A DNA stretch of 64,000 bases. Source: Centroscyllium fabricii. Lineage: Eukaryota. Shown one piece after another: positions 1-64,000 of this stretch. The notes beneath the pieces were generated by a model, which saw nothing but the letters and a program-made list of their open reading frames with translations, was not told the origin of the DNA and ran no database searches. The stretch is from assembly GCA_051313645.2 (NCBI GenBank), contig JBNRSN020000016.1, positions 47,988,001-48,052,000 of the forward strand, in the 5' to 3' direction. The position numbers were made by a program, and so were the translations under genes. Each line of letters begins with the position of its first letter. Positions within the stretch are counted from its first letter, which is position 1.

Positions 1-689
1 TCTACCTTCGGGCCCCGGGGAGTATTCTACCGCACGCTCCGGGCCCCGGGGAGTGTTCTACCCGCGCACTCCGGGCCCCGGGGAGTGTTCTAACCGTGCG
101 CTCTGGGCCCCGGTGAGTGTTCTACATGCATGCTCCAGGCCCCGGATAGTGTTCTACCCACGCGCTCCGGGCCCCGGGGAGTGTTCTATCCCCGGGCTCT
201 CTCCCGGGGAGCAATCTACCCGCGCGCTCCGGGTCCTGGGGAGTGTTCTACCCACGCACCGGCCCTGGTGAGTGTTCTACCCGCGTGCTCCGGGCCCCTG
301 GGGAGTGTTCTACCCGCGCGCTCCGGGCCCCTGGGGAGTGTTCTACCCGTGTGCTCCAGGCCCCGGGGAGTGTTCTACCCGTGTGCTCCGGGCCCCGGGG
401 AGTGTTCTACCTGCGCGCTCCGAGCCCCGGGGAGTGTTCTACCCGTGTGCTCCGGGCCCCGGGGAGTGTTCTACCCGTGTGCTCCGGGCCCCAGGGAGTG
501 TTCTACCCGCGCGCTCCGGGCCCCGGGGAGTGTTCTACCCGCGCGCATCGGGTCCCGGGGCGTGTTCTACTCGCGCGCTCTGGGCCCCAGGGAGTGTTCT
601 AACCGCGCGCTCCGGGCCCCGGGGAGTGTTGTACCCTCGCGTTCCTGGCCCCGGGGAGTGTTCTACCCACGCGTTCCGGTACGGGGAGT
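1..689. repeat. 32-bp GC-rich minisatellite (ccccggggagtgttctacccgcgcgctccggg), about 21 units
   Basis: gagtgttcta recurs with 32-bp period (e.g. 51, 83); explains the repetitive ORFs at 53-715. Confidence 0.95.
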
Positions 690-1095
690 GGGCGGCACGG
701 TGGCATAGTGGTTAGCACTGTTGCCTCACAGCACTGGAGACCCGGGTTCAAATCCAGCCTCGGGTACTATCTGTGTGGAGTTTGCACATTCTCCCCGTGT
801 CTGCGTGGGTTTCCTCCGGGTGCTCCGGTTTCCTCCCACAGTCCAAAGATGTGCGGGTTAGGTTGATTGGCCATGATAAATTGACTCTTAGTGTTAGGGG
901 GATTGAATATGTGGGGTTACGGGGATAGGGTGGGATATGTGTCGGTGTCGGCTCGATGGGGATCGAGGGATATGGGGAGAGGGCAGGGGCGGGGTGCTGG
1001 GTTTGGATGATCAGCCATGATCTCATTGAATGGCAGAGCAGGCTCGAAGGGCCAAATGGCCTACTCCTGCTCCTATCTTCTATGTTTCTATGTTT
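690..1095 (+). mobile_element. tRNA-derived V-SINE (HE1-like), full length
   Basis: A-box tggcatagtgg, B-box ggttcaaatcc, V-domain tgtggagtttgcacattctccccgtgtctgcgtgggtttcctccggg, CR1-type tail ending (tatgtttc)n. Confidence 0.92.
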
Positions 1096-3109
1096 CCAGG
1101 CCCCGGGGTGTGTTCTACCTGCGCGCTGCGCTCTGGGGAGTGTCCTACCCACGCGCTCCCCCCGAACCTTCAGTGGTTCGGAATTTTCAGTGGACCAGCA
1201 CCGGCCTGGTCCCAAGGGTGCCGGATTAACAGTGCTCAACCTGTAGTTTGTTTTATTGCAAGCCTGCCTGCAAAATCCTTATCAGAATCAAGTACGATTG
1301 CCTTCATTCAGTGTAGCTGGTTTTCAAGAAAACAGTAGGAAAAATCTCTGAGAAATTTTACCACATAAAGCCAAACAGTCTAAGGCCAAATAATGAGAGG
1401 AAGGGAATGAACTTGTAGTGGAAGAAGTCTGGACATGTAAGTAACAAAAATCAAGAATGAGGAATAAGCTATTCAACCTATCAAAGCTCATCCTTACAGT
1501 ACCTTCACATCCTAATGTTCTTGCCTCCACTATTTTCCTGGCAGCTTATTCTGAGCCTTTATCACCTTTGATTACAACAGTGTTTCCAAATGTATCCATT
1601 TTAAACTTTTCATTAATTTAAGTTTATATTCTTTGGTCCTACTTTCCCGGCTTCATTTAAAGTCATATTCTTGGTTTTCCTAATCAATGCTCGTTAACAT
1701 TTTATATACCTTAATTATGTCCCTACCTCTTTTAATTGCCTTCTTTATAAACAGTGTAGCTTCAGTTATTTTAATCTTACCTCGTAGCTCATCCCCATTA
1801 CCCTTGGAATCAGTCTTTGTAATGCAAGTACATGTTTATTGTGACAAAGTGAGCAGAATTGAACGCATTGCGTATTTCTATCTGCAGGACAGCCAGTGAA
1901 ATGGTATCTTAAGTCATTTCACTAGGATGATGATAATTTAAAGCAGCCTTCAACGATTGTTGTGAGAATCACAGTGTGAAAGTACCAGGAAAGTGATGAT
2001 TTGTTTTCTGGGCTAGGTTTCTGGCTGCACAGCTGGTGTAGTTTTTCCCTATAAAGCCAATGATATTCTTCAGCTCTCGACTGAAACCACTTTTTGTAGT
2101 CACAAATGTTCCACCAAAAAAAAATTTGGAACAAATGTTGGTCAAAAATTCTGTGGAGTCATATGTGTTTTAAAATGGAGCTGCTCTCGCTCTTGCCTTT
2201 TGTACTGTACTCCGAAGACCTCACCTTACTCAGAACTTCACCACAGCAGGGTCCAGCGCTGTTGCAAGCATTCTGTTTGCCAAATATTGACTGTGCTTGC
2301 TGGGAAGGCCTTGTATTACATTGTGTATTTATTGAAACTGACAGAGGCAAACTTTAACCATCTCATCGTTCAGTGACTGGAAGTTCAGTGGCCTGAGTGT
2401 CTGCTGTGGAATCTGTTGGGAGAAGCAGTGGAACTAGAGATACTCAAAGTGCATTGTTGTAGTCTATTTTTTTTTAACACTTTCTCGTCCAGGTGTATAT
2501 GTTTAATCATTTGTCAGGTTAAAGCTCCTTTAACTAGCACGATTCCGACCACTTAGAATGGTAGCATCTACTTTGTGAGTGTTGCTAGTTGCTGCCCTTC
2601 TATTTCTGGAGCATCTATTGCGTGGTAGTGGCCAGAGGAATCTTTTTGCTTCTTTATTTTCACCTTGCAGCATGGCTCTTGGTGTGTTCCCCCAGACCTT
2701 AATGATGTCGTTATAATTTGGAACTGCCAATTATTTAACATTGCAGAAGGTTTGTGGTGTGAAAGTCAAGGGGGTTTGACGAGTGGTGGTAGTTCTGACA
2801 ATTTGGAAGATGGTTGCACTGATGGAGGAGACCCAGTGATGGTTTAAAGAACCTACTTCCATTGCAATTTCAAACAGAAAGATTTAAAAACAGGTGGGCC
2901 AGTGGGCCTGATTTATTCTGGTATCTTTACATTCAGAGTTTTCTGAATTGCTTCCACAGTCAGAAATCCTATTTGGGTCTCTGTCAGCCCTGAGGTCCCT
3001 TGGCAATCCTGGATGGCATTGTATTTGCCTGTCTAACTTCAACAGGAGTTGGAGTGCCAGGATCTGAAGAGAGGTTGACTGAATATGTTTTCATTTGAGA
3101 AAAGATGAA

Positions 3110-3360
3110 GAAACATAGAAACATAGAAGATAGGAGCAGGAGTAGGAGGCCCCTCGAGCCTGCTCCGCCATTCAATGAGATCATGGCTGATCATCCGAAC
3201 CCAGCACCCTGTCCCTGCCTTGCCCCCATATCCCTCGATCCCTATCGAGTCTGCACTGACACATATCCCACCCTATCCCCGTAACCCCACATATTCAATC
3301 ACCCTCACACTAAGGGTCAATTTATCCTGGCCAATCAACCTAACCCGCACATCTTTGGAC
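3110..3360 (-). mobile_element. 5'-truncated V-SINE
   Basis: Reverse complement of the 3' 250 bp of the element at 690-1095. Confidence 0.9.
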
Positions 3361-3627
3361 AGAAGAATAGACATGGGCCAGTTTTTTTAAAACGCTGAGA
3401 AGAGTGAATGATGTAGATGCACGCAGGTTGTTTAATTTGAACTATCTGCAAAGAGCTAGAGAGCATGCATTTAACATCAACAAACTTCCAGCAAGTCCAG
3501 AGATTTAGAAGAAATGTTTTTCGCCCCAATGTCGCAGATGTGTGGAATAGGTTTGCCGCTAAAGCAGTTATGATGCTGATTAACAGATTTAAGAGCGAGG
3601 TGATTGAGTGTCTCACTGTTTTAGGAA

Positions 3628-3992
3628 AAAAGAAAGACTTGCATTTATATAGCGCCTGGCACGGCCACCAGACGTCTCAAAGCACTTTACAGCCGATGAA
3701 GTACTTTTGAAGTGGAGTCGCTGTTGTAAAGTGGGAAACACGGCAGCCAATTTGCACACAGCAAGGTCCCACCAGCAGCAATGTGACAATGACCAGATAA
3801 TCTGTTTTTGTTATGTTGGTTGAGGGATAAATATTGGCCAGGACACCCGGTTTCGGTTTAACGTCTCATCCGAAAGACAGCACCTCCGACAGTACAGCAC
3901 TCCCCAAGCACTGCCCTGGAGCGCGTGGGACTTGAATCCGCAACCTTCTGACTCAGAGGCAAGTGTGCTACCCACTGAGCCACCGCTGACAC
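3628..3992 (-). mobile_element. tRNA-derived Deu-domain SINE (SacSINE1-like) with L2-type tail, internally deleted
   Basis: Minus strand: gtggctcagtgggtagcac...ggattcaagtccc head; tgtcggaggtgctgtctttcggatgagacgttaaaccg Deu-like core; gcgctatataaatgcaagtctttctt tail. Confidence 0.75.
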
Positions 3993-4312
3993 GATGGGAT
4001 GAAGGGCTACATGAGCAAGTAGAGTTGGGCATTATCTAAATGCTGTGGGAATCCTAATTGTTTGTGAGCTACTGCGCTTACGAAATGTCATATCAAGGAA
4101 GGCAACTGGCCTGCAATGTAGGATCAGACAGATATTCTGAAGTTTTGTTGATTTACTGTGTGTGGTCTCTGGAAAAAACAGGCTGGATGGGCCAACTGGC
4201 CTTTTCTTCTTCCATGCTTATGTTCTTAATCACTGAGACTGTTTGATGTTTGAAACTTGAGCCCAGTTACTTTAGATAGAAATAAAATGCAGTGTCACTA
4301 TTTTGAGCATAA

Positions 4313-4939
4313 AGGCCCTGTCACACCTTGACGTTTTAGCCAGCGTATGCAAATTTGGCTAAAACGCTGAACTATTGACTTTTTTTTCAGTTTTGGGCGT
4401 ATAATAGCGTATAATAGCGTATTCATAACGTATGCATAACGTATTAGTAACGTACACAGAACGTATCGATAACTTACAGATAACTTATACCAACGAATGC
4501 TTAGCGTGTTGTCGGCGTTCACAACTTATGCCCAACGATAGTCTAATGTATGCATAGTGCGCGGCAGCGTATCGCCGACGTTTTAGATAAATTTTGATAC
4601 GTTGGCATACGCTAGCTTAAATCGTCAAGGTGTGACAGGGCATGACAGGGGCACAGGTAAGGTGTGTTCAACGATCGCCTAACGTGCCTACAACGTATGG
4701 CCAGCGTATGCGGAACGTGTGAATCATACGCAGGATACGTCGAGATTTTTTGTGCATGCTCAAAAAATCTCGACTTACTCGAAGTACAACGACGTATGCA
4801 ACTTATGGCCAGCGTATGCCAGCGTGCTCTTAACGTATGCAAAACGTATGCAAAACGTACCCATAACGTATCCGACGTAAACCAGCGTTTTAGCCAAATT
4901 TGCATACGCTGGCTAAAACGTCAAGGTGTGACAGGGCCT
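4313..4939. mobile_element. PIF/Harbinger-type MITE
   Basis: ~55-bp TIRs aggccctgtcacaccttgacgttttagccagcgtatgcaaatttggctaaaacgctg; TAA TSD at 4310-4312 and 4940-4942; second copy at 42937. Confidence 0.9.
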
Positions 4940-5349
4940 TAAGTTTTGAAAGTCGAAAGAAATTTTTCATTCCCGTCCGTCCTGCTCAACAGATTTTGCT
5001 ACTGTACTATCCAGCTTTGCTAACAGCACTGAGAAAGGTGTTATTATTGTTAATGGTCTCAACAAAGAATGCTGGACATAGTGTATTAAAATGTTATTGG
5101 CCAAAATTGAAATTAAATAACCTTTGGGGGGAGCTAAATTTCATATCTATAGAGAATGTGCATCCTGTTGTTACTATTTACATTGACATTTGCCGTGAAT
5201 TTTACTGTGAATTTTAAACAGGACTTTGGGTAAGTTTATAGGACTAGAACAAATGCCTTAATTCATTCAAATGGTAGCACCTATCAATCAAATAACTCTA
5301 AAATGGCCTGAAGTACATTCGCTGCTTCTTCAGACATTCAAAATTATGG

Positions 5350-5708
5350 AAACATATATAGAAACATAGAAGATAGGAGCAGGAGTTGGCCATTCGGCCC
5401 TTCGAGCCTGCTCCGCCATTCAATGAGATCATGGCTGATCATCCAAACCCAGTATCCCGCCCCTGCCCTCTCCCCATATCCCTCGATCCCTATCGAGCCT
5501 CCATCGACACATATCCCACCCTATCCCCGTAACCCCACATATTCAATCCCTCTAACACTAAGGGTCAATTTATCATGGCCAATCAACCTAACCCGCACAT
5601 CTTTGGACTGTGGGAGGAAACCGGAGCACCCGGAGGAAACCCACGCAGACACGGGGAGAATGTGCAAACTCCACACAGATAGTCACCCGAGGCTGGATTT
5701 GAACCTGG
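5350..5708 (-). mobile_element. V-SINE, 5' head truncated
   Basis: Reverse complement of V-SINE from B-box to tail. Confidence 0.9.
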
Positions 5709-8376
5709 TTCTACCTATAGGGCTGTTAAAAATACAAGTACATCAGAATCTGTATAATGCATGAGTCAGTCCTCTTCAGTACTAAAGCATAGCAGTTGCT
5801 TAAGGCAAGTGGCTGTTCATTCCAGGTGACAATATTGTTTGGATCGTAAACCGTGCAACAATGGCTGTATTAAACTGTAATCATGACTGCATTTAAGGGC
5901 GGCGCCGTTTGCTTGTTATTACGACCATGTAAATTTTACCAGTCTGCACAATCCAGGTAAAAATGCCACTTAATTAAATTGAGAAGCTGTTGGTTATGAA
6001 GAAAAAAATGATTGGTTACGACACTTGGTCGTTAGTCAAGGTGACCAGAAGGACAGGTTTTGCTGCAATTAGGGGGGAAAAAACTCCAACCCACAGAATA
6101 TTTAGTTTTTCTTTGGTCAGTCATTTCATGAAGTTGGGTAAATTAAGCCAATTAAAATCACAGTATTCCTACCCAACACAAATCTCTGTTCAACTCCCAA
6201 CACCATTTCTATTGAAATTCCCTTTTTACAGTGCTAAAATGCAGCCCCCGTTACTGGAAATAGATATTGTACATTTAATGATCGGAACAGCATACATTTC
6301 TCAGTTTGTACCCATCCTTGTGGGTTTGAGAACCCGTGCAGTATGTTTGTGAATTGTGTGCTTCGTCTCTGGGTAATACCGCCCAGGAGAATACTAAGTG
6401 CATCCTTTTTTCACTGTTGTGGTCACTGGTTCACGCCATTGTTATCAAAGCAGTGATTAATCATGACATTTTGCGTATTGTTTCTATGGAGATTAAAATG
6501 ATCCGTATTGCTTAAAATGGCCAGAATAAGTTTACCAACATTGCATGTGCTTTTGTCATGCACTGGTCAAAGTCTGGCCTTGACATGTGCCGGCTTCAGT
6601 TTTTCCCTTTTGCACTATACTGCTGTTACTTCAACATCAGATTATCTTCTTATAATCAGCTGGAACTAGACGTGTTTCCCCACCCAGGCCGCACCTTTGG
6701 CATGAACGTCTGTATTATGACATTGTAATTCTTTCAAAGAAAAATGATTTAACTTGAGCTGTCAGATATCAAATTGTCAGCATTACTTATTAAAGCATTC
6801 AGGCCTCCTCTGAAATTCCAAAATATTTAATTTAGAAGTCCCAGTACAGTGTGTTGCAGATCTTTGGAAAACAATGGCAACAAATCTCTGTCCAGCTGTT
6901 CAGTTTACTGTTCGCAGTATGCAGACACTAAAGCGTATAAAATGGAAACGACTGAACTATATTTGGGTTGCTAATGGAAATAGTATTGTCGAATATTGAG
7001 GATGGAATTACATATTCTGGTTATCATGTAACTGTATGCGCTCACTGCAGTAGACCCCTCCCCCATCGTTAGGTGGCTCTTCAAAAATGTATATTATTTC
7101 TAACTCCCTCACTAATATAGACCTTATATAATGTATACAGGACTCTTTTGAACTGTTTTTTTGTAAATAGCTTGCAAAGATACTGTTGTAAAGGAAGAGG
7201 CAATGTGCTTTTTGCAGTCATCTTGGGGAATGTTAGTGGTCAGAATGATCAGAACAAAACCATAATTTAAAATGATCTCAATTTCCCCACACAATCTATT
7301 CTAGTCCACTGGTCTACAAGGTTACAAATATGTCAGCCTAATAGAAATTTTAGAAGCAGTTAACTAGACTGGCTATGGGCAGAGCCAGCAGTAATTGCAA
7401 ATATAGAATGTGAATGTAGCACAGTTTATTTCTTGCGAAAACACACATACTCTGTGTAGCTATAGAATTTCATCAAACCCTCCAGTGATCAGTAACAGGT
7501 GCAATTTATCTCACTTTATACCAGTGTTTTATACTGTGCAGTAGGTCATCTAAAATCTATACTGAGCAATTTGCATTAGGTTTACCAGAGAGAGAGAGAG
7601 AAACTACCTGCACAATACAACTAATAGATGCTTACAAATTCTGCAAATAGCAGCCATGTTAAAAAGGTAAGCACGCACTTGGCATAAAGTCACTCAGAAT
7701 TATTACTGTATTCAGCATCTATCGGCACCAAACAAGTATGATCCGGAAAAAGATCCTGTTCAGAGCATGCCGCACAGCAGCTGAAAATGCATTGTTGCCA
7801 GTTCAATTGTCCAGAATCTGCACCGAATTATCGGTAATTATTCATTGATAGAGATCTTTGGATTGGAGGAGTGGCCTTTGTGGAAGAATATAGAATTGCT
7901 CTATTTTTATATGTTTCCATCTCAATGAAAGGCTCGAGCCAGCTGTATCTCTATGGAAATCTCATTATTCCTGTTGCATTGTTGACTAACACACGTAATT
8001 GGCCAGGTCTATTGGCATATTTAATAAGGGATGGTTGCCCTGGATGGGTTCTCTTTTGTTTATGTCTATGGCTTTATTCAGTAATTAATTCAAAAGCAAA
8101 GGGGTTTGGTGGCTGGATTTGCTTAAGTGGAATGTTAATATATGTAGACTGACAGACTGTGGAACAGACAAATTCAAATTCTATGATTACGGAACTATTA
8201 AAGGGCAATGTTTCCAGGAAGATGATAATACCTGGACATTAAGGTGCCACCTCACAATGTGTGAGAGACGATTTTGAAAGTCTGTTTGTAACATGAAAAT
8301 CACCATGCTCTTTGCTCTTTCGTTCTGACTGGAGATCTGAACTCCATGGGTCAACTAGGAATTGCACTAGCGACAT

Positions 8377-8797
8377 GGAACATGACTAGAACTAGGGGGC
8401 ATAATCTTAGAATAAGGGGCTGCTCTTTCAAAACTGGGATGAGGAGAAACTACTTCACTCAGAGGGTAGAAGCTACATCATTACATAAATGTAAAACAGA
8501 AGTAGACAGCTTCCTGGAAGTAAAAGGGATTAAGGGTTACGGGGAGCGGGAAGGAATTTGGACACGAGTCCAGGTTCAGATCGGTCATGGCCCTGTGGGT
8601 AGTGGAGCGGGCCCAGGGACCGTGTAGCCTGATCCTGCTCCTATTTCGTGTGTCTAATTCTGTTAGATTCAGGAGATGGTTCTGTGATAGTAGGTTGGTG
8701 GTTAGGATCAGATCAGCCATGATCTTATTGATTGGCGGAGCAGGCTCGAGGGGCCGATTGGCCTACTCCTGCTCCTATTTCTTATGTTCTTATGTAT
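8377..8797 (+). mobile_element. CR1 3'-end fragment followed by a second CR1-tail fragment
   Basis: Translates TRGHNLRIRG..F..MRRNYFTQRV (CR1 ORF2 C-terminus); two tails ending cctgctcctattt...tatgttcttatgt. Confidence 0.75.
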
Positions 8798-9091
8798 GAC
8801 AACATAAAGGCCGACGAAAGAATGTTTCTTCCAAAAGTTTTGATTATGAAACGGTGCCATGCTCTCCCATTCCCGGCATATATAACGGCACAGGTTTCCC
8901 TTCCTGGGAGACTCAGTCCAGTTATGGAAACTGACTTTTTGATATCAGCACAAGACGTGAACTGTAACAGCCTTGTCCATGATTGGTATACAGTATTTGA
9001 TAGAAGCACATAATTGGAAGGTGAATAATTGAGCTCTCTAGGAATATGTCCGGTTGCACCAACCAAACTGAGCTTAAGGTGAGTCATGATA

Positions 9092-9629
9092 CAGGTACGC
9101 AATCCCTTATCCGCAACTCCAAAAACCGAAAAGCTCCAAAAACCGAAGTCCAGGGTTGCGCCAACATAATCATTTTTTTCTTAAATAAATAGAAACTGCA
9201 GCAGAAAAAACACATTCCCACCCCATCTCGTGCTGTTAATGCCATGCTGAGGAAAAAACCAGCCGATTCCCCGCTCCAGACAGCCGATTCCCCGCTCCAG
9301 ACGGTCGATTCCCCGCTCCAGACGGCCGATTCCCCGCTCCAGACGGCCGATTCCCCGCTCCAGACGGCCGATTCCCCGCTCCAGACGGCCGATTCTCCGC
9401 TCCAGATGGCCGATTCCCCGCTCCAGACGGCCGATTCCCCGCTCCAAACGGCCGATTCCCCGCTCCAGATGGCCGATTCCCCACTCTAAATGGCCGATAT
9501 GCCGTTCCCCGACTGCGAGCTGGGCCTCAAACACGGCAATGCGCATGCGCACTGGGGCCAACTCTAAAAACCGTATTTATCCGAAACCTGCCTGGTCGCG
9601 AGATTTTCGGATAAAGGGTTGTGTACCTG
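9092..9629. mobile_element. pogo/Tigger-like MITE with internal 21-bp minisatellite
   Basis: TIRs caggtacgcaatcccttatccg / cggataaagggttgtgtacctg, both flanked by TA. Confidence 0.85.
9262..9500. repeat. 21-bp tandem repeat (gccgattccccgctccagacg), about 11 units
   Basis: Directly visible period; produces the heptapeptide-repeat ORFs. Confidence 0.95.
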
Positions 9630-9999
9630 TACCATAATCTACACTCAACATTTGAATGCTTCGGATAGATTGATTAGACCTACCCGATTTATTTGGCCTG
9701 GAAGCTATACTTTTTACTGTGGAGCAGCCTAAAGTTAGAGCCTCTTCATCCTGACTCATGTTGAATAAAAACAGATTCTTGGAAATTTTTAAAGGAGCCA
9801 AATTATGTTGCAGGTGATGTAATTAGTGAATGCAATGTCCTCAGCTTACTGTAAGGTAAAGGTATGTGGGAGAGAAGCACGTAGAGAGAGACTATGCTGG
9901 AGTTTTGCCCAGTGTTGACGAATAAAGAGTTCTTTATGAATACTCTCTCCCCGGCTCCCTCGATTGTTCAGTGTGTAAGTACACTCTGCGGTGGAATAT

Positions 10000-10330
10000 T
10001 GGATGGAGCCTGAACCATCTCGACCAGAAAGGCCCCAGTTTTGATCCCTAGTCTGTGCTGAGTTAGCGCGTTTAGGTTGGGATGGCAGTGGAGGCACTAC
10101 ATTTAATCTCAATGCCCTTGGGCTAAGAAGAAAAAAATCAACCAGGATTCTTACTCCAGATAGCTATCCGGTGATCACTGCAGGAAAGCGTGCATATACG
10201 GATCTTGGATGAGGGCAGGATTGGACTTTCTCTTTTGTCTGTCAGCTGCCTATGCTCATTTGTGAAGCATGGTTGGGCGCTACAGAACTGCAGCCCTCTG
10301 TGGAACTGTACAGTAACATGAGCGGCCACC
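10000..10330 (+). mobile_element. Old degenerate SINE-like repeat
   Basis: B-box-like gttttgatccc then gtctgtgctgagttagc; related degenerate sequence near 51600-51680 (-). Confidence 0.35.
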
Positions 10331-11105
10331 TTCGAGAGAGAGAGGAGGGGAGAAAAGTGGGCTAAATATACCTTCATCCTGTTGCCAACTTGTCGGTGTG
10401 AACAGTAACTTGTTGCATTATCACTCAACAAAAAAAAATCCTCATTCTCATTACAACTCTCATTGGTGAATGGGACATCCTAAACATGTTGTAATGTACG
10501 GGGGCGGGGAGTCCTGTAACCCAATAACCTATTTAAAGAAAAGAAAATATAAGGGGAGGATCTGCTTTGGAAAAGCACAAATGTGATTTGCTGGAATTTG
10601 TGGGTTGTAACCTATAGTTGATAGGCTAATAAATGTACTGTACAATTGTATTTACTGACATTCGACTCTTCAGTTACTCATGTGACCTAATTATGCCTTT
10701 CATTGATGAGTGTAGAGGTGTATATCTTGTTGGTGAAGCACTGCTTAAAGAGAATGGATTCTGTTGTGCCATTCTCATTGTTTCAATCTTCCATTTACTT
10801 TTTTGTCGATACAGGATATTTAATAACTTCACCTTCATCAGCATATATTTATTCAGCTGAAAGAAATGGCTTGTGTTTTTCTTCAAAATTAGTTTCTGAC
10901 CAAAACTTTTGTTCTGTTTTTAGAGATCTTTTCCCTGATAAGTATGGATACCTGGGAGGAAACAAACTGGGCATTCTGTGCAGGGCCTGGATTGTAGAAG
11001 TGTTCTGTAGTACATGACCAGACACTGGTTTATTAGCTTATAACTACCAGGGACAATTTGCAGTTAAATAACTGTAGAAAAAAAAATTAAGGCTACATTT
11101 GTCAA

Positions 11106-11414
11106 AATAATAATAATAATAATAATAATTCAACTTTATTGTCATTATACAATGTACAAGTACATGAACAACAAAATGTGATCTTGCAAGCTCCCAAGAG
11201 TCCAGCAAAGCCGCTGCGTCTGTGCGCGCCGCCATTCCATCCTCCCATCATTCCGACAATCTTCAGCCAACCGCCCCTCCCTGGGGCTCCTTTCGTGACC
11301 TTCTGCACCTGGTATTCCCTGGTGGTTACCCATCCAAGTACTAACCAGGCCTGGCTCTGCTTAGCTTCCAAGCCTTGCCAGTGGCCCTGTCCCTAGTCCC
11401 AGGAACAAGGTTCA
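11106..11414 (-). mobile_element. 5S rRNA-derived SINE with Rex1-like tail, copy 1
   Basis: Minus strand ggaagctaagcagagccaggcctggttagtacttggatgggtaaccaccagggaataccaggtgc matches the 3' part of 5S rRNA; ends atgacaataaagttgaa(tta)n; three copies in window. Confidence 0.88.
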
Positions 11415-12218
11415 TCAGTGTACATAATTTCAGCAACTGCTTACATGCTTTAATGTGCAATTCATTTGATTTAATGTTTGCCTACATAACAACAGTCATT
11501 GGACTTCATAGTCATTCATTGTATATGAACTGTTTTGAGACATTTCTGAGAGTCATGATATACTTTAACTTCTTTTTCATTTTCTGTTAAGTATTTCTAA
11601 TGTTTCCAGTGACATTTCCATGCAAGTCATTTTCTGGTCTCATCACATTCTGAGTATCTTCTGTTCTGTCAAATTTGATTTCTTGTCCTGCCCCCTCCCC
11701 CTCCCACATCAAGGTGTTGGAGCCTTGCCCACTTTCAGTACAAATTGCTAATCTGAGGAACAGGTTGAAACACTATTCTCTACATTGTACTCCACGCCTG
11801 CAGCTACAGGATCATTATTTTTTTATTGTAAATCCTTTCTGTGCTTTATTTTATATGTTTCTGACACCAGTACATTCAAAACTGAAGTCTTGACTCAGAT
11901 GTGAATCCAAGAAAATTTAAGCGTCAAATCAGGACTTAAATATTAAAGTATTCATGTTTAAAGTTCCCCATTAGGTAATCAGCACTTATCCTTTTTAAAA
12001 AATGGATCATCATGAATCCTTTAAAGAGAGTAGATAGATTTAGAATAAAAACATATAATTTTATTTAATACTTTTAGACATTAAGACATAATCGGAGATA
12101 CAAACCTTTCCTTTTAGGACATTTCAGTAAAGTTCTTAGTTCTCCTGTACAGAAACATATCTATGCTGGTGCTTCAAAACCTATTGTGCAGCACAGTTGT
12201 ATTACATTAGGTGTTCGC

Positions 12219-12345
12219 CATGGCTCAGTGGTAGCACTCTTGCTTCTGAGTCAGAAAGTTGTGGGTTCACGCTCTATTCCAGAGACTTGAGCACAAAATC
12301 TAGACTGGGATTTCTGTGCAGTACTGAGCGTGTGCTACACTGTCC
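12219..12345 (+). mobile_element. Deu-SINE 5' head fragment
   Basis: tggctcagtggtagcactcttgcttctgagtcagaaagttgtgggttca matches head of element at 3628-3992. Confidence 0.7.
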
Positions 12346-13027
12346 AAGGAATCTCCCAACATCAACATCCTGGAGGTCACCATTGACCAGAAACTTAACT
12401 GGACCAGCCACATAAATACTGTGGCAACAAGAGCAGGTCAGAGGCTGGGTATTCTGCAGCAAGTGTCTCACCTCCTGACTCCCCAAAGCCTTTCCACCAT
12501 CTACAAGGCACAAGTCAGGAGTGTGATGGAATACTCTCCACTTGCCTGGATGAGTGCAGCTCCAACAACATTTAAGAAGCTCGACACCATCCAGGATAAA
12601 GCAGCCCACTTGATTGGCACCCCATTCACCACCTTAAACATTCAGTCTCTCCACCACCTGCGCACTGTGTCTGCAGTGTGTACCATCTACAAGATGCACT
12701 GCAGGAACTCGCCAAGGCTTCTTTGACAGCACCTCCCAAACCTGCGACCTCTACCACCTAGATGGACAAGGGCAGCAGGCGCATGGGAACACCACCACCT
12801 CCAAGTCACATACCATCCTGACTTGGAAATATATCGCCGTTCCTTCATCGTCGCTGGGCCAAGATCCTGGAACTCACTCCCTAACAGCACTGTAGGACTA
12901 CCTTCACCACACGGACTGGGGCGGTTCAAGAAGGCAGCTCACCACCATCTTCTCGAGGGCCATTAAGGATGGGCAATAAATGCTGGCCTTGCCAGCGATG
13001 CCACATCCCAGGAACTAATCAAAAAAA
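12346..13027 (+). mobile_element. CR1/L2-group LINE 3' fragment (RT C-terminal region and 3' UTR)
   Basis: ORF 12421-12726 ...LSTIYKAQVRSVMEYS..W...LDTIQDKAAHLI; 3' end shared with the SINE at 59962. Confidence 0.8.
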
Positions 13028-13315
13028 GTGGAAATTGTACCTGTTTAGAACTGATGGACATGCGCGATTCCCAGTCTTTGTGTAATAGTACTCGACAGAG
13101 CTTCGAGTCACCCTGTACGTTCGCGTGGCATATCTATAGCTTTACCATCACTGTTGGAATCAGGTTATGATATTGTGAATAGCAAGCAGTGTGGGGTGGG
13201 GGTGGGGCAGGAACAAGGCACAGAGAATAAAAAGGCATATTTAGGAGCTTGCTACAAGGCTGCAGCCAGTCATGGTTCAGATGGCAAGGAAAGAAAGCAT
13301 TTGCATTCATGTAGA

Positions 13316-13410
13316 AAAACAGAAAATGCTGGAAACATGCAGCAGGTCAGTCAGTATCTGCAGAGAGAACAGGCAAGTTTGCATTTTGGATATTGACCCT
13401 TTCCTCAGAA
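13316..13410 (-). mobile_element. Degenerate Penelope-like terminal repeat fragment
   Basis: acagaaaatgctggaaacatgcagcaggtcag is reverse-complement-similar to 63150-63195 and 63421-63440. Confidence 0.45.
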
Positions 13411-13431
13411 ATAAGAAGTGGATAGATATAT

Positions 13432-14683
13432 TGGGTTGGATTTTCATCGAGGAGGCGGGACTACAACTTTCGGGGTTGAAGTCCCACCTCCATCGAGTTC
13501 TGGCCAACCCACGTGATTTTGACTTGATTGACCTTGTTGAGCCCACCCAGTGGGCTCAGCAGACCAATTAAGGGCCACCCGGCAACAGGTGACATCACAG
13601 ATTGACATTTCATCTGTCAAGAACTTTTTACAGATGAAATATCAGCGTTTGACAGCTGTTTGAAGCTGTCAAACACTGACAATCTGTACTCTAGGTTAAT
13701 TCCTTCCTCTCAGGATGATTTAGAGATCACCGCAGAACAGAAAGCTGAATGCTGGAACTTTTGACAGTTCGCAGCCATTCTGCTTTCTGTGCCAGTGAGA
13801 TGAGGGACTCCCGAGACCTGTAGGAAGGAAGGCTGTAAAGGTAAGTATAGGTAATTAAACTTCTTTAAACACTTTACACACACCAAACACACTTACCCCT
13901 GCACTTATGCACCCATCAATCACCTAAACACCGGCCATCTCGATCCCTCTAAGCCAGGGGTCCCCAACCTTTTTGGGACCGCGGACCATTTTGGGCTTGT
14001 CAATTTTTTCATGGACCGGGGGGGCGGGGGGGTGTGCTGGCGGAGTTTTTTTGACTGACCGGAGGAGGGGGGGGGGGGGGGGGTGCTGGCGGAGTTTCTT
14101 TGACTGACCGGGGGGGGTGCTGGCGGAGTTTTTTTGACTGACCAGGGGGGGTGCTGGCGGAGTTTTTTTGACTGACCGGGGGGGGTGCTGTCTTCCGTCT
14201 GTGCCTCATTAAACGTCTTCCGTTGGCGAATGATCTGCGCATGCGCCGATTCACAGACCCTTCCGCGGACCGTCGGCGTATGATCTGCGCATGCGCCGAA
14301 TCAGAGACCCTTCCGCGGACCGGTAAAACTGTCCTGCGGACCGGCGGTTGGGGACCGCTGCTCTAAGCCCTTCATCCCGACGGCCCACCTCGCTAACGTG
14401 ACGTGGTTTGGAGCCGTCCGGAATCCCACACTTCAGCAATGAAAATAGGGATTAGGCTAAAAACTGCCTGTTAACTACCTGTTACCAGGCAGTTAATTGG
14501 CACAAATCCCCTTCCCGCCTCAGGGAGGTGGGTCCCAGTGCGGGTCGGGTACCCGCCTCCTTTTAAACTAGCTTGGGGCGGGATGGGTTTGTGCCCTCCC
14601 CCCCCCCCCTCCCCAATTTCCGGATTTTAACCTCCCACACGCCTCCAATCCCGCCTCCACGTCCCAATGAAAATCATGCCCAT
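13432..14683. mobile_element. Harbinger-like MITE hosting a hAT MITE
   Basis: Imperfect TIRs tgggttggattttcatcg..gaggcggga / tcccgcctc..atgaaaatcatgccca; internal short hairpins at 13605-13680. Confidence 0.65.
13955..14360. mobile_element. hAT (Charlie-type) MITE
   Basis: TIR caggggtccccaacc / ggttggggaccgctg; exact 8-bp TSD ctctaagc; internal G-rich ~36-bp repeats; second copy at 47119. Confidence 0.92.
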
Positions 14684-15399
14684 TAATACAACCAGAGATA
14701 AAAATGTAATAAAAACAAACACACAGGAATTATAAGTGGAATGATCTTGGTCAAGTCAAAGGCAGACACACTAAGACGTTAAAGAAACAAAGGGTGTGTA
14801 AATAGTTGAGGAAGTGGCAGCCCTGAGGGAATGCAAATACAGGAGCAATGGATAACCTCGGGCCAGTTATGAAATTTAACCAGTTTTGAAAATGAGGACA
14901 TAGCTAAAGTCTGAAGTTGTTCACACCAGAGGATTGCAGGGCATCGAGAAGTAAAGTGAGATAATGCTCTTGAAGCTTTCGTACAACGCCAATGTTGCGG
15001 GATGAGAACAGGACAAAGTGGCAAGCCACAATGTTGCACTTGCAGACAGAACAGAGATGTTCAGTAGTCACCTCATTCGTGTTTGGTTTCCCCAATTTAG
15101 AGGAGACTTGCATTCATTTAGCACCTTCTAGTTCCCGTGACAGCTTCACAACAAATGAATTACTTTTGAAATGTAGTCACGGTCGTTTCATACACAAACA
15201 CAGCAGCCAATTTGCATGCGGTAAAGGCCCACACACAGCAAATGAGATGAGTAACCCGTTTCACTAGTGTATAGCTAAGGTCTGGACGCAAATATAGTCT
15301 TATGCTGAATTGTTCCACATTTCTTGGTCCGTATAATGCACATATGACTTGCTTTGTTGAAGTTATGATTGCAAAGATTTAGTAAGAACAATTGATAGA

Positions 15400-16630
15400 G
15401 TCTTAATAGACTTGGCGCTCAACATTTGGAACTGATGCAGACCAGCAATCAACAGAGCCAATAGAATGTTGAACTACATAACCTGGAACACAAGTCCGAA
15501 GGAGTCACGATCAAACTGTACAGTGCGTTGGTCAGTCCACACCTTGAGTACTTGGTCCATTTCAGAGGCATAAGGGAGACATTCAAGCACTGGAGGCAGT
15601 GCAAAGAAGAGCAACTAGACGGATCTTTTCTGTTAGAGGTCAAGGTTATGAGAGAAAGACTGGAGATACTTCGGTCTTGAAAGGAGGTGGCTGAGAGGTG
15701 CGGAATGATTTTTAACTGGTCAGAATTGGTGTTAATGAGGTGGGTATGGCCATAAAATGGGGTCAGTAGATTTACAGCCCCATTAAAGTGGAGGCTTCAC
15801 CTGCTGTCATTTTGAAATGGGCTTTCCCTTGGGTAATCAGAGCGCCTGCCTGTTTTCAGGTGGCAGGTCTCTTGATTATGCAAATCGGAGTCCTATGATG
15901 TGGCTGGAATCCACAATTGCAATTATAAAAGGGACACACGGGTGGGCATGTACTGCGCACACTCCGCTCATGTATCCTGGCATTAAACAGTATTCCAAAA
16001 ACAGTCCCGGTACTTTTTCAACATTATATTTTTGTGGAGCCAGAAGGTGCAAGAGCGTTCTCCCGACTCCACAAATATAATGCTGTTCGCTGCTGGCCCA
16101 AGCTCCCACTCACCGTCGGACCTGTGGAGCGACCCATGTGCTGTTTCGGCATAGGAGCCAGCCAGAATTCCTCAGGCCCAAAACAGGCGAGTTACATCAA
16201 GACGCGCATTTGGTGCTCACATTTCGGCAGTTCCATTTAAATGAGGCCCAGGCCTCAAAATGGCTCGGGCCTCTTTGCACATGGAATGAGCGGCCGGCAG
16301 CTGCTCGCCACTGCTTGACCAGCCGCACAAAAGTTAAAACCTATCTGGTGATCTGATAACCGTATATAAGATAGTAAATAACATGGTAAAGGTAAATCTA
16401 AACAATTCCCTTATATTAAATCACAAGGTTAGAACATGGGCCACATGTTCTTTTAACAAAAAGGAAATCTGTGACTGATAGCAGGATGTTATTTTTCACA
16501 CAAAGACTCCTGGATAGAGTAGTGGAGGCGAAAACCCTGAAATCAAGAACTAATTGAATGCTGTGGTGAGAGAATTTAGAGTTATTCTGGAAGGATGGAT
16601 TATGGGCTGAATGGCCTTCTTCAGCCCTAG
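15400..16630 (+). mobile_element. Degenerate CR1 fragment split by a ~650-bp insertion (about 15700-16346)
   Basis: LYSALVSPHLEY motif near 15515-15550; RLRG at 15690-15700 resumes as GDLI at 16347. Confidence 0.55.
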
Positions 16631-16660
16631 AATCTTGTGAAAGCAGAGCCGCAGAAAGGT

Positions 16661-18108
16661 TGCATTGTATTCCACAGTATTGTGGGAATGGATAGGTTGC
16701 ATTGTATTCCATGGAATCATGGGAATGGATAGGCTGCACTGTATTCCACAGTATTGTGGGAATAGATAGGCTGCATTGTATTCCATGGAATCATGGGAAT
16801 GGATAGGCTGCACTGTATTCCATGTTATCATGGGAATGGATAGGCTGCACTGTGTTCCACAGTATCATGGGAATGGATAGGCTGCACTGTATTCCACAGT
16901 ATTGTGGGAATGGATAGGCAGTATTGTGGGAATGGATAGGCTGCATTGTATTCCATGGAATCATGGGAATGGATAGGCTGCACTGTATTCCATGTTATCA
17001 TGGGAATGGATAGGCTGCACTGTGTTCCATGGTATCATGGTAATGGATAGGCTGCACTGTATTCCACAGTATTGTGGGAATGGATATACTGCATTGTATT
17101 CCACATTATCATGGGAATGGATAGGCTGCACTGTATTCCACAGTATTGTGGGAATGGATAGGCTGCACTGTATTCCACAGTATCATGGGAATGGATAGGC
17201 TGCACTGTATTCCACAGTATCATGGGAATGGATAGGCTGTACTGTATTCCACAGTATCATGGGAATGGATAGGCTGCACTGTATTCCACGTTATTGTGGG
17301 AATGGATAGGCTGCACTGTATTCCATGTTATCATGGGAATGGATAGGCTGCACTATATTGTGGGAATGGATAGGCTGCATTGTATTGCACAGTATCATGT
17401 TGCACAGCTACAATACCATGGAATACAGTGCATGGGGCGGCACGGTGGCACAGCGGTTAGCACTGTTGTCTCACAGCACTGGAGACCCGGGTTCAAATCC
17501 AGCCTCGGGTACTATCTGTGTGGAGTTTGCACATTCTCCCCGTGTCTGCGTGGGTTTCCTCCGGGTGCTCCGGTTTCCTCCCACAGTCCAAAGATGTGCG
17601 GGTTAGGTTGATTGGCCATGATAAATTGACCCTTAGTGTTAGGGGGATTGAATATGTGGGGTTACGGGGATATGGAGGGATATGTGTCAGTTTAGGCTCG
17701 ATAGGGATCGAGGGATGTGGGGAGAGGGCAGGGACAGGGTGCTGGGTTTGGATGACCAGCCATGATCTCATTGAATGGCGGGGCGGGCCGAGTGGCCTAC
17801 TCCTGCTCCTAGTTTCTATGTTTCTATCATGGGAGTGGATAGGCTGCACTCTATTCCACGGTAGCATGGGAATGGATAGGCTGCACTGTATTCCACGGTA
17901 TTGTGGGAATGGATAGGCTGCACTGTATTCCACGGTATTGTGGGAATGGATAGGCTGCACTGTATTCCACGGTATTGTGGGAATGGATAGGCTGCACTGT
18001 ATTCCACAGTATTGTGGAAATGGATAGGCTGCACTGTATTCCACAGTAGTGTGGGAATGGATAGGCTGCACTGTATTCCACGGTATTGTGGGAATGGATA
18101 GGCTGCAA
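16661..18108. repeat. 37-bp minisatellite (gggaatggataggctgcactgtattccacagtattgt) interrupted by a V-SINE
   Basis: Period 37 (ctgcactg at 17881 and 17918). Confidence 0.95.
17434..17827 (+). mobile_element. V-SINE, full length
   Basis: Same head, V-domain and tail as 690-1095. Confidence 0.92.
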
Positions 18109-18184
18109 TGCTTCTCCGGATAACGGAGGAGCAGATAAGCTGCATTGTATTGCTGAAGAGGGGGTGGTTGAGGTACACTGTAAT

Positions 18185-18372
18185 ACAACATATAGCATCT
18201 TCAGTGCAGGAAAATGTCCCAAGGCACTTCCTGGGACTGTGATCAGACAAATCTTAACACTGATCCAAAGAAGAAGCGATTATGATGGGTGATTAAAAGC
18301 TTGGTCAAGTTAGTAGGTTTTAAAGAGGGTCTTAAAGGCGAAGAGCGGTGGAGAGGCGGAGAGGTTTACACA
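18185..18372 (-). mobile_element. L2 LINE 3' fragment
   Basis: atgtcccaaggcacttc...aaaagcttggtcaa...gtaggttttaa matches 21709-21903 and 23105-23260. Confidence 0.6.
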
Positions 18373-19315
18373 GGGTTATAACTGAAACGGCATCCTTCTG
18401 TTTGCATCCTGTTTATGTCAAAAGCATTTCTGCAGGTTACACTTCAAGTTGTTTAGTAGCATATGTGAGGATTCTGTGTCACCAATCAGACCTTCTGGGT
18501 CAATAGTAGCAGCACATCGGCAGCATTTCACAAGCAGCCACGGTTGCAGGTTGTTTTTGGACATAAATGCTGATTATTTTGTGCATGTTACAGGTGACAT
18601 CATCATTCTTGGACTAGAATTGTTGACTGGGTATGGAGAAGAAAACCCAAGTATGCTAGACTATGCTAAATAATTCTATGTGGCATTCACTTGTTAGTCT
18701 AGGAGGTAGCTGTATAAGAACCAGCAAACTGTGGCTAATCATATCTCTGCTGTTCATAACTAGTTGATAGAGGTTACTTTGCTGCAGCTGGATGACTGGC
18801 ACTCAATGTGATTTATGATGTGACTGGTATTGATCTGGTCTAAAGTTTAACTTTTTCTTTTCAGACCAGACTTGTTCATTTACAACTTCCAGGTTTCTGA
18901 TAAATTGATAAGTCCCCATCAATAAATAGTGGAGCTTTTGGCACATGATCAGAATATTGCGTATTGATTACCTGCAATAGGTGTGATTTTAATCGGGTAT
19001 CCTCATAAAGCTTATCTGCACACCCACAGTGTGTAAATACCTGAGTGGAGGTAAATTGGATTGAATGAAATGGAAGGCACTATTCCTGTCACAACAAACG
19101 AACAAGACCTTCAGTGCATGGCACTGACTTAGCAGCTGTGAGTAATGTTAATCATCCAGAGCTGACTGTGTATCTTAGAGAGGCTGTTAATCTGAATCTT
19201 GTAATTCCTGTTGTATTTTATAAGATTCTGGTGCTGAAGTCATACTTTCAAAATGAAAAGGAATAAAAATGCTTAATTGAAATACCCAACCATCTCCACT
19301 AATGACCCATGAGAT

Positions 19316-19709
19316 GGGCGGCACGGTGGCATAGTGGTTAGCACTGTTGCCTCACAGCACTGGAGACCCGGGTTCAAATCCAGCCTCGGTTACTATCAGT
19401 GTGGAGTTTGCACATTCTCCCCGTGTCTGCGTGGGTTTCCTCCGGGTGCTCCGGTTTCCTCCCACAGTCCAAAGATGTGCGGGTTAGGTTGATTGGCCGT
19501 GATAAATTGACCCTTAGTGTTAGGGGGATTAAATATGTGAGGTTACGGGGATAGGGTGGGGTATGTGGCTCGATAGGAATCGAGGGATATTGGGAGAGGG
19601 CAGGGACAGGGTGCTGGGTTTGGATGATCAGCCATGATCTCATTGAATGGCGGAGCAGGCTCGAAGGGCCGAATGGCCTACTCCTGCTCCTATCTTCTAT
19701 GTTTCTATG
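19316..19709 (+). mobile_element. V-SINE, full length
   Basis: Same structure as 690-1095. Confidence 0.92.
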
Positions 19710-19833
19710 GAAGTGGTGACGAGACCGATTGTCAGGCCCAGATTCCTGTGCTGGGCTCATTGCTCCTACCTATACCTTAATTGGACGGCAACCTACTGAA
19801 TTCAGTGAGGTCATTGGAGTCCAATAAGAAACA

Positions 19834-20578
19834 TGGGGGAAAAATTGGTTTGCGCCCCGTTTGAGGCGCTAACCTCAGAAATTAGCGCCCCGAAAAAGTT
19901 AGCGCCGTTGCGCCTTAAATTGGGTTTTAGCGCCCCAAGTAGGAGGTGGGGCATTACTGCAGGCGCCCCACCTCATTCCATGAGTGCAACAGCTAAAGTT
20001 CGGGCCACTGTCTGTCGCTGCAGCACGCTGCGCCGGGGTACTGCTGGCCTCCCTCACCTTCTTAAAGGGAGTGGCCTAGCGCGGCGCGGCCCGGAGCCCC
20101 GCTGGACCACCTGGGCTCGGGAGTGCCGCCAAAGGAGCCCGGCACTCGAGGGAAGTGCCGGGCTCACGGAGCACAGCCAGCACTCCGCGGGGGGGGCGAC
20201 ATCGGGGAAGGCCGGGGACGGCAGAGGGGGCAGGTGCTGGCAGGCGGCCAGCAAGAAAAATGGCCGCCCGCCACCCCCCCTTTAAATAGCGCTGGCCCGG
20301 CTGCAACTGCGTCTCCCTGACCCTGTCGGTGACAGCGTCCGGCGCTAAGTCAGGGGGCGCGAGTGAAGTTTGAGGCCGGGGCACGAGCGAGGCGCTGCGC
20401 ACGGTGTTGACGTCATCGCTGGCGGTGCAGCACCACGGGGCGCTACCGGCTGCCGCCGCCGCCAGCACCCCGCTGAATATAACGGGAGGCCTCAGCCCAG
20501 GCGCTAGGTGCCTTGCGCCCCATTAGCAGCCCTCTTAGTGCGCTAACGGCTGGCGCAAGCCACCCGATTGTTCCCCCA
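19834..20578. mobile_element. GC/CpG-rich MITE (probably Harbinger-type)
   Basis: TIRs tgggggaaaaattggtttgcgcc / ggcgcaagccacccgattgttccccca; internally homologous to 30574-31305 and 60895-61578. Confidence 0.75.
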
Positions 20579-21708
20579 TAGTCATTTAGCCCAGGCTTGT
20601 CTGCTCCAGGTTAATTCCAGCCTACTCAAAATAGGACCAGACAGAATCGAGACACTTCACCAGAGGGGAGAATTAGCAAACATTCCACCTAAGCTTCAGT
20701 ATTCCAGTCCACACAGATGTTCATGGTCACCCACCTGTCTCTTCAATTGGAGTAAAGCATGTGTGGCCCAAGATGCAAAGTAGATGAAAACTTCACAGAC
20801 CACATTTTTTAGCAGCATTTTGCTTAATAAATGTTGCAATTTGGCCAGGGCTGAATTTTGTGAAAGTAAATATTCTGTTCGTTTTTTTAAACATGTTTTA
20901 ATATTCATTAATTTGACACTTCATTCATCCCGTTACTTGCCTGTTAATGGTACCTTCCTTACCTTTCAGTACCATATATTACGTCGGGAATAATCTGTTG
21001 TAAAATGTTAACCTTGTGAAAACCTTCTGTGGCTCATGAGATTAATTAATGTTACAAAAGATAGTACCTGTAGTATCCTGTAAGTCGTGGGACCTACAAA
21101 AGGCCCTCGGTTTACATTTTAGAGTGGAGTGTTTTGAAATTTAACCTGAACAATGCAAAAATAAGAAATATTGTATAAAATTCCAGGTAGCTAAGGATGC
21201 ATTCATCGCCAGGATCTCAGTGGTACAGGTGATTATAGATGATTAAATCTGAATCTCAGATTATGGCAACCTCTGAACCCCAAACCTCACTTGGTTATTG
21301 AAGCATCTGCTGAAATTAATGTATGGTTCTCTCTTTAAAAAAATAAATCTCAATTTTCTGATTGAAATTCTTTCCGTCAGGCCTTCCTAAGTCAAACTTC
21401 CAACAACACTGGGCCTTCAGACACTTTCCTGTTAAAATTATGGCAACACCAGGCCTTTAAATCAGCAGCTGACCTTCCACTTTTCAAGGCAATGCCCATG
21501 GGCCTTTTAAATCACCGCTGGCCCTTCTGTGTGGGGGCAAAGAAATCTTGTAAATCTAAGAAATCTTCAGAATCTACTTATTCTTCTGTCACTAGGAGGA
21601 ATTTGAAAAAGCAGCCCGAAGAACAAGGTTGCTGCACAGACCTGGGACAGTGTTGCACAGGAAGACGGATCATTTGCTTTTTGTCTATTCCAGATACTCT
21701 ACTGCAAC

Positions 21709-21904
21709 AACAACAACCCTTTGTATTTATATAGCACCTTTAATGTAGTAAAACATCCCAAGGCGCTTCACAGGAATATTAAAAGACAGCAAAAAAAATG
21801 TTGACATCGAGCCACATATGGAGAAATTAGGTCAGGTGACCAAAAGCTTGGTCGAGGTAGGTTTGAAGGAGCGTCTTAAAGGAGGGAAAAGAGAGGTAGC
21901 GAGG
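21709..21904 (-). mobile_element. L2 LINE 3' end
   Basis: (caa)n tail then tttgtatttatatagcacctttaatgtagtaaaacatcccaaggcgcttcacagg. Confidence 0.7.
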
Positions 21905-21906
21905 TA

Positions 21907-22255
21907 CAGGTTGAGCACCGTTAATCTGGCACCCTCGGGACCAGGCCCACTGAAAATTCCAAACCACTGAAGGTTCGGGGGGAGCGCGCGGTAGAACACT
22001 CCCTGGGGCCCGGAGCGCGTGGGTAGAACACTCCCCAGAGCCCGGAACACGTGGGTAGAGCACTCCCCAGGAGGGAGCCCGGGGATAGAACACTTACAAG
22101 ACCTGAAAAAGCAGAAACCCAAACGCCCGCTCGCTCCCCCTTCCCGGGAAACGGTGGCGCTGCCAAGCGGCTGCTCCGCAAAATGAACAGCGCCGGTTTC
22201 CAAATCGTGCCGGACCATCGGGTGCCGGGGTGCCGGATTACCGGTGCTCAACCTG
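21907..22255 (-). mobile_element. pogo/Tigger-like MITE
   Basis: TIRs caggttgagcaccg / cggtgctcaacctg, TA on both sides; about four 32-bp internal units. Confidence 0.92.
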
Positions 22256-22517
22256 TAGTGGTTTTGACAAATGTGTAAGCATGTTGGTTGCTGTTGTGTT
22301 ACTAATGCCCAGCGCAAGATATTGGTGGATGTATTCTGTGGTATAGTTCAAGAATGTTTTATTTTGAGTGACCTGTTTTACGTAACGATATTGTCACCTG
22401 TTGAAGTGACCTTTTTCAAATGCTGGGAGGAAGAGTAAGCTTTCCTTGAGAAATAGTAATATTGAAAATCTGATCCTGTAAAGTGTCACCTTTTTAAGAT
22501 AGATATGTTGACAAGGT

Positions 22518-22672
22518 CATAGAATCATAGAATCCCTACAGTGCAGATAAAGGCCATTTCGGCCCATCGAGCCTGCACCGACCCACATCCCACCCTATCC
22601 CCGTAACCCCACATATCCCACCCTATCCCCGTAACCCCACACATATTCAATCCCCCTAACACTAAGGGTCAA
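22518..22672 (-). mobile_element. V-SINE 3' fragment with alternative tail
   Basis: V-SINE body (ttgacccttagtgttagggggattgaatatg) ends gatgggccgaaatggcctttatctgcactgtagggattctatgattctatg. Confidence 0.8.
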
Positions 22673-22910
22673 CAGCCCAAGGAGCTACATGTTCAAAGGT
22701 GTGGGCTCCACTTGCGGAAACCCAAATTCAAATCTCAGTAATAATAGCCAATTATATGCAGCCTTCCCTATTGTGTGTGCAGCAACCTCGAGCAAGTCAG
22801 AGGGGTTAGAGGTGAAGTGGGGGGGGGGGGGGAACATTTCCCTTCACACTCAAATCTGCTTTGTGGCTGGATTGACCGAGAATTGGCATGGCAATGTGGA
22901 AATATTTGAA

Positions 22911-23015
22911 TGCAAGAAGTCACACAACACCAGGTTATAGTCCAACAGTTTTATTTTAAATCACAAGCTTTCGGAGCGCTGCTCCTTCCTCAGGTGAAGT
23001 GACACCTCCACATCA
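22911..23015. mobile_element. Short Penelope-like insertion with inverted segment and hammerhead core
   Basis: 12-bp TSD gaaatatttgaa (22899-22910, 23016-23027); homologous to 63194-63414. Confidence 0.75.
22961..22997 (-). ncRNA. Minimal type I hammerhead ribozyme motif
   Basis: Minus strand UCAC-CUGAGGA-A-GGAGC-AGC-GCUCC-GAAA-GCUU-GUGA: core, stem II and stem I (UCAC/GUGA) all pair. Confidence 0.65.
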
Positions 23016-23104
23016 GAAATATTTGAAACTAACCACTAGGATCAAAATTGCATTGCTAATATAAAGGCTTGTAGAATAAATACCCATGGCATTTCTTTTT
23101 TAAA

Positions 23105-23872
23105 ATAATGCACATTTATATATATTGAGTGGGAAAGTGTCCCAAGGTGCTTCACAGAAGGGTAATCGGACAAAAATTGACACTGAACCAAAGAAGAAGG
23201 TATTAGGAGTGGTGACTAGAAGTTTGGTCAGAGGTGGTTTTAAGGATGGTCTAAGAGAGGAGGAGAGGTTCAGGGAGGGAATTCCAGAGCTTAGGGCCTA
23301 GGCAGCTGAAAGCACAGCCGCCAGTTGTGCGGTTAAGGGAATGGGGAATTCACAAGAGGCTAGAGTTGGAGGAAAGCAATGTTCTCTCAGATTTGTTGGG
23401 TTGAAGGGGTTTAGAGACCAGGAGAGTCGAGGCCATGAAACGATTTGAACACAAAGATGAGCTTTTTAAATTGGAAGTATTCGGAGACTGGAAACCAATA
23501 CAGGTCAGCGATGATAGAGAAGTTGGAATTGGTGCGCGTAGGATATCGGTACAGGTAGTAGAGTTTTGGTTGAGCTGAAGTTCATGGAGGAAGGGAGGCC
23601 AGCCAGGAGAGCATTCAAATAGTCGAGTCTGGAGGTGGCAAAGGCATGGATGAGAGTTTCTGCAGGGATGGAGATGGGTGATGTTACGGAGGTGGAATTA
23701 GACAGTCTTTGTGATGGAGCGCATACAAGGGGCGGAAGCTCAGCTCAGGTCAAATAGGATGCCAATATTGCAAACAGTTGGCTTCAACCTGAGAATGTGG
23801 GACGTGGAGGAAGATGGAATTGGAGGTGAGGGTATGGAGTTTATGGTGGGGGAAGAAAGATGATGATGGTCT
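23105..23872 (-). mobile_element. Degenerate L2 LINE 3' fragment
   Basis: gtgtcccaaggtgcttcacag...gggagggaattccagagcttagggcctaggcagctgaa; gcattcaaatagtcgagtctggaggt reads TSRLDY on the minus strand. Confidence 0.7.
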
Positions 23873-26800
23873 CAAAAGGTGGAGACACTACCAAAGGATA
23901 GGGAGAGGTTGGCTGTGATGGTAAGCATGGGGTCAAGAAGGGTAAGTTGGGTAGTTAGTACCTGAATGATAACCAGGATATGAAAACTGTATTTATCTGG
24001 AAGCAATGCAGAATGCACGGCATAAACATCAGAATGTTGTGACTGGGTACTTTGAAACAAATGGCAAACTATGTTTTTTTCAAATAAATATATATATCTT
24101 TTAAAACTTTTAGTATGTACACACAGCCAACAATACTGAACAGGCCAACAGTAATAATAACCACATCGATCTGAAGATCTGCCTGAGTACCAACCATTAC
24201 CACTCCAATTCTGAATGTGGATAATGTGCTCTCAGTACCCGTGTTTGATTTACAGCAATGTCATTTTAGATATCAACAGGATCTTGGGAATGAAAGTGAG
24301 GAGGTCGAGGAGAGAAACTATTTATGTGTTTACTATAATTTTCTGAAATGGAAGTTTGATAATATTAGAGTGAAATTCAGGTTAAAAATATTACCAGTAA
24401 ATACTGGTGGTCCTTCTAGTTTATAATGAGTTCGAATGTTACTATCTGTTACTGCTTTGCAGAGATAAGATTGCAGTAGTGAAGGGACAGATTTGATCTG
24501 CAGCACTGATGGGTTTTTATTCTGCATGAAAGTGGCATTGGCACACTTGTACCCATTTAGCAAATAATATCTTTCTGTTGGCAAACTGTGGGCCCTTGTG
24601 GAATAAATGAAATGGGGTAATGGGGTAAGTTCGATTTTAGTTTGTGTATACCCTGCATATGTGTACAGTGGTCCTGTCCAGTGAAACTGGGAGCAGTAAT
24701 GTTAATGTGCTGTTAGATCACAAAAAAAAGATGGTATCTTTAAATGCTCACACTAAAGGATCAAATGTTGCTGTATTTAATAGATTCTTTTGTGGATAAG
24801 CCTTTAAAGTCTCGTTTAGGTTTAAAAGTCGGGAGTAAGCTTGGAAAAAATCTCTAGATAAATCAAGTGCTCTCTGTAATACCCCAGAGCTAAAATCAAT
24901 GAACAGGATAATTCTACTGCTTGTAATACATGTCCTTTCATGTATTTATACCCCTATCACCACCCAAAAAGAAAAGATACTCTATTTACAGTGCAGCAAA
25001 TATGGGGATGAAGCAGTATCTTCTGCTTGTATGTTGTTATCTTAAAGGAATGATTTGCTGAAGAAAATGATTGTACACTTGTCACATTAAAACAAGGGGC
25101 CTTATTGAAATTTCCAAACTAATTATTACGTAGCAACAGGTTTGAAATTGCATATCTATTTTCAAGTTGTGCATTGATGAGCAATAGTCTAGTTTTTAAA
25201 ATATATTAAAAGAATATTGCTAAAGAAGCCCATGTTGAAATGGCCCTGAAAGCCTGCTTGATGTACTTGTATTGTGGGGTGGGTTTGATGGACATATGCT
25301 TTATTAGTCTCCTATACTTTAGTATGTGAAGTGTGCTGCTGTTATATGACCATTACGAAAGATGTTTACGTCTTGACGGTATTGTGTTGAAGTAACATTA
25401 CAGGAGGAGTTTGGGGCCATTTTGTTTACTTAGCAGAGGTACAGGCCTCAGTAAAAGTCTTCATTAATGTCAGGAATGCAGAGCAGGCAGTTTGCTTACA
25501 GGCTCCGAGGCCAGCAACCATTAGTATCTGTCAGGGAGCACAGAGAAGGCCCTGTGCTGGCTTTATACAGGGTGTGAATGAGAGCAGGCCTTGGAATAAT
25601 GTGAAAACAAATACATGCATCTAGTATGCAAAACTCTGACCAAGATGACCTTTTTGCACAACCACAAAGAGTTTGTAAAGTCAAACCAATGCATCGCGCT
25701 CTTTGGTCTTGTTAATTTATCACAGTATTTGAAGAATAAATGTAAAGCCTTCTCCACATTCAGTAGAAAGTGAACATGAGGCTCCTTAAATAAGATCAAA
25801 GTGTTAATCCCACAGTTATTTTTCCCTTTTTCTTTGGTGCTCCTTAGGGTAAAAGGAGTGACTGCCTTTTGCAGAATGTGCCCTGTTTCCCAGCCCGCCT
25901 GCACTAGTCATACTCTGGCCAGATTTGGTTTGGAAGCAGAGTTCTCTCCTCTTGCAACACGATCTAACCTTTTAACAAAATTGTGCAAGGACTGAACTGT
26001 CGACATTTTTTCAAACACAGCTAGATCTTTTTGTTACAATTACAGTGCTCGTGTCAGTCACTGAGTTCTGCTCACTTGATAACATGTAAAAGATGCAATT
26101 CTCTTCATCTTTTTTTTTAGTCCATTGCAAATTATCAATCAGTATGAGCATGTTTAATTAAGATATTAAAAGTGCTGAATTCTTGGGCTATATTTTACAT
26201 TATTGATTTTTAACCAATAAAAATGAAGATAAATTAACAATTAAAGCTGCCAGTTGACCGTGGGAGAGGGGAAATAACCTTCAGTCTTTAACAGTAAATT
26301 GTCATGGAAAAAATGGCCTACTCAGTAAGAGATGTAAGTGCTCCAGAAGAAAAAGGAGTTAGCATTAGTTGTGTTGGATTACGACATTATTGTGATGTCA
26401 ATAATGTTCTATTGAGTAGACAAAAAACCAGTGCAGCACCAGTAAACACTTTGTACATTGTAGATTCTTATTGAGAAGCCAATAGTAATTTGGATTCTGA
26501 CAGTTTGGATCAAATGAACACCCAGTGATTTAGGCCCATTTGATGCAGAATGACACTAATGGCATTTGGGGAAGGGTAGTTTCTTCACTCCAGAAGCTGT
26601 CTTTTCCATGCAAGACTATATAAAAGTTGCCTTAATATTAACCCAGTTGATATTGTCTTATTTAAATCAAATACAAACAGAAAATTATTGAAATCCACCA
26701 CAATTTATCAACATCTGAAAAAGAAATGGGTTCATGTTTCAGGTCGAGACCCTTCAACAGGACAGTCTTCCCTGTAACAATAGCCTATCTTTCTTTGTTT

Positions 26801-27330
26801 AAATTTTGACAGAACTGCTGTGTATTTCTACCTTTTTATATTTTTATTTCAGATTTTTAACATTTGCAGCGCTGTTTCTATTTATTCCTTGTTTGGTAAT
26901 TCAGTAAAGTTACTGTTTTTCATTCCGCACACATTTTGTTTTATCCTCTCCCCGTCCAACCAAATGAGCAGCTGGGTGACCTGCCCCCAGGTCTCAATGG
27001 ATGCCACAAGAGTCAAATGCCAATAGCTGGGCGGGAAAGCTCGGAACTGGTGCTCGTTCTCTGATTGTGTTTCTTGTCACTCTCCCTGCCATTTCTCCCA
27101 AAGCCACTTGGGCATTAAATCTGCAGGGAACTGCAAGTCACTATTTAATTTAGGTCGACTGAATTTGCTGCTGCTGATTAATTTACTTATTTTTTCCACA
27201 GCTTCATGTACCTGTTTTGAGACATGAACATCCCAAGGAGGAAAAAAAATGAAGCATGTGTAGGATCTGCTGTAGTGGATTGTGTGCTGTGTGTGATGAT
27301 TTTGCAGAGGATCAGTGGATCTGGAGTTTT

Positions 27331-27623
27331 AATAATAATAATAATAATTCAACTTTATTGTCATTATACAATGTACAAGTACATGAACAACGAAATGTGA
27401 TCTTGCAAGCTCCCAAGAGTCCAGCAAAGCCGCTGCGTCTGTGCGCGCCGCCATTCCATCTTCCCATCATTCTGACAATCTCCAGCCAACCGCCCCTCCT
27501 TTCGTGACCTTCTGCACCTGGTATTCCCTGGTGGTTACCCATCCAAGTACTAACCAGGCCTGGCTCTGCTTAGCTTCCAAGCCTTGCCAGTGGCCCTGTC
27601 CCTAGTCCCAGGAACAGGTAGCC
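27331..27623 (-). mobile_element. 5S-derived SINE with Rex1-like tail, copy 2
   Basis: Near-identical to 11106-11414 with a short internal deletion. Confidence 0.88.
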
Positions 27624-27647
27624 AACAGCCATGTCTGCTACTCACTA

Positions 27648-27988
27648 CAGGTTCAGCACCGGTAATCTGGCACCCCATGGTCCGGCACCTTCAGTGGTCC
27701 GGCACGAATCAAAACCGGCGGTCTTCGGTTTGCTGAGCAGCCGCTTGGCGGCGCCACCGTTTCCCGCGAAGGGTGAGCGAGCGCCGCGGGCGTTTGGGTT
27801 TCTGTTTTTATAAGGCTTGTAAGTGTTCTATCCCCGGGCTCCCTCCCGGGGAGTGTTCTACCCACGCGCACTGGGCCCCGGGGAGTGTTCTACCCGCGCG
27901 CTCCCCCCGAACCGTTAGTGGTTCGGAATTTTCAGTGGTCTGGCACCGGCCTGGTCCTGAGGGTGCCGGATTACTGGTGCTCAACCTG
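27648..27988 (+). mobile_element. pogo/Tigger-like MITE
   Basis: TIRs caggttcagcaccggtaat / ttactggtgctcaacctg, TA flanks. Confidence 0.92.
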
Positions 27989-30573
27989 TACTAACATGCT
28001 GGCTGGAGGGAGGCTGAGTGTGAACTACTCACTCCCCGAGGGAAGCTGATAATATCGCTGATGATTTTGAAAAGATTAGATAGGAACCACATAACAGAGA
28101 GTAGCATCCTCTGAATTAATGAAGTACTACTTGTGACACCAGGGTCTATTGTCTCCTTACCCCTCTCTCTGAGTCATTCTTTCTATGCAGCCAAAGAGTC
28201 CCCTTGAAATTAATTTTAATATTTCGTAAAAAGATGACATAGAGCAAGGCTGTGCTTTCCGAGCACTGCACCAGTCTAATTTTCATAAAGATGATAATGA
28301 CTGTTTGTCGACCTGCATTTCGGATGGAAAATCAGTGGTGCAGTCTAATTACTTTCTGACATTTGGTAACATCTGCAGTTAACAAACTCTGCCCTTTAGT
28401 TTACCAACTAGTTTCTGTGCCATTGTTGACCTGTAAACACACAACTGTTTTACAGGGAAATTCTCAATTACTTGTTTATCAGCTAGCTTTTTGGAATTTG
28501 TCTTCAAATTCTGTGACCGTAAAAGCTGAAAAGCAGTTAAATAACATGTGCCTTCGCTTTGCAGAATTCCAAAGGCTGGTTGGCAAACGAAAAACATATC
28601 AACAGCAAATTTCCAGTTTCATATAAATCGAAATACCTTGCGCCCAACACAGCAAGGCCCCTTTCATTCTACAAGTAACAGATTAAAAAAAAAAAACACT
28701 GCTTTGCAGTACTTTCTGCGGGCAAACCTGTTCATTTATCTGACGTTAAAAAGGATAAAAGTTTGATCTCATCTTATGTACCAGCTATGGGTGAGCAGTG
28801 TGGTCATCCAAACCTGTACCAAAGCTCCACTGGTTTTGGTTTATATTGCCAAATATGCTGCTTTGCCAATTACAAAATAAGAAAACTATCCAAAAAAATG
28901 AATATGCATTTGTGTCTACTTCAGCCCTTGTGACGTGGCAGGTTTTGCTTTCTCCCTACTGCAGTGCTAATGGCTGAGGGATCACAGTTAAATAAACTGG
29001 GCCTGGAACAACTATTTGGAGTAACAAATAGCACAGTCCAGTAGTCGACACAATTACGTGTATTATTTTTAATTTCTACTGTAATACGCTGTGCATGTGG
29101 AGTGCTGAAGTATTAGACTGAAAATTGAATGTTTGTTCCTATTTGAAATGCAAGCATTGCAATCCTGAATTGTGATGCCTCTTAGAGCATCATCTTAATC
29201 CACCAGGGTCACTTTTAATCGCTCTTGACGGTAAATGTCATGAAAGTGAGGTAAAACCCAGTCTCATTCTAATGGCAGTAAGACCCATGAAGGGTTGTCT
29301 TATCATTTTGTGGAGGTCTTTGATCTTTCTGACCTGGGCCAGACAGGAAATTCACGGGTGAAATCAGTTCCCAGAACGGATTCCCCACTGTTTCTCTATC
29401 TTCCAGATCAGCTTGCTTGCTGTGATGTTGTTTTAGAGTGAGGGGACAGAGGGAGATTGACTTTTCGATAAGACGGTGCAAGTGTGTGACTTAAGGCAAT
29501 ACGTTTACTGTTTTTCTGCCATATGCATCACATAATTGTTTTTGTGAAGTGTTGCATCTGAAGGTGGTTCAGGTGTTCAGAGTCTCTTGAAGCAAGTAGG
29601 AAAATGGTAGCTAGTTTGAAAAATATATATTTCTTTCCTAATCTGGTAATGACTATTGTGATGATTATTGAACTCTGGCATGGTGTATGTACAAAATGTT
29701 GCGTAGCAGTAATTGCATAGCAGTTGAAGGGTAACATCCCTTCTAAAACATTATTAACAGAAAAGCTTGTTTCAGTTCAGTATTTCATTACTTTTTACCA
29801 TATACATGTATATTATCTATACAGACCTTCACACTATGTGCTATATTGCATTACATTTCTTTAGGCTATGCTTACATTTTTCCGCCTTCCCTCAATTCTG
29901 GGTTCTGCTTGAAAAGTAAATATGTAACATTTGAGTTAAAATACCAGAATTTTCTGAAGTTCAAATTACTTTTGAGTTTTCAGTGACCAAGCACATCTTT
30001 GTTTCGAATAAATCAGTTGACAAGAGTTTCAAATAAGATTGCACTTGTATAGAAGTTTTATATGAAGCTTAGACAAAACTGGCCATAAAAAGCAGTTGGC
30101 TTCCAACTGTGCCAACCTGAGAACTCTGTTCACTGAGGGGGTTTAAAGCAGCTGAACCTTCAGACTTCTGAGACCACCATTCCATCTGTATGCTTCAGCG
30201 GCACCCAATGAACATCCGCTATAGGAGGATCAAATCTTGGGTCCAATTGCTTTACTTTAATGCACTTTTGCCTTAGATCACATCAAAACCTTGGCACGGT
30301 CAACTTTTATTTGGCATAGGGGAGTTGGCTTTATCAGCGCTCTAATTTGTATAGTAATACCTGTCACAAAGACCTCCTGGGGTAGACCACCTAGTATCTG
30401 TCCTATGAAAATTTGGCCAGATCATGTAGCAAGGCGCCCTGACAAAGTCTGCATGATGTCCATTCCAAAGCTGGAATACAGATAGGTCACACTGTATATT
30501 GACCACCTGTTGTTGCAAGCCTTGCGCATGGCCATTTTGACACAAAGGGTACAGTGAGCAATCCTAGAGTCAG

Positions 30574-31305
30574 AGGGGTAAAAATTGGTCAGTGTACATT
30601 TTGTGGCACTGACCCAGGCGATGCAATGAGCTGGCGCTAAGAAGGCTGAAATTGGCTGGCATTGCCCATTACGGGTGGGCGGGCGCTAAATTGGGCGGGC
30701 CGCCTCGCTCTTGGTGCGAGGCGGCCAAATACCGGGACGTTGTCACAGCGCTGCGCGAAGGAGGCTGTAGCGGTGGCCCGTGGTATGGCAGGCCTTCCTC
30801 CTCCATTAAAGGGGAGAGGCCTAGCGCGGCTACGGCCGGAGCCCCGCGGGGTCGCCGAGGGAGCAGGAGGCGGAGAACGAGCCCGGCACTGAAGGGAAGT
30901 GCCTGGCTCAGCAGACGGAGGCCTCACCCCGCCGGGGGAGCAGCGGGGGAGCCCAGGGAAGGCCAAGGGAGAAGGTGCTGGCGGTTGGCCAGCAATAAAA
31001 ATGGCCGACCGCCGCACTCCCCTTTAAGCAGCGCTCGAGCGCTGCTGTTTGGGCATGAGAAAGCTGGCGTGGACAGCGCCCAGCGACAAAACGACGGGCG
31101 CTGCCCAATTTCAGCCGCAGGCGCCTCCCAGGCGCTGCGCGGCCTGATGACGTCATTCGCGACGTCCAGCTGGGCGTTAAATTTGTTGGGGCGCTACCAG
31201 TTAGACCCCATCTTAACGTCCAGCTGAATTCAGCGCTGGGTGCTATTCCTAGCGCTAATTGTTTAGCGCTTACGGGCCAGCGCTAGAGCGCCAATTTCGT
31301 GCCCA
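30574..31305. mobile_element. GC/CpG-rich MITE (Harbinger-like)
   Basis: Imperfect TIRs aggggtaaaaattgg / ccaatttcgtgccca; homologous to 19834-20578. Confidence 0.7.
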
Positions 31306-32772
31306 TAGAGTCATAGAGTTATACAGCACAGAAAGAGGCCCTTCGGCCCATCGCGTCCGCTAGCCATCAAGCCCCGTCTATTCTAATCCCATTTTCCAGC
31401 ATTTGGTCCGTAGCCTTGTATGCTATGGCATTTCAAGTGCTCATCTAAATGCTTCTTGAATGTTGCCGGTTCCTGCCTCTACCACCCTTTCAGGCAGCGA
31501 GTTCCAGATTCCAACCACTCTCTGGGTGAAAAAGTTCTTCCTCAAATCCCCTCTAAACCTCCTGCCCCTTACCTCAAAACTATGCCCCTGGTTATTCACC
31601 CCTCTACCAAGGGGAAAAGTTGCTTTCTATCTACCCTATCTATGCCCCTCATAATTTTGTACACCTCAATCAGGTCCCCCCTCCGCCTTCTCTGCTCCAA
31701 GGAAAACAACCCCAGCCTGTCCAGTCTTGCTTCATAGCTGAAGCGCTCCAGCCCAGGTAACATCCTGGTGAATCTCCTCTGCACCCTCTCCAAAGCAATC
31801 ACATCCTTCCTATAGTGTGGCGACCAGAACTGCACACAGTGGGGGGGATTTCGCCAGAAGGGCGGCAACCTGGCGGGGATTGGTCTGGGCCGCCTACGGC
31901 CCCGCCCGCCCAAACAGCTGGGAAGACCACGCAATTTTAGTTTAATTAGGTTGTTAAATACACTCCGGCGGCAGCGGGAGGTAATTAGGTCAGTCGAGTC
32001 GGGCTGCATCGGGGCTGCGAGCAGCTTGATTGACAGTTCCAGCACTGGTTGTTGACAGTTCCCATGGAAACACTCCAGTGTGACATCACAGTGGAGTGGA
32101 ACCAATGGGAACAGTCAAGTGCTGGTGACTGACAGGTGGGCGGGCGGGCTCAGAATTCTTGCCAGCTCGGCAGCAGCTGTGAGGAAATGTTCAGAGGTGA
32201 GGTTTCTCAGTCTCTGCTCACAGCTGCTGCAGCCACAGCGGAGTTACTTACTCCTTGAAGGTGCTGGAGGCATGTCAAGCATTTGGCAGCATGTCCTTCA
32301 GCACCTTGAAGGAGAAAGTAATAAGCAACGCTGTGCTCATGCTGGGTTTCACCCAGCGGGGTTTACGGTGGCGGGGTTAGGGCGGGAAACAGGGCAAAAT
32401 GGCTGAGGGCCCTTAAAATGGCATTAAAGATGCCAATTAAGGGCCCTTCACGAGCTGACAACCCATCCCCGCCGGCCAGCGGCGGGTAGGTTTTGGGGCG
32501 GGGAATCTGAGCGGGGGAAAATTAGAAAGTGGCGGGGATACGGCAGGGGGTGGGGGCGGCGGGACCTGCCGGTTCTGCTATTTTGCCGGCCGGGCCGCCG
32601 AAAACCCCGCCTCACGGGGACATGAAAATCCCCCCTCAGTATTCCAACTGTGGCCTTGGCAGCGTTTTGTACAGCTCCATCATAACCTCCCTGCTCTTAT
32701 ATTCTATGCCTCGGCTAATGAAGGCAAGTATCCCATGTGCCTTTTTAACCACCTTATTCACCTGTTCTGCTG
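31304..32772 (-). mobile_element. CR1 3' fragment interrupted by a MITE (31840-32636)
   Basis: CVQFWSPHYRKDVIALERVQRRFTRMLPG; tgcacacag resumes as tattccaactgtggcc at 32640, as in the uninterrupted copy at 42070. Confidence 0.88.
31840..32636. mobile_element. Harbinger-like MITE
   Basis: TIRs tgggggggatttc / gaaaatcccccct; 3-bp duplication CAG deduced from the empty site in the paralogous CR1. Confidence 0.75.
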
Positions 32773-33171
32773 TAGATTCCTCTAGATTCATTGGAGATGA
32801 AGTGATAATGGTTAATTGCAGATGAAATCAACTGAACTTTTCTTCTAGGAGACTGGTTTTAACAGGGAAGTGACTTTAATAGAGATAATAATGCAATGTT
32901 GCAGAATGGGAGCCTCTGCAACGCATGATCCTGAAGAAGGAAGAATTTCATCTAAGGTTAATTTAAAGAACAAATATTTAGAGTTTGTGCCAGTGGTGAG
33001 ATGCCTCACTCGCCGCCAGTGCGTATTGGCTAATTGCAGATTGGCTGCCACTGATACACTGATGACAGGCTGCCTGTATGATTGAAAAGTTTCGGCTAAA
33101 ATGTCATTTGTGTTGCTTGCTTTATTTCTGAGCATAGTATTTTCTGTACAAACGGGTAGATTCCATTTAAC

Positions 33172-33430
33172 AGACACTGGATCTCCTGGACAAGTTTCGA
33201 TCGCCTAGATTGGGGTCGGAGAGGAATTTCCCGGATTTTTTCCCCAAATTGGCCTGGGTTTTAATCCGGTTTTTCGCCTCTCCCAGGAGATCACATGGTT
33301 TTTTGGGTGGGATGAAGGGTGATAGTGGGAAGAAGGTTAGGGTAGGATCAGCCATGATCTTATTGAATGGCGGAGCGGGCTCGAGGGGCCGATTGGCCTA
33401 CTCCTGCTCCTATTTCTTATGTTCTTATGT
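33172..33430 (+). mobile_element. Repeat with CR1-type tail (SINE or CR1 3' UTR variant)
   Basis: Tail gatcagccatgatcttattgaatggcggagc...tatgttcttatgt; body similar to 41020-41140 (-) and 8670-8797. Confidence 0.6.
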
Positions 33431-36400
33431 TGACACGCAGGCCAGAAGGATAGTGGGTACCTCTTGCACATGTGAGCGACAGAAGAAACACTTAGCCGGG
33501 GTTGGAGAGGTTGTTTGAGAGAAGGAAAGATGATATTTCACATGGTTTGAGAAGGTTGGTAAACAAAATACACAGATGTTAGCATCACATATTGATTGTG
33601 TGCATGAGTTCACATCCGGGAGTATTGGGTTGACCTTTACTATGAGGCAGTTCAAAATGTGCCCTTTAACTCTTACAGTTCTAAACTTGGATAGTTCAAA
33701 GAACCGTGTTATATCCCATTAAAGAACTTCATATGCTGTATGGTATATCACCAAAGACTAATTTATAGGGACTCTCTTTTTGCCCCCTGGATCTGTCTGG
33801 TTCCCTTGTTGTCCTTTGCACATTCTCCTGACTTTCTTTTTCTCTCTTCTTAGTAAGGATGTGGTAATGCAATTTTTGACCAAAGGAAAAAAACATTTCA
33901 AAATCACAGCAGTTTTCTTGTGAATGATCATATTTCCAGGCCTGTATTTCTGGTTTGTGGCAAATAGAACAACTGAAGAGGAAAGCAAAGAAACAAGGAA
34001 GTGAAACTGGGGTCACAGTGAAAACATGACTTCACTGGTCCATGACACAACCATTGCTCATGTGGTCAACCCTCAGAAAAACTTTCAGTTCAGCCTCATA
34101 CAACCCAAGTGGCCCTGAAAGTTCTTCTTTTCATTCACCATATGGGATTTAAAATTCTTTCAACTAGGAATAGCAGGGAGGCTGGCCACAGTTTCCCTCA
34201 TCTGATTTCCCTAAACTGACCTCCATATTTACACAGGAAGTTTGTTTTTCAGTGGAAAAAGATGGTCTATTTTATAACCTGTGAAAGACCATTTATCACC
34301 CAGATTCGTAACTTAAACAGATATGTAAAAATCCTTAAAATAAATCAAAAATTATATTCTGGCATATAATCAGTATCCCACCTAAACCTCTCGTGTACTG
34401 TTACAGTATTGAAGAACAAAGGTATGTATTTTGTCGCAAGTCGACTTCTTATAGGCCACAACCTGTGCTGAGGTTGGCAAATCAAATATTCATAAATGCA
34501 CTACACACTACATTTAATTTTTCTACCACACAGAAGTGTATTCACATATTTTGACTTGCTGCCAAATTGTGTGAATTCAGTAGCCAGTCTGTGCTTGTTG
34601 TTGTCAGTCTTGCAATGTGATGCCAAGTATCCTCGTATGTCTTCCTTTTTCTCCAGCTGGAAAGGGTGGTGAATTCAGGTTACATAAACAAATTCCTCAG
34701 TTAGTAATCATCATTTTGTCATTACAAGAAGAATGGCAGCTCTGTTCCATTTTAATGCTATTGCATTTATCTGACCATCTGTCTGTATTGGTCCTCATTC
34801 AATGGTGTGGCAGTGCCCAGAAATACTCATTTCCAGGCTTCAAACATTTGTGACCAATTTGAAAAGCGACAATCAGCTGCGCATCTGCGAAACTGCCTTG
34901 CGGGTACATAATGGGGGGTTGGGTGGGGAATAACAATTTTACACTTTGGCTTATAATATTCCTGTAAAGCGCCTTGGGACGTTTTACTACATTAAAGGCG
35001 CTATATAACTACAAGTTGTTGTTGTTGTCTATTGTGACACAGAACAATCAACGCCGTGCAACGTTATTAGAAGTGGCTGTGCTTTTGCTGAGCCATGGTA
35101 CACATTTTCAATACATCTGAAGGGTTTCTAACATTCTTGATAGTTATTTCTGTACAAAGGTACAAGAAAAGACTCTGAGCCAGGCGCTGTACTGAAGTAG
35201 GCCCCATGCCAAATCCTATTTTAGTCTGTGGTACAGGTTACAAGTACTCAGGTGCAGCAAACATTGGCAAAGAAAAGTGGGCCTAGGGCAAACAAAGGAT
35301 AGGCAGAGCGCCACTTCCATTCAGGTGATTGTTCAGCTCTCACTAGCAAATGTAGTATTTGCCTGGGGCCCATCTCATTCTGACAGCTTGACAGGCAGCT
35401 CAGGGAAACCAGCCTATAACCTACTAATAAATGGAATATATAACTGAAACCTTAAGGTGGTCTTGCTGTGTCCAAAGTCGTTTATTTATTCATTTAACTT
35501 TTATGTTTCGTTCTGATGTTTCCATGTTACTCTAAGTTTCTTGTGAAACCTCACAGGCGAACCTTGATTTTGTAATGGGAACCCGGAAGAGATGGTGCAG
35601 CTTCTCGAGTAGTCTTAAAAAGTTGCTTTTTAGGTGTGGGATAACTGTAATTCATTAATATTCATTGCTCATTAAAATGTAAGTGCAGCGATGATTTATA
35701 ATCTGACCACATTTGTTGAAGTAAATTGAACAAGTATGTTGACTAAATAAGTCCCGTATTCAGTAGAAATATTTTGTGGGTTAATGAGAGCTTCTGAATT
35801 AATAGAGGTCATTTTAACAAGGAACCTGTGTAGTACTGTTGGTTAACCCATTGGATAACAAATTACCATTATAGCCTATTTTAGTTCCAATTAATTTTCA
35901 AAAGCAGCAGTATTTTGTTCCTTCATACTTGAGCAGTAGTTTAAAGAAAAGTCAGCTCCTAGATTGATCATAATGAATGGCTTTTAAAATGTAGATATAC
36001 TGTACTAACATTCCTGCACGTGCCATTTTATGTTGGTTCAATATGCACAGTGAGATGTATCTCTCAACCAATCCTCTGGACGCAGTGAGGTGATACATCA
36101 GTTGACTTGTGATTCCTTATTTTTGGTCAGTAACTAGTTTTATTCTCATATGATCCTGCACTACATACACCTGACATTTACAGCACTCACAATACAAAGG
36201 TGACAACAAAAATAATCTTTTGTCTGATCAGGTTTATTTGATAATGTGGCTAAGTGTGGCATCACAAGGAGGTAAATGCCCTTGTGATGCCACACTCAAC
36301 CAAAACGTTGGATTCAATTCAATTCAATTGTCATTGCAGAGTACTAGTACAATACAACGAGACGAAGACTCGCCGTTCCCGAGAGTAGTGCAAATAATTT

Positions 36401-36919
36401 ACATACAATTGCATACAGTAAAGTACATTTTCAGGTGTGCAGGTACCGGAGTTTTTTGTTAGAGTTCAGGAGGCTGACAGCCCTGGGGAAGAAGCTGTTC
36501 TTGAATCTAGTTGTGCGGGTGCGAATTGATCTGTAGCGTCTCCCGGAGGGCATGGGGGTGAACAGACTGTGGCTGGGGTGTGTGTGGTCTTTAATAATGT
36601 TCAGAGACCTCCGTAGGCAGCGTTTGAGGTAGATGCTTTCAATTGACGGTAGCTGGGTGCCGGTGATTCGTTGGGCAGTTTTGACTGCCCGCTGCAGGGC
36701 CTTCTGGTTCGAGATGATGCAGTTTCCATACCAGACTGTGATGCAGCTTGTCAGTATGCTTTTGATTGTGCAGCGGTAGAAGTTGGAGAGGATGCCGGAT
36801 GACAGCTTGGCTTTTTTCAGCATCCTTAGGAAGTACAGGCGCTGTTGGGCCTTCTTAACCAGAGAGGAGGTGTTCAGTGACCAGGAGAGGTCTTCCGAGA
36901 TGTGGACCCCGAGGAACTT

Positions 36920-38488
36920 ACATAGATACATAGATACATAGATGATAGGAGCAGGAGTAGGCCATTCGGCCCTTCGAGCCTGCTCCGCCATTCATTGAGA
37001 TCATGGCTGATCCTTCAGTTCAGTATCCCGTCCCTGCCTTCTCTCCGTAACCTTTAACCCCTTTTGCCTGCAGAAATATATCTAATTCCCTCTTAAATAT
37101 ATTTAATGAGCTGGCGTCCACTGCCCTCTGTGGCAGTGAGTTCCACAGGTTCACCACTCTCTGGGTGAAGAAATTCCTCCTCATCTCTGTCCTAAATGGT
37201 TTAGCCCTTATCCTTAAACTGTGTCCCCTAGTTCTGTACTCTCCTGCCATCGGAAACATTCCTTCTGCATCTAGTCTGTCCAGGCCTGTCAGAATTTTAT
37301 ATGTTTCTATGAGATCCCCTCTCAATCTTCTAAACTCCAGTGTGTACATCCCCAAACTACATAGTCTCTCCTCATAGGTCATTCCTGCCATTCCTGGTAT
37401 CAGCCTGGTGAATCGCCGCTGCACTCCTTCCATGGCAAGAACATCCTTCCTCAGATGAGGCGACCAAAACTGCACACAGTACTCGAGGTGTGGTCTCACC
37501 AGTGCCCTGTACAGCTGTAGTAAGGTGTCCTTGTTCCTGTATTCTAACCCTTTTGATATGAAGGCCAGCATACCATTTGCCTTCCTGACCGCCTGTTGCA
37601 CCTGCATGCTCGCCTTCAATGACTGGTGCACAAGAACACCCAGGTCTCTCTGTACTTCCCCATCTCCCAATCTATTGCCATTTAAATAATAATTTGCCCT
37701 CCCGTTTTTGCCCCCAAGGTGGATAACTTCACACTTATCCACATTATAGTGCATTTGCCATGTATCTGCCCAGTCCCCCAATTTGTCCAAATCGCTCTGG
37801 AGCTTCCTGATCTCTTCTTCTGAGCCTACCCCCCCCTCCTAGTTTAGTGTCGTCTGCGAATTTGGAGATGCTGCATCCGATTCCCTGATCTAGGTCATTA
37901 ATATAAATTGTGAACAGCTGGGGACCCAGGACAGATCCCTGAGGTACCCCACTTGTTACTGCCTGCCATTCAGAAAATGAGCCGTTTAATCCAACTCTCT
38001 GTTTTCTATCTGCCAGCCAGTTCTCTATCCACGTCAATACTTTTCCCCTTATCCCATGAGCCTTGATTTTACATGCTAATCTTTTATGTGGGACCTTATC
38101 GAAGGCTTTTTGGAAGTCCAGGTACACCACATCTACTGGCTCTCCCCCATCTATTTTACCAGTTACTTCCTCAAAGAATTCCAATAGATTCGTCAAGCAC
38201 GATTTACCTTTTGTAAATCCATGTTGACTCTGTCCTATCCTGTCCCCATTTGCCAAGTGCTCTGCTATTACATCCTTAATGATGGACTCTAGTATTTTGC
38301 CCACCACCGATGTAAGGCTTACAGGTCTGTAATTACCCGCTTTTTCCCTACCCCCCTTTTTAAATAGTGGGGTAACGTTAGCTACCCTCCAATCCATGGG
38401 CACTGTTCCCGAGTCTATCGAATTCTGGAAAATTATCCTTAAAGCATCTGCTATCTCTAGGGCCACCTCCTTGAGTACCCTAGGATGC
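36920..38488 (-). mobile_element. Young CR1 (HER1-like) LINE, 5'-truncated, RT with one frameshift
   Basis: ORFs 37744-38488 and 37020-37790: [36 protein letters not shown]; TSD aactt at 36915-36919 and 38489-38493. Confidence 0.95.
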
Positions 38489-39549
38489 AACTTGAAGCTG
38501 GACACCCTTTCCACCTCAGCCCCTTGGATGAAGATGGGGGTGTGTCTTCTGCTTTCAGTCCTCCGGAAGTCCACTATGATCTCCTTGGTTTTCTTGGTGT
38601 TCAGTGCCAGGTTGTTGTTGGCACATCATCCCACAAGGCGCTGGATCTCATCCCTGTAGGCTGACTCATCGTTGTTGGTGATCTGGCCAACCACCGTGGT
38701 GTCGTCCGCAAACCTGATGATCGTGTTGGAGCCATGGACAGCCGCACAGTCGTGAGTGAAGAGGGAGTAGGAGTGGGCTCAGCACACAGCCTTGTGGGGC
38801 CCCTGTGTTCAGGGTAAGGGGGGGGAGGTGAGGTTGAGGAGTTTGGTAGACAATTTGCTGGGGATGATGGTGTTGAATGCTGAGCTGTAGTCAATAAACT
38901 ACAAAAAACAGCATTCTGATATACGTATCTTTGCTATCCAGGTGGTTTAGTGCAGAGTGAAGAGCCGTAGTGATAGCATCTTCCATTGATCTGTTTCCTC
39001 GATAGGCGAACTGGTATTGGTCCAGGGCGGCGGGGACGCTGGCTTTGATGTGGGCCAGGACCAGCCGCTCGAAACACTTCATGATTATGGGTGTGAGTGC
39101 GACAGGGCTGATGGTGGCAGTCTTGAAGCAGGTAGGGACAGCTGCCTTCGCCAGTGACAGGTTGAAGATGTCAGTGAAGACCTCAGCCAGTTGGTCGGTA
39201 CAGTCTTTGAGTGCCCGGCCGGGGATGCCGTCAGGACCCGCGGCCTTCCGTGCGTTCACTCCACGTAGAGCACCTCTTATGTCGGAGGAGGACAGTGTTA
39301 GTGGCTGGTCCTCCGGAGCAGGACTTTGGTGGCTGGCTCCCTGTTGTCCCTGTCGAAGCGAGCGTAGAAGTTGTTGAGTTCCTCCGGTAGGGAGGCATCG
39401 CTGGTCGGGGGGCTGGTGTTTTTGCACTTTTAGTCCGTGATGGACTGTATGCCTTGCCACATACGCCGAGGGTCCGCGTTGTTGTGGAAGTGTTCCTCTA
39501 TCTTCAGTGTCTGATTTCATTTGGCAGACCTGATACCCCTCTTTAGGTT

Positions 39550-39843
39550 AATAATAATTCAACTTTATTGTCATTATACAATGTACAAGTACATGAACAA
39601 CGAAATGTGATCTTGCAAACTCCCAAGAGTCCAGCAAAGCCGCTGCATCTGTGCGCGCCGCCATTCCATCTTTCCATCATTCCGACAATCTTCAGCCAAC
39701 CGCCCCTCCCCGGGGCTCCTTTCGTGACCTTCTGCACCTGGTATTCCCTGGTGGTCACCCATCCAAGTACTAACCAGGCCTGGCCCTGCTTAGCTTCCAA
39801 GCCTTGTCAGTGACCCTGTCCCTTGTCCCAGGAGCAGGGCTCC
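39550..39843 (-). mobile_element. 5S-derived SINE with Rex1-like tail, copy 3 (inserted in Rex1)
   Basis: Same sequence as copies 1 and 2; aggtt repeated on both sides. Confidence 0.88.
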
Positions 39844-41548
39844 TAATAAAGGTTGGCCCTGGCTGTGCTGTAAGCCGCCACATCCCCAGATTTGAAAGCT
39901 GCGTCATGTGCCTTCAGCAGCCAGCGGACCTCGCCGTTCATCCAGGGTTTCTGGTTGGGTAATGTCTTGATGGTTTTTTGGGTAGTGACCACCTCGACAC
40001 AGCTGTTGATGTAAAAAAGCACTGTGGATGCGTATTCCTCGATGTCCGTGTGAGCGAACATGCTCCATTCCGTGCGTTTGAAGCAGTCTTGTAGCTCTGA
40101 GACTGTTCCTTCTGGCCATACCCTGACTGTTTTGGCTGGAGCTTTCACCCTTTTGATGAGTGGTTTGTATGCTGGGGCGAGGAACAGTGAAAGGTGGTCG
40201 GACTTCCCGAGGTGGGGCCACGGGATGGCTTTGTAAGCCTCTGCGATGTTGGTGTAGACCTGGTCCAGCATGTTCTCACCCCTCGTGGGTGCAGGAACAA
40301 ATCATTGTGTTGGGTACAGGAACAAATTACAATATGATCAGAATCTTCCGTTTGTTTTCTTAATGAGTTACTTGAGTTTGGCGCATGGTTTATGCAAATT
40401 GTACTCCAGATGTTTCAATTTTTCCAAAGTTAGCCATTATTTACCATTTTCTGTTTAGCTCTTACCCATTTAGTGATTTGTCTTTTTCCAAATGATTTTT
40501 CTAGTTTGCAGAATGAACAGTTCAATACCTATGCCAGCAGCAAGTCAATCTGAACGCCCTGAAACAATGACATATCCATAAGCTGTAAGAGCATTGTACT
40601 GCCGGCAGTCAACTTGTGATGTAGCAATAGATACACATACCGTGCAAATAGTAGAAGTTGTCCGTAGCCCTTTTGTTTTAGAAACTTGATGTGGGGCACT
40701 TTTCAACCATTCGGAGTGAAAATTCTTCTGTGTGGTGGTACCCAGGTCAAACCAGTATCCCTACAGAGTGGAACACTTATCCAGCACAAGAATATTAATA
40801 ATATTGCCCTTCCTGCAGAGTGTATTTTGTTACGGTAATCAACCTTCTTGATTTGGTTATGATGGATATCTTCATTATGAACGCATAAAAAAGAGGATTG
40901 GAAAAGACCAGCTGGTTCATCAAGTTGGTCCCGAACCATATGGTGCAACCTGTTCACACCATGTTCTCTAACTCTCTCTCTCCCTGTCTCTCTCTATCTC
41001 TCTCTCTCTCACACACACACATGCAATCTCCTGGGAGAGGTAACAAAAACAAAAAGAAAATTTGGAAAAATTAGGGAAAAACGCTGGGAAATCCCTCTCC
41101 GACTCCTGTGGGCAATCAAACACACTCCAGGGGATCACGATGACGGAGGCCAGTGTCGCTGTCAACCCACCTAGCTTTTGTAATTCAAGATCAACGTCAC
41201 TGTTTGTGACGTAACAGACTTCTATATATAAAAAAGACTTTTTATAACCCACTTCTGATGATTGTCACTTGTTGATTGGGGCATCTTCCTCATTCAAGTC
41301 ATCAAATGTAGCCCTTCCTATAAATTGGAAACTTAAAAGAAAGTACTTAGAGTAACTCTATTTCCATAAACAGTGATCAGTGTAAAGACTTATTCTGCAT
41401 TGAGCTCTGGCATAGATGCACAGATTACACCTACCTCTCTGTGATAAAAAACAAGTTTGCAGTCGGAGGTGATGATTAGCGCCAGACACTAATCGTAGCG
41501 CCCGGCTGATAATTGCGCCCCAAACGGGGCGATACTGAATTTCTCCCC

Positions 41549-42240
41549 CATAGAATTATACAGCACAGAAAGAGGCCCTTCGGCCCATCGTGTCCGCGCC
41601 GGCCATCAAGCCCTGTCTATTCTAATCCCATTTTCCAGCACTTGGTCCGTAGCCTTGTATGCTATGGCGTTTCAAGTGCTCATCCAAATGCTTCTTGAAT
41701 GTTGAGGGTTCCTTCCTTTACCACCCTTTCAGGCAGTGAGTTCCAGATTCCAACCACCCTCTGGGTGAAAAAGTTCTCCCTCAAATCCCCTCTAAACCTC
41801 CCGCCCCTTACCTTGAAACTATGCCCCCTGTTTATTGACCCCTCCACTAAGGGAAAAAGTTCCTTTCTATCTATCCTATCTCTGCCCCTAATAATTTTGT
41901 ACACCTCAATCAGGTCCCCCCTCAGCTTTCTCTGCTCCAAGGAAAGCAACCCCAGCCTGTCCAGTCTCTCTTCATAGTTGAAGCGCTCCAGCCCAGGTAA
42001 CATCCCGGTGAATCTCCTCTGCACCCTCTCCAAAGCAATCACATCCTTCCTATAGTGTGGCGACCAGAACTGCACACAGTATTCCAGCTGTGGCCTAACT
42101 AGCGTTTTGTAGAGCACCATCGTAACCTCCCTGCTCTTGCCTTCATTAGCCGAGGCATAGCATATAAGTATCCCATATGCCTTTTAAACCACCTTATCTA
42201 CCTGCCCATTGCCTTCAGGGATCTATGTACATGCACACTC
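41549..42240 (-). mobile_element. CR1 3' fragment
   Basis: ORF 41680-42120 LYKTLVRPQLEYCVQFWSPHYRKD...FFTQRVV; same subfamily as 31304. Confidence 0.92.
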
Positions 42241-42936
42241 CACTTCCCACTCCAAATCCCAAAATTTCCTATGACCACCCCTCCTAAGTCTTTATATGTA
42301 GCTGCACCTCTGGACTTGAGTTTATTTACAGTTCCTACACTTTGCAGTTTCTGTGTGTCCCATTCTTCATACAGCTGTACTTTATTTTAGAAAACATGTT
42401 GTAGATTCCCACCTATTTGAAATACAAAAACATGTAATGATCCATTTTGACCTTCATTAATTAGCACCATCTATGGCCATTGTAAATTAATACAGGGTAG
42501 TACATATTCATAGTACGTATTCTTTTATATAGCGTACCTGTGTATTTTTAAACTAAAGAAAGGATGCACCCATAAACAGAATCAAATCCTCTCTACACAC
42601 ACACACAGAGTGAATGTTGACCATAATATCAAAATATAATTTTGTGGACTGGACAGTTTATCTAAGAAGAACAGGTAAATGAGATTTTCATGCCTTAATG
42701 TAACTGTTGCAGTTAAGCATTAGTTCAAGTGCATGTCGGAAAAGCCCCTTTGCTGAGAAATACTGTACGTGGAAGCTCATTTAATTGAACAGTGATACTT
42801 AATTGAATGGTGTTTAAAAAGCTATCTGCCTCCCATGAGTCAATCTGCAGCTAGATTCTTTAACAAAGTATAAAGCAGAACCAGTAAATAAGGGCTGATT
42901 TTGGAAACTATATTCTTCAAGGTGTGAGCTTGGTTA

Positions 42937-43530
42937 AGGCCCTGTCACACCTAGACGTTTTAGCCAGCGTATGCAAATTTGGCTAAAACGCTGAACTTTT
43001 GACCTTTTTTTTCAGTTTTGGGCGTATAATAGCGTATTCATAACGTATTGGACGTATGCATAACGTATTAGTAACGTACACAGAGCGTATCAATAACTTA
43101 CAGATAACTTATACCAACGAATGCTTAGCGTTCACAACTTATGCCCAACGATAGTCTAACGTATGCATAGCGCGCGGCAGCGTATCGCCGACGTTTTAGA
43201 TAAATTTTGATAAATTGGAAAACGCTAGCTTAAATCGTCAAGGTGTGACAGGGCATGACAGGGGCAAGGTAATGTGTGTTCAACGATCGCCTAACGTGCC
43301 TACAACGTATGGCCAGCGTATGTGGAACGTAGAAATTGTAACATTGATACGTCGTGATTTTTTGTGCATGCACAAAAAATCACGACTTAAACGACGTATA
43401 CAACCTATGGCCAGCGTATGCCAACGTGCTCTTAACGTCTGCATAACGTACCCATAACGTATCCGACGTAACCCGGCGTATGAGCCAAATTTGCATACGC
43501 TGGCTTAATCGTCTAGGTGTGACAGGGCCT
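42937..43530. mobile_element. PIF/Harbinger-type MITE, copy 2
   Basis: TIR aggccctgtcacacctagacg; TTA TSD at 42934-42936 and 43531-43533. Confidence 0.9.
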
Positions 43531-44088
43531 TTAGTTAAAAATATGTTCTGGGGCTTTTACTGACCTGAACACATTTTTGCAGCATTTTATTATTGAGGCC
43601 TGAAATGTAGGGCCTGGCAGCTGACGTATCCTTCACATTAACTGCTAGAGATTCAAAGAGGGAGCAAAGAGTATGACCTCATCAGCTTAGCATCTGGGAA
43701 TGGCTTGTTGCTGAGTCATAATAGTAACTGGGTTTGGTGTAAGACCACAAGTTCAACTTTTCTGTATCTATCTTTGGACTGAAGGGATAAAATAACTGAA
43801 GCAGTTTGAGACCGGTGAGGTTTGTGAGTGGAGCACAATGGGATGTGGCAGCATTGCATCAATGTACTGTGCAAGACAAGGAAGCGACTGGCTTTAATAT
43901 GGACAAACTCAAATTCAGAAGTGTTTGTGCAAAACAGTAATAAGAAATTTACAAAATTATCAGTAAGTTTCTAATTAACAACACAATGGTACAGTACGTT
44001 AAGTTCCTTAGGTAGTTCAATATGTTAAAGGCTCTGTATAAATGCATGTTGCTGTTTTATAGTCTATTGTTTACTGAAGCAAACATTA

Positions 44089-45825
44089 TGGGCTGGATGT
44101 TACCAACCTCGGCGGGTCCGTGACGGGTGACATCAGCGGCGGGTCCCAGCCTCACTGCCGACTTCATCGTGCTGTCCAAAATGATTTCCCCCTGATTGGC
44201 CTTGTTAAGCCCACCCAGCGTGTTTGCCAGCCAATTAGAGGACGCTGGTGTGATGATGTCATTTGATGACATGTCATCAGCCAGTTTCCTTAAAGGGACC
44301 ATACACAAATTGATTTTGACATTATTGCTTTCAGTGTTCTACAGCATTGAGGTGCTGCAAACACTGACAAGCACTGCACAGAGATGCACGGCTGCACGCA
44401 GGCTCTCCTATGACTCCTTCCATATGCTTATGGAGGGAGTCACAGTACACAGGGAGGTTCTCTTCCCTTCCAATGAGCGGGAGAGACCTCCCCAGGAGAC
44501 CAACGCAGCCTGGTTGCACATTTCACAGGAGGATACAAGCAGGGATGTTGTCAGGGGTCCCTGGCTGCAGTGGCGCAAACCTTTCAATGATCTCAGTAGA
44601 TCACAAAACGTTACTGCAAATCCACACTCAACCTCATCCTGCTGTGCCACTCATCACATCCCCATCACTCTGCCTTCCCTACCCTACTCCTGCACATCCT
44701 TACTCACACCAACTTACCTTGCACCTCCACCCATCCCTCTCTATCTACATGATCACTTCCCCATCTCACTAGCCACCCCTCACTAGCCACCCCTCACATG
44801 CACACTCATCCTAGTGCAATCATACCAAGTAACAACACACAAGGGTAGCCACTTGGGTGTTTTATGCAACGTTTATGTAAAGTTTCTGTTAATGTGGTGT
44901 CAAACATTGAAACCTTTATTTTGAACACAATTTCTTGGATAGATTTGTGTGCACCTTTGGGCGTGACTTAGTGAGTTGCAGTGAATGGTGAGACATAACA
45001 GTACCTGTTACAGCAATGCTGATGTGTGTGAATGGAATGGCTTGGACATTGTAGGGATGCTTTATGGTGTTGGTGTGGGATGGTGCCAACCTGGTGCATC
45101 ATGCAGCGTCAAGTGAACTAAATGTGGCCATGATGAGGCCGCTGCCCCCCCCCGCAGGCAGCAATGTGGTCAGGTGCTGATGCCCTGTGTCCTGTGCAGC
45201 ATAAGTTGATTATGGAGAAGGTTGGTGTTGTTGCTGCTGGTGTGCGTGGTGCCGCTGGTGGTGGAATTCTGAGGACCAAGGTGAGACAGTATAAACCGTA
45301 CCCATTCTGATGTACTAGATGGCAGGTGAACTTGAGAGGTTGTTCCAATGAAGTGACACTGGATAGAGAGTTTGCGCCAAACACTTGCAAGCTGCATAAA
45401 GCTCAATCTGTCTTCCAAATGCAGTAAGCAACAGCTTCTGAGCTTGGATTGTGAACAGCTGCGAGATGGGAGCTTTCATACCACATTTTCAGCTGTCAAG
45501 CAATCAGATGATTCCATGGCCATTCAACTCCCGACCTCCTTACCCGACATGATCCCTGAGCAGTGTGGACCCCGTGGGCGAGCTGGTAAACTCTGAAGGT
45601 GAGCTGAAAATAGTTCTTAATGCTGTGTTAACAAAGTCATAATGACCTGAATTGCCTCCCCTGCCACTGCATGTCGGGTCTGCTCAACGATGACAGACCT
45701 GACATTTGGGAAAGGCACGTGGCAGCGGGTTGACAGCGAGGTACCGACCTGTTGTCGAGAAAACATTTTTTTCCCACCTGACCCGCCACTGATGGTGCCC
45801 ACTGACACCCTGGAAATCACCCCCT
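44089..45825. mobile_element. Degenerate Harbinger element with Myb/SANT gene remnant
   Basis: Weak TIRs tgggctggat / gaaatcaccccct; 44391-44604 (+) encodes LSYDSFHMLMEGVTVHREVLFP...AAWLHI...WLQWRKPFNDL, a Myb/SANT-like trihelix typical of Harbinger ORF2. Confidence 0.7.
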
Positions 45826-46507
45826 CCCTATATGTTTTAGTATTTCAAATGTATTTAATCATTTTCTAGTCCTTTGTGTCTCTGGAGATCTTGAGAGTAG
45901 CTCCTCCCCAGATTGCGAGCACTGCTAAAGATGGAGCGGATCAGCTTTGGTGGTTCTTTTTCCCACTTTTTGTATTGTGTTCACATCCTTGGTTTATGCC
46001 ATCACTTGGCCTTTCAATTGAAGGTTTTATATTATGCATAAATTCTCAGCTTATCATAGGGCACACCGCTTGTGCCTGGCTTGGTAACGTTCTGTTTTAC
46101 TGTGACATTGTTCTCATCCAGGTGAACTTGGACCCATTTTAATGCACACTGGCATCATTTGGAGTTGAATTCTGTCCAGTTTGTGTTGGCCAACAGACAA
46201 GCATATTCAATCTGATTGGAGTTCCAGGTTCAAACAGAGCCAGGAAAGTGTGATGGCTGTTTTTTGGTTCCTTCTGACCCACACCTTACCTGCCCCAGAG
46301 AGATGTCGAGTACCTTGACTCAATGGGCATCAAAGCACCGACCGCAAATCCACATTTAGTCACCTTTATTACTGTTAGTCGCATTGGATGTTTTCATTCC
46401 TAGCCACATTCCAGTCTTAATCTGAAATTCCATTCGTTTTGCAAAGAAAGTGTTCTCCCTGTACATTCAGACTTCAATTTTCAAGCCGCTGTACGGATTG
46501 CATTGTA

Positions 46508-46971
46508 CAGGTTGAGCACCGTTAATCCGGACACCGTTTGTCCGGCAACTTCAAACGTCCGGCACGAATCTGTCAGACTGGTGCGCGCATGCGCAAAATG
46601 GCCACCGCCCTTGGCTGCGCATACCCAGGCCTCTCCCCGACTGATCTGCACATGCGCAAAATGGCCGCCGCGCGTGGCTGCGCATGCCCAGGCCTCTGCC
46701 TGACTGCCCTGCGCATGCGCAAAATGGTCACCGTGCGTGGCTGCGCATGCCCGGGCCTCCCCGATTGGTCTGCGTCTGCGCAATATGGCCACCGCGCTTG
46801 GCTGCGCATGCCCAGGCCTCTCAGTGAGCGCATGCGCAGACCATTCAAAATTTCGCGCCGGCCATTTTGACTGGTCTGCGCATGCGCTCGCCGAACTTCA
46901 ATCATTCGGATTTTTCAAAAATTTGGCACGGTCCTGGTCCCGACCGTGCCAGATTAACGAAGCTCAACCTG
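46508..46971. mobile_element. pogo/Tigger-like MITE, different internal sequence with ~63-bp repeats
   Basis: TA-caggttgagcaccgttaatccgg ... ccagattaacgaagctcaacctg; units start at 46585, 46648, 46711, 46772. Confidence 0.85.
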
Positions 46972-47118
46972 CATCCTGGATGCTTTAGTTTGAACTGGCT
47001 GCTGTACTGTGTCATTTAGCTGGGTCATTATTTCATGTGCAGTGTGACAATGCCGAGAGGCTATATTATCAAATTTTAAACAACATATCACCTTGTCACT
47101 AACTTCTGACCCATAAGA

Positions 47119-47480
47119 CAGCGGTCCCCAACCGCCGGTCCGGTGCCGGTCCGCTGGAAATTTTTACCGGGCCGCGGAAGGGTCTGTGCCTTGGCACATG
47201 CGCAGATCATTCGCCGACGGAAGATGTTTAACGAGGCACAGACGGAAGACAGCCCACCCCCCCGGTCAGGCCAAAAAACTCCGGCACCCCCCCCCCCCCC
47301 CGGTCAGTCAAAAAAACTCTGCCAGCCCCCCCCTCCCCCCCTGGTGAGTGAAAGAAACTTCGCCAGCACCCTCCCCCCGGTCAGTCCCAAAAACTCCGCC
47401 AGCACCCCCCCCCCCCCGGTCCGTGAAAAAATTGACAAGCCCAAAATGGTCCGCGGTCCAAAAAAGGTTGGGGACCCCTG
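47119..47480. mobile_element. hAT MITE, copy 2 (opposite orientation to 13955)
   Basis: TIR cagcggtccccaacc / ggttggggacccctg; exact TSD ccataaga. Confidence 0.92.
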
Positions 47481-50400
47481 CCATAAGACATACACAAGTG
47501 AAAGATAGAGTACAGGAAAAATAGCACGACAATCACTTTCCAATAACCTGCTTTTTTTCCAAGTGGCTGTTGGGATTTCTGAAATACTGTTAACATGAGA
47601 AACAATGAAAAGTTTTATGGATTTTAGAAGGAGCCCAAATTAGAACTGCGCCAGGCAGAGTTACACCAGAATAAGGAGCCAGGAATTTCGACACAAGTGG
47701 GGACAGAGCTGTCTGTGGAAGTACACTCCAGCTTGGTCCGATTGGGATCAACTATTCTTTTCTACTTCAGCTGCTAATAGTCTTACACTGATCAACAATT
47801 GTGACCTATTGCATACTGTAATTCAATAGTTCTAGAAATATTTGGATAAAAAGTTGGGTGCTGAGACCCTGTCTTACAAATTTACAGTGGGGCAGGTGAT
47901 AAACCCAGTATTAAGTGAAGGTGTTAACCACAGGATTCAGTCCTATGTCCTCGACTTTCCGTTTCCCTTCTTGTTTATTTCTGCTGGGGAAGGGCCTTTG
48001 TATGTAACTGAAGTCACTGCAACACCCTGACAATATAGTATAACAATAAGAATAAAGAAAGAAGGTGACTTTTAATCCACGCATGTAACCAAATGCTGCT
48101 ATCTATTATATTGGGAAAAATAGGCTGATAATTATGGGCCTCTTTGTTCCTTCCCCTGTGTGTTTTTTTTTCTTGCCTCTGGTGTACCCTATTGTGAATA
48201 TGTACCTTATAATTATTCCCCATTAAGACGATACAAGACAATATTTTCTTCGGTGTGCATGGAATAGGATCCCTTTAATGAATGGCTTTTAGAGACAAGG
48301 CCGGAAAAAATGCAGGAAACCTGGTCACCTGAGATGAGTGTGTCAGGGCAGGCAGCTCGCAGATCAGAATGAGGCCCCCCGGGACAAACTGGTTAGAGGC
48401 CACGGAGCTGAATCAGTGGGCTTCAAAGGACTTAGACATACTTTATTCAGGCGATCTCACACTGGTGAACTGTAGCCCTTCAACTTGATCCTCCAAATCA
48501 TTTGCATTGGTTTCAGGAAATGTCGCTGTCGGCTTTTGTCTCGACAGGATTCTGTACCTTGCTGCATAAAAAGGCAACATTCATATATTTTTTTTAATGA
48601 ACATTATTTGCCTTTTTGTTACTTTTAGATCGGCTTCATCTGTGGCCGGTTCAAAAAAATCTAATATATTTAATGGATCTATGATCATGATAATGTGTAA
48701 ATGTAAGTTATTCTGATATATATTTTTAGAAAATGCAGCACTCTGCTGCAGTGTGATTCTTTAAGAGTGGAAATTTAACAGAATTTCCTCACGGGGTAAG
48801 TTCCTGATCTCAGCCCAACCATCTCGGGGAGCAGCGGGGATTGCTCAACAGAGTGGGGTGCTTCCTCCAAGGGAAAAGGCGGGAAGGGAATCAAATACTG
48901 TGCAAACCTCAATTCTTAACAGCTGTTTCCTTAACCGGCAGTGCCTGAGGCCTGGGATCAGGTTGTCTGTTCACCAGCTCAACTGGGCTGTTTGGTGGCT
49001 ACAGTTGGCTAGTGACATAAAATATAACTGGAAAACTGTTGATCAATAGCATTAACTCGAAAGAGCCTTTGTCATGAATATACATTTTAATGAATTATAT
49101 ATTTTTGAAACATGTATCCCAGTGAGTTTGCTTACTAGAAGTGTTGGCCAGTGGCAGTGCCAGATAGTTTGTATCAAATGGTGAGGACAGTTAGAAGACT
49201 TTTACTAGCTTTACATGTAAAATCATCTGTAAAATACTGTTTCTGATGCCAGAGATTTACTGTTTCTATGAGCCTTTCTACTAAATCCATTGCTAAGCAT
49301 TTTTGTAATTTTGTGGAAATACTGCAATTTTGTTTCTTCAAAGTTCAGATCCATTCCAAGATGCAGCAGCAGTAAAACCTGTTGAGTCACTTGTGCAGAG
49401 TAAGTGACGAGCAGCTTTTAACTGTCATTCTCCTTCATTACAAAGAATAATTCTGTGTAGTTGAATTCCACCTGGATTAAGTTGCTGATTGACTTTTAAC
49501 AGTCAGAGTTGTTAATGGTTCAGTTTGCCTTCACCGTACCTGAAGTATAAAGGCATGGGAAATAGATAAATTGCTGTTTAGCATATACAACTTTTTCAAC
49601 ATCTTAATACAATTTAAAAAAGCAATTTTAAAAATGTAGTCACATTTACTAATGTTTGGGTGTGCATGTTTGTACAGTTCCACAATTGAATGGACCACCA
49701 GCCCTTGTTCGACCTCCTTCAAAATAGTTCGAACAAAATGTGTGCAACATCCTCATTAACTTATATTAGTCTTGTTATGGAAACTCCAAGTACTCGGGAG
49801 ACCTTTTAACCCTTGCCCTGCTAAATAAACGAGAACTGGATGTGGTTAGCACAACAACTGTTGTGGCTGTCGCTTTAAGAGTTGAGATAATCTTTCAGAA
49901 GATTGCCTCACATTTCAGATTCAGTTTTTCAGATGGCTCTAAATCTGCATCTTTTTAATAAAGTGTTATCTCTGATAAGGTTGTCTTCCATGGAATTGCA
50001 TCCAAGTGATATTTGTTGATGTTCTGTACAAGTGAGGACATTGAATGGTGATATCAAAAGGCTGGATTTATTGAACTCCTGTAGACATCACCCACAGCAC
50101 CAGATTTTGCTGTTTTCCTAATGCATTGATTTTCTGCCTTGGCTGTTTCATGAACACACAAACCTTTGTAACCTTGAGACCCATTTTGGTTTAGTTTAGT
50201 TGTGGAGTAAATTGAATAAGATTAGAGCGGAGCCTTTCTTTTAACCTGTCCACACGAGCTGTGGTGGCATCGCCACCTGTTGGATTACAGCCCATGCTTA
50301 CCTTGGATTGTTAGAACAAGGAGTATCCTAAGGCTATTGGAAGAATTCCCAGGCTGGAAGTGAAGTATTGTATCCAGCATAGGAAGTTTTATAAACTGCA

Positions 50401-52744
50401 AAAGTTCTTTTAAGCATTGACTGCTGAGCCAAGAATTAACTGCAAATTCATTCTTTCAGTGTTTGTTTAGTGTCTGAATGCATTTAAAAATAGAGTCTAC
50501 AACAGAATGTCTTCATAGTTTACCTTTTATCTTGACAAACCTTGACCCTAACATGATGAATCTCATTAAAAATCAAGAGCAATCAAGTATTTCTTTTTAC
50601 TTTTCAATCCAAGAGATAATGCTACTGGCCTTGAAGAGGTCATTTTCTGACCGTGTGCTGCAGGCGGGGAGCTTCACCCGTCAATTGAGCATATTAAAAA
50701 TTGAACAGGCGCTGTGCATGATTTTCCAGTCATTTGAAATAATGGTTGGGAAATCGTGCACCTTGCATGCCAGAGTTTCCGCGGTGCACTAGTGGTGGAC
50801 GAGACTTCCCGCTGGCAAGGGCAAAGTCAGAAAATTATTCCTGCAAAGTCAACGTTCAATCAATGGGCTTGACACTCACCAAAGAAAGATGTCCTGTTTT
50901 TTTTTGTGCTCATCAAATTAGGGAACGGAACTTCTCTTATTTATCGCACTCTGTGTCAACATCAAGCATTCCCAAATCCGGTGTAGCTTAACCAGATGCA
51001 GAAATAAACTATCCCCTACTCTGTCCCGACATATTTCAGCCTCAATCACAAAAGAATAACCCCCTATTGCACAACGTGACCGTTGTCCCATTTCCCGTAC
51101 CAGCCACCCTTTGACCTTTGATTGAGGTTATCAATTAGCGCTTATTTCAGGAACATTTTGCATTGTAGATCCATGCTTTATAAAACACATTCCATAAAGG
51201 ACCTTTTACAGCCAGACTTTCATTCCATCAGCATGAGCTGGATTTGAACCTACGTACTAGAGGAAAAGTCTGTGTCTAACCTACTGCATCAACACTGTCC
51301 ACTTCCCTCCGCAGACATTGACTCTTTGTGTGATACAGTTGTATGAGTATTGCCAGGCCTCACCTCAGCCAACTGGTGATTTTTCATGTATGAGCCTAAG
51401 CACTCCGCCTTGGCATGCTAACCAACTATGGAGAGACAGTGCAACAAAGCCCGATGCCTGTACGTGTGCTTTCTAACAGGAATCACTGGATAGCAATTGC
51501 GCACAGGAACCCTGGAAGTGGGTGGGGTGGGGGATGCGGGTGGTGGTGGTGGGGGGTAATTTTGCCAAAATTTAAAATGACCCCTTTGAGTGCGAAGGCC
51601 AAATATAGAACCCCAACAGCTGACTTGACTGAGATCTGCTAAGTGCATGAATTGAACCTGGGAGCCTCTGGTCCATGTGGATTAACTCTGTACCAGGTGA
51701 TGCATTTACCATGAAACTATTGGGAGCTTTTAATTTTCTGTATAGGCAGAGAGAAATTCTGCCCCTTTTAATATTTTTATGCAACTTAGATTATATGGAA
51801 ATAGTAACCATTTCTAACCATGAAGCAGTCAAGGTATGTGTATTTCTGTAGATATTTATATAAGATACAGTAGTCCATTTAGTAAGTGGTTTATAGTAAG
51901 GTTTTAGTAATTCAAACACACCAACAGGAACAGATGTGGGTTATAGATACCACCCAGAGAAGATCAGATATTGTCTATTTATATTTTATCAATTGCTTAA
52001 AGTCATTGCCATGGTGGTGAGCTGGCTCCTCGTTAACTGTTTGTATGTCTTCTACCTTTGACTACTGAAATGGACAGATTGTGGGAATGCTTTACCAGCC
52101 GTCCGTGGACTCTTTGCTTTAGCAGGAGAGAAGCTCATTTGCTGATTTAATTTCACGTGAACTAAGGTAGATGTGAACTCCAGGGATCTCTGAGGGGGTG
52201 GCTGTGTTCAGTCTTGTAGAAACTGAAGGTGCTGGCTATTTAATAAGCCCTCCAGCAGCAGCTTGGCTCGATGGGTAGCACTCTTGCTTATGAATTGGGT
52301 TGTCTTGGTTTCAAGCCTTGTGTCTGCCTGCTCATACGGATGTGAAAGATCCCATGACAGTCGAAGACAGTAGACATTGAAGAAATGGTCTCCTGGTATC
52401 GCAGCCGCAATTTCTTCATCAGCCAAGTCTACAAAAACAGATGAATTGCTTATTTTTCTCATTTTCTGTTTGTGCAACTTTTATGTACACAATTGGCTAC
52501 TGTGTATTCCTACATAACCACACAGATTGCAATTCAAAATAATTCATTAATTATGAAGTGTTTTGGATTTGGATATTGAGTATGAGGGACACTACCAACA
52601 TTTGCAGAAACACAAACATAAGCTACATGGTTAACTTTATAGAGCACTTCAGGAGGTCATAAATTAGTTCATATGTTGGGCAGTCAGATGTCAGATTAAA
52701 TTTAACAGGGCAAATGTGAGGTGATTGGAGGAAGGCCAATTTCA

Positions 52745-54837
52745 GTGGGTTGAGAATGGACCTGGCCCGGGTAAATTGGAATCAAAGATTGGCAGGCAAA
52801 ACGTAACTGAACAATGGGCTGCCTTTAAAGAGGAGATGGATCGGGTACAGTCGAGTACATTCCCACGAGGGGGAAAGGTAGGGCAACCAAAGCCAGAGCT
52901 CCCTGGATGACTAGAGAGATTGAGAGTAAGATGAAGCAGAAAATGAGCGCATATGACAGATATCAGGTTGAGAATACAAGTGAGAACCAGGCTGAATATA
53001 GAAAGTTCAGAGGAGAAGTGAAAAGGAAAATAAGAGGGGCAAAGCGAGAGAATGAGAATAGACTGGCAGCTACCATAAAAGGAAATTCCAAAGTCTTCTA
53101 TAGGCATATAAATAGTAAACGGGTAGTAAGAGGAGGGGTGGGGCTGATTAGGAGCCAAAAAGGAGACCTACGCATGGAGGCAGAGGGCATGGCTGAGGTA
53201 CTAAATTAGTAATTTGCATCTGTCTCCACCAAGGTAGAAGATGCTGCCAAAGTCATAGTGAAAGAAGACGTAGTGGAGATACTGGATGGGATAAAAATTG
53301 ATAAAGAGAAGGTGCTAGAATGGCTGGCAGAATTTAAATTAGATGAATCACCAGGAGCGGATGAGATGCATCCTAGGAGGCTGAGGGAATTGAGGGTGGA
53401 AATCGCGGAAGTACTGGTCATAATATTCCAATCCCCCTTGGATACAGGGGTGGTGCCAGAGGACTGGAGAATTGCAAATGTTGCTCCATTATTCAAAAAA
53501 GGGTGCAAGGATAAACCCAACAACTACAGGCCAGTCAGTTTAACCTCGGTAGTGGGGAAGCTTTTAGAAAAGATGATCAGGGACATAATTAACAGTCACT
53601 TGGATGAGTGTGGATTAATTACGGAAAGCCAGGATGGATTTGCCAAAGGTAAATCGTGTTTAACTAACTTGATTGAGTTTTTTGATGAGGTAACAGAAAG
53701 GGTTGATGAGGGCAATGGGGTTGACGTGATGTACATGGACTTCCAAAAGGTGTTTGATAAAGTGTCACATAATAGGCTTGCCAGCAAAGTTGAAGCCCAT
53801 GGAATAAAAGAGACAGTGGCAGCATAGATACAAAATTGGCTAAGTGACAGGAAACACAGAGTTGTGGTGAATGGTTGTTTGTCAGGAGGAGGGTATACAG
53901 TGGTGTTCCCCAGGGGTCGGTACTAGGACCACTGCTTTTCTTGATATATATTAATGACTTGGACTTGGGTGTATAGGGCACAATTTCAAAATTTGCAGAT
54001 GACACAAAACTTGGAAGTATCGTGAACAGTGAGGAGGATAGTGATAGACTTCAAGAGGACATAGACAGGCTGGTGAAATGGGCGGACACGTGGCAGATGA
54101 AATTTAATGCAGAAAAGTGCGAAGTGATACAGTTTGGTAGGAAGAACAAAGAGAGACAATATAAACTAAAGGGTACAATTCTAAAGGGGGTGCATGAACA
54201 GAGAGACCTAGGGGTATATGTGGATAAATTGTCGAAGGTGATAGGGCATATTGAGAAAGCGGTTAAAAAAGCATATGGGATCCTGGGCTTCATAAATAGA
54301 GGCCTAGAGTACAAAAGCAAGGAAGTTATGATGAACTTTTATAAAACACTGGTTTGGCCTCAACTGGAGTATTGTGTCCAATTCTGGGCACCGCACTTTA
54401 GGAAGGATGTGAAGGCCTTGGAGAGGGTGCAGAAAAGATTTACAAGAATAGGTCCAGGGATGAGGGACTTCAGTTACGTGGATAGACTGGAGAAGCTGGG
54501 GTTGTTCTTCTTGGAGCAGAGAAGTTTGAGAGGAGATTTGATGGACGTGTTCAAAATCATGATAGGTCTAGACAGAGTAGATAAAGAGAAACTGTTCCCA
54601 TTGGTGTAAAGGTCAAGAACCAGAGGACACAGATTTAAGGGGATTGGCATAAGAACCAAAGGCGACATGAGAGAAAACTTTTTTACGCAGCGAGTGGTTA
54701 TGATCTAGAATACACAAATTGCAGGGCTACGGGGAAAGAGCGGGGGAGTGGGACTAGCTGAAGTGCTCTTGCTGGGAGCCGGCATGGGCTCGACGGGCTG
54801 CATGGCCTCCTTCTGTGCTGTAACCATTCTATGATTT
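52745..54837 (+). mobile_element. CR1 LINE ORF2 remnant (linker, RT, 3' end), multiple stops and frameshifts
   Basis: [58 protein letters not shown]; tail attctatgatt. Confidence 0.93.
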
Positions 54838-55561
54838 TGAGAGGAAGCATAAGACCGATGTACTAAAAGATATAACTTTAAAAGGATGCTTTCGAATTAT
54901 GTGTTCAGAATTAAGAATTAAGATAAGTAAGTCAGTAAAAACGATTTCCAGTAGTTGGTGAGTTGGTAACTAGAGGGCAGAAGTTTAAGATCATCGCCGA
55001 CAGAACAAAGGGAGATGTTCGGAGAATTTCTTTCAGAAACTCTATTTGGATTATCCCAAGGCAGTGTAGACATTATGGAATAACTTTGGTTATAACTTTG
55101 AAGTTATAGGCTCAAGTGAAGGAGGCTTTTCAAGTAATTATCTACTCTGAATAGCGTGTGCTCTGTGAATGCCATGCACATAATAAAAAGGAAAATGAAG
55201 AAGAAAATAATTACGCAGTTCAAACTGCACCAGGTAGGTGATTGGTGGCTTCGGTCAGTGTGAAGCAGGCAGAGAGTACTCAGTGGAACGCCACCCTTGG
55301 ATTCAGTTTGATTTGTTGAGTATTTGGGTCATCAGTTACAGGGTTAGGCAAAACTGAGGTACTTAGCCAGAAGGAAGTATTAATTGGCAAAAGGTTCCAT
55401 TGGCTGCCTACAGAGTGGAATCATTGCCAGAGGTATTGGAGAAGCCCAGAGATATTTTTACACATCAGTTCCGTTGAAGTAGATAGAGAGAAACTGTTCC
55501 CATTGGTGTAAGGGTCAAGAACCAGAGGACACAGATTTAAGGAGATTGGCATAAGAACCAA

Positions 55562-55950
55562 GGCGGCACGGTGCCTCACAGCACTGGAGACCCGGGTTCA
55601 AATCCGGCCTCGGGTGACTATCTGTGTGGAGTTTGCACATTCTCCCCGTGTCTGCGTGGGTTTCCTCCGGGTGCTCCGGTTTCCTCCCACAATCCAAAGA
55701 TGTGCAGGTTAGGTTGATTGTCCATGATAAATTGACCCTTAGTGTTAGGGGGATTGAATATGTGGGGTTACGGGGATAGGGTGGGATATGTGTCGGTGCA
55801 GACTCGAGAGGGCTAAGGGGAGAGGGCAGGGGCGGGGTGCTGGGTTTGGATGATCAGCCATGATCTCATTGAATGGCGGAGCAGGCTCGAAGGGCCGAAT
55901 GGCCTACTCCTGCTCCTATCTTCTATGTTTCTATGCTTCTATGTTTCTAC
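55562..55950 (+). mobile_element. V-SINE with A-box deletion
   Basis: ggcggcacggtg joined directly to cctcacagcactgg; remainder as 690-1095. Confidence 0.9.
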
Positions 55951-56811
55951 GTGCAAGCTATACAACCTGGGAGCAGCATTGTGGAGAAAATTCACGTCAA
56001 TATGTCAGCATGTTAAGGTTAAAGTGTGGTGGGAAAAATATAAGAGACCTGTTCTATAGTTTTCCAACTGTGTTGCAATATTTCTGATCGGAGTCACTGC
56101 AGATCAGTTCCTTTTGAGTTGTCTCTCTTTCTCTCCCCGCCCCCCAACCCGAACAAAACTGGTGTGAACAGACTGAGCAAAAATAAACAGAACACTAGCT
56201 TTCCTTGATTCAAGCTTGGAGTATTTTTGCAGTGACAACGTGGGAACACTGTTAGATTGGCACATAGCCAGATTTTGACATTGGCATTGAGCTGAAGGAG
56301 AGAAGAGCACTTTTACATTCGACCGAGAATTGGAGCAGATGAGACCAAGGCACTGCTTAAGGATGTACAGCTACCTCTGTTTGGTGATCTAGAATCAATT
56401 TCTAGATGTCGCCCTAGAACATGTTGCACGGATTCTCTGTTTAATTTGGTACAAGATGTTTGTAATTTAGACCATTTACCCTGTTCACTTAAAACTGTTT
56501 GACTGCAGCAATAAATGCTGCCAGTTAAGCTCTGCTTACTCTTGCATGAGCCCCTGCTGTTATTGTTTTCTCCTTCCTCTCCTGATAGACTCTCTGGTTC
56601 TACAGACATTTAGTAGTTTGCCCAAAAGGACATTGATCTGTGAGTCCAGATATTGAGTATTGGCAGTGTGCTTGTCAGGGGGCATCACAGACAAGCTCAG
56701 TCTTATCCATACACGTTCACCCTTTAGCAGCAATTATTGCATAAAGATTAGGGACAGGAACCTGAGGTACTGAGGCCAGTTATTTAAAAAAAATCTAATA
56801 TATGTTCATTA

Positions 56812-57131
56812 CAGGTTGAGCACCGGTAATCCGGCACCCGATGGTCCAGCACCTTCAGTGGTCCGGCACGAATGGAGCCGCTGCTCGGCGGCGCCACTGT
56901 TTCCCGCGAAGGGTGGGCGAGCGCCGACGGCGTCGGGTGTTTGGGCTGCTGCTTTTTTTTAGGTCTTCTAAGTGTTCTGTCCCCGGGCTCCCTCCTGGGG
57001 AGTGTTCTACCCGCGCGCTCCGGGCCCCGGGGAGTGTTCTATCCGTGCGCTCCCCCCGAACCTTCAGTGGTTCAGAATTTTCAATGGTCCGGCCTGGTCC
57101 CGAGGGTGCCGGATTACCAGTGCTCAACCTG
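56812..57131 (+). mobile_element. pogo/Tigger-like MITE
   Basis: TIRs caggttgagcaccggtaatccggcaccc / gggtgccggattaccagtgctcaacctg, TA flanks. Confidence 0.92.
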
Positions 57132-57164
57132 TATTAAGTTAAAGGTCATAATAATATTGAAAAA

Positions 57165-57375
57165 AAATAACTTGCATTTATATAGTATCTTTCCCACGCT
57201 CAGGAAGTGCCAACGTGCCTTACAGCCAGCGAAGTACCTTTTGAAGTGTAGTCACTGTTGTAGGGAAATGTGGCAGCCATTTTGCGCACAGCAAAGTCCT
57301 TCAAACAGCAACGAGCTAAATGACCAGATAATCTGTTTGAGTGATGTGGGGTGAGGAATAATTGTTGGCCAGGAA
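57165..57375 (-). mobile_element. Deu-SINE 3' fragment (further partial copies at 57722-57852 and 57949-58002)
   Basis: cttgcatttatatag...acagcc..gaagtac..ttgaagtgtagtc...aatgaccagataatctg as at 3628-3845. Confidence 0.7.
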
Positions 57376-58204
57376 TATTATTGTATGAACATGCAGTTTT
57401 ATGCTCTGTAATAGAATCTGCCTCTGTAGTTAGGAAGTTGTTTTGTTCAGCTTTGTAATTACATTGAGTCCATTCTTCCATATTTCATATGTCATGAACA
57501 TCTGCTAATTCTGTTGATTAATCAGAAGTGAATTAGCACTCTAAAGTTTGAATTTTCTGATTGATTATACCCAATAAATGGGTGTCATTGGGGCAAAGTG
57601 ATCTCGCACATTTCTTGATGGGCGCAGGACGCTACCACCTGTTTCAACTGTAATGTGTCGATGAGGTGGATGTAACATTGTTCGACGTTCATGCAGTTTC
57701 CCAGTGTTTACACCAGATATACAGTGTAGTTGCTGTTATAGGGAAATGCAGGAGCCCGTTTGCGCACAGCAAAGTCCGACAAACAGCAATGTGATAAATG
57801 ACCAGGTAAGCTGTTTGAGTGATGTTGGTTGAAGGATAATTCTTGGCCAGGAAAATTATTGTATGAACATACAGTTTTCTGTTCTGGACTAGAATCTGCC
57901 TCTGCAGTTAGGAAGTAGTTTTGTTGCTTTTTTTAAAAATTCAGATGAAATGACCAGATAATCTGTTTGTGATGTTGGTTGAGGGATAATCGTTGGCTAG
58001 GAATGAGATGAAACACGAGTCCAGGATTACCAGGTGCTGTGCTGGACGTAGAAGTGCTTCACCAAGTATAATTATTGGATTTCAGTGACTCTTCATAAGG
58101 TTTGGCATTGTCCGTTGTAGACTAATGTGCTGCCCACAAATGCATGAAACAACAAACGGGTGCATCAGTTAGCATGGCTAGCAATTTCATCTTTCCTAGT
58201 GACA

Positions 58205-58459
58205 CATAGAAACATAGAAGATAGGAGCAGGCGTAGGCCATTCGGCCCTTCGAGCCTGCTCCGCCATTCAATGAGATCATGGCTGATCATCCAAACCCAG
58301 CACTCTGTCCCTGCCTTGTCCCCATATCCCTCGATCCCTATCGAGCCTGCACCGACACACACCCCACCCTATCCCCGTAACTCCACATATTCAATCCCCC
58401 TAACACTAAGGGTCAATTTATCCTGGCCAATCAACCTAACCCGCACATCTTTGGACTGG
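58205..58459 (-). mobile_element. 5'-truncated V-SINE
   Basis: Reverse complement of V-SINE 3' part. Confidence 0.9.
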
Positions 58460-59088
58460 ACATCACAGGAATATGATAGAGCTACCCAAGGTCACCACAC
58501 TGTTGAATTTCCCAAAGTATAGGGCGATCTTGATAGTGTTCCTGCTCGTACTCTGGCACTTTTATGTTCTCTTCCTCATCTGTGCTCCATGATTCGCTCA
58601 AGTCAACCTCATTAAGCTCGCTAACTATACAGAATTACATAGAAATTACAATACAGAAACAACCTGTTTGATCCACACAAGCAGTAGTCGTAATTCCATG
58701 TTCCCGCCCTGTTGCCATGTCTCTTTATTCCCCATTTCTTCAAAGCAGCCTTAATTTTTCTACTCTTCCTTCATATTTGTATTTCCTCATGCCGGGCAGC
58801 ATCCTAGTGAATCTTCCCTGTACCTGCTCCATTGCTTCAACATCCTTCCTAGTGCGGAGCCCAAAATTGGTTCACCTGTGATCTGACTAAGGTTTTATAT
58901 AGATTCACCGCTATATCTCGAATTTATATTTTAAAAAGGAATAAAAGACTTGCAATAGTGCCATGGAAACTTTTCCATCCACCTGCGAGAGCAGATGGGG
59001 CCTTGGTTTAATGTCTGATCACCTCAGAAAGTGCAGCACTCCCTCACAACTGCACTGGAGTGCCGGCCTAGATTACTGTGCTCAAGTC

Positions 59089-59573
59089 CAGGGCCGGCCT
59101 TAGCAATTGCAGGGCCCAATTTGGACCAGGGTGGAACCTCAGCAATATGATATTACACATCACACAGGGCTGGCTAAACTCAAGTCAGCGCCCAGTATGA
59201 TACCTTAGCATCAATGTGAAAGTAAAGTGATCCAGATCTCCTTCAAGGTTGCTATAATTAGTCATGTTGTGCATGACTGCTCCATGCCTGCATTTCCAGC
59301 CCGAGCCTAATTATTGATTGGTGCCTTTTTGCAGCTCAAAAGAATAAGACACCAGTTATGTAACTTATTTGCACTACTCTCGGGAGCGGCGAGTCTTCGT
59401 TTCGTTGTATTGTGCTAGTACACTGCAATGACAATAAAAATTGAATTGAATTGAGTTTGGTTTGGTGGCGTTAGGGTTTTCAGTGTGGACTTTCAACTAA
59501 TGGGTGTGGGGTCCCCTGTGGGCGCGGGGCCCCATTGGGTCAAATAGGTTCAATTGGCCTAAGGCCGGCCCTG
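59089..59573. mobile_element. hAT-type MITE containing a Rex1 3'-end fragment
   Basis: TIR cagggccggcctta / taaggccggccctg; exact 8-bp TSD ctcaagtc. Confidence 0.88.
59357..59454 (+). mobile_element. Rex1 LINE extreme 3' end
   Basis: Near-identical to the reverse complement of 36312-36406. Confidence 0.88.
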
Positions 59574-59961
59574 CTCAAGTCTCTGGAGCGGTACTTGAAC
59601 CCACAACCTTCTGACTCGGCGGCGCAAGTGATGCCCACTGAGTCACAGCTGATGGCTCTTGCCATAAGACCCAGTATTCCATTAGAATTTTTGTGGCTGG
59701 ATGCATTTCTTTTAAGGTCTTGTAAACCGGACCAACACCACTGCCCTCAATCCCTCAGCTCTTCCACATTAAATAACCTTTGCCCATTCAAAATATACTA
59801 TTTTTAACAAACGTACACCATCACACATTTACTGACATTTGAATTACATCTGTCAGTTTTTTTCCTATTCCATCATCTTATCACTATCCCCCTGCAGCTT
59901 CCTTTAGGCCCTTAGAATGACTTACTCTGCCTCCTCTTTAATATCTTTTTTTTAAATCCAT

Positions 59962-60434
59962 TGATGGGATGTGGGCATCGCTGGCTGGCTAGGCCTGCAT
60001 TTAGTGCCCATCCCTAATTGCCCTCGAGAAGATGGTGGTGAGCCGCCTTCTTGAACCGCTGCAGTCCATATGGTGTAGGTACACCCACAATGTTGCGTAG
60101 CGGTTGTTTACAACTGAGTGGCTTGCTGGGCCATTTCAGAGGGCATTAAGAGTCGACCACGTTGCTGTGGGTCTGGAGTCACGTGTAGGCCAGACCAGGT
60201 AAGGACGGCAGATTTCCTTCCCTAAAGGACATTAGTGAACCAGATGGGTTTTTGCAACAATCGACAATGGTATCATGGTCGCCATTACTAAGACTAACAT
60301 TTAATTCCAGAATTAAATTTAATTGAATTTAAATTGCACCAGCTGCCGTGGTGGGATTTGAACCCATATCCTCAGAGCATTTGACTGAGCCTCTGGTTTA
60401 CTCGTCTACTGACATAACCACTGCGCCACCGCCT
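59962..60434 (-). mobile_element. tRNA-derived SINE sharing its tail with the LINE at 12346-13027
   Basis: Minus strand head gtggcgcagtggttatgtc...ggttcaaatccc; tail gcggttcaagaaggcggctcaccaccatcttctcgagggc...cagcgatgcccacatccca matches 12920-13010. Confidence 0.8.
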
Positions 60435-60894
60435 CATCTGTGAATTTAAGATGTATAAAGCTGGTCTGCTGCTTGCAAAGTGGGTGAGAACAATGCCGAG
60501 GTGTTGGCATGTCCTTTTACATTCTTGCCGTGTGGGCATAGCTGGCAAGGCCAGTATTTATTACCCATCCCAAGTTGTCCTGAGAAGGAGATGATACAAC
60601 TTATTGGCTTGCTGGAATGCTAGTCCTCCAGGTCTACAATGACAGAAAAGTATCTGATGTTACAATGATGTCATTCATGCACCTTCCGACTAAGCTGGCA
60701 TTTTAAAACACTAACTGAGTGTGCTGTTGGTGTTTTTAAATTAAACACCAGCTCGGTTGGAAGGTGCAAGATGTTGTTGTTGTTGCATGGAATACAGCAT
60801 TATGGCAGCGAGCAAGAGGGAGGGAAAACATAAGAGCTGGATGACACGAGCCCATCGCTTGGCAAAAACCTTTGACATCAGCTTCTCTCTTTCC

Positions 60895-61578
60895 TTCAAT
60901 GTGCTACTTTTAGCGCCCTGAAAAGGTTAGCGCCGTTGTGCCCCAAATTCAGTTGTAGCGCCCCAAGCAGGAGGCGGGGTGCTGCTGGAAGCACTCCGCC
61001 TCGTTCCTGGGGCGCTGCAACTGAATATCTCGGCGTCCCGTGCCGCAGCACCACGCTCTGCGGCATGTCGCGCCACGGTACTGCAGGCCTTCCTCCCCTT
61101 CTTAAAGGGGAGGGGCCTAGCTCGGCGCGTCCCAGGGACCAGCTGGGCCACCGGGGAACGGAGTGCCGGCAAAAGAGCCCGACGCTGCCGGCACTCCTCG
61201 GAGGGGGCTTCAGAGGAGGCCGGGGACGGCAAAGGGGGTGGGTGCTGGCAGGCAGCCAGCAACAGAAATGGCCGCCCGGCACCTCCTTTAACTTGTGCTG
61301 CCCCGGCTGCAAGTGCGCCCCCCTGACCCTGTCGGACATAGCGTCTGGTGGTAACTCAGTGGGTGCTACTGAAGATCGTGGCAGGGGCACGAACAGGGCG
61401 CTGCGCATGGCGATGACATAATCACCGGCGGTGCAGCGCCACGGGGCGCTAACGGCTACCGCCGCTGCCAGCCTCCCGCTGAATTTCACGGGAGGTGTGG
61501 GCGGTGCCACGCCCAGGCGCTAGGTGCTTTGCTCCTCGGGCGCTAATGGCTGGCGCAAGCAACCGAATTTTTCCCCCA
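60895..61578. mobile_element. GC/CpG-rich MITE, left end missing
   Basis: Homologous to 19880-20578, including right TIR ggcgcaagcaaccgaatttttccccca. Confidence 0.75.
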
Positions 61579-61864
61579 ATATGTTTTTATAGACAAGGTT
61601 GTCCAGAGTATTCTCCTCCAAGGGATTCTAGCACTTGTAATTTCTAAACCCTATTCCAATTCATGTCTGTTCTCTTGTATTACGTGTCTTCTTGTAGTGT
61701 GAGCAGATAAGCAGCCGTGGCATACGGTAAGTTGGAGAAGTGCATCGGCAATGATGCATGTGAATTTGCAGCCCATTCTGAGTGTCATTAAATGACCCTG
61801 CCTCTAGGATGTGTTATGAAGGTATGTCTGGCCCACGACTTTCACTTGTAAGTTGCAGCTGTAA

Positions 61865-62768
61865 CGGGCCCTGTTTTCCTGTGCTCCAGAAGAGCTGCAC
61901 CCCCACGAAGGGGGGTCAGAAATGCCTCGTGGGGGTGCAGCTCGGGTGATTACCAGAAACGTGAATTTCCTGTGCTGATGGGCAAGGGGCTTCAGCTTCC
62001 TACCCAGGAAGACTTTGAGCTGCAGATTTCCTGTGGCAGCTGCTCAAAATGCGGGTGTATCACGTGGGCAAGTCTCTCTTTTGCTGCACATTTAAAAAGG
62101 AGTCTTAGAGGGCTGCAGGCAGGTTTGAGAAGTGAAAAAAACACGTTTAAAGTTTTTTAAAAATTGATTCCTTTGGAGATATTTGTCTGTGGTCTTTCAG
62201 CTTGTAAATGGGTAGGGTTTTATATTTTTTGGTGAAAGTGAAAAAAAACGGGGATTTGAATGCGATGTCAGCAGCTCTGATGGGCCATCAGAGCTGCTGA
62301 CATCGCGTTCAAATCCCCGTTTTTTTTCACTTTCACCAAAAAATATAAAACCCTACCCATTTACAAGCTGAAAGACCACAGACAAATATCTCCAAAGGAA
62401 TCAAAAAAAAATTAACTTTAAATGTGTTTTTTTCACTGGAGCAAAAAAAAACCCTAACATCAGAAAAGGCAGAAACTTAAAAAAACCAGCTTCCTAGAAA
62501 CTGAAAAAAAACAAAAAAAAGGTCCTTCCCTACCCGATCTTCTTCATCCCGCAGGCCGATTCTGTGCTTTGTGCGGGGGGAAAGCCGACCTCAGTGGGCG
62601 TGGCTTGCACCCCGCACCAAAAAAAAACGTCCCCTCCGCTGGAAAAAAAACCCGGCATTTCCCACAGGAAATTGCCGTCGGAAAAAAAAAAAAAAGTACG
62701 TGCGCGTGCGCCGCGGGTGCTCGGGAGCGCGCACCAGCGGCAAACGGGCCACAGGAAAACATGTGCCT
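61865..62768. mobile_element. Probable MITE with central long palindrome
   Basis: Imperfect TIRs gggccctgttttcctgtg / cacaggaaaacatgtgcc. Confidence 0.55.
62164..62404. repeat. 241-bp near-perfect palindrome (120-bp arms, 1-nt centre at 62284)
   Basis: ...gcagctctgatgg-g-ccatcagagctgc...; one mismatch seen (62261). Confidence 0.95.
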
Positions 62769-63193
62769 TATGGGTATGCATGGTCAGCCATGAAAGGTCA
62801 AGCAGTAAATATGCGAGGTTGTCGGATGATGCTCTGTGCTGTGCTTCTATGAGCCAAGTACCTGGTGAATGAGACGGCCGGATTGCCAACTTCCTTCACT
62901 TGCAGCACTTTCTTTCATGTCTGTTCCTAGTGCCTGTGGGCATTGCATATGACATTGGCTGTGGCTGCCCTCCTGAACTGCTGTCCTATGGGGAGGTTGT
63001 CCTGAAGTGGCAAGCAGGCCACCACTCCTCTTGCTCACCTCATGCAGCAGCAGATGTTCGAATATGCAAAATCCTCAAAACAAGAAAAATAATAAGTGAA
63101 ATAACAACAGAAAACACGAAAGGTCTTCGACCTGAAACGTGTTAACTCTGTTTCTCTCTCCACGGATGTTGCCTGGACTGCTGAGTTTTTCCA

Positions 63194-63414
63194 TGATGTG
63201 GAGGTGCCGGTGTTGGATTGGGGTGGACAAATGCAAGAAGTCTCACACCAGATTATAGTCCAACAGTTTTATTTTAAAGCACAAGCTGTCGGAGCTTTTG
63301 CCCCTTCGTCAGGTGAGCAGTCTCTCTCTTTCACCTGACGAAGGGGCAAAAGCTCCGAAAGCTTGTAATTTAAAATAAAACTGTTGGACTATAATCTGGT
63401 GTTTTGTGACTTCT
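63194..63414. mobile_element. Penelope-like insertion with inverted duplicated end and two hammerhead motifs
   Basis: 12-bp TSD tgagtttttcca (63182-63193, 63415-63426); inverted arms 63234-63316 and 63331-63416. Confidence 0.75.
63331..63368 (+). ncRNA. Minimal hammerhead ribozyme motif
   Basis: UCAC-CUGACGA-A-GGGGC-AAAA-GCUCC-GAAA-GCUU-GUAA. Confidence 0.6.
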
Positions 63415-64000
63415 TGAGTTTTTCCAGCGTTTTCAGTTGTTATTTCAGATTTCCAGCATCCGCAGCATTTTGCTATTGTAAAAATAATAAGTGGATTGCA
63501 GTCTATATACGAAACATTTTATAATTAACTTTCATATATATGTAGTTGTTATTTTCTTACAATGTCACCAACTAGAGGAGCTAAGTGGTCTGACTAATTT
63601 CTTTTGAAGTTCCAGACTAATTTTCTGATTGCAACAGTCCAAGATAATTAAATACTCCCAAACTTGTTGTTGGGTCGTCATGGATTTGAATAACTATCTG
63701 CTAAGTTCAAAAGGAGCTACAGTCATATGCATAACTGAACAAATCAGACTGTTGTTTGTGTTTGAATTGAATGGCTTGGCTCAGCCCTTGTTATCTGCTC
63801 AGAAACCAAACCAACCCAGCCGCTAGTACTGAGATTGTACTGAGTTAGGCTGGGGACGTGATTCTGAATGCAGCTAGTTTTTAACTTCTGGTGTACTGTG
63901 ACTGGTTTAAAAGAATCACTACCAAGTTAAACCTAGATAAAAATGCTTAACTGTTGTCTCAGTCCAATCATCTAACATCTGTCATCGCAGGGCCAGGACT

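What the first reader, a model, noticed from the sequence alone, without database searches (positions are those of the whole stretch)
11106..11414. Candidate undescribed SINE family: half a 5S rRNA behind a replaced head, with a Rex1 LINE tail
Seen: three ~300-bp copies (11106-11414, 27331-27623, 39550-39843, all minus strand). Each reads ~45 nt of non-5S head (gg..cc.tgttcctgggactagggacagggccactggcaaggctt), then GGAAGCTAAGCAG...CCTGGTTAGTACTTGGATGGG..ACC.CC.GGGAATACC.GGTGC, a unique body, and a (tta)n tail. Known: that block is the 3' part of 5S rRNA holding the Pol III type-1 internal control region (A box, IE, C box). Seen: the shared 5' boundary lies ~48 nt upstream of the A box, about the start spacing of real 5S genes. 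Inference: the promoter is still used even though the 5' half of 5S was replaced. 5S-derived SINEs (SINE3, AmnSINE1, OS-SINE1) are known, but I do not recognise this head or body. Low divergence between copies suggests recent activity.
Basis: partly seen in the sequence, partly recalled or inferred. Interest (0 to 1): 0.75.

Follow-up and report, generated by a model that had tools for sequence, protein, structure and literature searches.

The report
Half-5S SINE built on Rex1 ends
Three near-identical 300-base repeats in a likely shark or ray genome join the promoter half of the 5S ribosomal RNA gene to the two extreme ends of a Rex1-type retrotransposon, a combination I did not find in the papers I could search; the element is likely transcribed from that half-gene and copied around the genome by Rex1 enzymes.

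Summary
The repeat is real: three full-length copies, 95.5-97.8% identical, in unrelated flanks. Anatomy: 42-nt non-5S head; 5S rRNA +44 to +117 with A box, IE and C box; ~61-nt unassigned linker; the 5' tip of a Rex1-type LINE; its last ~80 nt; (TTA)n. The 'unique body' is thus partly explained. 27 nt match the 5' end of a Rex1-type LINE at 26/27 (E 6.5e-7; best of 100 shuffles 22/27), joined directly to a Rex1-type tail (59/78). Kojima 2018 found only RTE and Vingi 5' parts in SINE bodies, so Rex1 would be a third clade. Copy 3 splits a Rex1 ORF with a 5-bp duplication. All 5' ends lie at about 5S +2 to +7. A newt 5S gene lacking nt 1-40 initiates in upstream vector DNA, so the head is likely captured flank. 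Pol III transcription, Rex1 mobilisation and copy number are untested, and Repbase, Dfam and SINEBase could not be searched. Verdict: a 5S-derived SINE, new variant of a known kind.

The parts
11106..11414 (-). SINE copy 1, full length, no target-site duplication found
11373..11414 (-). copy 1 head: 42 nt not derived from 5S (positions +2 to +43 in 5S register); predicted 11-bp hairpin; origin unknown
11299..11372 (-). [quoted passage not shown]
   Evidence: (by eye); box limits recalled
11236..11298 (-). copy 1 linker of unknown origin, purine-rich
   Evidence: no match in window or 76 Rex1-type loci; not a duplicate of the head
11209..11235 (-). copy 1 segment matching the extreme 5' tip of Rex1-type LINEs (26/27 to L021:2136-2162); holds a YY1-type core
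   Evidence: YY1 core
11129..11208 (-). copy 1 segment matching the last ~80 nt of Rex1-type LINE 3' UTRs, with a predicted 7-bp stem
11106..11128 (-). copy 1 (TTA)7 tail
27330..27623 (-). SINE copy 2 (10-bp deletion in the linker; 5S part 27508-27581; Rex1 tip 27428-27454; (TTA)6 tail); no target-site duplication found
39550..39843 (-). SINE copy 3 (5S part 39728-39801; Rex1 tip 39638-39664), inserted inside a Rex1-type LINE
39844..39849 (-). extra TTATTA between the 5' target duplication and the head of copy 3
39850..39854 (-). 5' copy of the 5-bp target-site duplication AACCT of copy 3
39545..39549 (-). 3' copy of the target-site duplication of copy 3
36310..40301 (-). 5'-truncated, decayed Rex1-type LINE hosting copy 3 and a nested CR1-type fragment; its 3' UTR end (about 36316-36395) is homologous to the SINE tail (55 of 82 columns)
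59363..59455 (+). isolated 3'-end fragment of the same Rex1-type LINE family, homologous to the SINE tail (59 of 83 columns)

Best explanation
This is a ~295-bp interspersed repeat made of a non-5S head, the promoter-bearing 3' part of 5S rRNA, a linker, and the joined 5' tip and 3' end of a Rex1-type LINE; it is likely a SINE transcribed by RNA polymerase III and likely copied by Rex1 reverse transcriptase. Mechanism, step by step. (1) Shown: the 5S part starts at +44, just upstream of the A box, and lacks the 5S terminator. (2) Inferred: TFIIIA/TFIIIC bind the internal control region and place the start about 48-49 nt upstream of the A box whatever lies there, so a 5'-truncated 5S copy captured its flanking DNA as a new head. 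(3) Inferred: Pol III reads on through the body and stops at the first downstream T-run. (4) Shown: the 3' half consists of a Rex1 5' tip fused to a Rex1 3' end, i.e. a bipartite, internally deleted LINE. (5) Inferred: Rex1 protein recognises the 3' stem and microsatellite and inserts copies by target-primed reverse transcription; copy 3 shows the expected product. The order of assembly is inferred from the published model for RTE-type SINEs: bipartite LINE first, Pol III head added by template switch or by landing upstream.
For: Three full-length copies in unrelated flanks. 5S match 64-67/74 over +44 to +117 (by eye); no head similarity to 5S primers. In 5S register the copies begin at about +2/+3 (copy 3; copy 1 by BLAST against copy 3) to +7 (copy 2). 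Newt 5S nt 41-120 behind vector DNA initiates in the vector and gives a 5S-sized RNA (PMC2111863 abstract). No T4 run on the sense strand of copies 2 and 3. Tip: 26/27 to L021, E 6.5e-7 in 218,688 nt of 76 loci; 0 of 100 shuffles above 22/27; 4 of the 9 loci that reach the LINE N-terminus carry an 18-26/27 match 214-276 nt upstream of the same protein motif; homology between independent LINE copies starts at or 8 nt before the motif. Tail: 59/78 to L001, 45/52 to L002 and L039. Rex1 label: both published Xiphophorus Rex1 primers translate to motifs found in the window LINE and many loci. Copy 3 separates residues 448|447 of the aligned L001 ORF, with a 5-bp duplication.
Against: No RNA evidence: the only run on record as RNA holds 0.08 of the words, and no read pile-up was obtained. 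Only three copies and no genome. Copies 1 and 2 have no target duplication; copy 1 has one T4 run. The first five head positions differ between copies. The C box differs from stingray 5S at 3-4 of 18 positions (by eye), with unknown effect on TFIIIA. No single LINE with both ends highly similar was found: the best tip (L021, whose 3' end is off the contig) and best tails (L001, L002) lie on different, weakly supported branches; L001 has both but only 18/27 at the tip. The window's own Rex1 tail is only 67-71% identical, so it is probably not the direct partner. 5 of 9 LINE N-terminal loci lack an 18/27 tip match, and 2 matches of 18-20/27 fall elsewhere (L016 minus strand, L023). The tail stem has little covariation support (2 pairs changed on both sides; 158 of 500 shuffles as high). 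The head hairpin is broken, not compensated, by copy 3's changes (z -0.48 against about -1.9).
Confidence: 0.8

Rival explanations
1. The head is not captured flank but the 5' half of 5S decayed beyond recognition in an ancestral SINE3 while the promoter boxes were conserved, as proposed for Ajax and lepidopteran SINE3.
For: The head has almost exactly the length of 5S nt 1-43. Rfam can force a weak full-length alignment on 2 of 3 copies. Kojima 2024 reports higher divergence upstream of the promoter in several SINE3 families.
Against: Similarity drops from 86-91% to chance level at +44/+43. Non-promoter 5S positions downstream (+98 to +113) are kept at 16/16 against stingray class I (by eye), so relaxation alone should have eroded them too.
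Confidence: 0.2
2. The element is an internally deleted derivative of an autonomous Rex1 LINE that itself starts with the head, 5S part and linker (a LINE with a Pol III-type head), so the 5S fusion happened in the LINE.
For: The structure is formally head + LINE 5' tip + LINE 3' end. An unchecked earlier scan note describes a shark LINE with a tRNA head; a lead only.
Against: In the 4 teleost-like loci with a tip, unrelated flank lies upstream and no 5S hit was found in 13 loci scanned. A 3.5-kb LINE would be expected to hold Pol III terminators. The window's Rex1 copy is 5'-truncated and cannot decide.
Confidence: 0.07
3. The copies are transcribed by Pol II read-through or from the YY1-type Rex1 tip, and the 5S boxes are passengers.
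For: The tip holds the YY1 core that sets L1 start sites. The C box has substitutions.
Against: All 3 copies include the head and start near 5S +1, about 180 nt upstream of the tip; no copy starting at the tip exists in the window.
Confidence: 0.06
4. The copies are chimeric 5S retropseudogenes (template switch from Rex1 RNA to 5S rRNA) or products of segmental duplication rather than a self-propagating family.
For: 5S rRNA is abundant and template-switch chimeras are known.
Against: Identical six-part structure and junctions, shared non-5S head, unrelated flanks, different tail lengths, and one copy inside a LINE with its own target duplication.
Confidence: 0.03

Closest known systems
5S-headed bipartite-LINE SINEs: CoeSINE5 (coelacanth), SINE-1_Pmo (python), Ped-1 (springhare), HaSE3 (moth) (Kojima 2018, PMC5786205)
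   Same: Same plan: 5S-derived Pol III head + LINE 5' part + LINE 3' end + microsatellite tail.
   Different: Those use RTE. That paper found only RTE and Vingi 5' parts in SINE bodies, and only RTE, Ingi, Vingi and R2 as sources of bipartite LINEs; 'Rex' occurs 0 times in its supplement. Their 5S match starts at +18 (CoeSINE5) or +29 (SINE-1_Pmo), here at +44.
OS-SINE1 of salmonids (5S head, Deu domain, RSg-1 tail)
   Same: 5S-derived SINE in a fish with an RSg-1 tail. That RSg-1 belongs to the Rex1 clade is recalled, not from a call.
   Different: OS-SINE1 is a DeuSINE. Here only ~61 nt are unassigned and the rest of the body is a Rex1 5' tip.
SINE3-1 (zebrafish) and AmnSINE1
   Same: 5S internal promoter driving a SINE.
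   Different: Deu domain and CR1-type tail; here Rex1 ends and only the 3' part of 5S.
Cassandra and Ajax TRIMs; lepidopteran SINE3 such as CsSE2 and SINE3-1_ChrCul (Kojima 2024, PMC10886601)
   Same: Keep only box A, IE and box C of 5S, with divergent sequence upstream.
   Different: Cassandra and Ajax are LTR elements with PBS and PPT; this element has no terminal repeats and ends in a LINE tail.
Published chondrichthyan SINEs: HE1, SacSINE1, CmiSINEs
   Same: Same host group.
   Different: All tRNA-headed with CR1/L2-type tails. A 2024 review table of 5S-derived elements lists none from cartilaginous fish.

Membership tests
SINE (SINEBase definition) | short (<1 kb), interspersed, not tandem | tested here: met
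   285-295 nt, three copies 12-16 kb apart in unrelated flanks
SINE (SINEBase definition) | at least 60% identity to tRNA, 5S or 7SL over at least 60 nt | tested here: met
   64-67 of 74 nt to stingray 5S (by eye); Rfam 5S hits
SINE (SINEBase definition) | [quoted passage not shown] | not testable with these tools
   no genome held; 3 copies in 64 kb
SINE (SINEBase definition) | not an RNA pseudogene: extra body and shared diagnostic changes | tested here: met
   shared head, linker, LINE parts and substitutions in all three copies
SINE3 (5S-derived SINE) | 5S internal control region (A box, IE, C box) | tested here: met
   copy 1 against stingray 5S: A box 13/15 (class I), IE 6/6, C box 14/18 (class II); by eye, box limits recalled
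SINE3 (5S-derived SINE) | transcribed by Pol III from that promoter | not testable with these tools
   no RNA reads examined; indirect only: start register and T-runs
SINE3 (5S-derived SINE) | 3' tail shared with a partner LINE | tested here: met
Bipartite-LINE SINEs (Kojima 2018) | both a 5' and a 3' part of a LINE | tested here: met
   tip 26/27 and tail 59/78
Bipartite-LINE SINEs (Kojima 2018) | donor LINE is RTE or Vingi | tested here: not met
   donor loci carry RT + PF09004 and the Rex1 primer motifs
Rex1 clade (for the donor LINE) | RT motifs at the published Rex1 primer sites | tested here: met
   forward primer peptide matched 6-7 of 7 and reverse primer peptide matched as a loose pattern in the window LINE and many loci
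Rex1 clade (for the donor LINE) | groups with named Rex1 references in an RT phylogeny | not tested
   no named reference sequence was at hand; the tree holds only unnamed loci
DeuSINE (OS-SINE1, SINE3-1, AmnSINE1) | Deu central domain (~330 bp in vertebrates) | tested here: inconclusive
   excluded at full length, since only ~61 nt are unassigned; no Deu sequence was aligned
Cassandra / Ajax TRIM | two LTRs with PBS and PPT | tested here: not met
   no terminal direct repeat; LINE tail and microsatellite end
5S rRNA gene or plain pseudogene | full ~120-nt 5S with T-run terminator, usually tandem | tested here: not met
   below Rfam gathering score; nt 1-43 absent; dispersed copies

The most novel reading that the evidence does not exclude
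The first SINE whose body comes from both ends of a Rex1 LINE, making Rex1 a third LINE clade (after RTE and Vingi) to supply SINE middles; the first 5S-derived SINE of cartilaginous fish; and a natural version of the classic 5S deletion experiment, in which the internal promoter recruited flanking DNA as a new head. The retained 27-nt Rex1 tip would point to a cis role of the LINE 5' end in Rex1 retrotransposition that does not depend on Pol II promoter activity.
Probability: 0.5. Interest if true: 0.62.

Novelty: new variant of a known kind. Interest (0 to 1): 0.52.

Why it matters
SINE middles mostly have unknown origins. The hypothesis that they come from internally deleted LINEs rested on RTE and Vingi alone, and its author left open whether this was sampling bias. 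A Rex1 case widens it to a third clade and gives a small construct for asking why a Pol III element keeps a LINE 5' tip. 5S-derived SINEs are rare (2.3% of the first SINEBase release) and none from sharks or rays appeared in the papers read. The head illustrates how an internal promoter can create a new SINE 5' end. A young family would also provide presence/absence markers for shark or ray phylogeny. The limit: it extends known SINE logic rather than adding a new mechanism, and the family may already sit unanalysed in Repbase or Dfam.

Tried and rejected
No whole genome was held, so there is no copy number or genome-wide 5' boundary. No pile-up of public reads or contigs was obtained, so expression, start site and boundary in other copies stay open. 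Exact-pattern scans found nothing: metagenome contigs, viral contigs, genome contigs. Rex1 protein scans of genome contigs and viral contigs gave no confirmed locus. No tRNA in the window. Head as 5S 5' half: chance level. Head as duplicate of the linker: 80 and 502 of 1000 shuffles score as well, rejected. Head match in Rex1 loci: only E 0.063. Conserved head hairpin: not supported. Whole-element fold z -1.94, unremarkable. Splicing as origin of the tip-tail junction: the LINE bases after the tip in L021, L042, L025 and L001 are not GT (by eye), so unlikely. Tree: tip-like and tail-like loci are not clustered beyond shuffles (38 of 76 loci passed the length and E-value filter, plus the window LINE). 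A paper search linking DUF1891 to retrotransposons found 0 papers. The SINEBase supplement could not be read; its table may list a related family. PMC2746220 (chondrichthyan Hoxa clusters, one 'SINE3' mention) was seen in listings only. Earlier scan notes held no look-alike sequence.

Full report
Observation. Over the shared core they are 97.8%, 95.5% and 95.7% identical, gaps excluded; copy 2 lacks 10 bp between two GGAG words. The flanks are unrelated. The window holds 3 full-length copies, no 5'-truncated copy, and two tail-only matches at 36316-36360 and 59368-59447. No genome is held. The host is likely a cartilaginous fish: the best named relatives of a nested CR1-type ORF are from Leucoraja (75%), Mobula (72%), Hypanus (71%), Chiloscyllium (68%) and Pristis (62%), against mostly 36-51% for birds and turtles. 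In public runs, 20 of 24 listed rows (12 studies) hold some of 25 sampled words and 11 hold at least half, under organism codes A-D, two unlabelled runs and one fish gut metagenome.

The 5S part and the head. Rfam gives nothing at gathering level and weak 5S hits on all three copies at E 0.001-0.01, well aligned only in the 3' part. Against the stingray 5S alignment in the supplement of PMC3123226, copy 1 matches 64-67 of 74 bases from +44 to +117, by eye; the 5S terminal T-run is missing. With the recalled box limits (+50-64, +67-72, +80-97) the A box matches 13/15, the IE 6/6 and the C box 14/18; one of the C-box changes also occurs in two cloned stingray genes. Upstream of +44 the similarity falls to chance: two published elasmobranch primers covering the 5' half match the heads at 7-11 of 21, equalled by 351-2000 of 2000 shuffles. 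In 5S register, +1 falls at 11415, 27624 and 39844. Copy 3, whose end is fixed by its target duplication, starts at +2 after an extra TTATTA; copy 1 resembles copy 3 from +3 and copy 2 from +7; positions +2 to +6 differ among copies. The abstract of PMC2111863 reports that newt 5S nt 41-120 cloned behind plasmid DNA initiates in the vector and yields a 5S-sized RNA. This is the arrangement seen here and makes capture of flanking DNA the simplest origin of the head (inference). The head folds into a 10-11 bp hairpin in copies 1 and 2, but copy 3's changes break it.

The tail. Copy 3 lies inside a decayed LINE with a PF09004 domain whose relatives are mostly teleost and ray proteins. Both published Xiphophorus Rex1 primers translate to motifs present in this LINE and in many related loci. 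That is the basis of the Rex1 label; no phylogeny with named references was run. A scan of metagenome contigs gave 76 such loci. The last ~80 nt of the SINE align with their 3' ends: 59/78 to L001, 45/52 to L002 and L039, 57/79 to L009, and 55/82 and 59/83 to the window's own LINE ends. A 7-bp stem is predicted in all ten aligned tails, with weak covariation. The L001 ORF aligns to the window LINE up to residue 448 on one side of copy 3 and from residue 447 on the other, and AACCT flanks both ends: a retroposition product. Copies 1 and 2 show no duplication.

The body is half Rex1. 27 nt immediately upstream of the tail match L021:2136-2162 at 26/27 (E 6.5e-7); the best of 100 dinucleotide shuffles of the 96-nt body reached 22/27. 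In L021 this segment follows AT-rich flank and precedes the basic leader and endonuclease-like region. Of 9 loci reaching that region, 4 carry the motif (26, 21, 19 and 18 of 27) 214-276 nt upstream of the same protein motif; 5 have no match of 18 or more, and two matches of 18-20 lie elsewhere. Homology between independent LINE copies begins at the motif (L021/L042) or 8 nt before it (L001/L025), so it is the LINE's 5' tip. It includes the 5-nt YY1 core described for L1, but the match runs about 20 nt beyond that core. Tip and tail abut, so the 3' half of the SINE is a bipartite Rex1. The best tip and best tails come from different, weakly resolved branches; the true partner was not found and is probably not the window's LINE. 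About 61 nt between 5S and tip remain unassigned.

Mechanism. Shown: composition, register, bipartite Rex1 half, one insertion with target duplication. Inferred: TFIIIA-dependent Pol III initiation in the head, read-through (copies 2 and 3 have no T4 run; copy 1 has one), and Rex1-mediated target-primed reverse transcription. Confidence 0.8. Rivals: decayed rather than captured head (0.2, affects only the head's origin), a 5S-headed autonomous Rex1 as parent (0.07), Pol II transcription (0.06), pseudogene chimeras or duplication (0.03).

Comparison with what is known. It works like the 5S + LINE5' + LINE3' SINEs CoeSINE5, SINE-1_Pmo, Ped-1 and HaSE3, all RTE-based. Kojima 2018 states that only RTE and Vingi contribute 5' parts to SINE middles, and only RTE, Ingi, Vingi and R2 give bipartite LINEs. 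A 5S SINE with an RSg-1 tail exists in salmonids (OS-SINE1; the Rex1 affinity of RSg-1 is recalled), and a tRNA SINE with a Rex1 tail in Nematostella, so a Rex1 tail alone is not new. Promoter-only 5S remnants are known in Ajax, Cassandra and moth SINE3. The chondrichthyan SINEs in the papers read are tRNA-headed, and a 2024 review table lists no 5S-derived element from this group. Ten searches found no description of this family or of a bipartite Rex1 SINE. The library lacks most subscription papers, and Repbase, Dfam and SINEBase were not searchable.

What was seen of each paper. PMC5786205: parts 1-4 of 5 of the text and supplement passages. PMC3123226: passages and supplement 1. PMC2111863: abstract and references only. 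Passages only: PMC10886601, PMC3747384, PMC5499810, PMC3531059 (supplement unreadable), PMC4698564, PMC7245038, PMC3728117, PMC8010984, PMC4824008, PMC10946416, PMC3575423 (83, not relevant), PMC11602158. PMC2746220: listing only. Unseen supplements of SINEBase and of shark genome papers could list this family.

Verdict. A real, probably young 5S-derived SINE of a cartilaginous fish. New variant of a known kind; interest 0.52.

Noticed in passing
window 39844-39849 (-): Copy 3 has an extra TTATTA, like two tail units, between the 5' target duplication and the head; possibly an abortive first priming or a leftover of a tandem template.
   Followed up: partly
window 36310-40301 (-): Nested stack: a Rex1-type LINE interrupted by SINE copy 3, by a CR1-type fragment (about 37020-38487) and by a short repeat (36920-37017); useful for relative dating.
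   Followed up: partly
window 690-1096, 3110-3362, 5358-5712, 17435-17788, 19316-19709, 55541-55944, 58201-58458: An abundant young repeat family (87-97% identical copies, both strands) resembling the HE1 V-SINE of sharks and rays (label recalled, not tested).
   Followed up: no
window 62131-62437: 153-bp inverted repeat, 94% complementary, 1-nt loop; sub-threshold Rfam MIR2646 hit (146.7 bits against 245); MITE-like.
   Followed up: no
window 9-679, 22012-22264, 27642-27997, 46502-46980, 56806-57140: MITE-like family carrying a 32-bp GC-rich unit, expanded to 21 tandem copies at the window start; one copy lies about 20 bp upstream of SINE copy 2.
   Followed up: no
window 16657-17359 and 17830-18107: 37-bp minisatellite split by an inserted repeat copy.
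   Followed up: no
window 63251-63396: Inverted repeat giving weak Rfam 'sok' hits on both strands, probably only a hairpin.
   Followed up: no
L001:93-3092: Intact 1000-codon stop-to-stop frame of a Rex1-type LINE with both 5' tip and 3' tail on one contig; a candidate enzyme source for a trans-mobilisation assay.
   Followed up: partly
L001:111, L021:2136, L025:391, L042:780: Rex1-type LINEs from different branches share a conserved 5' tip with a YY1-type core, as mammalian L1 does.
   Followed up: partly
proteins P0084 and P0154: Vertebrate LINE proteins labelled Escherichia coli and Klebsiella pneumoniae in public records, probably host-DNA contamination.
   Followed up: no
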